A stretch of DNA of 64,000 bases, taken from Cirrosporium novae-zelandiae. Lineage: Eukaryota. The position numbers and the translations under genes were made by a program. The notes below the pieces were generated by a model. The model saw only the letters and a program-made list of their open reading frames with translations. It did no database searches and was not told the DNA's origin. Location: contig JAPETS010000032.1 of assembly GCA_026023565.1 (NCBI GenBank), positions 62,001-126,000 on the forward strand, written 5' to 3'. Positions 1-64,000 of this stretch are shown in pieces. Position 1 is the first letter of the stretch, and each line of letters starts with the position of its first letter.

Positions 1-948
1 AACCCCCAAGATAAATTTTATCCCAAGAGGCTATGCGAATGGAGTGATTTCAGCCAGACTCAGAGATATTTCTTCGACAAGGCATATTCTGTTCTTCATC
101 CAGCTTCAAAGCCACCTTTACGGCCCTTCGACTCAATATCCTATATCGAGACTGCCGGACCTAAAGACTGCGTTCGACCATTTCAAAGCGAAACGTATCT
201 TCAGATATATGAAAAATACGCAGTTGAGCAACCTGTCACAAGCATTATCGCCGCTTTGGCTAAAACTCCACTTACCTTACCCTACAAGCTCGGCAACGGT
301 ATTATATTTGGAGTTTATCCCAACACTCTCGGCCATTTGAACAGGGAACTTGAAGGGCGTCAGCAGACTGAGATGAGACCTCCAAATACTAACCAGCAAT
401 ACGTCTACAAGAATGACAGTGGTCTTCAAACTCCTCTTTTTGTCATCAATTATCAAGGTCCATACGAGGTTTCGGTTGAAGATATTTCATGGGGCTTCCG
501 TGACAGTTTAAGCATCTCAAATATCATTCAACGAGACACCGTTCCGACCGACTTGAATCAAAGGTCAGCAGAGAATTCTGAAGAAGTTATAGCAGCTGTT
601 GTGACACAAGCCTTTGACGCCATGATCAACTGTGGCCTTGAATATACCTACATCATAACGGGGGAAGCGATAGTGTTCCTCCGCGTCAACGAGAATGAGC
701 CGACGACCTTATATTATCACGTATCTTTGCCCAACCAGGAGGCAGATAGATGTCATGATCCGATATTACGCATCTCTCGAACTACAATTGGGCAGGTATT
801 GGGATTTTGTCTCATGGCTTTCCAGTCCGAACAGAGAGGTGATGATTGGCAAACCTCAGCAAAGGAACAGCTAGAGAAATGGCCTATTAGTCGTCTTTTC
901 CGCCATCCTCAGGCAAGGGAACGAGGAAAGGCACCTCTGGGGTTGTAG
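1..948 (+). CDS. Spok-like (spore killer family) protein, 5'-partial; degenerate PD-(D/E)XK nuclease region, no cysteine cluster or kinase domain; possibly a pseudogene
   Basis: The frame is open from base 1 (NPQDKFYPKRLCEWSDFSQTQR...YEKYAVEQPVTSII...LGNGIIFGVYPNTL...VVTQAFDAMINCGLEYTYIITGEAIVFLRVNENEPTTLYYHVSLP...RTTIGQVLGFCLMA). These blocks match, in order, motifs I recall for Spok-like proteins (P.RL..W.DF, LGNGIIFENHP, TQ...YMI..GLEY....TGEAIVFL, TLYYH..EP, TAVGQ.LAF). TAG stop at 946-948. Confidence 0.7.
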   Translation, partial: NPQDKFYPKRLCEWSDFSQTQRYFFDKAYSVLHPASKPPLRPFDSISYIETAGPKDCVRPFQSETYLQIYEKYAVEQPVTSIIAALAKTPLTLPYKLGNGIIFGVYPNTLGHLNRELEGRQQTEMRPPNTNQQYVYKNDSGLQTPLFVINYQGPYEVSVEDISWGFRDSLSISNIIQRDTVPTDLNQRSAENSEEVIAAVVTQAFDAMINCGLEYTYIITGEAIVFLRVNENEPTTLYYHVSLPNQEADRCHDPILRISRTTIGQVLGFCLMAFQSEQRGDDWQTSAKEQLEKWPISRLFRHPQARERGKAPLGL

Positions 949-1552
949 TTCAAGGCAAGAGTCCTTCTCTTCCGTCAAGGTCGTTTAGCTGAGACTGCGA
1001 CAAGGTGGAATGGCAGGATATAGGCTGTAATTGTCCGGCATTCATTATTGTTATCAAAAAGCTTTTTGACAGGAATCCTGGTTGTCTGTATTTTAATTAA
1101 TAATTTCTAGTTTTGTTCCTATCCTTCAAGCTTTATTGCTGTAGATCATAGAAATAACCGGAATTTCAAGTGATACAGCTAGCCCTTGTCTGTAATAATT
1201 CTGGGATCTAATAAGTGTGTTATTTTGTAACAATGTAGAATTAATTCTATGAAAAATATGCTATTAATTAACGGAACATCAATAACCCTGCAAGAAACCA
1301 CAATCGTACTATGATAGACTATCAGGTGAAATAATCCCTGGTACGGTAGGGCTACTCCACACGGAGTTTAACTACTTCAAGTAACCGCTAGGCGATGTTT
1401 AGTATAGTGACTGCCTCATATGGTTAGAGGAAGATTTTAATTTGAGTGTGTACTAGGGATTATTTGGCTTGACACCATAGCTACCTACGCTTAGTTTAGA
1501 GAGCATTCTATTTTACTTACCAACACTTTCAGCTATTTAGCCATCACTATTA

Positions 1553-2535
1553 ATGCCAATAATTTATTGTCCGCTTCCTCCAGGACCGACAAGGCGCCCT
1601 CGTCTAGTTCGTCCGCTGAACCATGGATCTCTCAAACTAGAAAAGGTCTTCTCATTTCTCTCCGAAGAAGAGAAAACGACCCCTCCGACACTACAGACGT
1701 GGAAGGAAATTCAAACCCCAAGGCTCAGACGTTATCCTGACTGCGAGAAAATATTGATTCAAGAGCTGATCGATGATCGTGGGATGGATGGCTACGTTTT
1801 TAAGGTGGACATGGGTGGTACTGGTCCATATGTGCTAAAAAATTGTACTAAGTTTCGACTAAAACATCGCCTCAAATGTAATGCCGACTTTATCTTAGTT
1901 CAAGCAAACATTTCCGTCACGACCACCTTTTATCTGGCCCTTCTATAGAGAATGCCTTTATTATTCTCGATCAGAAGCAGTGAATGCAGGTGTGTTGAAC
2001 GGTCGAGCATTACCAACAGGCCCTCCCCCAATACCATACACACCAGAAGACATGAATCGATTTTTACGATCCTTTCTCTTCCGACTATGAAATGCAAGAC
2101 AGTAGAGAGTTCGCACATCCCGAATTGATCCAGCAGCAGCAGCAGCAGCAGCACGATCCCCAGATTAACAACATCTTATCGGACATGGATGGCAGCTATG
2201 GGTGGCTAAGACTAAACCGCGATGACGTCAACACCCTACTCCGCAGATGGGATCTAGATCTGGGCTATGACATGAATGGAAGATATTTCCAAGAGAACCC
2301 ATTTGCAATTGTGAAGAAATATGTTAGATCTGACGCAACACTGGATTATGTCAAATTATCGAAATGGATTAACCTGGCTCATTACATGGGATTCAAGCTT
2401 AGTGTATTTCACGAAAAGAATTGGGTTGGTGAGGGAGTTCTAGTTGATGGCGCCGATGTCCAAACATTGCCATTCTGTGGGAGGTGGAAGGAGGTCGCTA
2501 CGTACTACACGCGTCTTCGGAAAAGATTTCAATGA
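1553..2535 (+). pseudogene. FTA2-type fungal kinase-like gene with two apparent +1 frameshifts
   Basis: Exon 1 encodes GMDGYVFKV...YVLK. A putative intron runs about 1845-1898, then FKQ...WPFYREC...TPEDMNRFLRSF. A frame switch near 2075 leads to YGWLRL...AIVKKYV...NWVGEGVLVDGAD. Joining the pieces needs an extra base in the A run near 1837-1842 and another near 2075. Confidence 0.55.
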
Positions 2536-2605
2536 ATGTATCAAACTAAACTAAATGCTACAAGTGATTCCTTGATGCTACATTCTTTAGCGTCCCTTTT
2601 TTTCT

Positions 2606-2986
2606 TCAATTTTCTTCCACTTGTGCTAACACAACCTCTGTCCATTGGCCATTTTCAAAGAAGCCATGCGTCCCTGATCTTTTGTCGAAGACGATGACAC
2701 CGTTGGAAATCCAATTACATTCATTGCTGTCATTCCAATAGTAGCACATTCTATGCTCGTCGCTCCATTCCATCCCTTCAACCATGGACCGGGTAAATTG
2801 GTACTGTTCTTGTATTGCTGGGTCGTTTTGACCAATGGGCTTAGTCGGAACGTCAGTGTCGATGGATTGCCCCGATGGATGGCATAAAACTTCGTTGGGC
2901 TGAAGAGACCCTTTCACTCGACCTGTTGAATTATACCGAAAATTTTCCCCCTCATGCCACCAGGAATCGAGCGGAGAGTAATCAGT
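2606..2986 (-). CDS. Small Trp/aromatic-rich hypothetical protein or last exon of a decayed gene
   Basis: The frame is open from 2986 to 2606 (DSWWHEGENFRY...WSDEHRMCYYWNDSNECNW...GFFENGQW) with protein-like composition. No clear ATG or upstream exon was found. Confidence 0.3.
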   Translation of the reverse strand, partial: TDYSPLDSWWHEGENFRYNSTGRVKGSLQPNEVLCHPSGQSIDTDVPTKPIGQNDPAIQEQYQFTRSMVEGMEWSDEHRMCYYWNDSNECNWISNGVIVFDKRSGTHGFFENGQWTEVVLAQVEEN

Positions 2987-4807
2987 TTATATCAATTTAG
3001 GACCACCGGGTGCCCCAGCGAGCATGAGGAGCAAGAAAAGTGCCGGAAAGAAAGGTGGGGGGGTCTTAAGAGGTGAGATGGATAGATCGATGGTGATTAT
3101 TACTCCATACTCCACGTAGAGATACACCCCCTTCCCCACAGATTAATTATCCCATTATCCGTCATCCGTTATTCGGTTATTCATCACAACAACGCAACGA
3201 ATACGACAGATGGACAGAAAAACAAAACCAATTCTAGTTCTGGGTTCTTTGTTCTCAAGCGGATCTTTGGCTCAATGTCAAGTATAAAATATGAAATAGA
3301 AATATGAAATTTATTCAGTTCTGCTGTACCGTAGCTGGCGAGAGCTGAGGGAAGCTTGGAAACTTGGAAGGGGTTGGGGGGGTCAACCCAACTCAACTCA
3401 ACTCAACTTAATATAAATGACAACAACGGGTCTGTGATTTATTAGTTCTTCTATGGAATAGTGGGAGGGCGGGCAGGACATCGTGTAGGATTCGAGATTT
3501 GACATAGCTCGTTCGTTCGTTCGTTCATGGCGGCGATATCGTATCATATCCGTACGCAGAAGGCATGCCCATGATCGTTAGATCCGCTCCACCCCCACTG
3601 GAGTCTTAAAGATCACACATCCCCTGCCTTTTTTTTTGTATATAAGGTGGACTATACCATTTAGAAATACACTTTACTTCACTTCACTAAACCAAACCAA
3701 ACCAACCCATGAAAGAAAAAAAATCAAAACATCTCCCTTAATCCCCCCCCCCCAACTATATGACCATATATATATTTACCAAAAAAAAAATAACATGAAC
3801 TTAAAAGTTGGCTTAATTTGAGTTGAGTTAAATTAAGGAAGCAGAAAGAAAGAAAGAAAAAGAAAAAGAAAAAGACGTCAGATTTTCTATGATATACCTA
3901 GACAATGAGAAATGAGAAAATAAATAATAAGAGCAACGAAGAAGTAGAGTGAAGAAAAGAAAAAAAAGAAAAAAGTGCCTTGTGCCTTGTACCTGGCTGG
4001 CTGAATCCTCTGTCTGGTCTGCTGGAATGAATGCATGAATAAAGCTGAGGTTAAAGAGGAGGAGGAAGAGGTGGAAGAGTGTCGCGTCTAGGGAATTTTG
4101 ATAAATTGAGTGAATGGATGGATGTAGCGTAGCACGTGGCGTAGAGAAGGTGAAGGTGAAGGTGAAAGGTGAGGGTGAGGATACGCGTGAAAGTGCATGT
4201 GTCGGTCGGTTGGCTGGCTGGCGAGTATATAATATATACATATACGCAAATAGATAATATAAATATAAAACATCTGCCTTGTGTTGTGTTGCCTTGAATT
4301 GCGTTGCGTTGTGTCACCTTGTACTGTGTCGGGCTTTGGAAGAAAAGAAAAGAAAAGAAAAAAGAAAAAGGAAACAGAATCCTAAAATAATTACACCTTT
4401 TTGGTGCATCACCCTTCAAGTACACAAAAAAACAAAAATAGTAAACAGAAAACTTAATCTCAACCTCCAACCTCCACCTTCAACCTCAGAAGTGATGTTA
4501 AATTTACCTTTTGAAAATTGAAAAATGTAATAGTGGGCTGGACATATATCTACCCAAGGATATGCGCGGCGTAGCCTAGCCTAGCGTAGCAAAGGGCCAT
4601 CAATGTAGGCGGAAAGTGTGAGGATCTAGAATATAGAATACATCCATCCATTTATCAAACCACCATAAATAAACATTGTAAATAATTACCAGGTTTGTGT
4701 TCCATTCGATTCGATTCGTTGTTCTTCTTCTTCCATGTCCATGTCCCTTTTTTCCAAAGTTCCAAAGCTCCAAGCTTAAGCGTTGTTACCGTACCACAGT
4801 ATAGCTC

Positions 4808-4898
4808 GCGGCACAGTAAGCGGAGCTCTGTTCTGTCCCGGCGCCTGTGTGTGTGCCATTCCACAGTACTCGAGGACAGCGGCACGGTAAGCGGAGCT
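4808..4898. repeat. 20-bp direct repeat pair GCGGCAC(A/G)GTAAGCGGAGCT, each containing CGG-N9-CGG
   Basis: Copies at 4808-4827 and 4879-4898 differ by one base. Confidence 0.85.
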
Positions 4899-6061
4899 GC
4901 GAGCTGAGAACCGGGTGCACGCACACCCCTAGTTACCTAATTACTCAGTAAGTACCCAGGTACCCGTAAGCCCACCACCACGGATGAGATACCGTTCCCT
5001 GAAGCCACGTGTGAGTGGTGGGTAGTAGTGTCTCGAAGATATTCTTTGTCTTTCAGTTCAGCCCTGGTTTTTATTCCCGGAGTTTAACTTAATCTGGATT
5101 GGTTAAGGTTACGGTAGGGCTCGCTCGCTCGCTTGTGGCGTGGGTAGTGGGGCGTAACGGGATTTTCGAAGAATACGTTCCCACCCACCCACCGATCGCA
5201 CCGTACCGCTATCCACATCCACATCCACAACGTTGTTTGTTGTGGATGTTTGTTAGCTCTTCGTTTCAACTTGTTTTAAGTGGGGCCCTGAATAGCCTTG
5301 TTTGAAAAAGGAAAATACCGTAAAAATATAATTATTGAGTTTGAGAGTCGACGTGTTTATATAGTGTTCAAGTACATCAGGGGTGGTGGTAACGCTCAAA
5401 GATAAAAACAAAAACCCCACTCTCCGCCGTTTTATACCCATGAGCGCTATATGCATGCAGACAAAAATCCATCCCATATAAGTATCAAAGCACCCGGAGA
5501 ATAGCACGGTTGTTCTCCGATTAATGGTAGTAGTGGTGATCATGATGTTCCATCTAACACCCAAAAAGAGATAAAAATCAGAACAAAAACCAAGCAGCAA
5601 AAAAAAACAAAGCATATGTTCGTTCTGGGAAATTATCCAAACATGTATACCAACGAACCAACCAGACTGACCCAAGCCTGCTACGAATGATGCTAAACCT
5701 CCATGAGTATGTGTATAGGCGTAACCGCATTTGCATGAAAGTGCTGTCCACCTTTCTTTGCAAATACCCAATGCGTGCGTCCAACATCATGATATTCGTT
5801 ATCATGTCGCTTGCGCCTTACAAGGCGAACCATGGCGACTCATAAAAAAACCGGAATAAAGCGTTCGAGAATCCTTCTGTCTTTGACGTCGCTCAACTGG
5901 ACTAGAAAAGTCGGTGTCGAGCTGTAAGCTTTCGTAAAAAACTTTCCACCGTTTAATCAATGCCCAAGTATTCGACGTTAATTTTTGGCAACGTGGTCCT
6001 GAGAGTCCCACCATTTCCAATAGACAGTTGGTGCCTCGTCAACTCCACCCCGGTCCCCGAG

Positions 6062-8610
6062 TCATTCGATTGCAGGTGCCACCAGCGCCTCATCTTCAGC
6101 CTCCAGAATCTCCGTCTCCAGCCCCCCTAACCAGCTCTTCGTCCCGCCTGCTATGCCCGTGAACCCGGCTCCAAAATCTGCTTGTGCAAGCATGCGGAGG
6201 AGAATTTCGTTGAGCTTGTCCCACGAAGAACGGGAGAGTCGTTTTGCAACTTTAAGCAGACGTCCAATTTTCCAGGGACGTTCGGCTTCAACCATAGGGA
6301 CAATATGGTGCAGATTGTTGAAATCTGAACCGTCAATCGACCCATCATCTTCGAACCCGAGGATGAGGAGATGAACTAACATCTCAATAGAAGAACTCGA
6401 GGTATCAAGGTCATATTCCACAATTCTCAAAGCAAGTGTTTTGAGAAACCCTTCCGAGGCCATGACGTCATCTCTGAGGTCCCAGAAGGTAAGATTGATA
6501 TAAAGGAGGGCGACGAATCGAGCTATAACTTGGATGCGGAAACCCGGGATACCGCGACGCATGCTAGGTGGGGTGGAGAGGAGGCGATGGAGTGGGGTCC
6601 CGGGCTTGAAAAGGGAGTGACGGCGTGGTTGGGTGGTCTTGCAGCTTACGGTATTAGAAGCGCTGGCAAGCGAGTGGAGCGAAGCGAGAACATCGATAAA
6701 CTCCGCTGTATAAGTTTCCAGTTCCTGTTTGGGGTTTACGGTGGAGTCATTGGGGTCATTGGACTTTGGGGGAGGCAGACCGGAAAAGGTGAAGCCGGTC
6801 CTTTGATAGCCGGCCATCCGGTAGTCGAGGCTGACACAGGAAGTGAGCCAAGACAGGAAACCAAATGCAAATATCTACAAAGAAAAGGCTTACTAATTGA
6901 TGTGAAGGGTCAAACGGCGGTTGTGAGCAAAGGCGGCAGGACCTCCGCGGTTTCGAACCAGCTGCATTGCCGTTCGAAAGTGAACCCAACTCTTTTCCTT
7001 TGAATGTGGTGTGGGATTGATATCCTGATAACAATTAAAACATGTTCAAGCCCGTCAAAGAACAACGGCTCACCTCACACGCAGCCAACCCCAGGACAGC
7101 CATGATCATCTCATCGCTGCAGTCATTCGGATTACTTTTCAGTCGTCCGTTCATGATATGCCCGACTCTGACCTTGTGCTTCAGTGCAAGGGCACTATCT
7201 CCCGGACGACGGCGGGTCCATTCTATGTTGCCCGCCGCAAAAGCTAGGACCATTACCTGGAAAGACAAAGGACCATCAATAGCAGGCCTAAAGATCATGT
7301 CTCGAAAATATTGGAAATGATGGTCTGGACGGGGGGCTAGAGAATGGAAATTTGTGGGCATAACACGAATTACTATGGTAGGTTGTTAGTAAGACTAACG
7401 GTCTAGATCTAACGAATATGAACAGAAAAGCTCACAAGGATATAGCAAGGCACACATCATCTAAGACAAAATGCAAACTCGCCTCGGTTCGTCTGGCATC
7501 GCTGTATATACAAAGTTCGAGATAGACTCACAATGATCCACCAGTTCATGGTCTTCCTGTGTTACAGGTAACGGATAGCAGTCAAACGGGTCTTTTCTTA
7601 CAGCGCCCACCACTGTCTGCGGGCTAGGGTAATGCCATTGTGCCGACTGTACGTCCTGCACCTCCTCCCATTGAGCATTGTCTTCCTCCCCTTCCGGCCG
7701 ACGCTCATAAACCAACCTCTTCGCACCATACGCTTCTAACCGTAACCCCGGATCTGGGGTCGAGCGCCATTGTACGGCAGCCGACCACGCATCGAGGGAG
7801 TCTACTAACGGATTTTGCTGATAAAGATCGGCAGCATAATAGGATGTTGCCGTGGTGTTGGGTAGAGACGCATCATATGTATATGTGGGTTCGGGAATGA
7901 AGTTGTGCCCCATGGGCGTCGTCAGGGCGGTACTCGCATAAGGTGTCGGGATAGATGCTGCATATGATGGACTTGTCTGCGGGATCGACAATGGACCCAG
8001 CTCCGGCCGGTAGGGCAACGAGGTGGAAGGGCCGGCAACATAAGCTTGATTCGGATCCACATTGTGCACAACATTTCCGACGGTTCCGACATTTCCTAAT
8101 GGGGTGGATGCCGATGGCAGCGCATGATCCGATGTTGGTGATAATGTCTGGAGAGGTTCTGAAGAAGGGCGTTTGTCGCTTCGTCGACGGCGACCCTTCT
8201 TTTTGTGGCTGCTCGATGATGGTTCCTCGTCTGCATGTCCCGTCTCCTCGAATCGCTTCTTCCGCATAAACTCTTTCATAACATGGACCCGCGCATTCTT
8301 CCTCGCCTTGTCGTCATTGCCAACGATGAACTCAAACTTTTTGGGGAACTCGGTGGGATTTGCTGATGGGGAAGCCTGTGGATTTGTTCGCTTTCGCTTG
8401 GAAATCTTGGATGGGGGATCATTGGATGGCGTTCTGGCTGGTGGTTTTCGTCCTAAGATGGGGGGTCAAATCAAGAACGAAAGAATGTCCGACGGGAGAT
8501 GAAGACATGTTTCCAGAATAGGAAAACGGTGCTGATGTCAGCGATTATTCAGTGGGCTTTTTAGGCGTACCTTCTTGATTGAGTGAACCCGCTCGATCAG
8601 ATTGCATCAT
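6062..8610 (-). CDS. Fungal-specific transcription-factor-like protein, multi-exon
   Basis: ATG at 8610, first intron about 8570-8453. It encodes FEFIVGNDDKARKNARVHVMKEFMRKK, GAVRKDPFDCYP and a helical C-terminal region (ALKHKVRVGHIMNGRL, DEMIMAVLGLA, ALLYINL). Several further GT-AG introns lie at about 7530-6840. Confidence 0.65.
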
Positions 8611-11062
8611 TTTCGGAGCAGATATTGGCGTGCAGACAATTTGCTGTTTCCTTTCAAAGAGAATGATCAACGATGAAAGATCTAGATCAAAATATGCACG
8701 AATGTGGTGAATTGTGAGTGAAGAAAAAAGTACAATCCATCCGTAAAGAGAGTTCGGCACTGTTTTAAAACAATGCAGAGGGGATCAGACGAGAGGCATT
8801 GTCAAGCAGGAGAAATAAGGCTAGGCATTCAACTGTGGGGATAGTGCACTGCGGTTTCCATCAAACCATCAATTTGATGTTCAGCTTGCTTCGGTCAATC
8901 TGCGGAGAGACTCGAAAGACTGAGGAGGTTTAGAAAAAGCAAGAGGGCAACTTTAGATGTAGCATCATCCAGGGCTAGAGATGAAGCTAAGAATGGCTTT
9001 GCTGAAGAGCTGAGGGTGACCAGTGCAACGTAATCAGCAGGAGCTTTGAACAGCGTTTTTTGTTCGTTTTTTTTTTCGGATAGATGATGATTGGTCGAAT
9101 TGATTTGTGATGGTTGAATTGACTGACTAACAGTATTTTCTAACACATGTCTAACAGGTTGTAACCTATTTAGTATGATTAGGGTATAGGCAAATAAGTT
9201 TAGAGATTTAACAGGGGAGGAGGGAAGCAGGGTTCGCAGGGGAAGTTTGGGAAAGGAAAGTAAGGGAGAGGAGAAGACAGGACAGGACAGGACAGGACAG
9301 GACAGGTGTGTGGTTGCCTCTAAGCCTTCTTTTCTCTGAAAGTGCCTTTTGACACACCTGTCTGTCTCTTTTCTCTCTTCTTCTTCGGGCCTAGGGTGAC
9401 CTAGTAGGTAGCTAAATCTTTAAGGTTTGACACCAACTAGCAACAACAACAACACACCCGTTGGTAGTCGTAGTAGTAGTCAGTCTTGGTAGTAGTCTTG
9501 TTGGTACTTTTTTTCTTTCCCTTTCTTTCTTTTTTGGTAGCATAAGATTAACTAGAGTAGTCACTTTGTCAGGGGGGATGGAGGAAAGGAAAGGTCAGGG
9601 TGGTCAGGGTGGTCAGGGTGGTCAGGCATGCAAGTGCTGGAAAGTCAAAAAAAGGAAATGAAATTTGGCCGATGGGATAGGATAAAGAAAGAAAGAAAAG
9701 ATAATTAGATAGAATGAGATTGTTGAAGATAGTTTAGGCCGATGGGATAGACAGTTTTAGTGAACTAGGTCTTGCTCGGTTTCCTCGGTCCAATGCCTGC
9801 AATGCTTGTCAGGTTGGGCCTTTGGGGGTCTATTCATGGGGTTGCTTTGTAACGTTGAACATAGCTTTAACCCAGAGCTTACCATAGCTCACAGAGCATA
9901 AAAAAAGCTAAGTGCTCCTTGCCAAGTTATGCCCTATCTAAAACGCTTATTGAATAAAATTATACAATTTAGTTCTTGAGTTCGGAAGTACTTTTCAATC
10001 CGAGAGGCAAAACACAAAAGAAAGGTAGGAAAAAAGGTAACCCTGCGATATCCCGGTCTAACCCTAATATCCCCTAGAGTAACCCTAGGCTCCCCTTCCA
10101 TTCCAGACTAAAGTGACCTAAAAGTACCTAAAGTATCTCTAAAGTACTAAAAGTAAACGCCGACTACACACCATCCCTCGGGTTACTAAATTACCCGAGA
10201 TCCAGGGATCCACTACCCAAAAAACAAAAAAAATTGAAAATGAAAAAAAAAAAAACAAAGAAAAAAAAAAACACGACTGGAACAAAAAAAACCAAAAAAA
10301 CCATAGAAAAAAAATAATAACCCCACCCACCAATCTCCCAATTCGGTCAAGTCTCCTCGATGGAAAGTATCGACTGTTTTCTCTTTTCGGTATATGCCCC
10401 TTTCAGGAATCCAAGACAGCCAAAATAACCCAAAACCCCTCCCCTTCCCCATTCAACCTGCTTCCAACCGTTTGGCTAGCTAAGCCTCGTGCCATCAAGG
10501 TACAAGGTATAATCTCATTAATCCATTTGCTCATTAACCCTCACTCAATATATTATATTTTCCCGCCAGGCCTATCCAATTGCGCCGAGTCTGCTGACTA
10601 CCCCGTCCAGTCCAGTCTGGCTAACCTCCTATTTGCAGTGCCATTTGGCTGCTACCGGCCTGCCATTTGGCTATTTGCTGCTATTTCTTCCTATTTGCAT
10701 GTGAAGCCCTGTGCAGAAATCGATTCAAACTTTCCCAGGACCACTCCCCCATTTAACCTATTTAATTGGGCAACCCCCATGATCCTTGTCCCAGATTGAT
10801 AACTGAACGCTGGCCAAGAACCCTCCAAATCATCATCGCCCCCATTTCTGCCCTACCGTATCCCTTGAACCCTGCGTAGGGAGACATGCTCGGCCTTTTT
10901 ATCGAACCATTCTTGTTTGATAATGCTATCCGGGGTATTTGATAATAGCTGCCTCCAATTCACTTTCCCATCCGTATTCTTCGAGATCAAGGGAAACCCG
11001 TGCTAATCAAGATTACAGCCTATCCCCACTGACGGAATCTAAAAGATGTGAATGACCTTGAC

Positions 11063-13515
11063 TTATACAGCTAGCCCAGCCGCCGGTTGGGCCAACTGAC
11101 AGGCTTCACACAATACGCCCGTAAGTTAGTATTCTTTATTCAATAGCTGCAAACTCAATGTTGCGTACCTTTGCCTCCCGCGCTGCTTCAATCTGTAATT
11201 TGAAATCTCGCCACAGGTCCTTCATTTGCCTGGTACGTTCCATCGTGTCGACCACTTCATTTGCATACCTGAACCGTTTTTTACGATTCCAACCCTCCCT
11301 TTCCATTGTCTTATCGGCGGTGAGATGCCCCTCACCATCGAGCCAATCCAAGACCCATGAGTTGAGATGGTGTTTCCAATGTGTAAGGGTGTGGGTCATT
11401 TCTGCGTTCGCCTTACAATGTCTGAGAAATACGGTCAGCACTCAACTTTGACTTCAGGAAATAGAATATACCGTCCAACCAAGAACTCCTGATTCTCAGG
11501 GGGCAGGGCATTCCCTTCGCTGTCATAGCTCTGCCTGTCCTCTGCAATTTCATCGTCATCTTCATCCTCATCGTCGGTAACCTCCTCTAGTGAATCTCGA
11601 TGATATGCTTTACCGCGGAAATTTATTGCAAGCCCTGCCGGATGGCCCTTTCTCCCACATGCTTGGCAATGCTGGTCAAATTTTTCTGCCTGGTCGGTAT
11701 CCCTGATAATCATATCCGGACGAGCCTTGAGCGCCTTGATGAAATCCGCTTTCCAGGCTGATGAAGAGAATTTCGAACCGGCAAAGCCTCTGGCAACATC
11801 GTCTACTTTGTTAAACGCAAGGCGATAGACTTGGTCATCACGAGCAAACGCCGGGTTCAGCTTGTTCTGAACCATCCATTCCACAACATCTTTGAAGTAT
11901 TCTTCCGTCTTCTTTCGGGACTGGAGGGAAAATTCAAAGGGGAGTTCTGTGGGAACCCCAAGATGGTCCTCTTCATCATCAACGATAAAGTCATCGTCTT
12001 CTTGCTCCTCCCCGTCTGGAAGTAGTTCCCGATCTCCGACCGCTTCGGCTGCATCGGATTGTAGATTAGTATCGTCTGTCTCTCCCGTATGGTCGGAATG
12101 GTCCGGAATTCCGTCATGATCGGAACACTCCCCGAGATGTAAAGCTGGAATCTCGACCTTCTGACCAGCACGGCGCTTCCTAAGCAGTTCGAGCTGTGCT
12201 TTCCTCTTCTCCTTCTGATCCCTGCGGCTACGACTGGTAGTATCAATCCCAGAATCTGTATATTATAATTTAGTACCAGGCTTGGCTATACGTAAATTAC
12301 GAATGCGAATATTTAAAGCCTCACTGCTTACCTGAATCTTGTAAATCTAGAAGGTCCTCTTTGAGGTCTTCCACCTCTTGTCTACGTTTTGAGTTTAGTG
12401 GGGAACTGAGCTGAGCTCGAGGTTTCAAGTTTCGCCCAGAGACAACCTCGAGGCTGTCAGAACTATCGGACTCAGTAAGAGGTTCTGGGATCTTTGGTCG
12501 AATTCGTCTTCTTATTCGCCTCGTAGCAGAAGAGATTGGCATATCTTCGTCACTGCTTGAATGTGAAGATCCTAGTAGAGATTGACTTTGTGGATGTCTA
12601 ATGATCCTTCGCCGTTTGGAAGGGGAGCCAATGTCGTCATCCTCGCCGTTCACAACTATAGCTTCGGGCTGTGTTTGCAGCCGGCTAGATCTTCGCCTCT
12701 TGGAAGGGGGCACAACTTCGTAATTGGACTCATCCAATTCACTGATCAACAATGCGGATACGGGCTGTACGCGAGTGCGAGAACGACTCGTGGTCTTCCC
12801 CTTGGGGGAATTTTTACGGGGTTGACGCCCTTTGCCCTTTTTGTTTTTGTTTTTCTTTTCATTTTTCAATTTTTTCTTCGGCTGGGATCTACTGCTGTCG
12901 GATTTATCATGGCTGCTAATAACAGCTGGCTGACCTCTTCTTTTCCTAGGCTGTGACGATGATATATGATCCAGCTCTTCATTGTCATCAGAACTTTCAA
13001 GTGCCATTGGATATATCTCGCCTTCGAAAGGTCCAAGGGAGGGGATAATTGCAGCTTGATGTTGGTCATCATCACTGTCGCTGTCGTCTAAGTAGGCCTC
13101 ATTACCAAAACCCATTTGCCGACCTGTACCAACCCATATTGTGAATATTGATTACGAATAATGATTGCGACAAATAATTGTCGCAGTCATTTTGCAGGAC
13201 TGGGGAAGAATATTTCATGAACTTACTGCTCCGGCGACCAAGAAACCCAAACTGAGACGACCTCATTGGTGTAGCTAAAGCATTCGCAGAAGTGTCTGTT
13301 AAATCTGCGCTTGGTTTCGTAGATGAACTTCCTAGGTCTTCTCCTTTCGTTTTTCCTTTCTTTATAGGTATGGGAGAGCTATCAACCTTCACCGAAGCTG
13401 TGCGCCCTTGAATTTGAGATTCATCTTTTGCAGCTTGTGGGGAGGATGAAGGGATAGGTGTAAAGGCCAGACGGGTCTGCCGCTTTCTACCTTGGCGTTT
13501 ATTTTTGGAAACCAT
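11063..13515 (-). CDS. DUF4211 domain protein (CCDC82-like), multi-exon
   Basis: MVSKNKRQG start at 13515 and a long Ser/Arg/acidic disordered N-terminus. The C-terminal domain has EWMVQNKLNPAF, SSSAWKADF..AL.ARP, CQACGRKGHPA and HWKHHLNSWV. The 3' end (11063-11071) depends on the acceptor chosen. Confidence 0.75.
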
Positions 13516-14886
13516 TGTAATAATGTTTAACAAAATGAGTTGGATGTGAGTTTTGGTTGAAGATAAGTCTTGAGGCGATGAGAGTTCTGGATATTGTTCG
13601 TCGAGCTAAATGACGTCTGGGAGATGGAGCTAATAATTGTTTAAATAGTATTAGCGAGTTGTTTAATGGTCAACAAAGCCAGAGATAATAGATGAGCAAC
13701 TGAAGTTTATAATATAAATCTCAATGTTGTATGGTGATATCAGACTGAAAGAATCGCGGGACTCTGCAAACGGCGACACGTTTACCCTCAAAATTTGCCT
13801 AGGCAGTCACGGTAGTTCAAAGAGCTCGCGTTGTCATGTGACCCGAATATACTATGCGATGAAATACTGTAATCTATACATGTTTTACAGGATATTACTT
13901 CAAGAACCATGATAAGTGCATTCTTAAGCTGACTGCATACTTGATGCAAGAGACTCAGGCTGACTATTTTCTCCAGCGAATTGTAAGATAGTAATAAAGA
14001 ATTATCACAACAGCCAACATTAATTTACAGGGAGATTTTAGTCTAATATATTTCATATAATATAAATCATCAAGCTCGGTTACTAAAACGCCTATCTCGA
14101 ATCTCATCGGTTTCAGGCGTCCCAAAGGGAGGCAATCGATCGATGGTCATGAATTTCAATTGTTCTGTCAAGAAATCCCAATTTTTGAGGTTAATGTAAC
14201 GTTGCGAGTGAAATAATTCCTCTCTAGCATTAACTTTATTTTCTACTTTCTTCTCGTGGTAAAAATGTATTTACTATGCCAGATGCCGCCTAGATGTTTC
14301 TTGAAATCGTTAAATTCCGCGTGGAACTCCCCACCGTACTAATGATTCTTTAGCCTGCACATACAGCACACACTGTATCCGCTTAGTTACTGAGACTGTT
14401 AGAGTAGGGAGAGATATGGAGTCTAGTTGGGGAAAGTAGATCCTTAGCTCCCCGATCATCTTTTGATAATTCAGCATCCATCACAACTATATGAAACATA
14501 TCAATGTAAAAGATTAGAGTATTTTCCCAAGTTGGAAGTACTGCTCAATTCAATAATCACGTCACGAAGACCCCACTAGGCGTCCTCATAGTGCTAGAAT
14601 TTGCATTGCTAGAAAAGCAGGTCCTTTGCACCAATCTCTATCCCTGAAAATTACTCCAACGCCAGAGTATCCCCCGTGCCTCCCCACACGTAGGGTGCCC
14701 GGAAACCAACGCAGACCTGATAACGTTATCTTGATCTTCCGAAACTTACAAGCAAGATTTTCCAAAACTATCCATGAACATCGGCCATAAGGTAGGGTTC
14801 CGAAACCAAGTGCTCTTCTCAACAAGAGCTTTTGAGATATTAAAAATTTGTCAAAACGAATAAAACAATCATTATGTGATGGATAG

Positions 14887-17311
14887 TCAACTCGACTCAT
14901 GGGTATGGTACGGATAATCAGGCTTCCCTTCAGATTTTGGTGATTGATTGCCTTCTCCTTGACTCATACTCCTTTCCATAGCTCTTTCTCTCTGCCTCTC
15001 CTGTTCCATCGCCTGAACATACATATCATTGACATTGCCTTGATTTTGAACTTGATACTGCATCATCTGCTGTTGTTCCAGTGTCCCAACCGGGCTTCTG
15101 ATTATTGGCAGCTCCTGCGGTGCTCGACTCCCGGTAGACAAAGGGGCAGGGTACAGAGGCTGGGGCGCTGCATACATTGTTTGAGGAGAATGCCCATGGT
15201 ATGACGTAGAAACAGGGCTAGAGGTATCTGAAGGATGCGCGGAAGGTTGGCCATGGTAAAAAGACTGGGGTGTCGCTGACATAGATTGCGGATGGAGCGG
15301 CATCGGTGGAACATTTTGATAGAGGGGAGATGTCCCATGAACGGATCCCTGGGGACTTTGATACCCTGGCGGATAATCCCTAAGAGGAGACCTGTGAGAG
15401 CCGTGGTAAGACCCCGGCGATAGTGGTGATGACCCCGGAAGTTCAGAAAGTGGTTGCTTTGGGGCATTTTTTTGGTCCTGTCCTCCTCCTCCACCTCCTC
15501 CACCTTCTCTTCTTCTTCTCTTGCGACGGTGACAAAAACAGAAAGCTAGTCCTCCGAGTATAATAAACAATCCGGCGACCCCACCAACAGTGCCACCTAC
15601 TATGGCACCAACGTTTGTTTCATGGGAAGTGCCATTACTATTTGAGGTAGGAGTAGATGGCGGAATATAGCGAGTTGGTGTTCTTACTGCTTGAGTGTAG
15701 TAACGAGTGAAGTAGACGGGTAGATCACGATCTCCCCACCCTTGAGTAGGAGCCCGCAGAGTTGCTGCGCCAGTCGGTCTATATATTCATTAGCCAGAGT
15801 GGCAAAGGAGGAAGAAAATTCCTCACCCTCCACCAACGACAGAGATTATCTCGGGAGGAACTTCGTATGTGGTAAGGTTTGGCATGTACGAATACCATTG
15901 TGCCTTCTGTGCGTTCGTTTTCCCAAGGTTAAGATTATGAGTACCATATAACTGTGGTACATCACATTGGCTCGAGTTAGGAAATGTGCCTCCAATGATA
16001 AGCATTTGTGAGTTGTCGATGACGTTACATGATAACGAGTGATGGGGATAAGCCGTTCCGGGTATAGTTGGGTACCACTATCAATGTTACGAGGGAAGTC
16101 TAACATCAAACACTAAAGGGATAATTGCCATACCTTAATCCAGGTAAAAGATGGAATCGTCAATATGTAAACGTCGTCGAAGCCGGTGATATCAGGAGGC
16201 ATTCCTTCGCCACCATAGAGATAGCTTCGAAACGGTAAGTCAAACTATTCTATCTTATATGCGGGGATAACATACATGTTAAAAGAAGATCTATCTTGTG
16301 CCCATGTAGCTCCGGCACAGAATCTCCGCCTTTGGTCAGGTACGTTACCTGTGGCGGTTTGTGTATACCATTTGGATGAGGATATATCGTATAAATGGAT
16401 TGACTATGAAATATATTAGCCGCATGTCGCATAAAAATTTACCAAAGATAACGGACACTCATGTTTTCCTACAAGTTGTTAGCAATGTTGTCTCAAGTCC
16501 ATCCAACTCCATCTACTCACCCCAACAATAGTATTATTTTCCGGTGCATACGGTGTAGAGATACCGCCAAAGTGCACAAGCATTCCTCCATCAGAAATAG
16601 GCAAATACACCATCACACCTTCAGCTCTGGGGGTCGTATCTGGTCCAGAGTTGTTTGTCCAGGTATTCTCTATCATGTCATATATGAGAAGATTGGATGT
16701 TGCCATTGCATCGCCACTCCACCCGGGTATTGAAGTATTGCTAAGCCAACCACCATAATAATAACCTTTTGCGATATCATCCACAGCTACTCCAGCACCC
16801 CAAGAGGCTCGTTCAAGTCCAGTCGTGTCCGAGGTGGATAGATTCCATTGATCATAAATAACATCGTAACTCCAAAAGGTAAATTCCTCGGGCGCACTTT
16901 GATAAAAGTCGCCGCCATAAAGATAGAATAGCTTGTTAACTGTATCCGCCCATAAGATCCCCCCTTCGACGGAAGGAATACTGGTGTTCTTAGTTAGATT
17001 GTCATAGAGCTGGGGCATGATATCGTTCATGACATCGAGGTCATTGTAAAGAAGTCCATCATCTATTTGTTTGTTAGTCGCGTATTAGAATTAAATCTCA
17101 ACAGGTCTTGTGTACTGGTATAGTTTAAGGGATTGGCATCGATAGGATTCCAATTAAGAAGCCCCCCATCGATATATAATTTTCGATCGATGACGGTTGT
17201 TTGATGGCCAAAACGACGGCAGAAATCCCTTAGGGGATCTTTCTGTTGAGAAGAGGTCTTGATCAGAATGAGTAGCAACGAAAGACAGAACCATAGCCTT
17301 GGGAAGGCCAT
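14887..17311 (-). CDS. Kelch-repeat, signal-peptide, single-pass membrane (cell-wall-anchored type) protein, multi-exon
   Basis: Signal peptide MAFPRLWFCLSLLLIL is followed by FCRRFGHQTTVIDRKLYIDGG, LFYLYGG, GYYYGGW, MLVHFGG and RRRFCAGATW. A TM segment (VGAIVGGTVGGVAGLFIILGGLAFCFC) is followed by RRKRRR and a Pro/Ser/Gln tail. Confidence 0.85.
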
Positions 17312-18480
17312 GATTATTTGATGGGTTCAAGGTAGAACATGGATGGAAGGAAATAATGAAGGTTGCGAAGACTATTGGGACAATAGAGAATTCTTGACTC
17401 TTGACAGTGACAGAAGAAGTCGAGAAAAGAGGATGCCAGGTGCAAGGCACCGGCAGTGGGGATGTCACGGCGTACCTCTACACCTTTACTCCCCAGGGAT
17501 ATGGGAGAGGGAACACTTTACTAGGGCTGAACACGCGCAGGATGAGCTGAAGGTGAGAAAGTTTGATGACTGGATGTCAATCGTTCATTAGCTCAAGAAG
17601 CGAGAATCATAGCTGGCCAGAGCTGACAGAGTTGAAAGGAAAAGCCACCTATAAGCCAAGCTTCCTCCATTTTGTTTTCTGGTGATTAGATGTTCTGGCA
17701 AGGGAAGACTTTCCTGTACAACTTGTACAACTTCAAGAGGAAGAAGATTGCGATTGACCCCTTAGGTTCGGGTGCCCCGTGTCACAGAACAAGCTCCGGA
17801 GTCTCAAATATATCGGCCATCCCGCTGAATTATTGCTGGATTATTTGCTGGACCATTGCTGAATCATTACTGGATTATCGCTTCAACTACCTATTGGGTT
17901 TTGTGGCTTTCGTAGGATCTGTTCCAGGATCCCGGTCAATATGGAATATTGCATATTTCGGTTATTTAGAAGAGACGAATGAGAGAACAGTTCTATCGAG
18001 GACATCCATGTTTCTATCGAGATGGAAAGCACGAAATGGAAATTTCCGATCATCAAGCTTAGAGTCAAAGGCTTTGTAGCTTTGTAGGAAAATGCTTGGA
18101 GGCATGTATAAATTCGCCGAATTGTGGATGATGGTTCAAAGGCAGAATAGGGTGCAAGAAACTCACACGAGATCAATACCTTGGTAACATTAAACGCCAC
18201 CAACGGGTAGATGCTTAACATGAAATCCGCTGTGTCATCATTACATCAGGTTATTTATTCTCTTTATTTTTTTTTTTTATTTTTTTTTTTTGCTTTTTTG
18301 TTCAACGATACTTTATTAGATATCCGATATTTGAAATTATTGAATTCCTGGAGAAGCAGGTTTGGTGGAGGGAATCCAGCAACGCTATGGTGAGACATGG
18401 CACTATTACGAAGCTAAATATTTTATCAGAACATGATGAGTTGTTGTTAGAAAGAGGGGCTGTGTACACTGTATTATTAT

Positions 18481-18528
18481 TGTATCATTGTATCATTGTA
18501 TCATTGTATCATTGTATCATTGTATCAT
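18481..18528. repeat. Tandem repeat (TGTATCAT)6
   Basis: Six perfect 8-bp copies read directly. Confidence 0.9.
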
Positions 18529-19033
18529 CGCATCATGGAATCATTGTATCGAATACTTCAATGATGTTAAAATTGAGATGTGAACTTTCTATTTTCACCT
18601 TAGATCCGTTGGTTTCGTTACTCGTCCCTTCGGATCCGATAACCCCGAGCTTTCATACCATCCGGGGCCCCGGATATAGAAGCTTGGCGTTCAGGTGGGA
18701 TGATGAATTGTTATGAGCTACGGAGCTTTTACAACCTCTCTATCAAAGCCCTAGAGGCCGAGGGGACCTTGAGCTGCTCACGAGAATTGCTCGTGAAAGC
18801 AAGGAGTGATTTCCAGAAAAAGGAATTCATCAGAAATCATACCACCAAGTCTATAGCATGTGAATGACATGTGTAAATTCCTCGTAAATGTACTCATCAT
18901 CCGATATCAATCATTTACACACATCCTCACGTATATATATATCTGCTGCTTGGTCTGCTGTAAGGTACAAGTCTCTTTATCCGCATTCCATTTTCAGATT
19001 CAATTGGAGTATGTGAACATTTGAGTTGCAAAC

Positions 19034-20748
19034 ATGCCGCACTTTACAAGCCACGAGCGGAATAGTAGTAGCAGCAGCACGGAACATGCCTATCTCTCCC
19101 GCTCGCGCCGTGATCCCGATCAGACCAATGTCTATCTTGTCGGTGGCGGGATAGCCTCTTTGGCCGCTGCAACCCATTTCATCCACGATGCCAAGGTCCC
19201 TGCATCTCAAATCCATATTCTTGAGTCTCTAGCAGTTCCTGGAGGCTCTATGGATGGAGCAGGTGATACTTCTCAAGGGTACATCCTTCGAGGCGGTCGA
19301 ATGCTGAATTACAGTTATGGCTGCCTCTATGATCTCCTTGACCTGATCCCGTCTTTGACAGAGCCGAACAAAACTGTCCTAAAAGAAATACAAGATTACA
19401 ACAAGGAACATCAAACCAATGCACAAGCCAGGGTTGTTGCCTCAGGCTCCAACGGGCCAGAAAGAGTGAACGTAACTAGAATGGGCTTTAGCAACAGAGA
19501 CAGGGTAGATATGTTGAAGATGCTTTATGCAAGCGAAAAGAGCCTAGGCGTCAAGAAAATTGAAGATTGCTTTAGAAAGGAGTTCTTTCAAACAAACTTC
19601 TGGTACATGTGGGCTACAACGTAAGCCTTGAAGTCGCTCCCTTGCTATGAGAATGTTAGTTGATCTAACAAGCGTCTAGATTCGCTTTCAATCCATGGCA
19701 TGGTGCAGTTGAATTCCGTAGATACTTGCACCGATTCCTTCACGAGTTCCCCAGAATAAATACTCTAGCTGGCATAGATCGGACCCCATACAACCAATTT
19801 GACAGCATCATCCTACCAATGACAAGATTTCTTGAAGACAAGGGGACTGATTTTCAATACAACACTAGAGTCACCGGCATAACTTTCTCTGAAACAAAGC
19901 CGACTAGGCCGATAGAAATCCAGATGATCCAGTCTGGTGTCCCAAAGAAAGTCATTGTAAAAGAAACCGACCTTGTATTTGTGACTCCTGGATCCATGAC
20001 ATCCGAATCTTCCATAGGCACAAACGATACGGCTCCTTGTTTCGATCCAGATACCTCGGATGGTACTTGGGCACTCTGGAAAAATATGGCTGAAGGCAGA
20101 CCAGAATTTGGCAACCCATCAAATTTCTGTGAGAGAACGCAAGAGTCCAACTGGGAGTCCTTTACTGTCACATCGTTCGATCCAGAGTTCCTCAATCGAT
20201 ATATCGAGTTTAGTCACAATGAGCCTGGAACTGGTGCACTTGTTACCTTCAAAGATAGCAACTGGTTCATGAGCATAGTGGTGCCGCGCCAACCACATTT
20301 CATTAATCAGCCGGAAAATGTCAACGTTTTCTGGGGATATGGACTCTTTACTGATCGCGAAGGCAACTATGTCAAGAAACCAATGTCAGAATGCACCGGC
20401 AAGGAGATCATGACTGAGCTCCTGGGACATCTGAACTTCCCATTGCATCCAATCTTGGATAATTCGATCACCAGGCCATGTATGATGCCTTATATTACAT
20501 CACAGTTTCTGACCCGCAGGATCGAGGATCGTCCGAAAGTCATGCCAAAGGGGACAACGAACCTGGCGCTTCTAGGGCAATTTGTTGAAATTCCGGAAGA
20601 CACGGTCTTCACTGTGGAGTATAGTGTCCGGGCAGCGCAGATGGCAGTGTTTGAATTAATGGGATTGAAAAAGAAGCCAAAGCCTTTGTACAAGGGTGAG
20701 CATCATGTAGGAATTTTGATCCAAGCAACGGAGAAGTTGTTATCCTAG
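19034..20748 (+). CDS. Oleate hydratase (myosin-cross-reactive antigen family FAD enzyme), 551 aa, one intron 19621-19679
   Basis: Rossmann motif VYLVGGGIASLAAA, then GGSMDG, GYILRGGRML, TNFWYMWATTFAFNPWH, RTPYNQFDS, MMPYITSQF and NLALLGQFVE..DTVFTVEYSVRAA. The GTAAGC...CTAAC...TAG intron restores the frame. Confidence 0.93.
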
Positions 20749-21096
20749 GGAACTGTTTCATAACGGAGTTGAGGAGGCATAAAGGCGATGACCGAAATAC
20801 CCCCATGAAGATGTGATCTTTTCAGTTATTGTGTAGTTAGCGGAAAAATCTCCTCTTAAAGGACATTGTCAATAGTTCAAAACTGCTTTTTAGTATCTTT
20901 CCAAGACCAAAGTGACCTAATCGCTACAGTAGTTAAATTCAAATTGACTTGGCATGTGATAAAATTCATAACATTCATGGAGGCAGGGAGTCGATATGCT
21001 AAAATATGGAGTGTTGATAAGATAAGGTCGAGCTTCAATTTACAGAACATAATTTCCGAAAAACTTCCAAGGCCAACTGACAAGAATCGAACGGCC

Positions 21097-22058
21097 ATGC
21101 CACACAAGCACCGGCGCAACAAGCGCACAAAAGATAAATATTCGTGAGCGCTGTATCTATCTTCAACAAAAGTATTATTTCTAATCCTAAATCTAGTTTT
21201 GAACTTGACCCTACAGTCCGAGCGGAAGCGTTACCTACATTCAAATCCAAGGATACCAAAAACCAAAATTCAAAGGACAAACCTCTCAAGCGAAAACGAA
21301 AGAACCGTGGGGATGAAGATGATATGCCCAAGGAATTCAAGCGATTAATGCAATGGCAGAGCGGAGCTCAAAAACGCCCTTCTGGTCTCGATGATGGCAA
21401 CGAACCTAAGAATAAGAAGAGAAAGCAAGGCGAAAATACTTCGGATCAGGCTAAATCTGTGGATCCTACCTTTGAGACCCCCAAAATCCTCCCGAATGAG
21501 CGGCTTAGGGACTTTGCTGCTCGAGTGGATGCGGCTCTACCTATCAAAGGTCTCGTCGGTGGAAAGAAGGTACCTGGTCTCAAAGAGCCACAGACGAGAA
21601 AGGAGAAAAAAATGCATAAGATGTATGATGAGTGGCGTGAAGTCGATCGTAAGATAAAAGCGCAAAAGGAAGAAGAATTGGAGGAATTGGAGGAGCTGGA
21701 GGAGGAGCAAATGGAAAAGGCAGGGCTCACCTGGGAGGATATAGAAGCTTCAAAAAATAAAAAGAGAATAGGGAAAGGAAATTCTAAGGATGAAGATCCC
21801 TGGGCTGTATTGAAAGAGAGGAGAAAAAACAAAGAACCAAAGAGTATCAATGATGTGGCACAGGCGCCACCACAGTTTACAAAATTACCTAGAGAAGTTT
21901 TCAAGGTCCGGAACGGTGCAAAGGTGCAGGTAGGACAGGTTCCTAAAAATGTTGGAAGCTTGAAGCGCAGAGAGGATCTGGAGGCTGAGAGGAAGGATGT
22001 CATTACAGCATATAGAAAGATGATGGAAGAAAAACGGAATAAGACAGCATCCCTATAG
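21097..22058 (+). CDS. Conserved Lys-rich coiled-coil protein, CCDC137-like
   Basis: MPHKHRR start and an intron at about 21144-21196. Motifs DDMPKEFKRLM, PKILPNERLRDFAARVD.ALP, QAPPQF and LEAERKDVITAYRKMM. Confidence 0.7.
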
Positions 22059-22480
22059 TTATGGGTTACGACTGGTTCAAGTATTTGAAATTCCTCTTGT
22101 ATTGGACATATAGCCTTGGGGGTGTCTTTTACAAATAATTATATAACCCTGAAACTAGACTCCATGATAGTGGACTGAACGATGCATCTCTTCAAAGGTA
22201 ATTGAAGAGAAACATTCTGTGCTAGAACCATAAGCTAAAGTACAGGTGTGCTAGGCATGCAAAACGGCATTAGCCCGCACCGTGATGAGACCATCCATTT
22301 TCCCCACACCCCACAGCACCACGCTAAGTGTATTTTAGCAGACAACAAAGATCAAGAAGAGAACCGTATCATTAACACCAGACCAGAGCACAGACTGCGG
22401 ATTAGATGCAATAATCTATTGATTTGTCTCATTCAAACGTCAAGTCATTCCGCATGCTACCGTCATCACGGATGAGAACT

Positions 22481-23632
22481 TCAACCAACCGATTGATATA
22501 ATAACAGTGGTTCCCCGACCTCGGATATTTCGGGGATTGTGCACTTAAGATCAAAGGCTTTGGAAAGCACGATTTTAAAAATCTAGACTGTTAGAATTTG
22601 ATTATTTTAAAAAGGGGTCATCTCACCTTCTGAACATTGATGCTATGACTTGTGCTGCTGAATATTAAGCTTGCTTTCATAGCCTTAGCAAATCGCCGTG
22701 CCTAGAATTTATTAATATGAATTCAGGTATAGATTGTTGGTTAATTATACCTGAGTCGATATCTCTTCTTGATCTTCTCTAGGAAAGTTGACAAAGTGAT
22801 CATACTTTGTACCAATCAAGAACGGAATAGCGGTTTTATTAAAACCCCTTCCTTGGCGATACCACTCCTTAATTGAGTTGAGTGTACTTTTGCGAGTGAG
22901 ATCGAACATGAATAGGATTGCAACCGCGTCATTGCAGACAAGGGGAAGCATATTGACAAATTCACGTTGTCCACCGAGATCCCAGATAGAGAACGTAATC
23001 TCAGTATTTCGAATTGAAATGGTTTTTTCCATAAAATTGACCCCTTAAAAAACTATTAGCATAAACAAGACAAGACAGGGCACTGTCTGCAAGTACAACA
23101 TACCTAATGTCTGAATGTAATCTTCATCCCAGCTTCCTTCAACATATTTTACCATCAAACTTGTCTTTCCAATTTGTGCATCCCCAACCATGCCAACTTT
23201 AATTACCACACTGTTTCTGCTTCTAGACGGTTCTGCAGGTGGTCTCTGGTTCTGATCATGATACGTTGATGAGTGCTGATATCCTCCGGCACCAGACAAC
23301 CCTGATCCGGGCCTTGACGCTTGTTGTTGCTGTTGTTGTTGCGGCTGCTGCTGTTGCTGCTGCTGTTGCGGTGGTGGTGGTTGATATGTCGTAGGAGACG
23401 AATATCGTGAATTCTGATCGGTATCACCACCCGGAGAAAGAGTATGTTGAGGGGAAGAAAAATCGTTTGATGGAGTTGATTGATGTCGAGAAGTTCCGTT
23501 ACTATATCCATTGCTATAGGTAGGCGTGCTTAAGGTACTATCTTCAGGCATCGATAGAGGTTGCTCCATTGGTTCTGTTTCCCGTGGGGTATATTGACCT
23601 TCCGGTAGTGGTGAAGACATAGGTTCCTCCAT
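22481..23632 (-). CDS. spg1: Septum-promoting GTP-binding protein Spg1/Tem1
   Basis: [49 protein letters not shown] and GTKYD, ending in [11 protein letters not shown]. Three introns and a polyQ N-terminal extension. Confidence 0.95.
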
Positions 23633-24382
23633 CTTGAGTGCGCTGGGTTTGTTCAGATGAATGAGCGAGAAGTAAGGTTAAGATAGATTAAAGAATGATT
23701 AAGTTTGAGAGGGGATAAAATAGAAGTATTGGAAATGAAGATATGTTTTTGAAGGGAGCGTAATGTTCAGGGTGGTCTCGTCGCGGGGGGTAATAGATAA
23801 TGGAGGGAAATCCAAGCAGAGGGATCGGAGCCGTGGATTGGCTGTGTCTGGTTGGTGTTTTTCAAAGGGCGCTACCGCTGCAGCCTTACTGGCGACTTCA
23901 GTTGGTCCGTAATAGAAGAACGAGTTGATGTTGCCACCAAGGTATGGTCGACAAAAGTCATCAAGGTGGTTGATGAAGAACGAAAATACTGAATAACCGC
24001 TGTAATAGAAAGAATGGGTTGGAGAATGGTTGGGCTGATGATGAGCAAAGGAAATCACATCAACATCAGGATCCAACTTACAGGGGGAAACTCGGAGTTG
24101 ACATTTAGAAGCGTGCGAGGGGGGACGCCCCAGTTCATATTTGGTTTAGTGTCCGCCCCACTAACTTCAACTTTAATCCATTCATTTTGCAATTTTGGGT
24201 CTTTGGGCGAGTTGGCCGAATTTTTTGCCTTTCTTTCGCTTTTCATAGGGCTTCAGCCTCGGATAGTGATTTTTATCTATCAGCTAATTATCATCAAAGT
24301 CTGCACCAAATCATCCATCCTTTGTCCACACTTATTTTCATCACTTACTTCTTTCTTTCTTTCTTTTTTTGTTCATACAGTA

Positions 24383-25985
24383 ATGGCGAAGAGAGCAGCA
24401 GATGAATCTGAAGAGTTGGTCGGTGCTCTAAAAGGTGGAGATCGACCAGAAAATACCCCACCTCCCAATGAAGCAGAGGATTTCGAGGACGAGTTTGAGG
24501 ATGAATTTGAGAGTGATTCTGATGTTGTAGAGGCGGGCGTAGATGGAAGACCTGATGAGGAGAGAGAAGCAGAAGAGCAAAGGGGTACGTGGTTTATACC
24601 AGTAGCATTGTGGGCTTTTCACTGCTTGAAGATATGAAACTTTTGCTAATCTCCTTTCAGATGCAATGGACATGGATGAGCAGGTCTTCATGCCAGGAAG
24701 AACGAAGCTTGCACCTGGCGAGACATTATCACCCGACCCTTCTACCTATGAAATGCTACATACATTTACTACTACCTGGCCATGCCTATCTTTCGATATT
24801 GTACCCGACCAGCTAGGCAATGAGAGGAAAACCTTTCCCGCAACAGTATATGCGGTTGCAGGGACTCAAGCAGCAATGGGGAAAGAAAATGAAAATTCCT
24901 TAATGGTTATGAAGCTCAGCGGTCTCAGCAGAATGGATCATGAAGAAGAAGAATCTGATGACGACGATGATGAATATGATGAAGAACCCGGTCTAGATGC
25001 TAAAAATATTCCCCTACCCTCCACAGCGAATCGAGTACGAGTACATCAATTGCCCCCCAAAGACTCCTCCAAACCACCTATGACTCTAACCGCAACAATG
25101 ACCGAGTCATCAGATATTTTCATCCACGACATAACCCCTCAGCTCACCTCCTTCGACAACCCAGGAACAATTATTACCCCTAAACAGCAAAAAGCCCTCC
25201 ACACCATTCGCTCCCACAGATCTGAAGGCTATGCCTTGGACTGGTCTCCACTTTCACCCATAGGCAAACTTCTCACTGGAGACAACGACGGCAAGATTTT
25301 CATAACGACCCGAAAAGAAGGTGGCACCTTTTCCACAGACAACAAACCGTTCACAGGTCATTCTAGCAGTGTTGAAGACCTGCAATGGTCCCCCAATGAG
25401 CGCAATGTATTTTCCTCCTGTAGTAGTGATGGCACAGTTAAGATTTGGGACGCGCGCTCCAACTCCCGAAAATGTCAGGTCGATGTCCAGGTCAGCAACA
25501 CAGATGTAAATGTACTTTCCTGGTCTAATAAAACCGCCCATTTACTCGCCACTGGTGCCGATGATGGTCAATGGGCCGTCTGGGACCTCCGACAATGGAA
25601 ACCCAGTAGTGCTGGTTCCCGCTCTCCGACTCCATCACCCGTGGCATCATTCGATTTCCATAAAGAGCAAATCACCAGCATCGAATGGAATCCAAATGAT
25701 GATAGTATTATTGCGGTTGCGGCAGGAGATAATACCCTTACGTTGTGGGATTTGGCTGTGGAATTTGATGATGAGGAGAGCAAAGATACTGCGGGTGTGC
25801 AAGACGTTCCACCACAGTTGTTGTTTGTGCATTATATGGAGATGGTTAAGGAGTGTCATTGGCATAGGCAAATTCCAGGAACGGTGATGGGGACGGGAGG
25901 TGGAGGGTTTGGGTAAGCTTTTCGATTCCAGAGCATTTTTACCGACTAACTTTTATGAAGGGTATTCAAAACAATCAGTGTTTAG
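24383..25985 (+). CDS. RRB1: Ribosome assembly WD40 protein Rrb1 (GRWD1)
   Basis: MAKRAADE start. Motifs PDPSTYEMLH...WPCLSFDI, EGYALDWS, GHSSSVEDLQWSP and VPPQLLFVH, ending GF G|VFKTISV*. Introns at 24585-24660 and 25913-25960. Confidence 0.93.
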
Positions 25986-27151
25986 TACATGATGCCATTT
26001 CTTTGCATCTATTTTTTTTTACTAAGCAGGATCCAGAAAAAGAGTGAGAGTCAAAACCACGAATATGCATATTCACATCAATCATCATGCCAAAAATGTG
26101 ATTTCTAAAAATGAACATAACAATCTTGTCAATCAAATCCTAGATACCCCTTCTCAAAAGTTTCGTAACTTAAATGCCAAATGAATTAGTCTTTTACAGT
26201 CTTGAATTTCTATACTATTAACTCAACATCTACCCTTCAAAAAAACACCTTCATATTTACAAAATGTTCTTCTCTCAAGGGCTATTCCGAACCACGATAC
26301 TCCCGATCTTATCCACCAAGGTTCCAAGGACCCGAAATAAAAACGATACCAGTCACTTGTCGATCCTCGCACGTATAAAAGCATATTCTATAACTTCGTC
26401 GCCCTCGACTTTAAAACCCTAAGTATCCCTTCCTTCCCACAGACCCAACTAATCCGGGCTGATCTACTCACCTTCCACATATCAAATCTATCATCATATC
26501 CTTCCTATTATATTCTAGCTCTCTCCCTAGGCACGAACTTCCAAATCTCTTCTTTTCCCCGCCAACACACCAACCCCTAACTAACTCTCTCAAACTTATT
26601 GCCAGCAACAAAATCAAGCTCGACTGTCAAACCATCCAAGACCAACAACCACCACATCTCCCCCCACCGTACCACATAATCCAAAAGAGAACAAAAGCCA
26701 GGAACCCAGCTAGCTAGCCAGTCAAGAGGGCCATCAGCCATTCAAACAAACGCACCCCCTAGTCTATTCGAAAAGAAAATATCCCTGAGGTAATAAATAA
26801 TACACGCATGTATACGTACATACGCACACTAGCTTCGCAATTAATTAAATCAAAGAACCAAACACATCCATCTATCTAAAGAAAGCAAACCCAACTCGAC
26901 TCAACTTTTCTCGACGTGATTATTTACCAGTTGGTTGTCAGGAGAAAGGATCCGCTACGGTGTTTTACTTACAAACTGCGAACGATATCAATTCAATATT
27001 CAACATTCTCCTTGATACCAGCCAGATACGCGATAAATCTAAATCTAAACCTAAATTTAAACCAACCCCCCAAATCGAACCTTCACATCCACATCCACGC
27101 CACCAAAAAAACAAAACAAAAAAAACAACCATACCCCAACCCACCAACCCC

Positions 27152-27595
27152 ATGTCCCCCAAACCCTTCACCCTCTTCCCCTCCTCCTCCCCTTCCCTTC
27201 CAACCTACACCTCCTCCCAACACCTCCCCCCCCTGATTTCCTGGATCGCAGGCCGAACAGGCAAAAGCGGATTCCCGTTCACCAAGGGCGAGTATAAGAA
27301 ACGTAAGGAATTTTTGAGGAAGAGGTGGGAGAGGTGGGAGAGGAGCGGTGGATATTGGGGCAGGATCTGGGGGGTTAGGAAAAGTAATAGGGGGAAAGGG
27401 GAGGGGAAAAAGGGGGAGGAAGCTACTATAGTTGGGGCTGTGGCAGCGAATGGGAATGGAAATGTGGCGGAAGCAGTCCCTGCGCCGCCTGCTGGTGCGG
27501 TCGTGAAACCGGAAGAGGGGTTGGAGGTTGTGGGGGGTGGTGGAAGTGTGGATGGAACTGGAACTGGAGCTGGAGCGGGGAGAGCGGAGGGTTGA
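27152..27595 (+). CDS. Hypothetical 147-aa protein
   Basis: ATG at 27152 after a TATAAA (about 26374) and a long C/A-rich leader. The core LISWIAGRTGKSGFPFTKGEYKKRKEFLRKRWERW is less biased than the low-complexity flanks. Confidence 0.3.
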   Translation: MSPKPFTLFPSSSPSLPTYTSSQHLPPLISWIAGRTGKSGFPFTKGEYKKRKEFLRKRWERWERSGGYWGRIWGVRKSNRGKGEGKKGEEATIVGAVAANGNGNVAEAVPAPPAGAVVKPEEGLEVVGGGGSVDGTGTGAGAGRAEG

Positions 27596-28169
27596 CCTGC
27601 TTGGTTATTGATATTGATATTGACATTAATACCAATCCACCCCGCTCGGTCTGTTGGTCGTTAGATGTTACAATCACTATGAATCAAATCAATCTCAATC
27701 ACAGATTGAGTTTATCTACTTATCTACCTGCCTCCTTAACTAATTAACGAACAAAGGTGTCAAATGGCCCTTATGCTTCATAGCCTTATACCCTTATACT
27801 CTCATACACGGTAAATGGTAAATAAATATACATATGAAATCCCAAAACTAGGTTTGATTCTGTTCTATTTATTTCTGTTTCCGTTTCCTGGGATATTTTG
27901 AGCTTAACGGTTGATGGTGATAGGAATTTGTGTTTCTACTTCTTCCCCCCCTCTCTCTCACCCTCTCTCTCACTCCCATCCCTCTTCTCAAAATCCCCCA
28001 ATCCAATCCAATCCAATCCAATCCAACATCCATCCCCCACCCCCTAATCCAGAAACAAAAAAAATAACAAAAGAAATCGATTTTTTTAAAATCCCTTTTA
28101 TTTCTTCATTACTTTTTTCTTCTTTTTTGAGGATTTTGAGGAGGCGTTTTGGGAAGGGGTTTTTTGTAA

Positions 28170-28745
28170 AGGGTTTGGATTAGGGGGAGGTGGATTTGGG
28201 GTGTTGGGTTATGTGGGTTGCGGGTTGTGGTTTGGGATATGCGGTTAGGATTAGGGGATCGGGGGGTTATGGGTGGTGGATTTGGGGTGGTTGATTTGAG
28301 GGTTGGATTAAGGGTTGGATTGGGGGTGTTGGATTGAAAGTATTAGATTAAGGGTGTTGGGTTGTATGGGTTGTAAATTGTAGATTGTAGGTTGTGATTT
28401 GTAGGTTATAGATTATGGATTATGGGTTGTAGGTGTTGGGTTGAAAGTATTGGAGTTATAGGTTATAGATTGTAGGTTGTAGGTTGTGTAATTGCAGGTT
28501 GTGTAGTTGTAGATTGTATAGTTGTAGGTTGTATAATTGTGGTTTATAGGTTGTAGATTATAGGCTGTAGGTATTAGGTTAAAAGTATTAAATTAAAAAT
28601 ATTGGATTGAGGGTATTAGGGTTATAGGTCATGGATTATGGGTTATGGATTGTGGATTGTATGATTTAGGATATATAATTTGGGATATGTAGTTTGGAAT
28701 GTATGGTTTAGGATGTGTAGATTATGGATTTGTGGGTTGTGGTTT
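28170..28745. repeat. G/T-rich degenerate satellite (about 7-bp TTGTAGG/TTATAGG units plus longer GGTGTTGGRTTGAAAGTATT units)
   Basis: The + strand is nearly C-free over about 570 bp. Related longer units start near 28324, 28432 and 28570. Confidence 0.8.
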
Positions 28746-28787
28746 TTTTTGTTCTCTCCTGTGGATTGCTAGGTGGGTATATGTTCA

Positions 28788-28947
28788 TTAAGTCTCGGGG
28801 TGTGGCCGTATAGATGCAGGCGTAACTGCGGTATGGTAGTCATATGAATTGGGGTTGTTGTGTTCATTATTTATTGGAGCTTAAGTCCAGGAGTGTGTGA
28901 CTGTGGTAGATGCAGGCGTACTCGAGTAACTGCGGTAGGGTAGCCAT
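28788..28947. repeat. Imperfect direct repeat pair of about 60 bp
   Basis: TTAAGTC...TAGATGCAGGCGTA[CTCGAGTA]ACTGCGGTA.GGTAG.CAT occurs at 28788-28843 and 28881-28947. Confidence 0.8.
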
Positions 28948-29102
28948 GCTTGGGGCTGTGTGGATTGTCTGGGGCGTAGAATGGCTCCAATAGCCTATAA
29001 CAGATTCTACATATTTACCAGGGAAAAGTTTTTTTAAAGGCGGGGATTTTCCTCTTCACGCTGCAACAACGCATCGGACGTAAACCCAAGGGTTATATAA
29101 CT

Positions 29103-30432
29103 ATGGCTACGACTATAACGAGGAGAAATGGCAATGGGTCGGGGCGTCCCGACCAGCTTGAATCTCTATGTATGTGGATAAATCGATATGTTATGGGTTT
29201 CTTCTGCTCAGAAGATGAGCGTAATGCTGACTGACATAACAAAAATGCAGACCCTACATCCAATCCCAAAGATGTGCTCGCCCCCTATTGGGCGAGAGCC
29301 GTGACTGACCGAGAGATGCTGAATCAGACCTTGATCAAGATTGCCAACCAATTCTTAGATTTGGATGAGTTCATGCTTAACGCACTGATGAAGTATTATT
29401 CAGACAGCGACAAGAAACTGTTCGCCTCTGAGCACATAAATAACTCCAAGGGACTTAAATTGCTACAAGAGGAAATTAAAGATATTCATGATGGTCGGTA
29501 TGGGTTTGATCAAGATTATCTGAAGAATAAGATGAGGTCGGGGTTCATAATTGCAAATCTTGATAAAAGCAAACTGGAAAATTATGTATATCATGTCGGG
29601 ACAAATAGTAGGATTAACTTATTTCATACCATAGCTCCCTTGTATCCACAGTTAGCCCATGCCGCCGCTGAAGACAGAGGCGTGATCGACTCGGAGACGT
29701 GGGATATTATCGACAGGAAATTATCTTCTATAGATACCATTTACGACTCTCCGAAATTCCAGCACATACGCCATGAAGGAGATATGACATGGTGATTTTT
29801 GAAGGCTTTCCTGTCCTTTGAAGTAGACTACTGACGAATATAAAATCTCTAGGTTGAAAACATGGCGGAAAATCAAGATTGCGCGCCGGCGGATTGAGAA
29901 AGCGTATGAGAAACATAGCTCAGAGGTCATTGGAAGGCAGGCCAGGAACGTTTATGTAGGTTTTACCCCTGATGATGTTAATCACAGTCACATTGGTTGA
30001 TATAATCTAATTTGCGTTGAAATATAGTGGGCGACGACCCTCACCGCCCTCACAGTTATCACCTCTTTCGCCTGCACTGTTCCATTCTTCCTCGGCTGGC
30101 AGTATTCGGGGCATGCTCCAGGAACAAATAAAGAGGCCAATTTCTGGTTCCTCGTTCAGAGTTTTATGATGCAAGCACTAGCCTTGGGAACGATGACCCT
30201 ACCCATATGGCAAGGCGCGAATCCCCATGGACAGGATAGATTCTGGATCTGGGCCTGGGTGATAGCAGCAGCAGTATGTACGGGTTTAGAGTTGCCATTG
30301 TATCTGTATACCCCGACCGAATATAGCTCTCTTGCAGCATTTGCGGCAGCTATTGCACAGGCTTTCGTCGCTATCCATGTGTCTTTAGCTGCGACGCCCA
30401 AGAATGAGGCTCAAAAGCAAAAAAACGTATAA
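29103..30432 (+). CDS. Orphan 371-aa protein with C-terminal multi-pass membrane region; 4 exons (29103-29169, 29251-29791, 29853-29955, 30028-30432)
   Basis: Three GT..AG introns each have a CTRAY branch site and join in frame (1116 nt). The last exon has about four hydrophobic segments (LTALTVITSFACTVPFFLGW, NFWFLVQSFMMQALALG, FWIWAWVIAAAVCTGL, LAAFAAAIAQAFVAIHV). Confidence 0.7.
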
Positions 30433-31479
30433 ATGGTAGTTGGGGAGATATTCTAGAAGGCGATGGGACGTCATGCTTATCTTTCATATATGTACCAAGG
30501 GTCGACATCCTATAGGGAATCTATTAAGGGATTTGGAGAGGTGTGTAAATCTCTCATAATTTTAGATGGGCCTTTTCAATTCCCTCTCTTCTTATTTTCT
30601 ATTTTTTTTGGATCTGAGTCAGATAAATGAGATGTCAGCCTCGATGATCTCTATCTCGCATAAGGCAAATTGTACTCAGCATATATCTGTCAAATGCTGC
30701 AGGTGACAAGAGGTTGAAAGATTAGACTTAATCCTTCAAGGATAACTTGTACGGCAAACTTGTAAGCAAAAACTAATCTGGCTGTACATAGAAAGAGCTT
30801 TTGCTTTCAATCCATGTCAATCATGATCCATGCTGACTAGATCTCGTAAATCTTGTATTATCAATCAGTGAGAGATTATTTCTTCATTTCAGCTGTTGTC
30901 ATAAGCAAACAAGACTAGTAGTCAGTTAACAATTATTGAACCAAATAAACTGAAACTGAAAATGGAGTTGAAGCGGATTGAATAGACCTGTATGCACGGA
31001 CTAGATGACCTAACCCTATTCCAATAATGATTCCCATCCCATTTAAAAGGCCAAGCAGATAATTCAGATATCGAAGAGCCAAGGAGCTATGTGTTAGATA
31101 TCGAAACAAATCAGCAAATAAAGTTAGCGAAAGAAAATAAAAAAAACATAGAGATTAAACACTGACGATGACATCGTACATTTCTATAATTAATGGACTT
31201 ACTCTAAGTATAGCACAATGTCTAGCTTTGAAGGCTTACATTCTTCAGACATGAGTAGGTTACGAGTAACCTAGTAACCCCATATATATAAGTGGAGATA
31301 GCGCAACTCACCAGATAGCATGCCTACCTATATTGTGCTACTAGGAGTTTGATATGCTCTATTTCTATCAGCAGGCCTCCTAAGTGCCATGAGCACATTA
31401 TAATCCAAGCGCATCCAAGAACAGATTAGCTTCAGGGAAGAGCGAGTTGGAACAGAAGATGGGTTGAATATTTTCCGTC

Positions 31480-32423
31480 TTGTTATATGCATCTGTTCTT
31501 TTCGGAGGCATTTGTTCTAGTCAGGCGGGCTGTTGTACGATGCGTGTAGTATGTACTGTACAGTACAATCCGAAACCGCTGCTTCTTCCAGGCTCTGTTG
31601 TCCTGGTGGCGGTTATCGTGCTGACCACTGTCTGTATCAAGTGATAACAGCTCGTGCTCACTTTCGGGACTACCGATGGGGCCTCGTGGTCTTTATTTGG
31701 GCGGCTAACTTGATGACGGATATTGGTTTCTGCATGGTCGACTGATGTTACTGGAATACTCGTAATGGCTGAGCTTATTCCTGATATCATGTTTTCCCTT
31801 CCCTTTGAAAAGCTTGTACCTCAGATCGGTTTCAGGTTGGTAATCTACATGATTGAATTCATTTGTCCTTGGTTTTTGCCTTCCCATCGTCATCATGCGG
31901 GATCGTCCCCACCAATTCACTCGGTTCGCTGGCAAGCCAACTTCTCCTTATCTAACGATATCGGTTTCCTTCTAGCCATTGTTAGCATATTCATCATAGA
32001 GATCACCGTCATCATAACTCCTGTCTACGTGATTTATTTGTGTCCTCCCTAAAGATGTATCGGATTCTCTCTCCTATCAACTGCTTGCCGTCTTCAACAC
32101 CGTACAGATCCCTGGTTGTATATTGCCTGATTTCCTTGTAGATCACCTCGAAGAATTTAGCAGTAATTCTTGCCAGTTTTGCCACGACATTATCATTCTC
32201 GTCATCGGGCTAAAAGCCCAGAACATCACCGCCATAGGTTCCTTTGTGTTTCTTTTTGGTCTTGGCCGCTCGACTCGCTGATGGCCTACCGTATGTGGAT
32301 CAGTTCTGTCAAACATAACCCTTTGAGTATATCCTCACAACGTATCTTTACTTGATCTAGAAGCCTCGTAACAATCCCCTTAAAGGATTTCTCTTTAACG
32401 CTGGGGAATGAGGAAGAGGACAT
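31480..32423 (-). pseudogene. Unidentified decayed coding sequence
   Basis: Protein-like stretches (MSSSSFPSVKEKSFKGIVTRLLDQVKD; DDENDNVVAKLARITAKFFEVIYKEIRQY...GERIRYIFRED; PRTNEFNHVDYQPETDLRYKLFK) are broken by isolated TAG/TAA/TGA stops and frame switches. Confidence 0.3.
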
Positions 32424-35400
32424 TTTTGACGACTGATTACTTTCAGTGGAAAGATCTACTTGTTATTTCGATCTTATTCGTTCTAGGATTGCTGGGGTGC
32501 GCATGAAGTTTAGGATGGTGTTCTGACAAGGAGAAATGGCATTTGAATCTCCATGTTTGTTAAGACACAAAATGAAGGTCAAAAGCATATCAGACATTGT
32601 AATTCGAAGGAAGAGTTGTCCCTGGGTCTCATATTAGTTAATAAAGTAGTCTAAACTGTAAACGTCAAGTTGTGAAGCAATCTCCTAGGATTCCCTAGAC
32701 AATATCAACATCAATCTAAAGATGATGCATATGAATCTACACATTAACACCCGTTGGGAAATGTGTTTTCGTCGTAAGTCTCACTGTTCGTTCACTAACC
32801 ATCTTGTATGTCCGTTATTCATAATAGAATAGATCCAGTGGCATTTATACCTCTCAGGATGCTCATATAAGCACCTTGATGGAAGCACTGCCAGAGCTAC
32901 TTTGCTATTTATCAACCTCTAATCTTTCTCATGATGATGACCTAAGCTCACAAAACACCGAATTGTTAGTATTCTCGGCACATGATAATTTTGGTGGATC
33001 GTTATTCTACCATGACGAAGCGCAAACTTGTTTTTGAGGAACCCACAGTAAGCCGCATCTGAGACTAGTAGAGAGTCTTGGAAAGGGACAATAGAGAAAG
33101 CAAGAATTTCCTTAAGATTTAATATCACTGAACGGCTGTTGATTCCGGAAATAAGTCTGAGTTTGGCTTTGAGTTTCTTGAGACCCCCAAAGGATGGAAT
33201 GCAAGGAAGCTGACATTAAGGGAATGTGAAGACACAAAGGAGACATTGATCGGGGATATAGCCCAAGTAGTCTCAGTAAGGTTGAATTGGAGGGATGAAC
33301 GATTCCGGAAATCCTACACAACGACATAGGCTTCCTTAGTAGACTCCACGTGGGATATGATAAGGAAGATAAGACGTTGGACGAGGTTAGCATGATAAAC
33401 AATGATATGGACGGACTCAGGGGTTAGAGGTAGGCCTGGTCAATTTGACCCACTAGAGATCAGCATTAAGAAGGTGGTAAATGAATAATGCCTGAATAAT
33501 GTCTCGCAAGTCACAAATTGATTTGAGATGATTTGTCCGGTCGAAAGGTTTTTTTTCTGTTAAGCCAAGAGAGGGATGAAGTTAGCAGCCACAGAGGGTA
33601 AAAGGCAGGCATTAAACCGCCGTTAGATATTTTAGGGTGACAATAGGAAATGTACTGTGTTGATCGTAAATTAACATGGGGATGAAAAAGCTGGGGAAAA
33701 GGCACCAGGGCACAAGGATAAGGCATGGGGGGGGGATAGGGCAGGGTTAAGACCCTTGCAGGAGCCGGGAAAGCCGGGGAAACCGAGAATTTTGTGTGGG
33801 GATTTGGGGATTCCCATTGCAGTTAATATCTCTTCTTTTGTTTCCACCAGTGTCACTTGTTCGTGGCCTTTGCCAATCAAACAATTATAGAAAAAAGTCA
33901 AAAAGAAATTCGAAATTCGAGAATCCCTCAAATTACATATTAATCTTTAGAATTCAACAATCCAGGGTGAAGTGGTTATGATTGGCATATTATCATCATT
34001 CTAAACCTTGTCTATATCCTATTTTGTATCCTTTAGATAATGAAATCTTACATCTTGCATCAAGTATCAGGCATCAGGCATCTAGTATCTAGCATCTGCT
34101 GTGGGATTTTATCACCTATCGATACGAAACACCGCCCCACAAAACACGAATGCCGAAGAGAAAGAGAAAAAAAGGAAAGAGACGACTAGACTAGAATGAT
34201 TCTTTGTTATGCTTCGGTGTGTGGCTTGCCCGAGAATCCGGAAGTACTTTTCCCAAGTCAAAAAGAAGATGACCAATGAGGAATTCATTTGCTGACGACT
34301 ATGCGTGGTTTTCTTATCCCGAAACTATGTTACAGCGCATGCCCAAGATAAAGGATCGGTAAATACGGGAAAGGTTGGATAGGCCGGCCTTACACCTTCA
34401 ATACCCAAGTCATGTGCTTCCCTCTGGGCGAGTTGACTTCCAGACTTCTTTAACTAGTATAGATCAACTTCGAGAGACATGATTAGTGCCACCTTCAGCT
34501 TGCCGCAATGGGTAGAGTGTAGTATCTTGTACAATAAATTAGTAACGATAAATTAATTGAGTAGGGGAAGGCGGGAAGCTTAAAATCTGAAATTGTCAAC
34601 GTTGAAGTCTATAACAGCTGTGTACCGGGTACCGTGTATTGTGTACTATGTAATTACTGTATACAGTGTACTGAACCTGGAAAGTCACGACAATCTCGAC
34701 CCTCGACTGTTTCTCAGTCTCTCTCGGTCTTTCTGTCTTTGTCCCTGTCTTTTGCCACGGCTCACCTTCAAAAGAGTGCCGTTATCCTTAATTTTCCAGG
34801 CCAACTTCGCCTTGTTACTTTGTCATTGTGTCATCATCATCTTCACCATCATCTTCACTCTCATCGTCTTGAGCCAACCCCATCAAATTAATTATATCCT
34901 TGATTCCTGACCAATAGTAAAATATTAGCGAGAGCATACCACGTGCATACGTAACGTAGAACCAAATATCTCATCCCCATCTCTTTAATTATTTTTTATT
35001 TTTTTTAGATTTCTCTTCTTTCGTTTCATCATTTTCTTATAGGCTTCCAAGACGGCTCGGCCTCTGTAAAAGTTGTAAGCTGTGGATTTGTGGACTTGGC
35101 AATCACTTGTGGCTAGGATGCAGGTGAATGGCATCATCATGCAGTAAGTTGTAGGAAGAAAGAAGGAATTGGACAGCTGCGTGTCATGTGGATTTGATTT
35201 AGGATGAGCTTCCTTGAATTCCCTCCAATGATTAATTTGACGCTTTTCATGATTTGGGTCATATTCCGACGCTAAAGCAAAGCCCGTCGTCGTAACCCGC
35301 GAACCCCAGATTTTCGCATCTGCTTTTCCCTCATCCTTGTCCATCCTTGTCCTTCCTTGTCCTGCCGTCCCCTTTGCCTTTCTTTGTCTCTCTTTGTCCT

Positions 35401-38400
35401 TTGCCCTTTATTCTTTGCCATTCATGGATTCCACTCACAGACGGTTTTGTTAACTCAATGGGAATGTTTTCCACGTCTAGAATTCACCATGATTGAAATC
35501 TACCCCTTCAAATGTCAATCAATAACTTGTCAAGACTCGAGACCCAAGCCTAGTCTGCTTTGAGGCCACAGACATAGGAATTAGTACTAAATACCTCAGA
35601 TACATAACTGCCAATCTGCGGTTGACTCACCGCTGCCCTGCATTTCAGGAGGCAACCAATGCTAGAGAAAACAACGTGGGAGATGGGTACACAGCAGAAA
35701 GGAATCCAAACTCAATTAGAACAAAACAATCAAAAATTATTTGTCAAATATCGCCGCCAAAAGACCACAGACCCGTAGTTGATCTGCGTCCTCCATTCCC
35801 AGAAGCATTTACCCCAGATGCCAAGACCCTGGCCGGCAACCTGCCTGTTTCAGTCTTTGATGCGTTGTCCAAATCATCCGGGTCTTTCTGTCAAGTCTGT
35901 CAAGTACTCACGGTCCGTGACTCGAGTCATGATACTCAATAAGACAACAATAGCTTGCCATAATAATATATCTACTCAATCATTATAACATTCTTGGTCA
36001 GAAACCTCTGTTGATTGGTTTCCGTCTTATTAACCTTGAATTGAGACTTTGTGAACCCACAACCACCTAGAGTCTGGCCAATCATCCTGGATAGAAACCT
36101 ACATCTGCTTGAATATCTTTGGTTAACGCAGGCGACGGAAGCTTTGACATCTCCCTATCAGATTGGCCCCAAGATGATACACAGCAAAAGTAAAGCACGT
36201 TTAGTTGCCAAGTCTACAGTACCATGCACAGGCTGTGGAACAATGGTGCAAGTATCGTATCAGGCATGCCTTTTGTTGAGACTGTACAACCTCAAAAATA
36301 AAACACATTCTTCGAGAGAGTAGTATAACGGCCAGTTTTGGTTGAATTACCTATTGTTGAGAATTAATAATAACTCCATGATAAGTGGTAAGCCGGCTAG
36401 GGTATTTGATTAATGTCGGTGACAATGAGCTTTGAGAAGAACAATGCAGCCATGAAAATGCCAAATAAACCAAGGAAGCCGGTCGAGAAAGGGAACAATT
36501 ATTGATGAGCAGCGGAACACCTTGGTGGGTACTATAAATTATCGTCCCATGAGCCCCTGCGTTATGCTGTTGATCGAATTATGTTTCTCTTCCAGGAGGT
36601 TGTACTTGTGTATGGAACAGAGACCTGGCATCCATGGAGAGAAAGGTGAAAGGAAGTGAAAAAAGGACATTCGGTACCTGATACATGACAATCAGGTCTT
36701 CAAAGTAAATTAATGGCTTCTGGATGGGCCTCAAGGGATTAAACATCTGGGGCCTTAAACTAGACATCTTAGGTAGGCCGGCTGAGTGTTGGACCTTTTC
36801 GAATTTGGCTTGATGGTGGCCCGTGGGAACTTTTTTCGACTTTTTGTGGGGGAGCCGACGTACCGGTCAAGGCATCATGAAGAGCCGATGATAAACGATG
36901 ATTTAAAGCAGCGAGAGGTTTCTTATTATTTAAGATTGATGACGACGGATCCCATGCGCTTATGCGAACGCCTGGCCGCATGGTTGCGAGGGAATTGCAG
37001 GGTAAAAAGAAGGGCATGGGGTCATGACGGGACCATACCTAGGCGCAGATAATTAGTACTGAGTACCTACCTAGGTAGTTAACAAGACCTGTCAGGCTCA
37101 AGGGTAGGGTTCGAGAAGAAGAGGAATCCAGTCCACTATTTATTTATTGTAGAACAAGCGATTAACTTACTCGGTATTGAATATCCTAGAAATCAATAAA
37201 TAAAGAGGATAGATTCTTATTTTCTAACCTCGTATTGAGATTTTTTTATCGGTGGCGCTGACTTGGGAGGAGCTTGGGGAATGTGGGCTGTACTATAAGT
37301 GTATACTCGAGTTAGTAATGGGGTTTAGCAGTCAGTAACAGTAGTAGTAGTAGTAGCGTAGTAGCGATAATTCAACAAAGTTCAGGAGATTTGCCCCGAG
37401 GTAAATCAAAGTTGAAGGAGAGACTCGAACTACTTTACTTAGGTTGAGGTCTAGTCTAGTGGATCAAATGGATTTAAAAAAGGAGTTTTCGCTATCGATA
37501 TATGCCCCAGATTTCTGGGGACGCCCACACCCCTCCCACCCCTCTAACCTCTAAACCCCCAGGCCAAACAACCAAACGACCAAACGACCAAACGAGGCCA
37601 AACAAGACCAAACAAGAACAACGCTAAGGAATACACAGTATTGAGTATTGTCATCCGTAAACCATTTCAAGTTAACTGACCAACACTAACAACCTAACCA
37701 AATAACCCAACCGGAGCACTGTTCTTAGGGGCCCCCCCCCCCCAGCGGAAATCCAGTCATATTCTAAAAGCACAGCCAAACTTTGTCTGAGCGTCGTCAA
37801 ACTGCATGCAAATGACCAGGGCATGGCACTGGGGAACCACTAAACCTATTCCCGTTCTTGACTTTACACTCTTTCCTTTCCTTCTCCCTTCTGTGTCGCT
37901 GGGACTTGCGGTTTTGCGACTTGGAAAGGTCATAACGTCAATTAAACCCATCGAGCTCTCCAACTACCCTAAATCTGGTCGGTCTCTTCCTTCCAGCTTG
38001 CTCCATCTATTTCCTTTATTTTTCCCAGAATATATTATTCTTCCATAAACCCCATCTTAGATATCAATCATCTCAATTTTATTTATTAGTTTTATGAAAT
38101 GGACTAAGTGAATCAGAAAGCAGACAAGAATTAACCCTTGTACGGCCCACGGTCCGCGAGTCTATAATCGACTGCGAGCCCGCCTCGTACCTTCACCCGC
38201 TGGAGTCTGCACCTTGATTCTATTCAAAAACACCTCCCATTACAAAACCAAAATTTAACGGTCGAATGTGCCTATTGCAGATCTAGTTCTTTAAAATATT
38301 TCTTCTCGCTTGTTTTAATTACCGTGTTAGGCAGCAGAGACGCAGCTGCAATATTACATGCCAATCTTGTCTTTGTTCACCGAAGGCAGACAGACTGGCG

Positions 38401-39017
38401 AGAGCCCACAAAGACATCAAAGCCATTCACCTCTCTAGCGGAACCAGATTTCCATTCCATTGGGATACGGAACTACTCGCCATTCTTACATTGATCCCAT
38501 AACTGTGTAACTGTGATTTGGTAAGAAAAGGCTGGAAGACTACTGCCATTCTCCGCCAGGTTTCATGTTGACATCCTGCAGCTTCCCGCCTCAGCCCCGG
38601 CCGGACCACATCGAACAACAGCCCATCGACGCATGCCGGAGATTCCAGCGACCGTTTGAAGATATATCGGGCATTAGAATACATATTCACAAAAGGGAAA
38701 CAAGACTAAAAAATTACCGGGCGTCTGAAGCAATTATTTGTTCGTTTAATCTGGCAATCATCTACTCCATTTGTAACCCATCTAGAGAGAGCTGGAACAC
38801 TCGTCAGAAAAGCTCATGTGCTATTAAGTAACACAGGCGGACACCGACAAGGCATTTCTTTGGTTCTGGTATCTCTTAGAACTGAAGGCGCATCAACTAT
38901 CGGAATCAAGCAGCAGCAATTCCAATTAAGATTTGTCCCAAACCATCGGGATCCTTTTGAGGCCTTTCGAACTCGGACCTTATATCCCACCTTGGCGAGC
39001 AAGCTGGCGACATAGCA

Positions 39018-42000
39018 ATGACACCGAACGTCGAGGTTAAAGATACTGTCATGGACAGTTGTGCTGTGGAAAGCCCGTCCGCGGATGAGTCCTCAAGGGT
39101 ACCTGGAGGTGAATAAGCTTTCGTTGTTGAACTGATCATATCTCATGTTATTATGTCTAATGTTTCCACCTAGAACCAGAACAGGCTCGTGAAGCAGCGA
39201 AACCTCTAAATAATGGCACCACTAAGCCCACCCATCCACCACCCAAGACAGACAAGCCCCGCCCTCATGTTTGCATAACCTGTTTAAGGTCGTTCGCTCG
39301 ACTAGAACATCTAAAGCGTCACGAGCGATCTCATACAAAGGAGAAACCTTTTGAATGTGAACATTGCACACGACGGTTTGCCAGGCGAGACCTTCTTCTC
39401 CGTCATCAGCAAAAGTTGCATGTTAATGCAACCCCGCCCTCTCGACCTAGAAATGGAAGGCGAGAAAGTGCTGCCGGGGTTACTAACGGAAGAGTAAGAA
39501 AGAATTCGATGGCTTCAACCCCCGGTCCAGTGACATCGAGCATGAGACCACGAGCAAATACAATCAATGTGGATCCTGCAACGCTCGGTCTGGTTGCTGC
39601 TGCGAATGAAAACGTCAATCGAACACAGCACCTAAACATGTCTCATGGATATCGTCCAGGGTTTTCTGGTTTCAATTATCATGATATACCGGTCACAAAT
39701 GGGGAGCATAATTTAGGGCACAGCCTGCCAAAACTAGAAACTCACGGCCTAAATATTGATATGAGTGGTGGCCTTCGTACAGCTCCTCCGACATATGACA
39801 GCGACTTTGATGCTGCATTACTCTATTATAACCATGAAAATACAATCAACCCCGCTCAGCTTCATTTCAATGACTCGCCTCATTCAATGTCCGTGGATTC
39901 TCCTATGCCCCCGTACAATATATTCGGCGGAATGACTACAGCCATGCTGGAGGATGATACGCCATATGATTGGATCAACAGTAAATTCGAATGGCCAAGT
40001 GGAATTGATAATCAAATACCCTTTGGCCAGAATAATGAGCAAGTCTTTGATAGCTCGTCACCCTCTGGCATGGACACGACTAGCCCGGGTGGGATGAGTG
40101 ATGGCATGCTGGATGGCTCGAATGGTCTTCCCGCAACTTCATCGATGTGGATACCTGCTGTCTCAACCGCTCAGACGCCAAGTCCATTCTCAATAGATGT
40201 TTCGGGATTGACCCATTGCACTCCGCCTCCTGGGACGATCTCTCCTAAATCACTACAGGCCACCAACGGATACCCAGATACATACCACTCGCCCCCGCCA
40301 ATGTCTCTCATGACTCCCGCTAATGTACCGTCCACCATGTCCCAGCAATTCTCATGGCCTAATGTCATCAATCCAGATTCTCCCAGTACTGCCACCTCGG
40401 CCTCATTCAGTGGGAGTAGCCATCGACACAGTTCCGTCACATCAGTCTCAGCTGATTCGATTACAGATGCAACCCGACAAGCACTTCTTCAAACCCTGTC
40501 AAAGCCTAGTTCCTTCCAACACACAATGAGAAAGTATTCTCAGCCAGCCATCAGCTCTCCGCTATCAGACTCATTTGCTGGAAGACCAAGAAGCGCCAGT
40601 GGAATCATCATGTCTTTGCCCAGTACATTTGATTTGCAACGATACGTTTCAGCTTATATACAATACTTCCATCCCCATATGCCTTTCCTCCATATTCCAA
40701 CCTTGTCCTTTGACTCCCCGGCCTATACAAGCGACCTACGTGCTTTGAACGGACACCCATCATTCTCTTCCAGTGGGCTCGTTGGTGGGGGTGGGTGTCT
40801 GATTTTATCTATGGCAGCAATTGGTGCTTTGTATGAATTTGATCAACCCGCTTCAAGCCAACTATTTGAAGCTGCCAAAAGAATGCTTCAACTATATTTG
40901 GAGGAGCGTCGCAAAGTTGACATGGTCAATGCTACCAGTGGTGGAACAGTCAAAACTGATAATTCGCCACTCCAGAACACGCCATTATGGCTTGTGCAGG
41001 CGATGCTATTGAATGTCATCTATGGGCATAATTGCGGTGATAAGACGACGTCCGAGATCGCTACTAGCCACTGTGCTGCTCTAGTTAGCCTTGCTAGGGC
41101 GGCAGAATTGCCCCGTGTTATACCACCTGAAGAATTGCCACCGATGTCTCACCCGAATCATCGATTTGGGTCTATCTCTGGCTTAGATTCAGCTATGGGG
41201 GGAATTAATATGAATTCTGATGCATGGAATTGTTGTGGGCAGCAACCAATTTCGGATGACCAGCGAGAATGGTATACCTGGAAAACACAGGAAGAGAGAA
41301 AACGCACCTTATACGCCGTTTTTATACTTTCAAGCCTGCTGGTATCGGCATATAATCTGCCACCTGCGCTCACTAATTCCGAGATACTTCTACAGCTACC
41401 CTGCGACGAAGAATTGTGGGCTGCAGAGAATGCTCAGGAATGGAGGGAAAAGGGAGGGGCGGAGCTGACCAACGATAGCTCGGTTAGTTTTGCTAGTGCG
41501 CTTGGTTATCTTATTACTGCAAGTAGTAGACTGCAGCAACATTCTGTGACCCGGCCGTCTGATTCTCAACCCTTTGGCTCTTGCCTGAGATCCGAGAATA
41601 TACCTGATAGTGAGCTGAAACCTTCGACATATGGTTGTCTGGTCCTCATCAATGCCCTCAATAATTATATCTGGGAGACTCGCCAGCGTTTCATGGGAAG
41701 CCAATGGACAGCTCAGGAGATGGATTCGTTGCGTGCCCATTTTGAACCGGCATTGAAAGCCTGGCAGGCAGCCTGGGCAAGTAATCCCCAGCATCACTGC
41801 AGCCGGCCGAATCCCTTTGGAATGGGACCGTTGTCCGCTGACTGCATCCCCCTGCTGGACCTTGCATATATACGATTGTACGTCAACCTTGGGCGCTCAA
41901 AGGAGGCATTTTGGAGACGGGACTTTGACGGGATGGCTAAGGAATTGGCAAGAGGTGCCGAGGTGGCCTCACGCATTGATCAGTCCCCCCAAACCAGCGG

Positions 42001-42746
42001 CTCTCCTGATTCTTTGAGTTCTCCTGGTAACAAGAATTCTTCGCCCCGAGGAGGCACAAGTCCTGCGGCCGGTGAGATGCTAAGAACGCCAACTCAAGAG
42101 CAGCAAAACCCTACCATTATTTCAAATCAAGCTTCACAACCTTGCCAAAAACGGGAACGCCATCTACGAAGAGCAGCTCTTTATGCCATTGACTCGCTAT
42201 CAATGTCCGATAAATTTGGCATCACCTTTGCCGAATTCACGTCTCGTGAACTCCCAATTCAATCAGCTATGTGTGCATTTGACTGCGCTCAAGTATTGGC
42301 AGAATGGGTAACTACCGTTCAAGAAAGAGTAGGCCGTCACTGTGGCATACTGGGGAAAGATGATATCGACTACAGCGCAGTACCAAGTTGCATGTTTCTA
42401 GACGAGTCAGATGTTCAACTGCTAGAGAAAATCCAGGAATACCTGGCAAGTGCGGATACGAAGATGACATATGAAAGTATAAGACTGGGCACGGGTGCTG
42501 CACTTCTCGCAATGCATAGTGTTCCGAGTGCATATGCGGAAGGATTTGGGAGTAAAATTTTGAAGGTGACAGCGCATATGCTTGAGAAAGCTGCTGTCTG
42601 GCCAGGTATAAATCATTCACTAGCAACTTCCAAAGACGGTTCACTAATGGATAATAGTTACGAAACTTATGGCACACTCCCTTGAAGTGCAAGCAACTCA
42701 TGTGAAGGAAAGAGCGGAAAAGTCGGTTTTGCTGGAATACCAGTAG
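39018..42746 (+). CDS. amdX: C2H2 zinc-finger transcription factor with fungal TF domain, AmdX/Adr1 type
   Basis: Two fingers, DKPRPHVCITCLRSFARLEHLKRHERSHTKEKPFECEHCTRRFARRDLLLRHQQKLH, lie upstream of the ORF-track start. Later motifs are YFHPHMPFLHIPT, EERKRTLYAVFILS and LPCDEELW.A. Introns at 39109-39173 and 42606-42657. Confidence 0.88.
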
Positions 42747-44229
42747 CTAACGCAATTTATGAACGCCATAACGATGAGATTATTCTTAACAAAACCCTGT
42801 ACAGATTAGGACGCGACTGTGCCATCCGTCCCTTTTGCTCTCGCGAGTCGAGGGTGACCACTCATTCAAGACATTGTATTCATGAAAATGGTTATGGATC
42901 AAATAATATACTTTTGTGCTGTTGGATATGCGAATTGGGATGGGGAGGGGTTAGCGATTTGATGTACCAAAAAGAATTGTGTTCCATGTTATTATCAGCC
43001 TGTTACCATCAGACATTGGCAGAAACTGGGAGGTATTTGTTTTATGGGTTTCGGCTCTTGGGCCAAGAAAAGGAAGATTCCAGGGATTGTATGGATTTTG
43101 AGGAGGACTTGCAATGACGGGAGGAAAAAAGAGGCGTTTTGGATTGAAGGAAACCCAAAGCAGTGGGTTTTGATATCAACCAGGCGCATCGAGAACCATG
43201 TTGTGGATGAAATGATATGATATGATTGACTAGGATAAGAATCAATTATCTCTGTGTCTGTTCTCATGGAAAGGTGTACAGTCCAGTAGACCAGATAGAG
43301 TAGTACTAAGCACATGGGTTGGTCATTGATTGGCGTGATTGGCTTATGCATTTGGTGCACTTTGGGCACCTTGGGGCTTCGGTTAAAGAACCGAAGACCA
43401 AGAACGGACTAGCAGGGGGAAGCTGACGGATGAGGCTAAAGGCTGAGTCGGTTTTCGCGTAATTTAGTAAGTTTTAGGGTGTTATTTGCTAAATTTGTCT
43501 TGGCCGTCAAGGTTCACCTCCATTTCAACACCATCCGTCATCCTTGGGAGACATTGGAAGACATTGGTTGACCTTGGAAATTCCTTGGCCAGTTGCTTCG
43601 TACGGGCATTGCCTCCGACATTTTCCCTTCTACCACTCTCCACTTCTTTAGCACTTTATTTTTTTTTCTCTCTTTTTTTTACTTCTCCCTTTTCTTTCAT
43701 AATCCGAGCATATTCACTATCCTGAATTTCTTGTGGAATCTCCCTCGTTTCTGTTCAGAATTGAAAAATCGGGGTGGCCAAATGTCGAGTTCGAGTTAGT
43801 CGGTCATAGGGTTTGGATATTTAAATGGTTCGTAATTCGAAACCCCACCTCTCAAAATATCCCTTGGCGTCGCAAGCAAGACTGACTTCGAACAGGAAAT
43901 AATTAGACCTTCGATTGTTTCCCTGTAAAAAGTATACAACTCGAAACCTCTAACCATCTCCAAATCACTCCTTCGATCTACAAAACAACTGTGCCATAAT
44001 ATCCTTCGCGTCGAGTTCACATTGACCCGAACACGGTTCTGGCCTCTCAGTTCCAAAGCTGGCGGGCTAACGCATATAATCTGTATGCTTCAAAAACAGA
44101 CCTTTCAAATTCGGGTGCGGGAAATAACAGACTGGGGAATCGGGACGTGAAGGACCGCTCCAGCGTGGGAATAATATATACATACAACTACTGTCGGAAC
44201 AAAGACATTGAAAGATCCAATCAGACATC

Positions 44230-47200
44230 ATGGCTTGGAGTCACCTTGAAATCAACAAGCCACATTTGGCCTACATCATTCTAGGCGGCTTCACCAGCCT
44301 GTTTATGCTATGTTCTCTTTTCGTCAAAGAGAAGATGTACATAGGTGAAGCCACAGTAGCAAGCATTTGTGGAATTATTTTTGGTCCCCATGCCGCCAAC
44401 CTCTTCAACCCAGAATCCTGGGGAAATGTGGATGAAATTACTCTCGAATGCTCTCGAATTGTCCTGGTGGTACAATGTTTTGCCGTTGGTGTGGAATTGC
44501 CCAAATCCTATATGGAGAGGCATTGGAAATCAGTGACGTTTTTATTGGTACCTGTCATGACCTACGGCTGGTTATCTACAAGCCTCTTCATTTGGTGGAT
44601 GATTAGGCCTCTAACTTGGCTTGAAAGCCTAGCCTGCGCTGCCTGCGTAACTGCAACAGATCCTGTCCTGGCCTCCTCTGTGGTTGGTAAAGGAAAATTT
44701 GCAAAACGTGTACCCAAACATCTCCGAGATTTATTGTCAGCCGAATCCGGATGTAACGATGGCATGGCATTTCCCTTCATCTATCTATCGGTTTACCTTA
44801 TCGACTATAATTTAAATGCCAAACAAGTCACCTTTCACTGGATTCTCTATACCATCTTGTACGAATGTATATTTGGTGCTATTTATGGGTTTGTCGTTGG
44901 GTATGTAGGAAGACACGCAATCAAGTATGCTGAAGAAAAAGGGCTTATTGACCGGGAAAGCTTCCTCGTGTTCTATTTTGTCCTAGCCCTATTTTGTGCA
45001 GGTTCTGGAAGTATCCTTGGGGTCGATGACCTCCTCGTCGGATTCTCTGCCGGTGTCGGGTTCAGTAATGACGGGTGGTTCACCAAGAAGACCGAAGAAT
45101 CCCATGTCTCCAACGTTATTGATCTTCTACTGAACTTGGCTTATTTTGTTTACCTGGGCTCCATCATTCCCTGGAACGAGTACAACATGCCTGAGTGGGG
45201 AATCACACCATGGAGATTGGTTATTATCGCTATTTTCGTTATCCTATTTCGGCGAATACCAATCATGCTAGCCCTGAAGCCAATCATCCCAGATGTAAAG
45301 AACTGGAGAGAGGCTTTGTTTGCTGGACATTTTGGGCCTATTGGCGTGGGGGCAATTTTTGCTGCCATTCTTACTAGGGCAGAACTCGAAGGCAACGGCG
45401 CGGAACCGACGGATGGGCTCCCTGGAAAAAGTAATGAGGAATGGCTTCTTATCAGGGTGCTCTGGCCTATCACCACCTTTTTGGTCATTTCTTCCATTAT
45501 TGTTCATGGATCATCCATTGCCGTCTTCACCCTCGGGAAACGTATCAACACCCTGGCATTCACCTTGTCGTATACTCGGGGGCCTGAAGAGGGCCAATCT
45601 TGGATGGATCGATTACCACGGTTTGATACTAAATCAAGAACGCTATCTCTTCGTAAATCACAGGACTTGTCGATTGATTTTTCCGACGAGAAATTACCCC
45701 AATTCCCTGCTGAAGTCTTGCCAAGGAATTTCTTAAGAAGACAAAGGGAGGAAGATTATTCAACCCCCAACAGTCGAGCATCTAGTCAGAGGCCAATATC
45801 TCGAAAAAAGAAGAGATGGGATGAAGGACGAGGGCCAGGAGGGCCAATTAGTAAATCTGCTATTACCCCTCAGAGGATACAATCACCAACGGAAGACCAA
45901 TCTCTTCCGGAGCTTTCCGAAAAGACCACGGAGAGTCCAGATGATAGAGAAGAACCTCCTGATGGGGTCCAAATGCGTGCAGAGGCGGAAGAGCATGAAA
46001 AAGAAGATCAAAGAAGATCAAAACAGGTACATGAACCTGCAATTGAAGCTTATCAAGAAGGTAAGCACCTGATTATTGAAGACGAGGAAGGAAACGTTCT
46101 AGGTCAGGAAGATGTGAGAGGTGAAGGTGAGCTTGATAAACGTAGGCGTGTCGAACAGGAAGCAGAGGCTCTTGAAAAAGAGGATAGTGGAGAACATGCG
46201 AAAGGCCTGTTCCATCCTCACGAAAAGACTGAAGGAGATGAAATCGAAAAGGCTGTAGGAGATGCTCTGCGTCATCCCAATCATCCATATCGAAACTTGC
46301 GACAAAAACTTGGAGAATGGCATTTCGGCGGTAGACCCAGAGAGGAGAACGGAACACCAGCCGTGCAGAAACCCCCAGAGCAGAAGCGTGGCCCCGCTTA
46401 TGCTTACCAGTATGGGGATACCATTATCGTCGAGGACGAAGATGGCGAAGTCATTAAGAAATATAACATGCCTCGTGGAGAGAGGGGAACGTCTGGCGGA
46501 GCCGAACTCGAACCAGCTGAAAACAAGGGTAGCGGCCCCGCCAAACCACATGGCTTCCAGCGCCTAGGAACCTTTATCGGTCTCGGACCCAGAGACGAAA
46601 GTTATGATGCTGAAGTCGCTGGGCCAAGCAGACCGGCACGCAGAGGCCGGAAACTAGAGTCCGATGACGAAGACGACGACCCTAGGCTCCGTTTTGTGGA
46701 TGCCGGTGGACGAAGAATGAGCAAAGCAGAATTCATCCGTCAAATCCAAGCCATGGACCCGAAAGCTCGTGCCGAGTTCGCAAGTAAAAGCAACATCCCC
46801 GAAGCCATCAAACACGAAGCCCGTGAAGCCGCTCGCAAAGCTTCCCCCAACGAAGTAGCGAAAGGAAAAGGTGAGCGTAGCGACTCCTCCGACACCCTTC
46901 AGGAAAGCCGCGGCCGACCAAGGGAGGAACGTCGTCCACCGTCACCCGGATCAGGGGCAGCACGGGATGAAAACGACACCGCCGCTCCCGAAGATGGTTC
47001 AGACCTCCCATCCAGATATAGCATGAGTGAGTCCCTCGCGCGCTTCGACCCAGGCCACGAAACAGCAGCCCAACGGCGCCGTCGACAAGCCTCTGAACAC
47101 CGCCGGAACACATCCTCCCCAGTCAACCGCATCGCCTCACCCTCATCGGCCGACACTACCGATGATAGCATCACTCGTAGCGGTGGAAAACTAGTCTCCC

Positions 47201-47463
47201 TCACTAAAGTAGAGAGTCACATGGCCGAGGCAGGCGAAACAGAACCAGAGCGCAGACGACGGCTTGCTGCGCTGGGAAAGAGTGCTGAGGATAGCGATAG
47301 CGATGATGATGGTGGAGAGAGGAAGCCTCCAGAAGTTGGCAGGAGGAGGCCTGTGGAAGAGCCTAGCGGCAGCGGTGGCGTCGCTGGGACAGCTAGTCGA
47401 GTCACACAACGTGTGAGGGGGATTAGGTTTGCGCCTGAGGTGGAGAGGAGGTCGAGGAGGTAG
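44230..47463 (+). CDS. NHA1: Plasma-membrane Na+(K+)/H+ antiporter, CPA1 family
   Basis: Single 1077-aa ORF with MAWSHL...LFMLCSLFVKE, CVTATDPVLASSVVGKGKFA, LSAESGCNDG, GVDDLL, GHFGPIGVGA and IIVHGSS, then a long hydrophilic tail. Confidence 0.95.
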   Translation: MAWSHLEINKPHLAYIILGGFTSLFMLCSLFVKEKMYIGEATVASICGIIFGPHAANLFNPESWGNVDEITLECSRIVLVVQCFAVGVELPKSYMERHWKSVTFLLVPVMTYGWLSTSLFIWWMIRPLTWLESLACAACVTATDPVLASSVVGKGKFAKRVPKHLRDLLSAESGCNDGMAFPFIYLSVYLIDYNLNAKQVTFHWILYTILYECIFGAIYGFVVGYVGRHAIKYAEEKGLIDRESFLVFYFVLALFCAGSGSILGVDDLLVGFSAGVGFSNDGWFTKKTEESHVSNVIDLLLNLAYFVYLGSIIPWNEYNMPEWGITPWRLVIIAIFVILFRRIPIMLALKPIIPDVKNWREALFAGHFGPIGVGAIFAAILTRAELEGNGAEPTDGLPGKSNEEWLLIRVLWPITTFLVISSIIVHGSSIAVFTLGKRINTLAFTLSYTRGPEEGQSWMDRLPRFDTKSRTLSLRKSQDLSIDFSDEKLPQFPAEVLPRNFLRRQREEDYSTPNSRASSQRPISRKKKRWDEGRGPGGPISKSAITPQRIQSPTEDQSLPELSEKTTESPDDREEPPDGVQMRAEAEEHEKEDQRRSKQVHEPAIEAYQEGKHLIIEDEEGNVLGQEDVRGEGELDKRRRVEQEAEALEKEDSGEHAKGLFHPHEKTEGDEIEKAVGDALRHPNHPYRNLRQKLGEWHFGGRPREENGTPAVQKPPEQKRGPAYAYQYGDTIIVEDEDGEVIKKYNMPRGERGTSGGAELEPAENKGSGPAKPHGFQRLGTFIGLGPRDESYDAEVAGPSRPARRGRKLESDDEDDDPRLRFVDAGGRRMSKAEFIRQIQAMDPKARAEFASKSNIPEAIKHEAREAARKASPNEVAKGKGERSDSSDTLQESRGRPREERRPPSPGSGAARDENDTAAPEDGSDLPSRYSMSESLARFDPGHETAAQRRRRQASEHRRNTSSPVNRIASPSSADTTDDSITRSGGKLVSLTKVESHMAEAGETEPERRRRLAALGKSAEDSDSDDDGGERKPPEVGRRRPVEEPSGSGGVAGTASRVTQRVRGIRFAPEVERRSRR

Positions 47464-48743
47464 GCAAATATAGCTTTGATTTGAAGGTGGGTTTTTTCCT
47501 GGTTTCTATTCAAGGGAATCTATATATTTCTTCGGGAAAGGATAGGGAAGGGCATATGTAGTTGTTGCTGCTGTTATGGTTGTTATTTGTTGAAGTATGC
47601 TGCGAAGTCTTGTCGTTGTCATCGTCGTTTTTGAAGATACCATACATACGCTATTATCTATTGTTTTTTTTTTCCTTTTTCTTTTATGGCATAGATAGAT
47701 CGATTGGTGCATAGGGTTCAGGTTTTGGTTTTGCAAAAAGAGATATTAAACCCTTTTTTTTTTCCTTCTCTTATTCCTTTTTTTTTTAAACTTTACGTTA
47801 CCTTTGTTTTTTTAACCCCCTCTTTTTTTGTTTTTTGGTTATCATTCATAGATGCATGGATGTATGTATGTTATGCACGGTTATATATGTAATGTGTTGC
47901 GCATGTATGTGTATTATGACCCGCATAAAAAAAATGAAAGGGAAGGAGGGGGGCGGGGATGGAACGGCTATTTTTATTTAATGAGAATATGTGTATGTGT
48001 GTATGTGTGTGAGAGAGAGGGGGGGGAGAAAGGGAGAAGGGGGTTATAGGTTTTAGATAGATAGAATATCCGATAATTAATTCAATTGAGAATTGAGAAT
48101 TGAGAATGGCTAAAAAAAACTTATGGGTTGAATTATCTATGTGCTTGAGGATTAAGGATTGAATTGGTTTTGAATTAGATGGTAATAATAGATATTATCT
48201 TCCTTACTCGTAGTGAGTGGATAAGATAGATTGTGAAGATGGATAGATATAGATATAGATATAGATATAGATGAATAATCTAATAAAAATATATTTCTAT
48301 ATCGAGTAATGCTATTATAACCAACTAACCAATTAAACAAAACCCATTGTCGTTTTCATTGTCATAGTTCCATTCTATTTTCTATTTTCGTTCCCATTTG
48401 ACATATATACATGAACATACATACATACATAGACACAGACACAGACATAAACATGAAAATCTTTTTTCTTGTTGTTTGTATTTGTTGTTTGTGGCCGTTG
48501 GTCTTGATCTTATCCAGTAACATAACATAACATAATAAAATGGGTGGATGGATTGGATAGATAGGGTATCCCCTTTTCCACCTTTCTCTGTCTGTTGATT
48601 TCCACTTTATACATTTCCTTTCCCTTTCCCCTTTCCTCGTGCTTTTTTCTTTCTTCTTCTCTTGCTGGACGTAGACTTTCGCTATTTTTACCCCCCTAGT
48701 CCTCCCCCCCTGTCCGCGCTCACCTACTCGCTCATTCACTCGT

Positions 48744-50855
48744 TCACACTTTCCCCTTCCCCTTGTCTTTCCCATGTTTATGATGATACGTATGTATATT
48801 AACCCCTCTCAACAACCTCACGCTACCCCAGACGCTCTCACTGACTCGAATTGGCAACTTCCTCCCCTTCAGACACTGATCGACAAGCCACAGGCCCACA
48901 ACGAACTCGTCTCTCGTTAAGTAGTGCGCCTCCTGTCGATTCACTAGTTCCCAGATTTCCTCCAGTATGTCGGGTGGGAGACGTGAGCGCGTCCAGATGT
49001 CCGCGACGACGAGGTTTTGGACCAGGGTTGCGGGGTCGGTGGATGCCGAGGTCAGACGCAGGTCTGGAGAGGAGGGGACAAGGAGGCCTTTATTTGCGGC
49101 CCAGACGCCCTCGTAGCGTTTCCGTTCGCGCTCGGTAATTTCGTCACGCCAGCGCTTGCGCGCGCCTTCGTGGTGTTTTTTGTGGTGTCGCCGGACGAGG
49201 TGTTTGCGCCCACGGCGCTTGGGGCTTGTGCGGCTGTCTGAGTCGGAGGATCTGGGGCGCTCCGTGCGGAGAGTGGTGCGGAGGTTTGTTTGTTTTGGGG
49301 GCGAGGGCGTCCGTGAGGGGATTGGGGTCGGCGCGCTGAAGAAGAAGTGGGAGCGGGAGTGGCGGCGCTGTTGGAGGGGGGGGTTTGATGGTGGTGGTAG
49401 GGGGGAGGTCATCCGAGAGGGGGCGCGGGACGAGGCGAGGGAGGATGCTACGATGGCGTTGGCCATTGAGTCGATGAGTTTGGCTTTTTCTAGAGCTGGA
49501 GCGCGGCCGGTGCGGGACAGAGATGAGGGGGGCCAAGACGGTTGAGACCGTGACTGGGGACGCGATATTGGTGCTGCTCGGTGGACTTTGGGTTTGGGAG
49601 GAGGTGATGGACTTCGTGGAAAGTGGGTTTGAGCGTCTTGCCAGTCTGAGGAGGATTCGGAGCTGCTAGGTGAAGGCGTGCGGTCGACACTCGTTCGTAC
49701 AGGGACAGAATCATGGAACGAGGGGAACGGCGTGCTGTCCGGTGGTTTAATGGGTCGATCTGAATCCGAGTCCAAAGCTGCAGTGGATGGCGCAGTTGTA
49801 TTTGCGTTACGGGGTGGTGGGAGCCTAGGGGGGTTCCTGATGCTGAACTCCATGGCTTTATTAGAGACCCTGGATGGACTTGGGCTTGGTGATTCCATTG
49901 CACGAGGAGAGGAAGCCTGTTTCGATCGGCGAGAGCTTTGGCTATTTAGAAGTTGGCTTCCAGAAAAATGTGGACTTGATATTTCAGTTACAGCTCCAGG
50001 GGTATTATGTCTCTGAGCAAATAAGTTTCTACCACCGGACGTCGTTCCATCGAGAGTAGCTCTGGAAGGTGCACGACTCTGAGGCGTGATGACATATTCT
50101 AGGGATGGTTTTCCGCTTGAATGAGGTCTGACGGGCTTTGGAGAGGCTATGGTTGATAACCTGTCTGGTGTTGGCTGTTGTGACCATGTATCAGGCGACC
50201 GAGCCCCAGTTCTGCTAGATCTTCCTTCAAAGGCATTTACCAGACTTCTTGTAGAGGGAATCGGAGATTCATCGTTGAATGTATTTTGTCGTGGTCGACC
50301 CATACGGACCGATGCATTAGTAGATGGTGATGTCGGGGTAGCTCTAGCAGCAGCAAGAGTTGCAGCTATCCCTGAGTACGACTTTGTAGATATATTGGAC
50401 ATATCCGACAACATTGTACTACTCCTTTTCCTCCTTTGGGGCGTCGTCAAAGTAGTTCCAGCTCCCCTAAGCTCCTCCAAAGCCCTTAATTTTTCTTGTG
50501 TAGGCGATTTCCCTCCATCTTGAGCTGACAAGGGCCTGGAGAGATGCCGATGAGATCGAGCATTTCCAGTCCCTAATTGCCCTGTCCCAACTTTTGTCGC
50601 AGCAGCCAAAGCCGGACTGACCTGAACATGTGGATTTGCTTTTGGAGATCCAACCTTGGTGGCAGCGGCTAAAGCTGCATTTATTCCATTCTGTGCATTC
50701 GGACTTGTGGTTGTTTCAGTTATCGGCCGTTGCTGGAAGGCCAGTGAAGCGCCACGCAGGGCAGCCGCACGTCGGTCGTCATTCTGGGATTTACTGTCGA
50801 CAAAGGTTCGATATGTCAACGTCGAATCAGCTCTGGGTCGAACTGCAGCGGACAT
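48744..50855 (-). CDS. IRS4: Irs4/Tax4-like EH-domain protein
   Basis: AALRGASLAF at the N-terminus and MANAIVASSLASSRA. C-terminal HHEG.RKRWRDEITERERKRYEGVWAANKG, IWTRSRLP..ILEEIWELV, EFVVGLWLVDQCLKGRKLP.RVSESVW. Confidence 0.85.
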   Translation of the reverse strand: MSAAVRPRADSTLTYRTFVDSKSQNDDRRAAALRGASLAFQQRPITETTTSPNAQNGINAALAAATKVGSPKANPHVQVSPALAAATKVGTGQLGTGNARSHRHLSRPLSAQDGGKSPTQEKLRALEELRGAGTTLTTPQRRKRSSTMLSDMSNISTKSYSGIAATLAAARATPTSPSTNASVRMGRPRQNTFNDESPIPSTRSLVNAFEGRSSRTGARSPDTWSQQPTPDRLSTIASPKPVRPHSSGKPSLEYVITPQSRAPSRATLDGTTSGGRNLFAQRHNTPGAVTEISSPHFSGSQLLNSQSSRRSKQASSPRAMESPSPSPSRVSNKAMEFSIRNPPRLPPPRNANTTAPSTAALDSDSDRPIKPPDSTPFPSFHDSVPVRTSVDRTPSPSSSESSSDWQDAQTHFPRSPSPPPKPKVHRAAPISRPQSRSQPSWPPSSLSRTGRAPALEKAKLIDSMANAIVASSLASSRAPSRMTSPLPPPSNPPLQQRRHSRSHFFFSAPTPIPSRTPSPPKQTNLRTTLRTERPRSSDSDSRTSPKRRGRKHLVRRHHKKHHEGARKRWRDEITERERKRYEGVWAANKGLLVPSSPDLRLTSASTDPATLVQNLVVADIWTRSRLPPDILEEIWELVNRQEAHYLTRDEFVVGLWLVDQCLKGRKLPIRVSESVWGSVRLLRGVNIHTYHHKHGKDKGKGKV

Positions 50856-51170
50856 ATGGCCATGAGGTTACCATGGAACACGGAGGGGAAAAGGCAATTT
50901 GGATTGTGAATCAAAGATGGTTAAGTTTCTTGATCATCGGCTGAGATGACGGGCAAGGGGCCGAGGATTCGGAAGGGAAGCGTCCAAAGTGTAGAATAAG
51001 GTGTCAATTAACTAAATGAGTTTAAAATGATAACGTAAAAGAATAGTTTGTCCAGAGGTACTTGAGAGGAGTTATTTTGATGAAAGCAGGGAGCCGGCAA
51101 CTGGAGAATCCGAAGAAATGAAAGTGGTGAGTACTGTAGGTAAAACGGAGGTAAACATAGGGCGTCAGCA

Positions 51171-51438
51171 AAGCAACGAAGCAACGAAGCAACGAAGCAA
51201 CGGACGTCAGAGAGTTTGCAGTAGTATCTAGCCCATTTGGTTGATTAGTTCAGCTAAGTTACGACTACATTTGATAGACTTTACCCCATGCAGAGATAGG
51301 CCTAGGATGTAAGATGCCATCCATAATTAGCCATAGGTGCGAGTAATCGATAGGATCAATAAGGCTGAATTAAACTTAAGGTTACCCACTATCTTCCAAC
51401 GGTTAGCCTTATGAAATCTTATGAAATCTTATGAAATC
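51171..51438. repeat. Short tandem repeats (AAGCAACG)4 at 51171-51202 and (TTATGAAATC)3 at 51409-51438 in the IRS4/LIG4 divergent spacer
   Basis: Read directly. Confidence 0.85.
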
Positions 51439-51569
51439 AGGCATCTATCCCTACATTATCCAAATTATTCAAGGCAGCAGAACCTAAACCTGAATGAATA
51501 TATGAGACATGATACATGTTTCTTCTGTCTGTAGTCAAATAATCAAATAATATTTTAATATTTCCTGTC

Positions 51570-54500
51570 ATGGCCTCTCATCGTGATGGCGACGTTGAAA
51601 TGATGGACGTTGAAGGTGATACACCTCAACCTCAAGCTGTTGACCTGGAGAAAGAGCTTGATGAGAGGTATTATTTACAATTCTACTTACTGTAATCATG
51701 TCGTCGTAGCTCACATGCTCCAGATATCCCAATCGACCTCACAATCACTCTCCAACTCTTCCCTTTCATGATCTATTCCTCACCCTCTTCAACCCACTCA
51801 ACGAAAATAAGAAGAAACCCACTGGCCCAGTAGCAGCAAGAAGAAGAGTTGGCCCTAATGCTGCTAGTAACTCTCCCCAGGAAGTACGTCGACACATCAT
51901 TGAAAGATTCGTCTCAAGATGGCGCAAAGAAGTCGGAGACGATATATTCCCCGCACTTCGCCTCATCATCCCCGACAAAGATAGAGACCGTGCCATGTAT
52001 GGATTGAAAGAAAAGGCCATTGGAAAACTTCTTGTTAAGGTTATGAAGATTGACAAAAACTCCGAGGATGGCTTCAACCTGTTGAATTGGAAATTACCTG
52101 GCCAGAGCACCGCCAGCAGAATGGCTGGGGATTTCGCTGGACGGTGCTATGAAGTGATTGTAAAACGTCCACTAAGAACTACAGCTGGTGATATGACTAT
52201 CGAAGAAGTCAACGACAGGCTAGACAAGCTCTCGGCTGTTCAAAGAGAACAACAGCAGGCTCCAATATTCGACGAACTTTACCACAGAATGAATGCAGAG
52301 GAAATGATGTGGTTAATTCGAATTATTCTTCGCCAAATGAAAGTCGGAGCGACAGAGAAGACCTTCTTCCATATCTGGCATCCGGATGCAGAGAATCTGT
52401 TCAATGTGTCCTCCAGCCTAAGGCGTATTTGCTGGGAACTACATGATCCTACAGTCCGTTTGGAAGGGGAGGAGAAAGGCATTACTTTGATGCAATGCTA
52501 TCAACCTCAACTTGCCCAGTTTCAGATGCACTCTTTCCAGAAAATGGTAGATAGAATGAAACCAACGGAAGATGACGATGCATTCTGGATTGAAGAAAAG
52601 CTGGATGGTGAGAGAATGCAGTTGCACATGATGGAAGATAAAAATACTCCTGGAGGTAAAAAATTTGGCTTCTGGTCTAGAAAAGCTAAAGATTATACGT
52701 ATCTCTACGGTAACGGATTCCACGACGGTGCTCTGACAAGACACATCAAAGAGGCATTTCATGAAGGAGTCCAAAGTATCATCCTTGATGGCGAAATGAT
52801 CACCTGGGATCCTGAGCAGGATGCTATGGTCCCATTCGGCACCTTGAAAACAGCTGCCCTCTCCCTTCAGGCAAACCCCTTTTCGGAAGGCCAACGGCCA
52901 CTCTACCGTGTCTTCGACATCCTATATCTCAACGGCAAAGACATTACGAAATACACCCTCCGCGATCGGCGTCGTGCCCTCGAAGCTAGCGTCCATTCCA
53001 TCCACCGCCGGCTTGAACTCCATGAATATCAAGAAGCACACTCCGCCACAGAAATCGAGCCTCTTCTCCGAAAAGTCGTCGCTGAGGCCTCCGAAGGTCT
53101 CGTACTCAAGAACCCTCGCTCCCTATATCGCTTGAACGAACGGCATGATGATTGGATGAAAGTGAAGCCCGAATACATGACCGAATTTGGCGAATCTCTC
53201 GACTGCGTTGTTATAGGTGGGTACTATGGATCTGGAACCCGCGGGGGCAATCTTTCTTCCTTTATGTGTGGACTCCGTGTCGATGAGAATCAGATCCAGC
53301 AGGGTGCGGATCCCATGAAGTGCTACTCATTCTTCAAAGTGGGAGGTGGCTTCGCCGCAGCAGATTATCAGCAAATCCGACACCATACTGATGGAAAGTG
53401 GAAGGATTGGGACGCAAAGCATCCACCTACACAGTACATCGAGCTTAGCGGAGGAGAGCTCCAATACGAACGCCCGGATGTGTGGATCAAACCTTGCGAC
53501 TCTGTTGTCCTTTCCGTAAAGGCCGCATCTGTAAATACAACTGATCAGTTCCGTATGGGTATGACGGTGCGCTTTCCCCGCTTTAAAAGGCTGCGAACGG
53601 ACAAAGACTGGAAGTCTGCCTTGACGATCCAGGAGTTTTTAGAGCTAAAGAAGAATGTGGAGAGGGAGCATCAGGATAAAGAGTTTAAGGTCGATGATGG
53701 GAGGAAAAGAGCGGGAATGCGGAAGAAGAAGAAGCCATTAACTGTTATGGGAGACGAGGGGGCGTCAGAGATAAAAACGCCGTTTGCTGGTCCAGAGACC
53801 CGCCTATTTTCTGGCCTAGATTTCTATGTAATCACAGAATCCCTTTCACCTAACAAATCCACAAAACCCCAGATCGAGTCTCTCAACAAGGTCCACGGCG
53901 GCTCCATCTACCAAACTCATAATGCCGTTCCCAAAACTATCTGCCTCGCCGCCCGCCGCACTGTTAAAGTAGCCTCCCTCCAGAAAGCGGGCACCCACAC
54001 TCTCATCAACCCCTCTTGGATTTTCGACTGTGTCCGTCAAGCAGAGAACGACAGAGCCAAAGGCCGCGAAGCGCTAATTCTTGCCTATGAACCGAAACAT
54101 ATTTTCTCCATGGCTAATAAGAAAGACTCTAGCGATGATGAAAATGAGGAGGAACTCGCCGCGGAGAACGTGGATGCGTTTGGAGACAGCTACGTCAGGG
54201 ATCTCGACATTTCCGAGCTCAAACTCTTACTAGAAGACATGCGACTACCGAAACCGGAAAAACACGGCGACGGTGATACTTTTAATAAAAGTCTGTTCCT
54301 ACAACAGCTCGATGACCACGGTCACGGTTTCAGGGAACTGAAAGGTTGGATCTTTAGGGGTTGTAGTGTGTATTTTGACGATGGGGGTAGCGAGCCTAGT
54401 GACGGTGGGGAGGGAGAGGGCGGGGTGGAAACGAAAATACTAGAACGAACTGTCCGCTTCGGCGGAGGCACCATCCTTCATTACTCCCACGAAAACGCCA

Positions 54501-55206
54501 CACACATTGTCGTAGCACCGTCTACGTCTCAGGAACGGATAAGAGGTATCAGGGAGGAGATTAAATGGTAAGTCAGCCAATCACCCATATTACATACATG
54601 CACAGATATCATCCATCTCATTCCCCCCTCCTTCCCCTCCTCTCACAATTCAGCAACCCACAACAACCCAACCAAATCAACCGATAAGGGAAAAAAAAGG
54701 AACATTCACCATCAAGCTAACACCCAACCTCTCTCCTCTCTTCACAGGCGACGGCAACTACCCCGAACTGTGAATCCCGATTGGATCAACCAGAGCTGGA
54801 ACGAGGGAACATTGCTGGATGAAGAGCGTGAGCTATTTTACCCCACCCCACCTCCACCTCACACGACACAACAACACAATAAAGTACAACATAACAACAA
54901 TACCCCCCCCCCCCCCTAACCAAAAATAAATTAAAACTAAAACTAAAACCCCCACCACACTACACTACTCGAGTACACCCTCCCATGCCTCTGTCTCTGT
55001 CTCTCCAACTCCTTCTTCTGCCCCTCTCCCCATCCATCCATCCACACATACCATAATTACCATGACTGATACCTTGGTACTTTACCTTACCTCCCACGTT
55101 CCTGTACCCCAACCCCTCTTCAACCCCCCACCACCACCTCAAAACAACCAAAAAAAAAACTTTTACTAAATATTGAAAAAAAAACATAGGTTTCGCGATC
55201 GTTTAA
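51570..55206 (+). CDS. lig4: DNA ligase IV (NHEJ)
   Basis: Adenylation motif EEKLDGER, then LDGEM, EGLVLK, WMKVKPEY and RFPRF, plus two BRCT-like regions (WIFDC; WINQSW). Introns at 51668-51723, 54568-54747 and 54828-55189. Ends RFAIV*. Confidence 0.95.
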
Positions 55207-56799
55207 AAATGAAATACATGAATACGAACATTAAGGAACACGAAATACAACTCCCGGTTTTTTTTTGTTTTTTATAATATTATGATGGAAATGAAAGGGA
55301 ATAGATAGTGGGTAGGAGGTTAGGAGGTTTAGGAAGTTGGGATGTTAGGGAAGGGAGGGGGCTCTTTGCTTTTTGATATAAATAGCTATGCTATAAGGGG
55401 GTCATGGGGTTATGATAGCCAAATAAATAAATAATCAAATAATTGGGAGAATTGAGTATCTATGATATCCAAGCATGTATATATATATGTATGTTCATAT
55501 ATATAAAACCCATCACATATAATGATGATGTATATATTCTATATATATATACAATCCAATCACAACCACAATCACCCAAAACCAAAGTATCTTTCTCACT
55601 CAAAAAAGGCGCTCGACTCAGTTCAGGTAAAAATAAACCCAAAATCCTATTCCTGTTCCGATCTATTCCATTCCTTAATCTTACATCTAATTAAAAAAAA
55701 CTCTCCCCGGCAATCGATTCTCTTCTTTGGCCTATCCCATTGTCCATAGTCCATAAGTCCGCATCCGCTTCTTTCCCTTTCCCTTTCCCGCTCTCTCTCT
55801 CTCACTCACACACACACACTCTCTCTCTCTCTCTATATTTCTATCCCCTCCCTAATGCCTCTACCCTCACCCACCCACCCTCTTTCCCCATTCAAAAATA
55901 AACAACAAGCAAACAACAAATCCATCCACCCATCCATTCATCCATCCATCTCAGAAGCGAGTTCGAATAATACCTCCTCCCTCCATCCCTTTCCTTCCTT
56001 TCCTCCCTTGAATAGCTCACAGGTGGTATAGAACAAAGAAACCGAAACGCATCCAATCGAAAAAAAAGAAAAAAAAAATACGCAATCCGTCCCATGTTCC
56101 CTCCCTAGTCCCAACCATTCCCAATTCAACCCGAAAAAAGAAAAAGAAAAATCTCCTAGTAAACACACGACGATGAGCCAGTATAATGATGATAATAGGA
56201 GAGAGAGAGAGAGAGAAGGAGCCGTGACCAGCACGGCTTTAGTTGACTCGATCAAGTAGGTTGTCGTTGTTGAAGGTGATAGGGGTGAGTGAAAGAGTGA
56301 ACTACTTGTATCTCCCCTTCGATCAATGAATGAATAGATTAAAGAAAGATGCGGCTCTGTCCGCTTCATTTCGAAAATTTGCTCCTGTGCTCCTGGTATG
56401 CGCGGATTCTCTGATGTTGATTTGGTATGCACCCGGAACACCTCGCTTCGCTGTAATTCTACCCGATATAATGATATCTCAAACATAGGATTGCAATATA
56501 GGAAAGTCGTATTCACGTCGAAATGTGGTATGCTATGTGTGCGTTGAACCAGCGCACTAAAAGTATCCATCGGGAATATTCGTCCGATTGGGGAGAATGG
56601 TAACGGCTAAAAGGTTGATGTGGTGATGCCCAATATGCAATATGCAAGGGCCGAAGTGGATCGGAACATTAAACAACACACATGTGAAAATTTTCCCTCA
56701 TTTTCAAAAGGTAAAAAAAATAAAAAACTTTCCAATGAGCGGTGGAGTTGTTCTCGACAATTCGTTGAATTCTAGGCGCGACAGAATCACACGGAAATC

Positions 56800-58332
56800 T
56801 TAAGCAATTATGCCGATCCATCTTGAAGGGATACCTTCATCACTAACATCATGTTTCTGGCATGGTCTTCTTGGCGGTAAGAATAAATGGGCTTTACCTG
56901 GTGCGGCATCGTCCAATTTTCCTGCTCGTCGCATATTCATCTCCATGACTATTATCCGCAGGAAGTCACAGTTTTCGCGAGGTTCTCGCTGTCGGTAAAC
57001 TGCATTTGGACCAGTCAAGGTTTCGGCAAGGTACATCTCGTTTGCCGCTTCTCTGACTGGTTCTTCCATGCATATGCCGGAGCCTGCAAAGATCGGAGGC
57101 GAGGAGGCCTGTGCGGAACGGGTGAGTGGTGGATAGCATGTCTGTAACTGAATTGAAGCTGTGCATCGCCGATTACGGGCTCTGGATGCACTGGTGGGAG
57201 GGAAATCCTGGTATGTGTTTAATTCGACAGGTGAAATCGGATTAAGATAACGCCGGACATCCGCTGGTGGTGGTTCGGTTGAATGAATAGGTGAGGTTGG
57301 TCGTTTATCATCTGTAGAGGAAGGAGAAAACGAAAGAATATTCTGCGCAAACACATCGTGTTGCTGAATAGGTGGAACGGCATATTTGGAGAATGATTTC
57401 GCTGCCGATTTCAGTGCTCGCAAAGATGCCGTTAGATTTGACTTGAAGGAAGAAGTAGACGAAGAATGTTTTAGTGGAGATGATCGTGCTGGTCGGCTAA
57501 GTTGCGCTTGAATCTTTGGTTTCGATATTTCTTCAATCACAAATATATCCTCATCATCAACGTGCAATAGTGGATGATCGGATGCGCAATCTTCTAATTG
57601 AGAGGGTGAAGGTGATGAAGCTCTTGCTTTCCGGTCACGAAGAGCTACTAAGGATCTAACCGAAGGAGTTGTTGGCATGCTATTTGTAGGTGTGCACTCG
57701 TTATCATCTTCCAACGACGGGACTGATTCGCTTGAATCCGTGCGAAGAGACAACGGCTCGGAACTACAGTCGGCACTACTTGCATCATCTGATACCAGAT
57801 CTTCGGGCGGACTGAGTAGGAATTCGAAATGCCCGTTGCCTAAACTCGACGTTCGCGTCGGTCTATTTTTATCCCTGCGATCCGTTCCTCTGTGTCTTCT
57901 TTCTACCAGTCCGAATACCTCTGGTTCCAAGTGACTTCTTCGATCGCGACGAGTCCTACTTCGGGTGGGAATAGTTGTCACAGCCAGCAAGGCGGCCACC
58001 GCTGGAGGTGTAGCATTTGGATCATGGACATTTCCATAATAGTATTCAATATTCGCGATCCTCTCATCCTTCTTCTTCGTTCTTCTTGTATCACTCCGGT
58101 CTCCTTTCTGTTTTCCAGCTGGTATGGACACAGGCTTACTGGGCGCAACAGAATGCGGCAACGACGCTGTCGCCGGTTTTGGTGTCGCCGACCTCGAAGA
58201 AGATTCTACGCGCTTCTGAGAGTCCTTGGAAGAACTCCTGCTCCTCCAGCCGGAGCTGTTCTTCTCATTATGTGTTGGCGACCGAGGTGGTGGGGGGGGA
58301 GCCGTATAAATGAAGGCTCGTGGCACCATCAT
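56800..58332 (-). CDS. Conserved ascomycete hypothetical protein, Ser/Pro-rich
   Basis: 510-aa ORF with conserved-looking blocks PPAVAALLAVTTIP, SFKSNLTASLRALKSAAKS, RRYLNP and RQREPRENCDFLRIIVMEMNMRRAGKL. Confidence 0.8.
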   Translation of the reverse strand: MMVPRAFIYTAPPPPPRSPTHNEKNSSGWRSRSSSKDSQKRVESSSRSATPKPATASLPHSVAPSKPVSIPAGKQKGDRSDTRRTKKKDERIANIEYYYGNVHDPNATPPAVAALLAVTTIPTRSRTRRDRRSHLEPEVFGLVERRHRGTDRRDKNRPTRTSSLGNGHFEFLLSPPEDLVSDDASSADCSSEPLSLRTDSSESVPSLEDDNECTPTNSMPTTPSVRSLVALRDRKARASSPSPSQLEDCASDHPLLHVDDEDIFVIEEISKPKIQAQLSRPARSSPLKHSSSTSSFKSNLTASLRALKSAAKSFSKYAVPPIQQHDVFAQNILSFSPSSTDDKRPTSPIHSTEPPPADVRRYLNPISPVELNTYQDFPPTSASRARNRRCTASIQLQTCYPPLTRSAQASSPPIFAGSGICMEEPVREAANEMYLAETLTGPNAVYRQREPRENCDFLRIIVMEMNMRRAGKLDDAAPGKAHLFLPPRRPCQKHDVSDEGIPSRWIGIIA

Positions 58333-59260
58333 GGCTGGTCCAGCCTTTGAAATATCTGTAGAGCCAGATTAAAAGATGATGGATGTAAATTGACAGAGGC
58401 AAACAATTGTGTTTGAAGGCTCGAGGTTTGGATGGCTCTGCGGCACATGGCTCGATTAGGCAGTCGTGTGATGACTCTGATAGGTAGAGCCTATCTGCAA
58501 GGAGCCGGTTTGATGGTTTCAACTAAGTTCAGAGGTTCAGCTGGAGATTGGATAAGAGACATGAAAATGTTTGATGCCTTCAGGGAAGACGAGAAATGAT
58601 TGAGAAGAAAAGTAGGATATTATGATGAAAGAGGGTAGGGTAGTAGTAGTATTAGTCCAGTAATCTAGTCTAGGAATCTACTAGTAGTCTAATAGAGGGA
58701 TTGAAGTCTGGAGTAAGTCCAGAGATGGACCAAATCAGGGAAAGACAGATTTCATGGTGAGTTGGCTTGAGCGTGAGCGGCAGCCGGATAAGAGAGGGAT
58801 GGAATGCTAAGGGGGTGGGCGTTGGGGGGGGGGGGGTGTTTGGGGGGGTAAGGAAGGTCAAGAGCCAGCTCGAGTCGGGCTGAAGTGGGTGGTGGTTGAA
58901 GAATAACTAATTGATTGAATTAAAGTGAATTAACTGGTTCAAAGATGGCGGACTGATAAGAGAAATAGCCCTGCCCACGCGACATGCAGCTGCCATTTAG
59001 AGCCATTTTTCAGGCTTTTTTGTTTTTTTTTGTTATCTATCAGCTTACATGTTACCGGCTATTACATGGATTACCTGTAGTTTACATCTAGCGGGTATAT
59101 ATTGGTATGATCCCTCTGAAATCTACCAGAATACTGCGAATGTCATGGTAGAGAGATATCTAAGTGATTTTAAATAATTTCTTCCATTCTGTTGGGTAAG
59201 CGTGACGTATGAAAGAATAAGGGGCTAAATTGCCTTGGTTTCCTTGACTATTACCCTACT

Positions 59261-59295
59261 GTACCCTACCGTACCCTACCGTACCCTACCGTACC
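59261..59295. repeat. Tandem repeat (GTACCCTACC)3.5
   Basis: Read directly. Confidence 0.85.
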
Positions 59296-61047
59296 ATATA
59301 CCCTGTTTTGTTACCGGTGTACCAGTGTCCCATGTTACCTGGTACCTGTACATGCTTACATGCTTACATGCTTACTTGCTTACGTACAGAACACTCATAG
59401 GGCTCCGGTTGGTTCTCTTTTCAAACTATGACTCTTAATTTTTTGGCCTTGGTTTGCCTTGCTTTCCCTTGCTTTCTACTTAGCAAACAAAATAACACTA
59501 CCCAACCTTGAACCAGAAAGCCACCCAGAGCCACTCAAAAGCCACCAGGGCCACCAGACATTGACCAGACACGCCGGAGCCACCAAAAGTCTTCATCTCC
59601 AAGCGGGAAAGTCCGAAAAGTCCCGCTCATCTCCATCTTCATCCAGCTTCATCACCACTCTCTGGAGTATTTTGGACCCTTTCTCCACGAGTTAAAAAAA
59701 CCAAGAAGAAAAAAAAAAAGCTTTTTTCTTTTTCACTTTGACATGATCTTTTTCCTTTTTCCTTTTCCTTATCAGTCAGTTCGTGACTCCCACAAATGAC
59801 CAATGGGCAGTACCCTCAACAGCTCTTCGGATCTAACCGAAGGATCAAAGACTCTGGACTATTTCCTCCTACAGTACTCTTTTCCCACACACGTGAGATC
59901 GACTTGTCCATCTTGCGGAATCTGAGATCGAAACCATATATATCCGTGCGTAACCGTTCGTGAATCATGTCTTTGTGACTGAGTGAGGGATGAAAAGTAA
60001 CGAGTCACGAACCAACAGGATGAAATGCTATGTAATTGTTGGACAACAACACGTACTGCTTTGGTACAAAAACACCGGCCAGATTTCCAGTTCCTGAGCG
60101 GAGAATATTAGGTCATTCATGGCTCCACCAGCCGCAGGGTCACAAAATATTCCAGGGTCATGTCCAGGGTTAAATATCCAGGGTTAATGCCCAGGGCTGT
60201 GAGAAACAAGTGGGACGACCAACATCCGTCGGTAAAGTGGATCCCCCTCCCCCCCCCCGATTTAACGACTAACCCATCATTAACTGCCTAGGTAACCCAA
60301 TCAACCCTCATTGTTTTTCTTGCTATTCAAGTAAATCTGGGGAACCCAGCACTCTTGGGTGGAAATGCATTTTGTTTCTTTTTCGCACACGTCCCCATCA
60401 GATGATTTCCATGTGTCAATCAGTCCAAACCTTCATGTTTTTTGCATTTCATAACTCCGAGGGGAAAAACATCCTTGCCTTTTGTGACCAAAAATGCCAC
60501 CGTCGTACCCAAGTACTTCTCTCATCATGTAACAGGAATCTTCACGAGTTTTCATACTGGGAATTACCCTGTACCTTGTTTGTTGCGTCACGGCCTTCCT
60601 TTACCTAATTATAACCTTTGGTCCGCCCAGTTTTCAACTTTTCATCAATATTTCTGTGTAATCGTTGCTGGACTCCCCATTGTCTTCTCTGCGGAAATCT
60701 GAGTATACGGCGGGAATTATGACGGCCATTATCTTCCCTCCCCAGCAACATTGGATTACATCAAACACTGACACAGAGATGGAATTATTAATGCCACCTT
60801 AAGGCTCCATTGCCTCAAAAGATCAACTTGAAAATGGACTAGATGTCAAAGAATTTGAAAAAAAAAAATTGAAAATTGAAAATAATCATCACAGTGTGCC
60901 GAGGAAGAACCAAATGCTTTTTTTTAAAACCATGAGCCGAGGACCCATCAGGAACATCTTAGGCCCTTGATCGATCCAATAACTTAATATTCATTATTCA
61001 CACAATCCCAACCCACGCTGATCTTGAACCCCATGCCGATTCTACTC

Positions 61048-64000
61048 TTACTGATTTGCTTGCAATTCCCGCACATATTCTTGAGCCCTAGCCTTGACAT
61101 TTTCCACAGACTTCGTATCCCCTTGCTTTTCCTCAAATTTCAACCACCGGTCGAAAAAATGCTTGGCCTGCTTGGCCTTTAGTTTCTTGCTCGTTGCACG
61201 TCCGAACACCTGCCGGATTTGCTCCTTGTCGCCCTTGGCCATCTCCTGGTCCAGAAGCGCATTCCAGAGATCTAGCTTCTTGGGGAATGTGTCAAGGAGG
61301 CCTTCAAACAATGTTCGCCCGCGCTCGGCATCTCCATTTGGTGATCGGAACTCAAGGCGAGCAAAGTTGCATGTGACTTTGACCTGTAAAAACTTCGGTA
61401 GCGCCTGTATGGCTCGAGGAAGGAGAGCACGCGCTTGATCTGGCTCTGCTAGAGTATCCATGAGGAAGCATGCGTAGTTTGTCCACACTTCAGGGTCTTG
61501 CGAGAATTTCTTGACCAGTGCTTGGTAGAGTTCTTTGACTTTCTGTTATAATTGTCAGCTAGTAATTACCAATGCCGAATGAGAAGCACTTACTTTCAGC
61601 TTGTTGGTGTCAGTCTTTCCGGAAGTATTGTAGGATCTGATGAATGAGGAAATGAGTGCCTCGTATATCTTTTGAGCATCGTTGTATTGGCAAGCACGTT
61701 CGAAGACTTCTTCTACCGTCTCGTCTGTTCCATACTCTGCTTCCAGATTTAACCGAGCAACCCAGATATCGAACTTTACTTCGGTCGCTGTTATATTGAT
61801 GGTCTGGAGTGCCCTTTCTGATATTTCCCGAGCTTTGTCCATTTCTCCTAGGCCCAACTGGAAAGCCATGTAGTCGATCCAAAGTTCTGAGTTGTTCGGT
61901 TCACCAATTAGATGCCGCTCGAAGTCTGCTATCGATTTTGGACCTTGGGTGTCAAGATCTCCTGTTTTGTCCACATCATTTTCCTCTGCCCTCTTCCGTG
62001 CTTTCCTTTGAGAGCTTTTGCTTTGTATCTCGGGTTCTGATTGGGCACCTTGATCTTCATTGTCTGCGATGCCACCGGTCCAATCAAAACCACCGGTGCT
62101 GAGACCGTTTGTCTTGAGTGGGCGGGGGTTCTCCTCGTCCGAACTATTATTATCGTCGTCGTCGCTGTCGTCGCTGTCGTCACTTTCTTCATCATCATCA
62201 TCCTCCATCTCGATATCGGCAACTCCAGCACCTCCATCTGAGCTGTCTTCACTTTCTTCGTCCTGTTTCATAAGATCGTCCTTGTCCTCAGGAGCATCTT
62301 CCATTTTTTGATCTGCCTTACTATCCGCATCTTGTTCCCGCTCCACAAAGTAAGAAGCCTTCAAACCGAAGCTTATCCGACGTTTCTCTAGCTCAATCTT
62401 CAAGACTACCGCTTTTACAGCATCACCTTCACTATACAGTTTTTTCACATCCGCCACCCTCTCTTCTGCCATCTCACTTTGATGACACAGTCCGCTGACA
62501 TTTGCAGATCCATCGACCACAATAAAGACCCCGAAATCTCCAACCTTCCGCACCTTGCCGGTAATGATCTGACCAACTTTCATATCATGGAATGTGAGGG
62601 GAGGAACGTAATTTTCATCATTAAGAATAGACTCCTTTAGGGTCATTTGAATGTGGTTCAAAAGCGGATCAAGGGATATAATTTTGCCCTTCACTAGTTG
62701 ATCGACTTGAAAGTTATTCTTCCAATCTTTGATAAAGGAGTCAGAAAGATCGGTTATCCGCACATATCCAGTCACATCATTGCCAAGGGTAACGAATAGG
62801 CCATTGTTTGCAACATGCTTGACAAAGCCTCTTACAACATTGCCGACTTTGAGTCGTTCGGCAGAGGTAACTACAGGATCTTTGATGGGTAAAGAAGAGC
62901 TCAAGACCTTCGATGGACGCATTGAAAGTGAGACTCGCTTATTCGGGATGTCGACAGAAGTAATACAAACTCGCACCATTTGGTTCCTTGTGTAGTTGGA
63001 AGGCTTGGCATTATCGTAATTGTCGTCAAGTTCGAGTAGAGAAACAGTACCAGAAAGGCCGTCCCCAAGTTGGACAATTACTTGTCGTTCCATTGTTTTT
63101 GTAACTCTTCCATGGAGGACCATACCTTGCGAAAGACTATCTAGCGTCACTCTTGTGGAAGTCTTTTGGGACCTAGCAGACAGATCAAGCTTTCCTTGCT
63201 CATGGTTCACCCCCGTCACTTCGACCTTGAGTGCAGAACCTATTGGGAAGTTTGTCCCTAAGTCCTCAAGTAGAGACAAATCGTCTGAAATCTCCATCAA
63301 GCGGATTCGACCTCGGATGCTCGGTGAAAGATTTACCCACACACAATCAGCATTAATATTATTGACAAAAGCCACCCAAGAAGATCCAATTTCCATTTGG
63401 TCTAATGAGAGAAGATCGTATTTAGTTCCTTTTTGCTTGCTTGGCTTAGCCGTTAATTCAAGGACTGGCTGCTTTGTACTACGATGGGTGATGGGTAGAA
63501 ATTTATGATTCCTTGAATCGTGGAGTCCAATAATGCGTACGGAAAGGATATCTCCTTTTTTGTATTGGCGAAGGGGTTGTTTCGGGTCTTTAATATTGTC
63601 CCAAGAGTCAAACACTTCAGACACATCGACTCGACCTTGCACACCGTCTGCCAGCTCCATATTGAGTTGAGTATTCTTGACAGATGTGATCTTAGCCTTC
63701 GTAAGCTTCCCTAAGACAAAGTCATTGAGCGACATCGAAACACCATCTACCGGATTTGTAGCAGGTCTTTCGGGAACTTTTGAATCGACCTCTTCAACTT
63801 TCCCCTTTTGGGTAAGATAAAACCTTTCCTGCGAGTAATCAATTCGTTGTACTCGGGCAGAAATTGACTGGAAGCGGCGCAAGCCAAAGGCGGGCAAATC
63901 AAGAGCTTCCATAGGTATCTGGTTCTTCCAGAGTAAGCCGGTGAGCCGGCTAGCGAATCGCACGAAGACTCCTTCGGGTGTGATATTATGAACGAAACCT
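61048..64000 (-). CDS. RRP5: rRNA biogenesis protein Rrp5, 3' part (5'-partial)
   Basis: Tandem S1 domains (GQIITGKVRKVGDFGVFI...SGLCHQSE...RISFGLK), an acidic linker and HAT/TPR repeats (DFERHLIGEPNNSELWIDYMAFQL; ERGRTLFEGLL..FPKKLDLW). Intron at 61593-61543. Confidence 0.95.

Follow-up and report, generated by a model that had tools for sequence, protein, structure and literature searches.

A putative truncated Spok paralog lacking the kinase and the nuclease catalytic residues in Cirrosporium novae-zelandiae

The stretch of DNA analyzed here (64,000 nucleotides of Cirrosporium novae-zelandiae contig JAPETS010000032.1, positions 62,001 to 126,000, hereafter the window) opens inside a gene on its plus strand. 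As the sequence-only reading had described, frame 1 runs uninterrupted from base 1 until the TAG at 946-948 (315 codons), and the two strings quoted by that reading, TNQQYVY and INYQGPYEV, are found in the translation, at nucleotides 388 to 408 and 445 to 471. The complete product, a protein of 382 amino acids (P0002) from a contig of 346,971 nt, is present in the protein collection and is 100% identical across the part that falls within the window, which places the start of the gene 67 codons 5' of it. The part contained in the window, residues 68 to 382, takes in the last part of the N-terminal domain and a complete PD-(D/E)XK-like domain. The 24 bases starting at the stop codon occur only once within the window. 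A DNA contig of run X1 spans bases 1 to 1262 with 0 differences, and it may be the source assembly and thus not an independent confirmation.

The spacer that separates the stop from the next gene is 604 bases long and has no second copy within the window. It holds a MITE-like inverted repeat at 1322-1472 (23-nt arms, 83% complementary and 105 nt apart), a second copy of which was not found in the window either. In run X1, the summed contig depth climbs from approximately 357 to values of 655-2129 over positions 1189-1458, and loose ends lie at 1237-1355; a short stretch of the spacer is therefore probably multicopy in the genome. The next gene downstream (1553-2535, plus strand) apparently has several exons, the first of them with a kinase-like glycine-rich stretch, and shows a weak similarity to PF13095 (FTA2), with an E value of 0.057 and 13.5 bits, under the cutoff of 30.2 bits. 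From 11438 to 63999, the window is a neighborhood of housekeeping genes. No transposase or DUF3435 domain was detected in 43 window ORFs of at least 120 amino acids (Pfam scans of 18 and 25 ORFs), and nothing suggests the presence of a Starship on the downstream side (63 kb).

Table 1. Features of the window, with positions counted from its first base.
Feature	Position	Strand	Evidence
Last 315 codons (residues 68-382) of P0002	1-945	+	Open frame, 100% P0002 match, N-half profile, AF2 model, fold matches
F170-G171-V172-Y173 in place of family F-(E/D)-N-H	307-318	+	Family alignment
N198-Q-Q-Y201 in place of family D-Q-x-C	391-402	+	Family alignment
N217-Y218-Q219-G-P-Y222-E223 in place of family E-Y-K-(P/A)-P-H-K	448-468	+	Family alignment
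Q270-A-F-D-A274 in place of family QxxxY (Y to A)	607-621	+	Family alignment
TAG stop in the linker after the nuclease-like domain	946-948	+	Sequence; tblastn
A+T-rich spacer (36.9% G+C) without cysteine-cluster or kinase remnant	949-1552	.	tblastn, profile, composition
DUF4211	11438-12262	-	Pfam scan
MCRA hydratase, two ORF pieces	19025-20745	+	Pfam scan
RBBP4/CAF1C-like WD40 protein	24630-25913	+	Pfam scan
C2H2 and fungal-specific transcription factor	39161-42682	+	Pfam scan
Nha1	44212-47460	+	Pfam scan
EH-domain protein	48747-50867	-	Pfam scan
DNA ligase IV	51710-54568	+	Pfam scan
RRP5, running off the window end	61051-63999	-	Pfam scan

P0002 bears the precomputed Pfam label PF27653.1, as does every relative listed by our searches, and PF27653 is SPOK2_N, the "Spore killer 2 N-terminal domain" (name taken from Atlas). 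Together with the match between the window ORF and a profile covering the N-terminal half of family members (E = 6.8e-98), this label upholds the Spok homology that had been proposed from the letters of the sequence. An hmmscan of P0001 and P0002 returned 0 families, because the Pfam set used had no PF27653 model. A phmmer search against 1.84 billion representatives gave 1138 relatives at E values of 1e-3 or below, 645 at 1e-10 or below and 99 at 1e-30 or below. The 150 best are mostly proteins of 700 to 800 amino acids, and the query always aligned to their first 360 to 450 residues. The nearest relatives, P0005 (722 amino acids) and P0003 (346 amino acids), share 48 to 50% identity with P0002 and 78% with one another; P0003 is probably a fragment, since its contig measures only 1213 nt.

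Beyond the aligned portion, a C-x3-C-x(12-14)-C-x5-H cluster was found in 121 of the 160 aligned sequences, and positions 644 to 728 of the family profile align with catalytic loops from protein kinases of known structure (CDC7, E = 5.3e-7). In the portion of PMC6660238 available to us, SPOK3 is described as a coiled coil at the N terminus, then a domain of unknown function and a PD-(D/E)XK domain, with the nuclease motif spanning residues 219 to 240 and a QxxxY at 294-298, followed in the C-terminal half by a C-x3-C-x13-C-x5-H cluster and a kinase with catalytic D667. The architecture of the full-length relatives agrees with this description, which also matches the domain account (a nuclease for killing, a cysteine cluster and a kinase for resistance) on which the sequence-only reading was built. 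No Spok-named or Podospora entry appeared among the 120 listed of 502 family-profile matches, a screen of the SPOK3 coordinates (D219, E238, K240, Q294, Y298, and D667) gave no match among 161 and then 274 proteins, and no literature mention was found for six locus tags of named profile matches. We base the assignment to the Spok family on the Pfam label, the score against the profile and the shared architecture, and the resemblance of the window gene to its relatives is far beyond chance. Another short sequence, P0004 from Podospora didyma, of the Sordariales (332 amino acids, on a contig of 900,033 nt), has an intact D/E/K triad and ends inside the nuclease-like domain, and it is probably another truncated copy of the family.

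The residues expected at the active site were scored in the columns of the 160-sequence family alignment, which includes P0002. In the F-(E/D)-N-H columns, the other 159 sequences carry E (90) or D (23), N (112) and H (122). The column of the first catalytic aspartate, occupied by N198 in P0002, has D in 137 of 160 sequences, and that of Y201 has C in 136 of 160. In the block of residues 217 to 223 the conserved residues are equally dominant (E in 142, Y in 141, K in 149, H in 138, and K in 149 of 160). By alignment and spacing, Q219 occupies the position of the lysine that corresponds to K240 of SPOK3, the distance of 21 residues between N198 and Q219 being the same as that between 219 and 240 in the SPOK3 description of PMC6660238. 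In the QxxxY columns, the glutamine (155 of 160) is kept as Q270, while the tyrosine (124 of 160) is A274 in P0002. P0002 is the sole sequence of the 160 with all three triad columns replaced (D by N198, E by N217, and K by Q219), and all of its signature acidic and basic residues are swapped for uncharged or opposite-charge ones. The loss of the catalytic D, E and K that had been read from the sequence is therefore borne out, with N and N-Y-Q falling in the D and E-Y-K columns, and the family counterpart was also recovered, since the nearest relatives P0003 and P0005 read DQICVY...EYKPPHKL at the aligned places.

According to the accessible parts of the two reports, a single K240A change in SPOK3 abolishes killing (PMC6660238), and so does the equivalent change of K247 in SPOK1 (PMC9972908). 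By comparison of sequences, we strongly infer that P0002 has lost nuclease activity. Repeat-induced point mutation (RIP) was considered as the cause of the replacements and rejected. The values of the gene (TpA/ApT of 0.70 and (CpA+TpG)/(ApC+GpT) of 1.27) equal the background of the window; besides, the changes from E to N and from K to Q need transversions.

The C-terminal half is missing. In tblastn searches with 8 full-length relatives, the alignments stop at 882-981, and nothing under an E value of 0.3 was found outside bases 1 to 981 in the 64 kb. A profile of the C-terminal half (118 sequences) run with all filters off over the six-frame translations of the same 64 kb gave a best E value of 2. 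Neither the alignment nor the six frames of the window provided a cysteine cluster for P0002, and so the absence of both the cluster and the kinase, as claimed earlier, holds over the whole window. Full-length relatives run approximately 340 residues beyond the position of the P0002 stop. Because homology reaches the stop and only the 604-base spacer follows, these 340 or so codons were deleted or replaced and not merely cut off by a nonsense mutation. The gene at 1553-2535 was tried as a split-off Spok kinase and discarded, as its matches to the C-half profile had E values of 6.8 or worse.

The AF2 model of P0002 has a mean pLDDT of 88.6 and a pTM of 0.88, a high confidence that is partly owed to the family alignment and not to the P0002 sequence alone. 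A comparison of the model to 48,161 chains with VIA-align found BpuSI (Z of 9.6), DrdV (7.3) and the HsdR subunits of EcoR124I (6.3) and Vibrio vulnificus (6.2), followed by many restriction or Holliday-junction nucleases. Foldseek against the PDB returned no match at an E value of 0.001 or below, with HsdR and EcoRI among the weak rows only. The HsdR of V. vulnificus is the best HHpred match of SPOK3 in the text of Vogan et al. available to us (PMC6660238). The model of P0002 is thus predicted to fold as a PD-(D/E)XK nuclease. It shares this fold with the nuclease domains of type I HsdR and of the type IIG/IIL enzymes BpuSI and DrdV over 124 to 151 aligned residues, although identity is only 5 to 14% and P0002 has neither motor nor methylase domains nor the catalytic residues. 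The model also contains a long helix at residues 9 to 36, 5' of the window and known from P0002 only. A homodimer prediction scored 0.12 and 0.18, against a mark of 0.32.

The reference point for this family is SPOK1-4 of Podospora, in which toxin and antidote reside in one protein. They have the PF27653 domain in common with P0002, as well as a PD-(D/E)XK-like fold with HsdR among the best matches, and the P0002 model shows a long N-terminal helix. Unlike them, P0002 has no cysteine cluster or kinase, its D, E and K read N, N and Q, and the tyrosine of QxxxY is an alanine, so that four defining Spok features (catalytic triad, QxxxY tyrosine, cysteine cluster, and kinase) are absent. Also unlike SPOK1-4, the gene is placed amid housekeeping genes, with 63 kb downstream free of Starship or transposon genes. 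The window gene is a member of the SPOK2_N family and probably not a functional Spok driver.

The published construct that most resembles it is an engineered one. As far as the available text goes, Spok3(1-490), in which the kinase and the cysteine cluster are missing, shows toxicity both in Podospora and in yeast, and this toxicity disappears with K240A (PMC6660238, PMC12693581). The double variant Spok3(1-490) K240A (Vogan et al. 2019, PMC6660238) has, like P0002, the N-terminal domains only and the lysine gone, whereas P0002 is natural, ends earlier (in the linker, at the equivalent of approximately residue 400) and has lost all signature residues. Conversely, the part of PMC6660238 at hand describes SpokPsi1 as a copy with the killing part gone and the resistance part kept, carrying stop codons and a transposon. 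P0002 is the reverse, with the killing half kept, the resistance half gone and the frame uninterrupted, and both are degenerate family members minus one functional half. The accessible part of PMC12693581 reports that four of six tested Fusarium homologs had no effect in yeast. A natural form of Spok that is kinase-less, nuclease-dead and uninterrupted was not found described in the accessible portions of the Spok, meiotic-drive and Podospora literature, and a search for Spok in Lecanoromycetes gave only "radial spoke" text (PMC6652019).

Three relatives, from Penicillium concentricum (P0036), Sclerophora amabilis (P0049) and Malbranchea cinnamomea (P0054), are like P0002 kinase-less SPOK2_N proteins, of 369 to 389 amino acids, with 31 to 37% identity to it. 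They are not contig-end fragments, since their contigs measure from 33 kb to 10.9 Mb. Their triads (DGK, NDK and YEQ, respectively) are altered, but in contrast to P0002, none has all three residues replaced. The scattered position of these three and of P0002 on the tree indicates that the losses were independent. The idea of a conserved clade made up of dead short copies was rejected, because short or altered members are scattered across the tree. Of the relatives whose C-terminal tail is short, 7 of 26 have an altered triad, versus 8 of 112 of those with a long tail (one-sided Fisher P = 0.009). In this count, D/E swaps were taken as intact, sequences with gaps in the triad were dropped and 14 with intermediate tails were left out; some gene models of the short-tail class come from short contigs and may be fragments or calls derived from pseudogenes.

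One subclade (P0034, P0036, P0041, P0054, P0069, P0088, P0093, P0103, P0122, and P0131) contains many variant triads, e.g., NGR, EGK, YEK and DQK, and several of its members have the long tail that bears the kinase. These long-tailed members may be resistance-only or otherwise repurposed full-length forms.

Taken on its sequence, P0002 is best explained as a truncated member of the fungal Spok family, a paralog specific to its lineage, which probably has no means of cutting DNA, and so of killing, or of phosphorylating, and so of conferring resistance. The gene retains its predicted N-terminal helix, the domain that follows and a second domain of restriction-endonuclease type, and it lacks the cysteine cluster and the kinase; its active site would have been erased while the fold stayed under relaxed constraint. 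In the published parts cited above, a kinase-less SPOK3 is toxic unless its lysine is mutated, which makes the loss of the active site a probable condition for the persistence of a kinase-less copy; given the toxicity of Spok3(1-490), a natural copy of this kind should survive only if its nuclease is inactive or if another copy protects it. The distribution of altered triads between the two tail classes is consistent with this.

We favor, with about even confidence, the view that P0002 is a retained noncatalytic protein (a pseudonuclease) under relaxed purifying selection rather than a dead pseudogene. This view is based on the replacements clustering in the active site and sparing the residues of the fold, and on the open frame. 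In the 46 columns whose conservation reaches at least 80%, P0002 deviates at 9 and its sister P0005 at none (0/46). The deviations affect 6 of the 8 columns within residues 198 to 223 versus 3 of the 38 elsewhere (hypergeometric P = 2.2e-4), a test that presumes that the 8 columns of the block are comparable to the other 38. Outside the catalytic block, the private departures of P0002 are 3 of 39, 15 of 83 and 20 of 90 in bins of falling conservation, against 1, 5 and 10 for P0005 in the same bins, i.e., 2 to 3 times as many in P0002. The rise of departures with falling conservation is what purifying selection would predict of these sequences.

The competing view that survives best, a real possibility to which we give less credit than to a retained protein, is that of a young pseudogene, in which the 3' half was deleted and the rest is decaying neutrally, with the frame still open for lack of time and no protein or role. 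Several results speak for it. Tajima relative-rate tests against the sisters P0005 and P0003 gave 51 to 61 unique changes in P0002 versus 21 to 31 (P values of 0.0002 to 0.03 in 14 of 14 comparisons), and this branch, approximately twice as fast as the sister lineage, indicates that the constraint on P0002 has been relaxed; P0002 may even have lost its function altogether in recent times. In the tree, P0002 is a singleton on a long branch, and no close ortholog was found among the relatives obtained, the nearest being those at 48 to 50% identity, a fact that we also count against retention. Its codon log-odds do favor the reading frame (+0.10, versus -0.23 and -0.41 in the other two frames), but the in-frame value falls below that of each of the 8 housekeeping ORFs compared (0.13 to 0.29). 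Pseudogenized Spok copies are reported in many genomes in the part of PMC12693581 available and in Podospora by that of PMC6660238 (SpokPsi1). An open frame would also survive for some time by chance: 315 simulated codons remained open in 522, 260, 160, 58 and 19 of 1000 runs after 10, 20, 27, 40 and 55 neutral replacements (16% after 27), figures that are upper bounds because only substitutions were simulated and indels ignored.

However, neutral decay should fall evenly on the conserved columns, and the concentration of deviations in the catalytic block is the opposite of this; the changes outside the block still avoid conserved columns. Neither a stop nor a frameshift interrupts the 382 codons of P0002, there is no RIP signature, and the gene has a clean end in the linker. 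The fall of open frames in the simulation to 160 of 1000 runs after 27 neutral replacements and 19 after 55 also counts in favor of retention. Of the two outcomes that the sequence-only reading had left side by side, a relic and a domesticated noncatalytic protein, these tests lean toward the second, insofar as the fold seems to have stayed under constraint after the site was lost, without settling the choice.

What a retained protein might do is more speculative. The dead N-terminal half could have been kept for binding DNA or the N-terminal helix of a partner, as a decoy or dominant-negative form, as a kinase-independent suppressor of Spok killers or as a co-opted DNA-binding protein, a proposal that we regard as rather unlikely.

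A quite improbable alternative is that another Spok gene provides the resistance half in trans, or a distant exon does so in cis, the gene being part of a working two-gene or multicopy system. Such systems have precedents in the portions of the literature available: 63 of the 95 Fusarium genomes with any Spok homolog have more than one (PMC12693581), and wild-type Spok3 acts in trans to suppress the toxicity of its truncated form (PMC6660238). Nevertheless, a copy in which D, E and K have all been exchanged poses no threat that would call for protection; in addition, no remnant of the kinase or the cysteine cluster was detected in the 63 kb downstream, the gene caller behind P0002 ended the gene at the same stop, and the C-half profile finds no match in the neighbor at 1553-2535 (best relevant E value of 6.8). 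That P0002 is still an active toxin or enzyme by means of other residues, or through a nonnucleolytic activity of the fold, is barely credible, for although the fold is predicted with high confidence and the variant-triad members P0041, P0088, P0093 and P0122 keep the kinase, hinting that the site tolerates some variation, every signature charged residue has been exchanged, the single lysine change in SPOK3 or SPOK1 is already enough to abolish killing (in the text seen of PMC6660238 and PMC9972908), and a toxic kinase-less copy should not persist.

Spok genes are the best-understood single-gene toxin-antidote meiotic drivers in fungi, and the way in which they decay or are tamed is a less settled stage of their life cycle. 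The decayed copies described in the accessible literature keep the resistance half, as SpokPsi1 does, or carry stops, and P0002 would represent the opposite route, in which the resistance half is deleted and the killing site disappears one residue after another under a preserved fold. It fits the experimental rule that a SPOK without its kinase is lethal unless its nuclease is dead and can be seen as a natural counterpart of Spok3(1-490) K240A. If it is a young pseudogene, it would be an ordinary by-product of Spok turnover. As a retained noncatalytic protein, it is a candidate for a suppressor or binding role of dead N-terminal halves, and if the decoy reading were true, the kinase-less relatives with altered triads would mark a recurrent route from a selfish toxin-antidote gene to a host-side pseudoenzyme.
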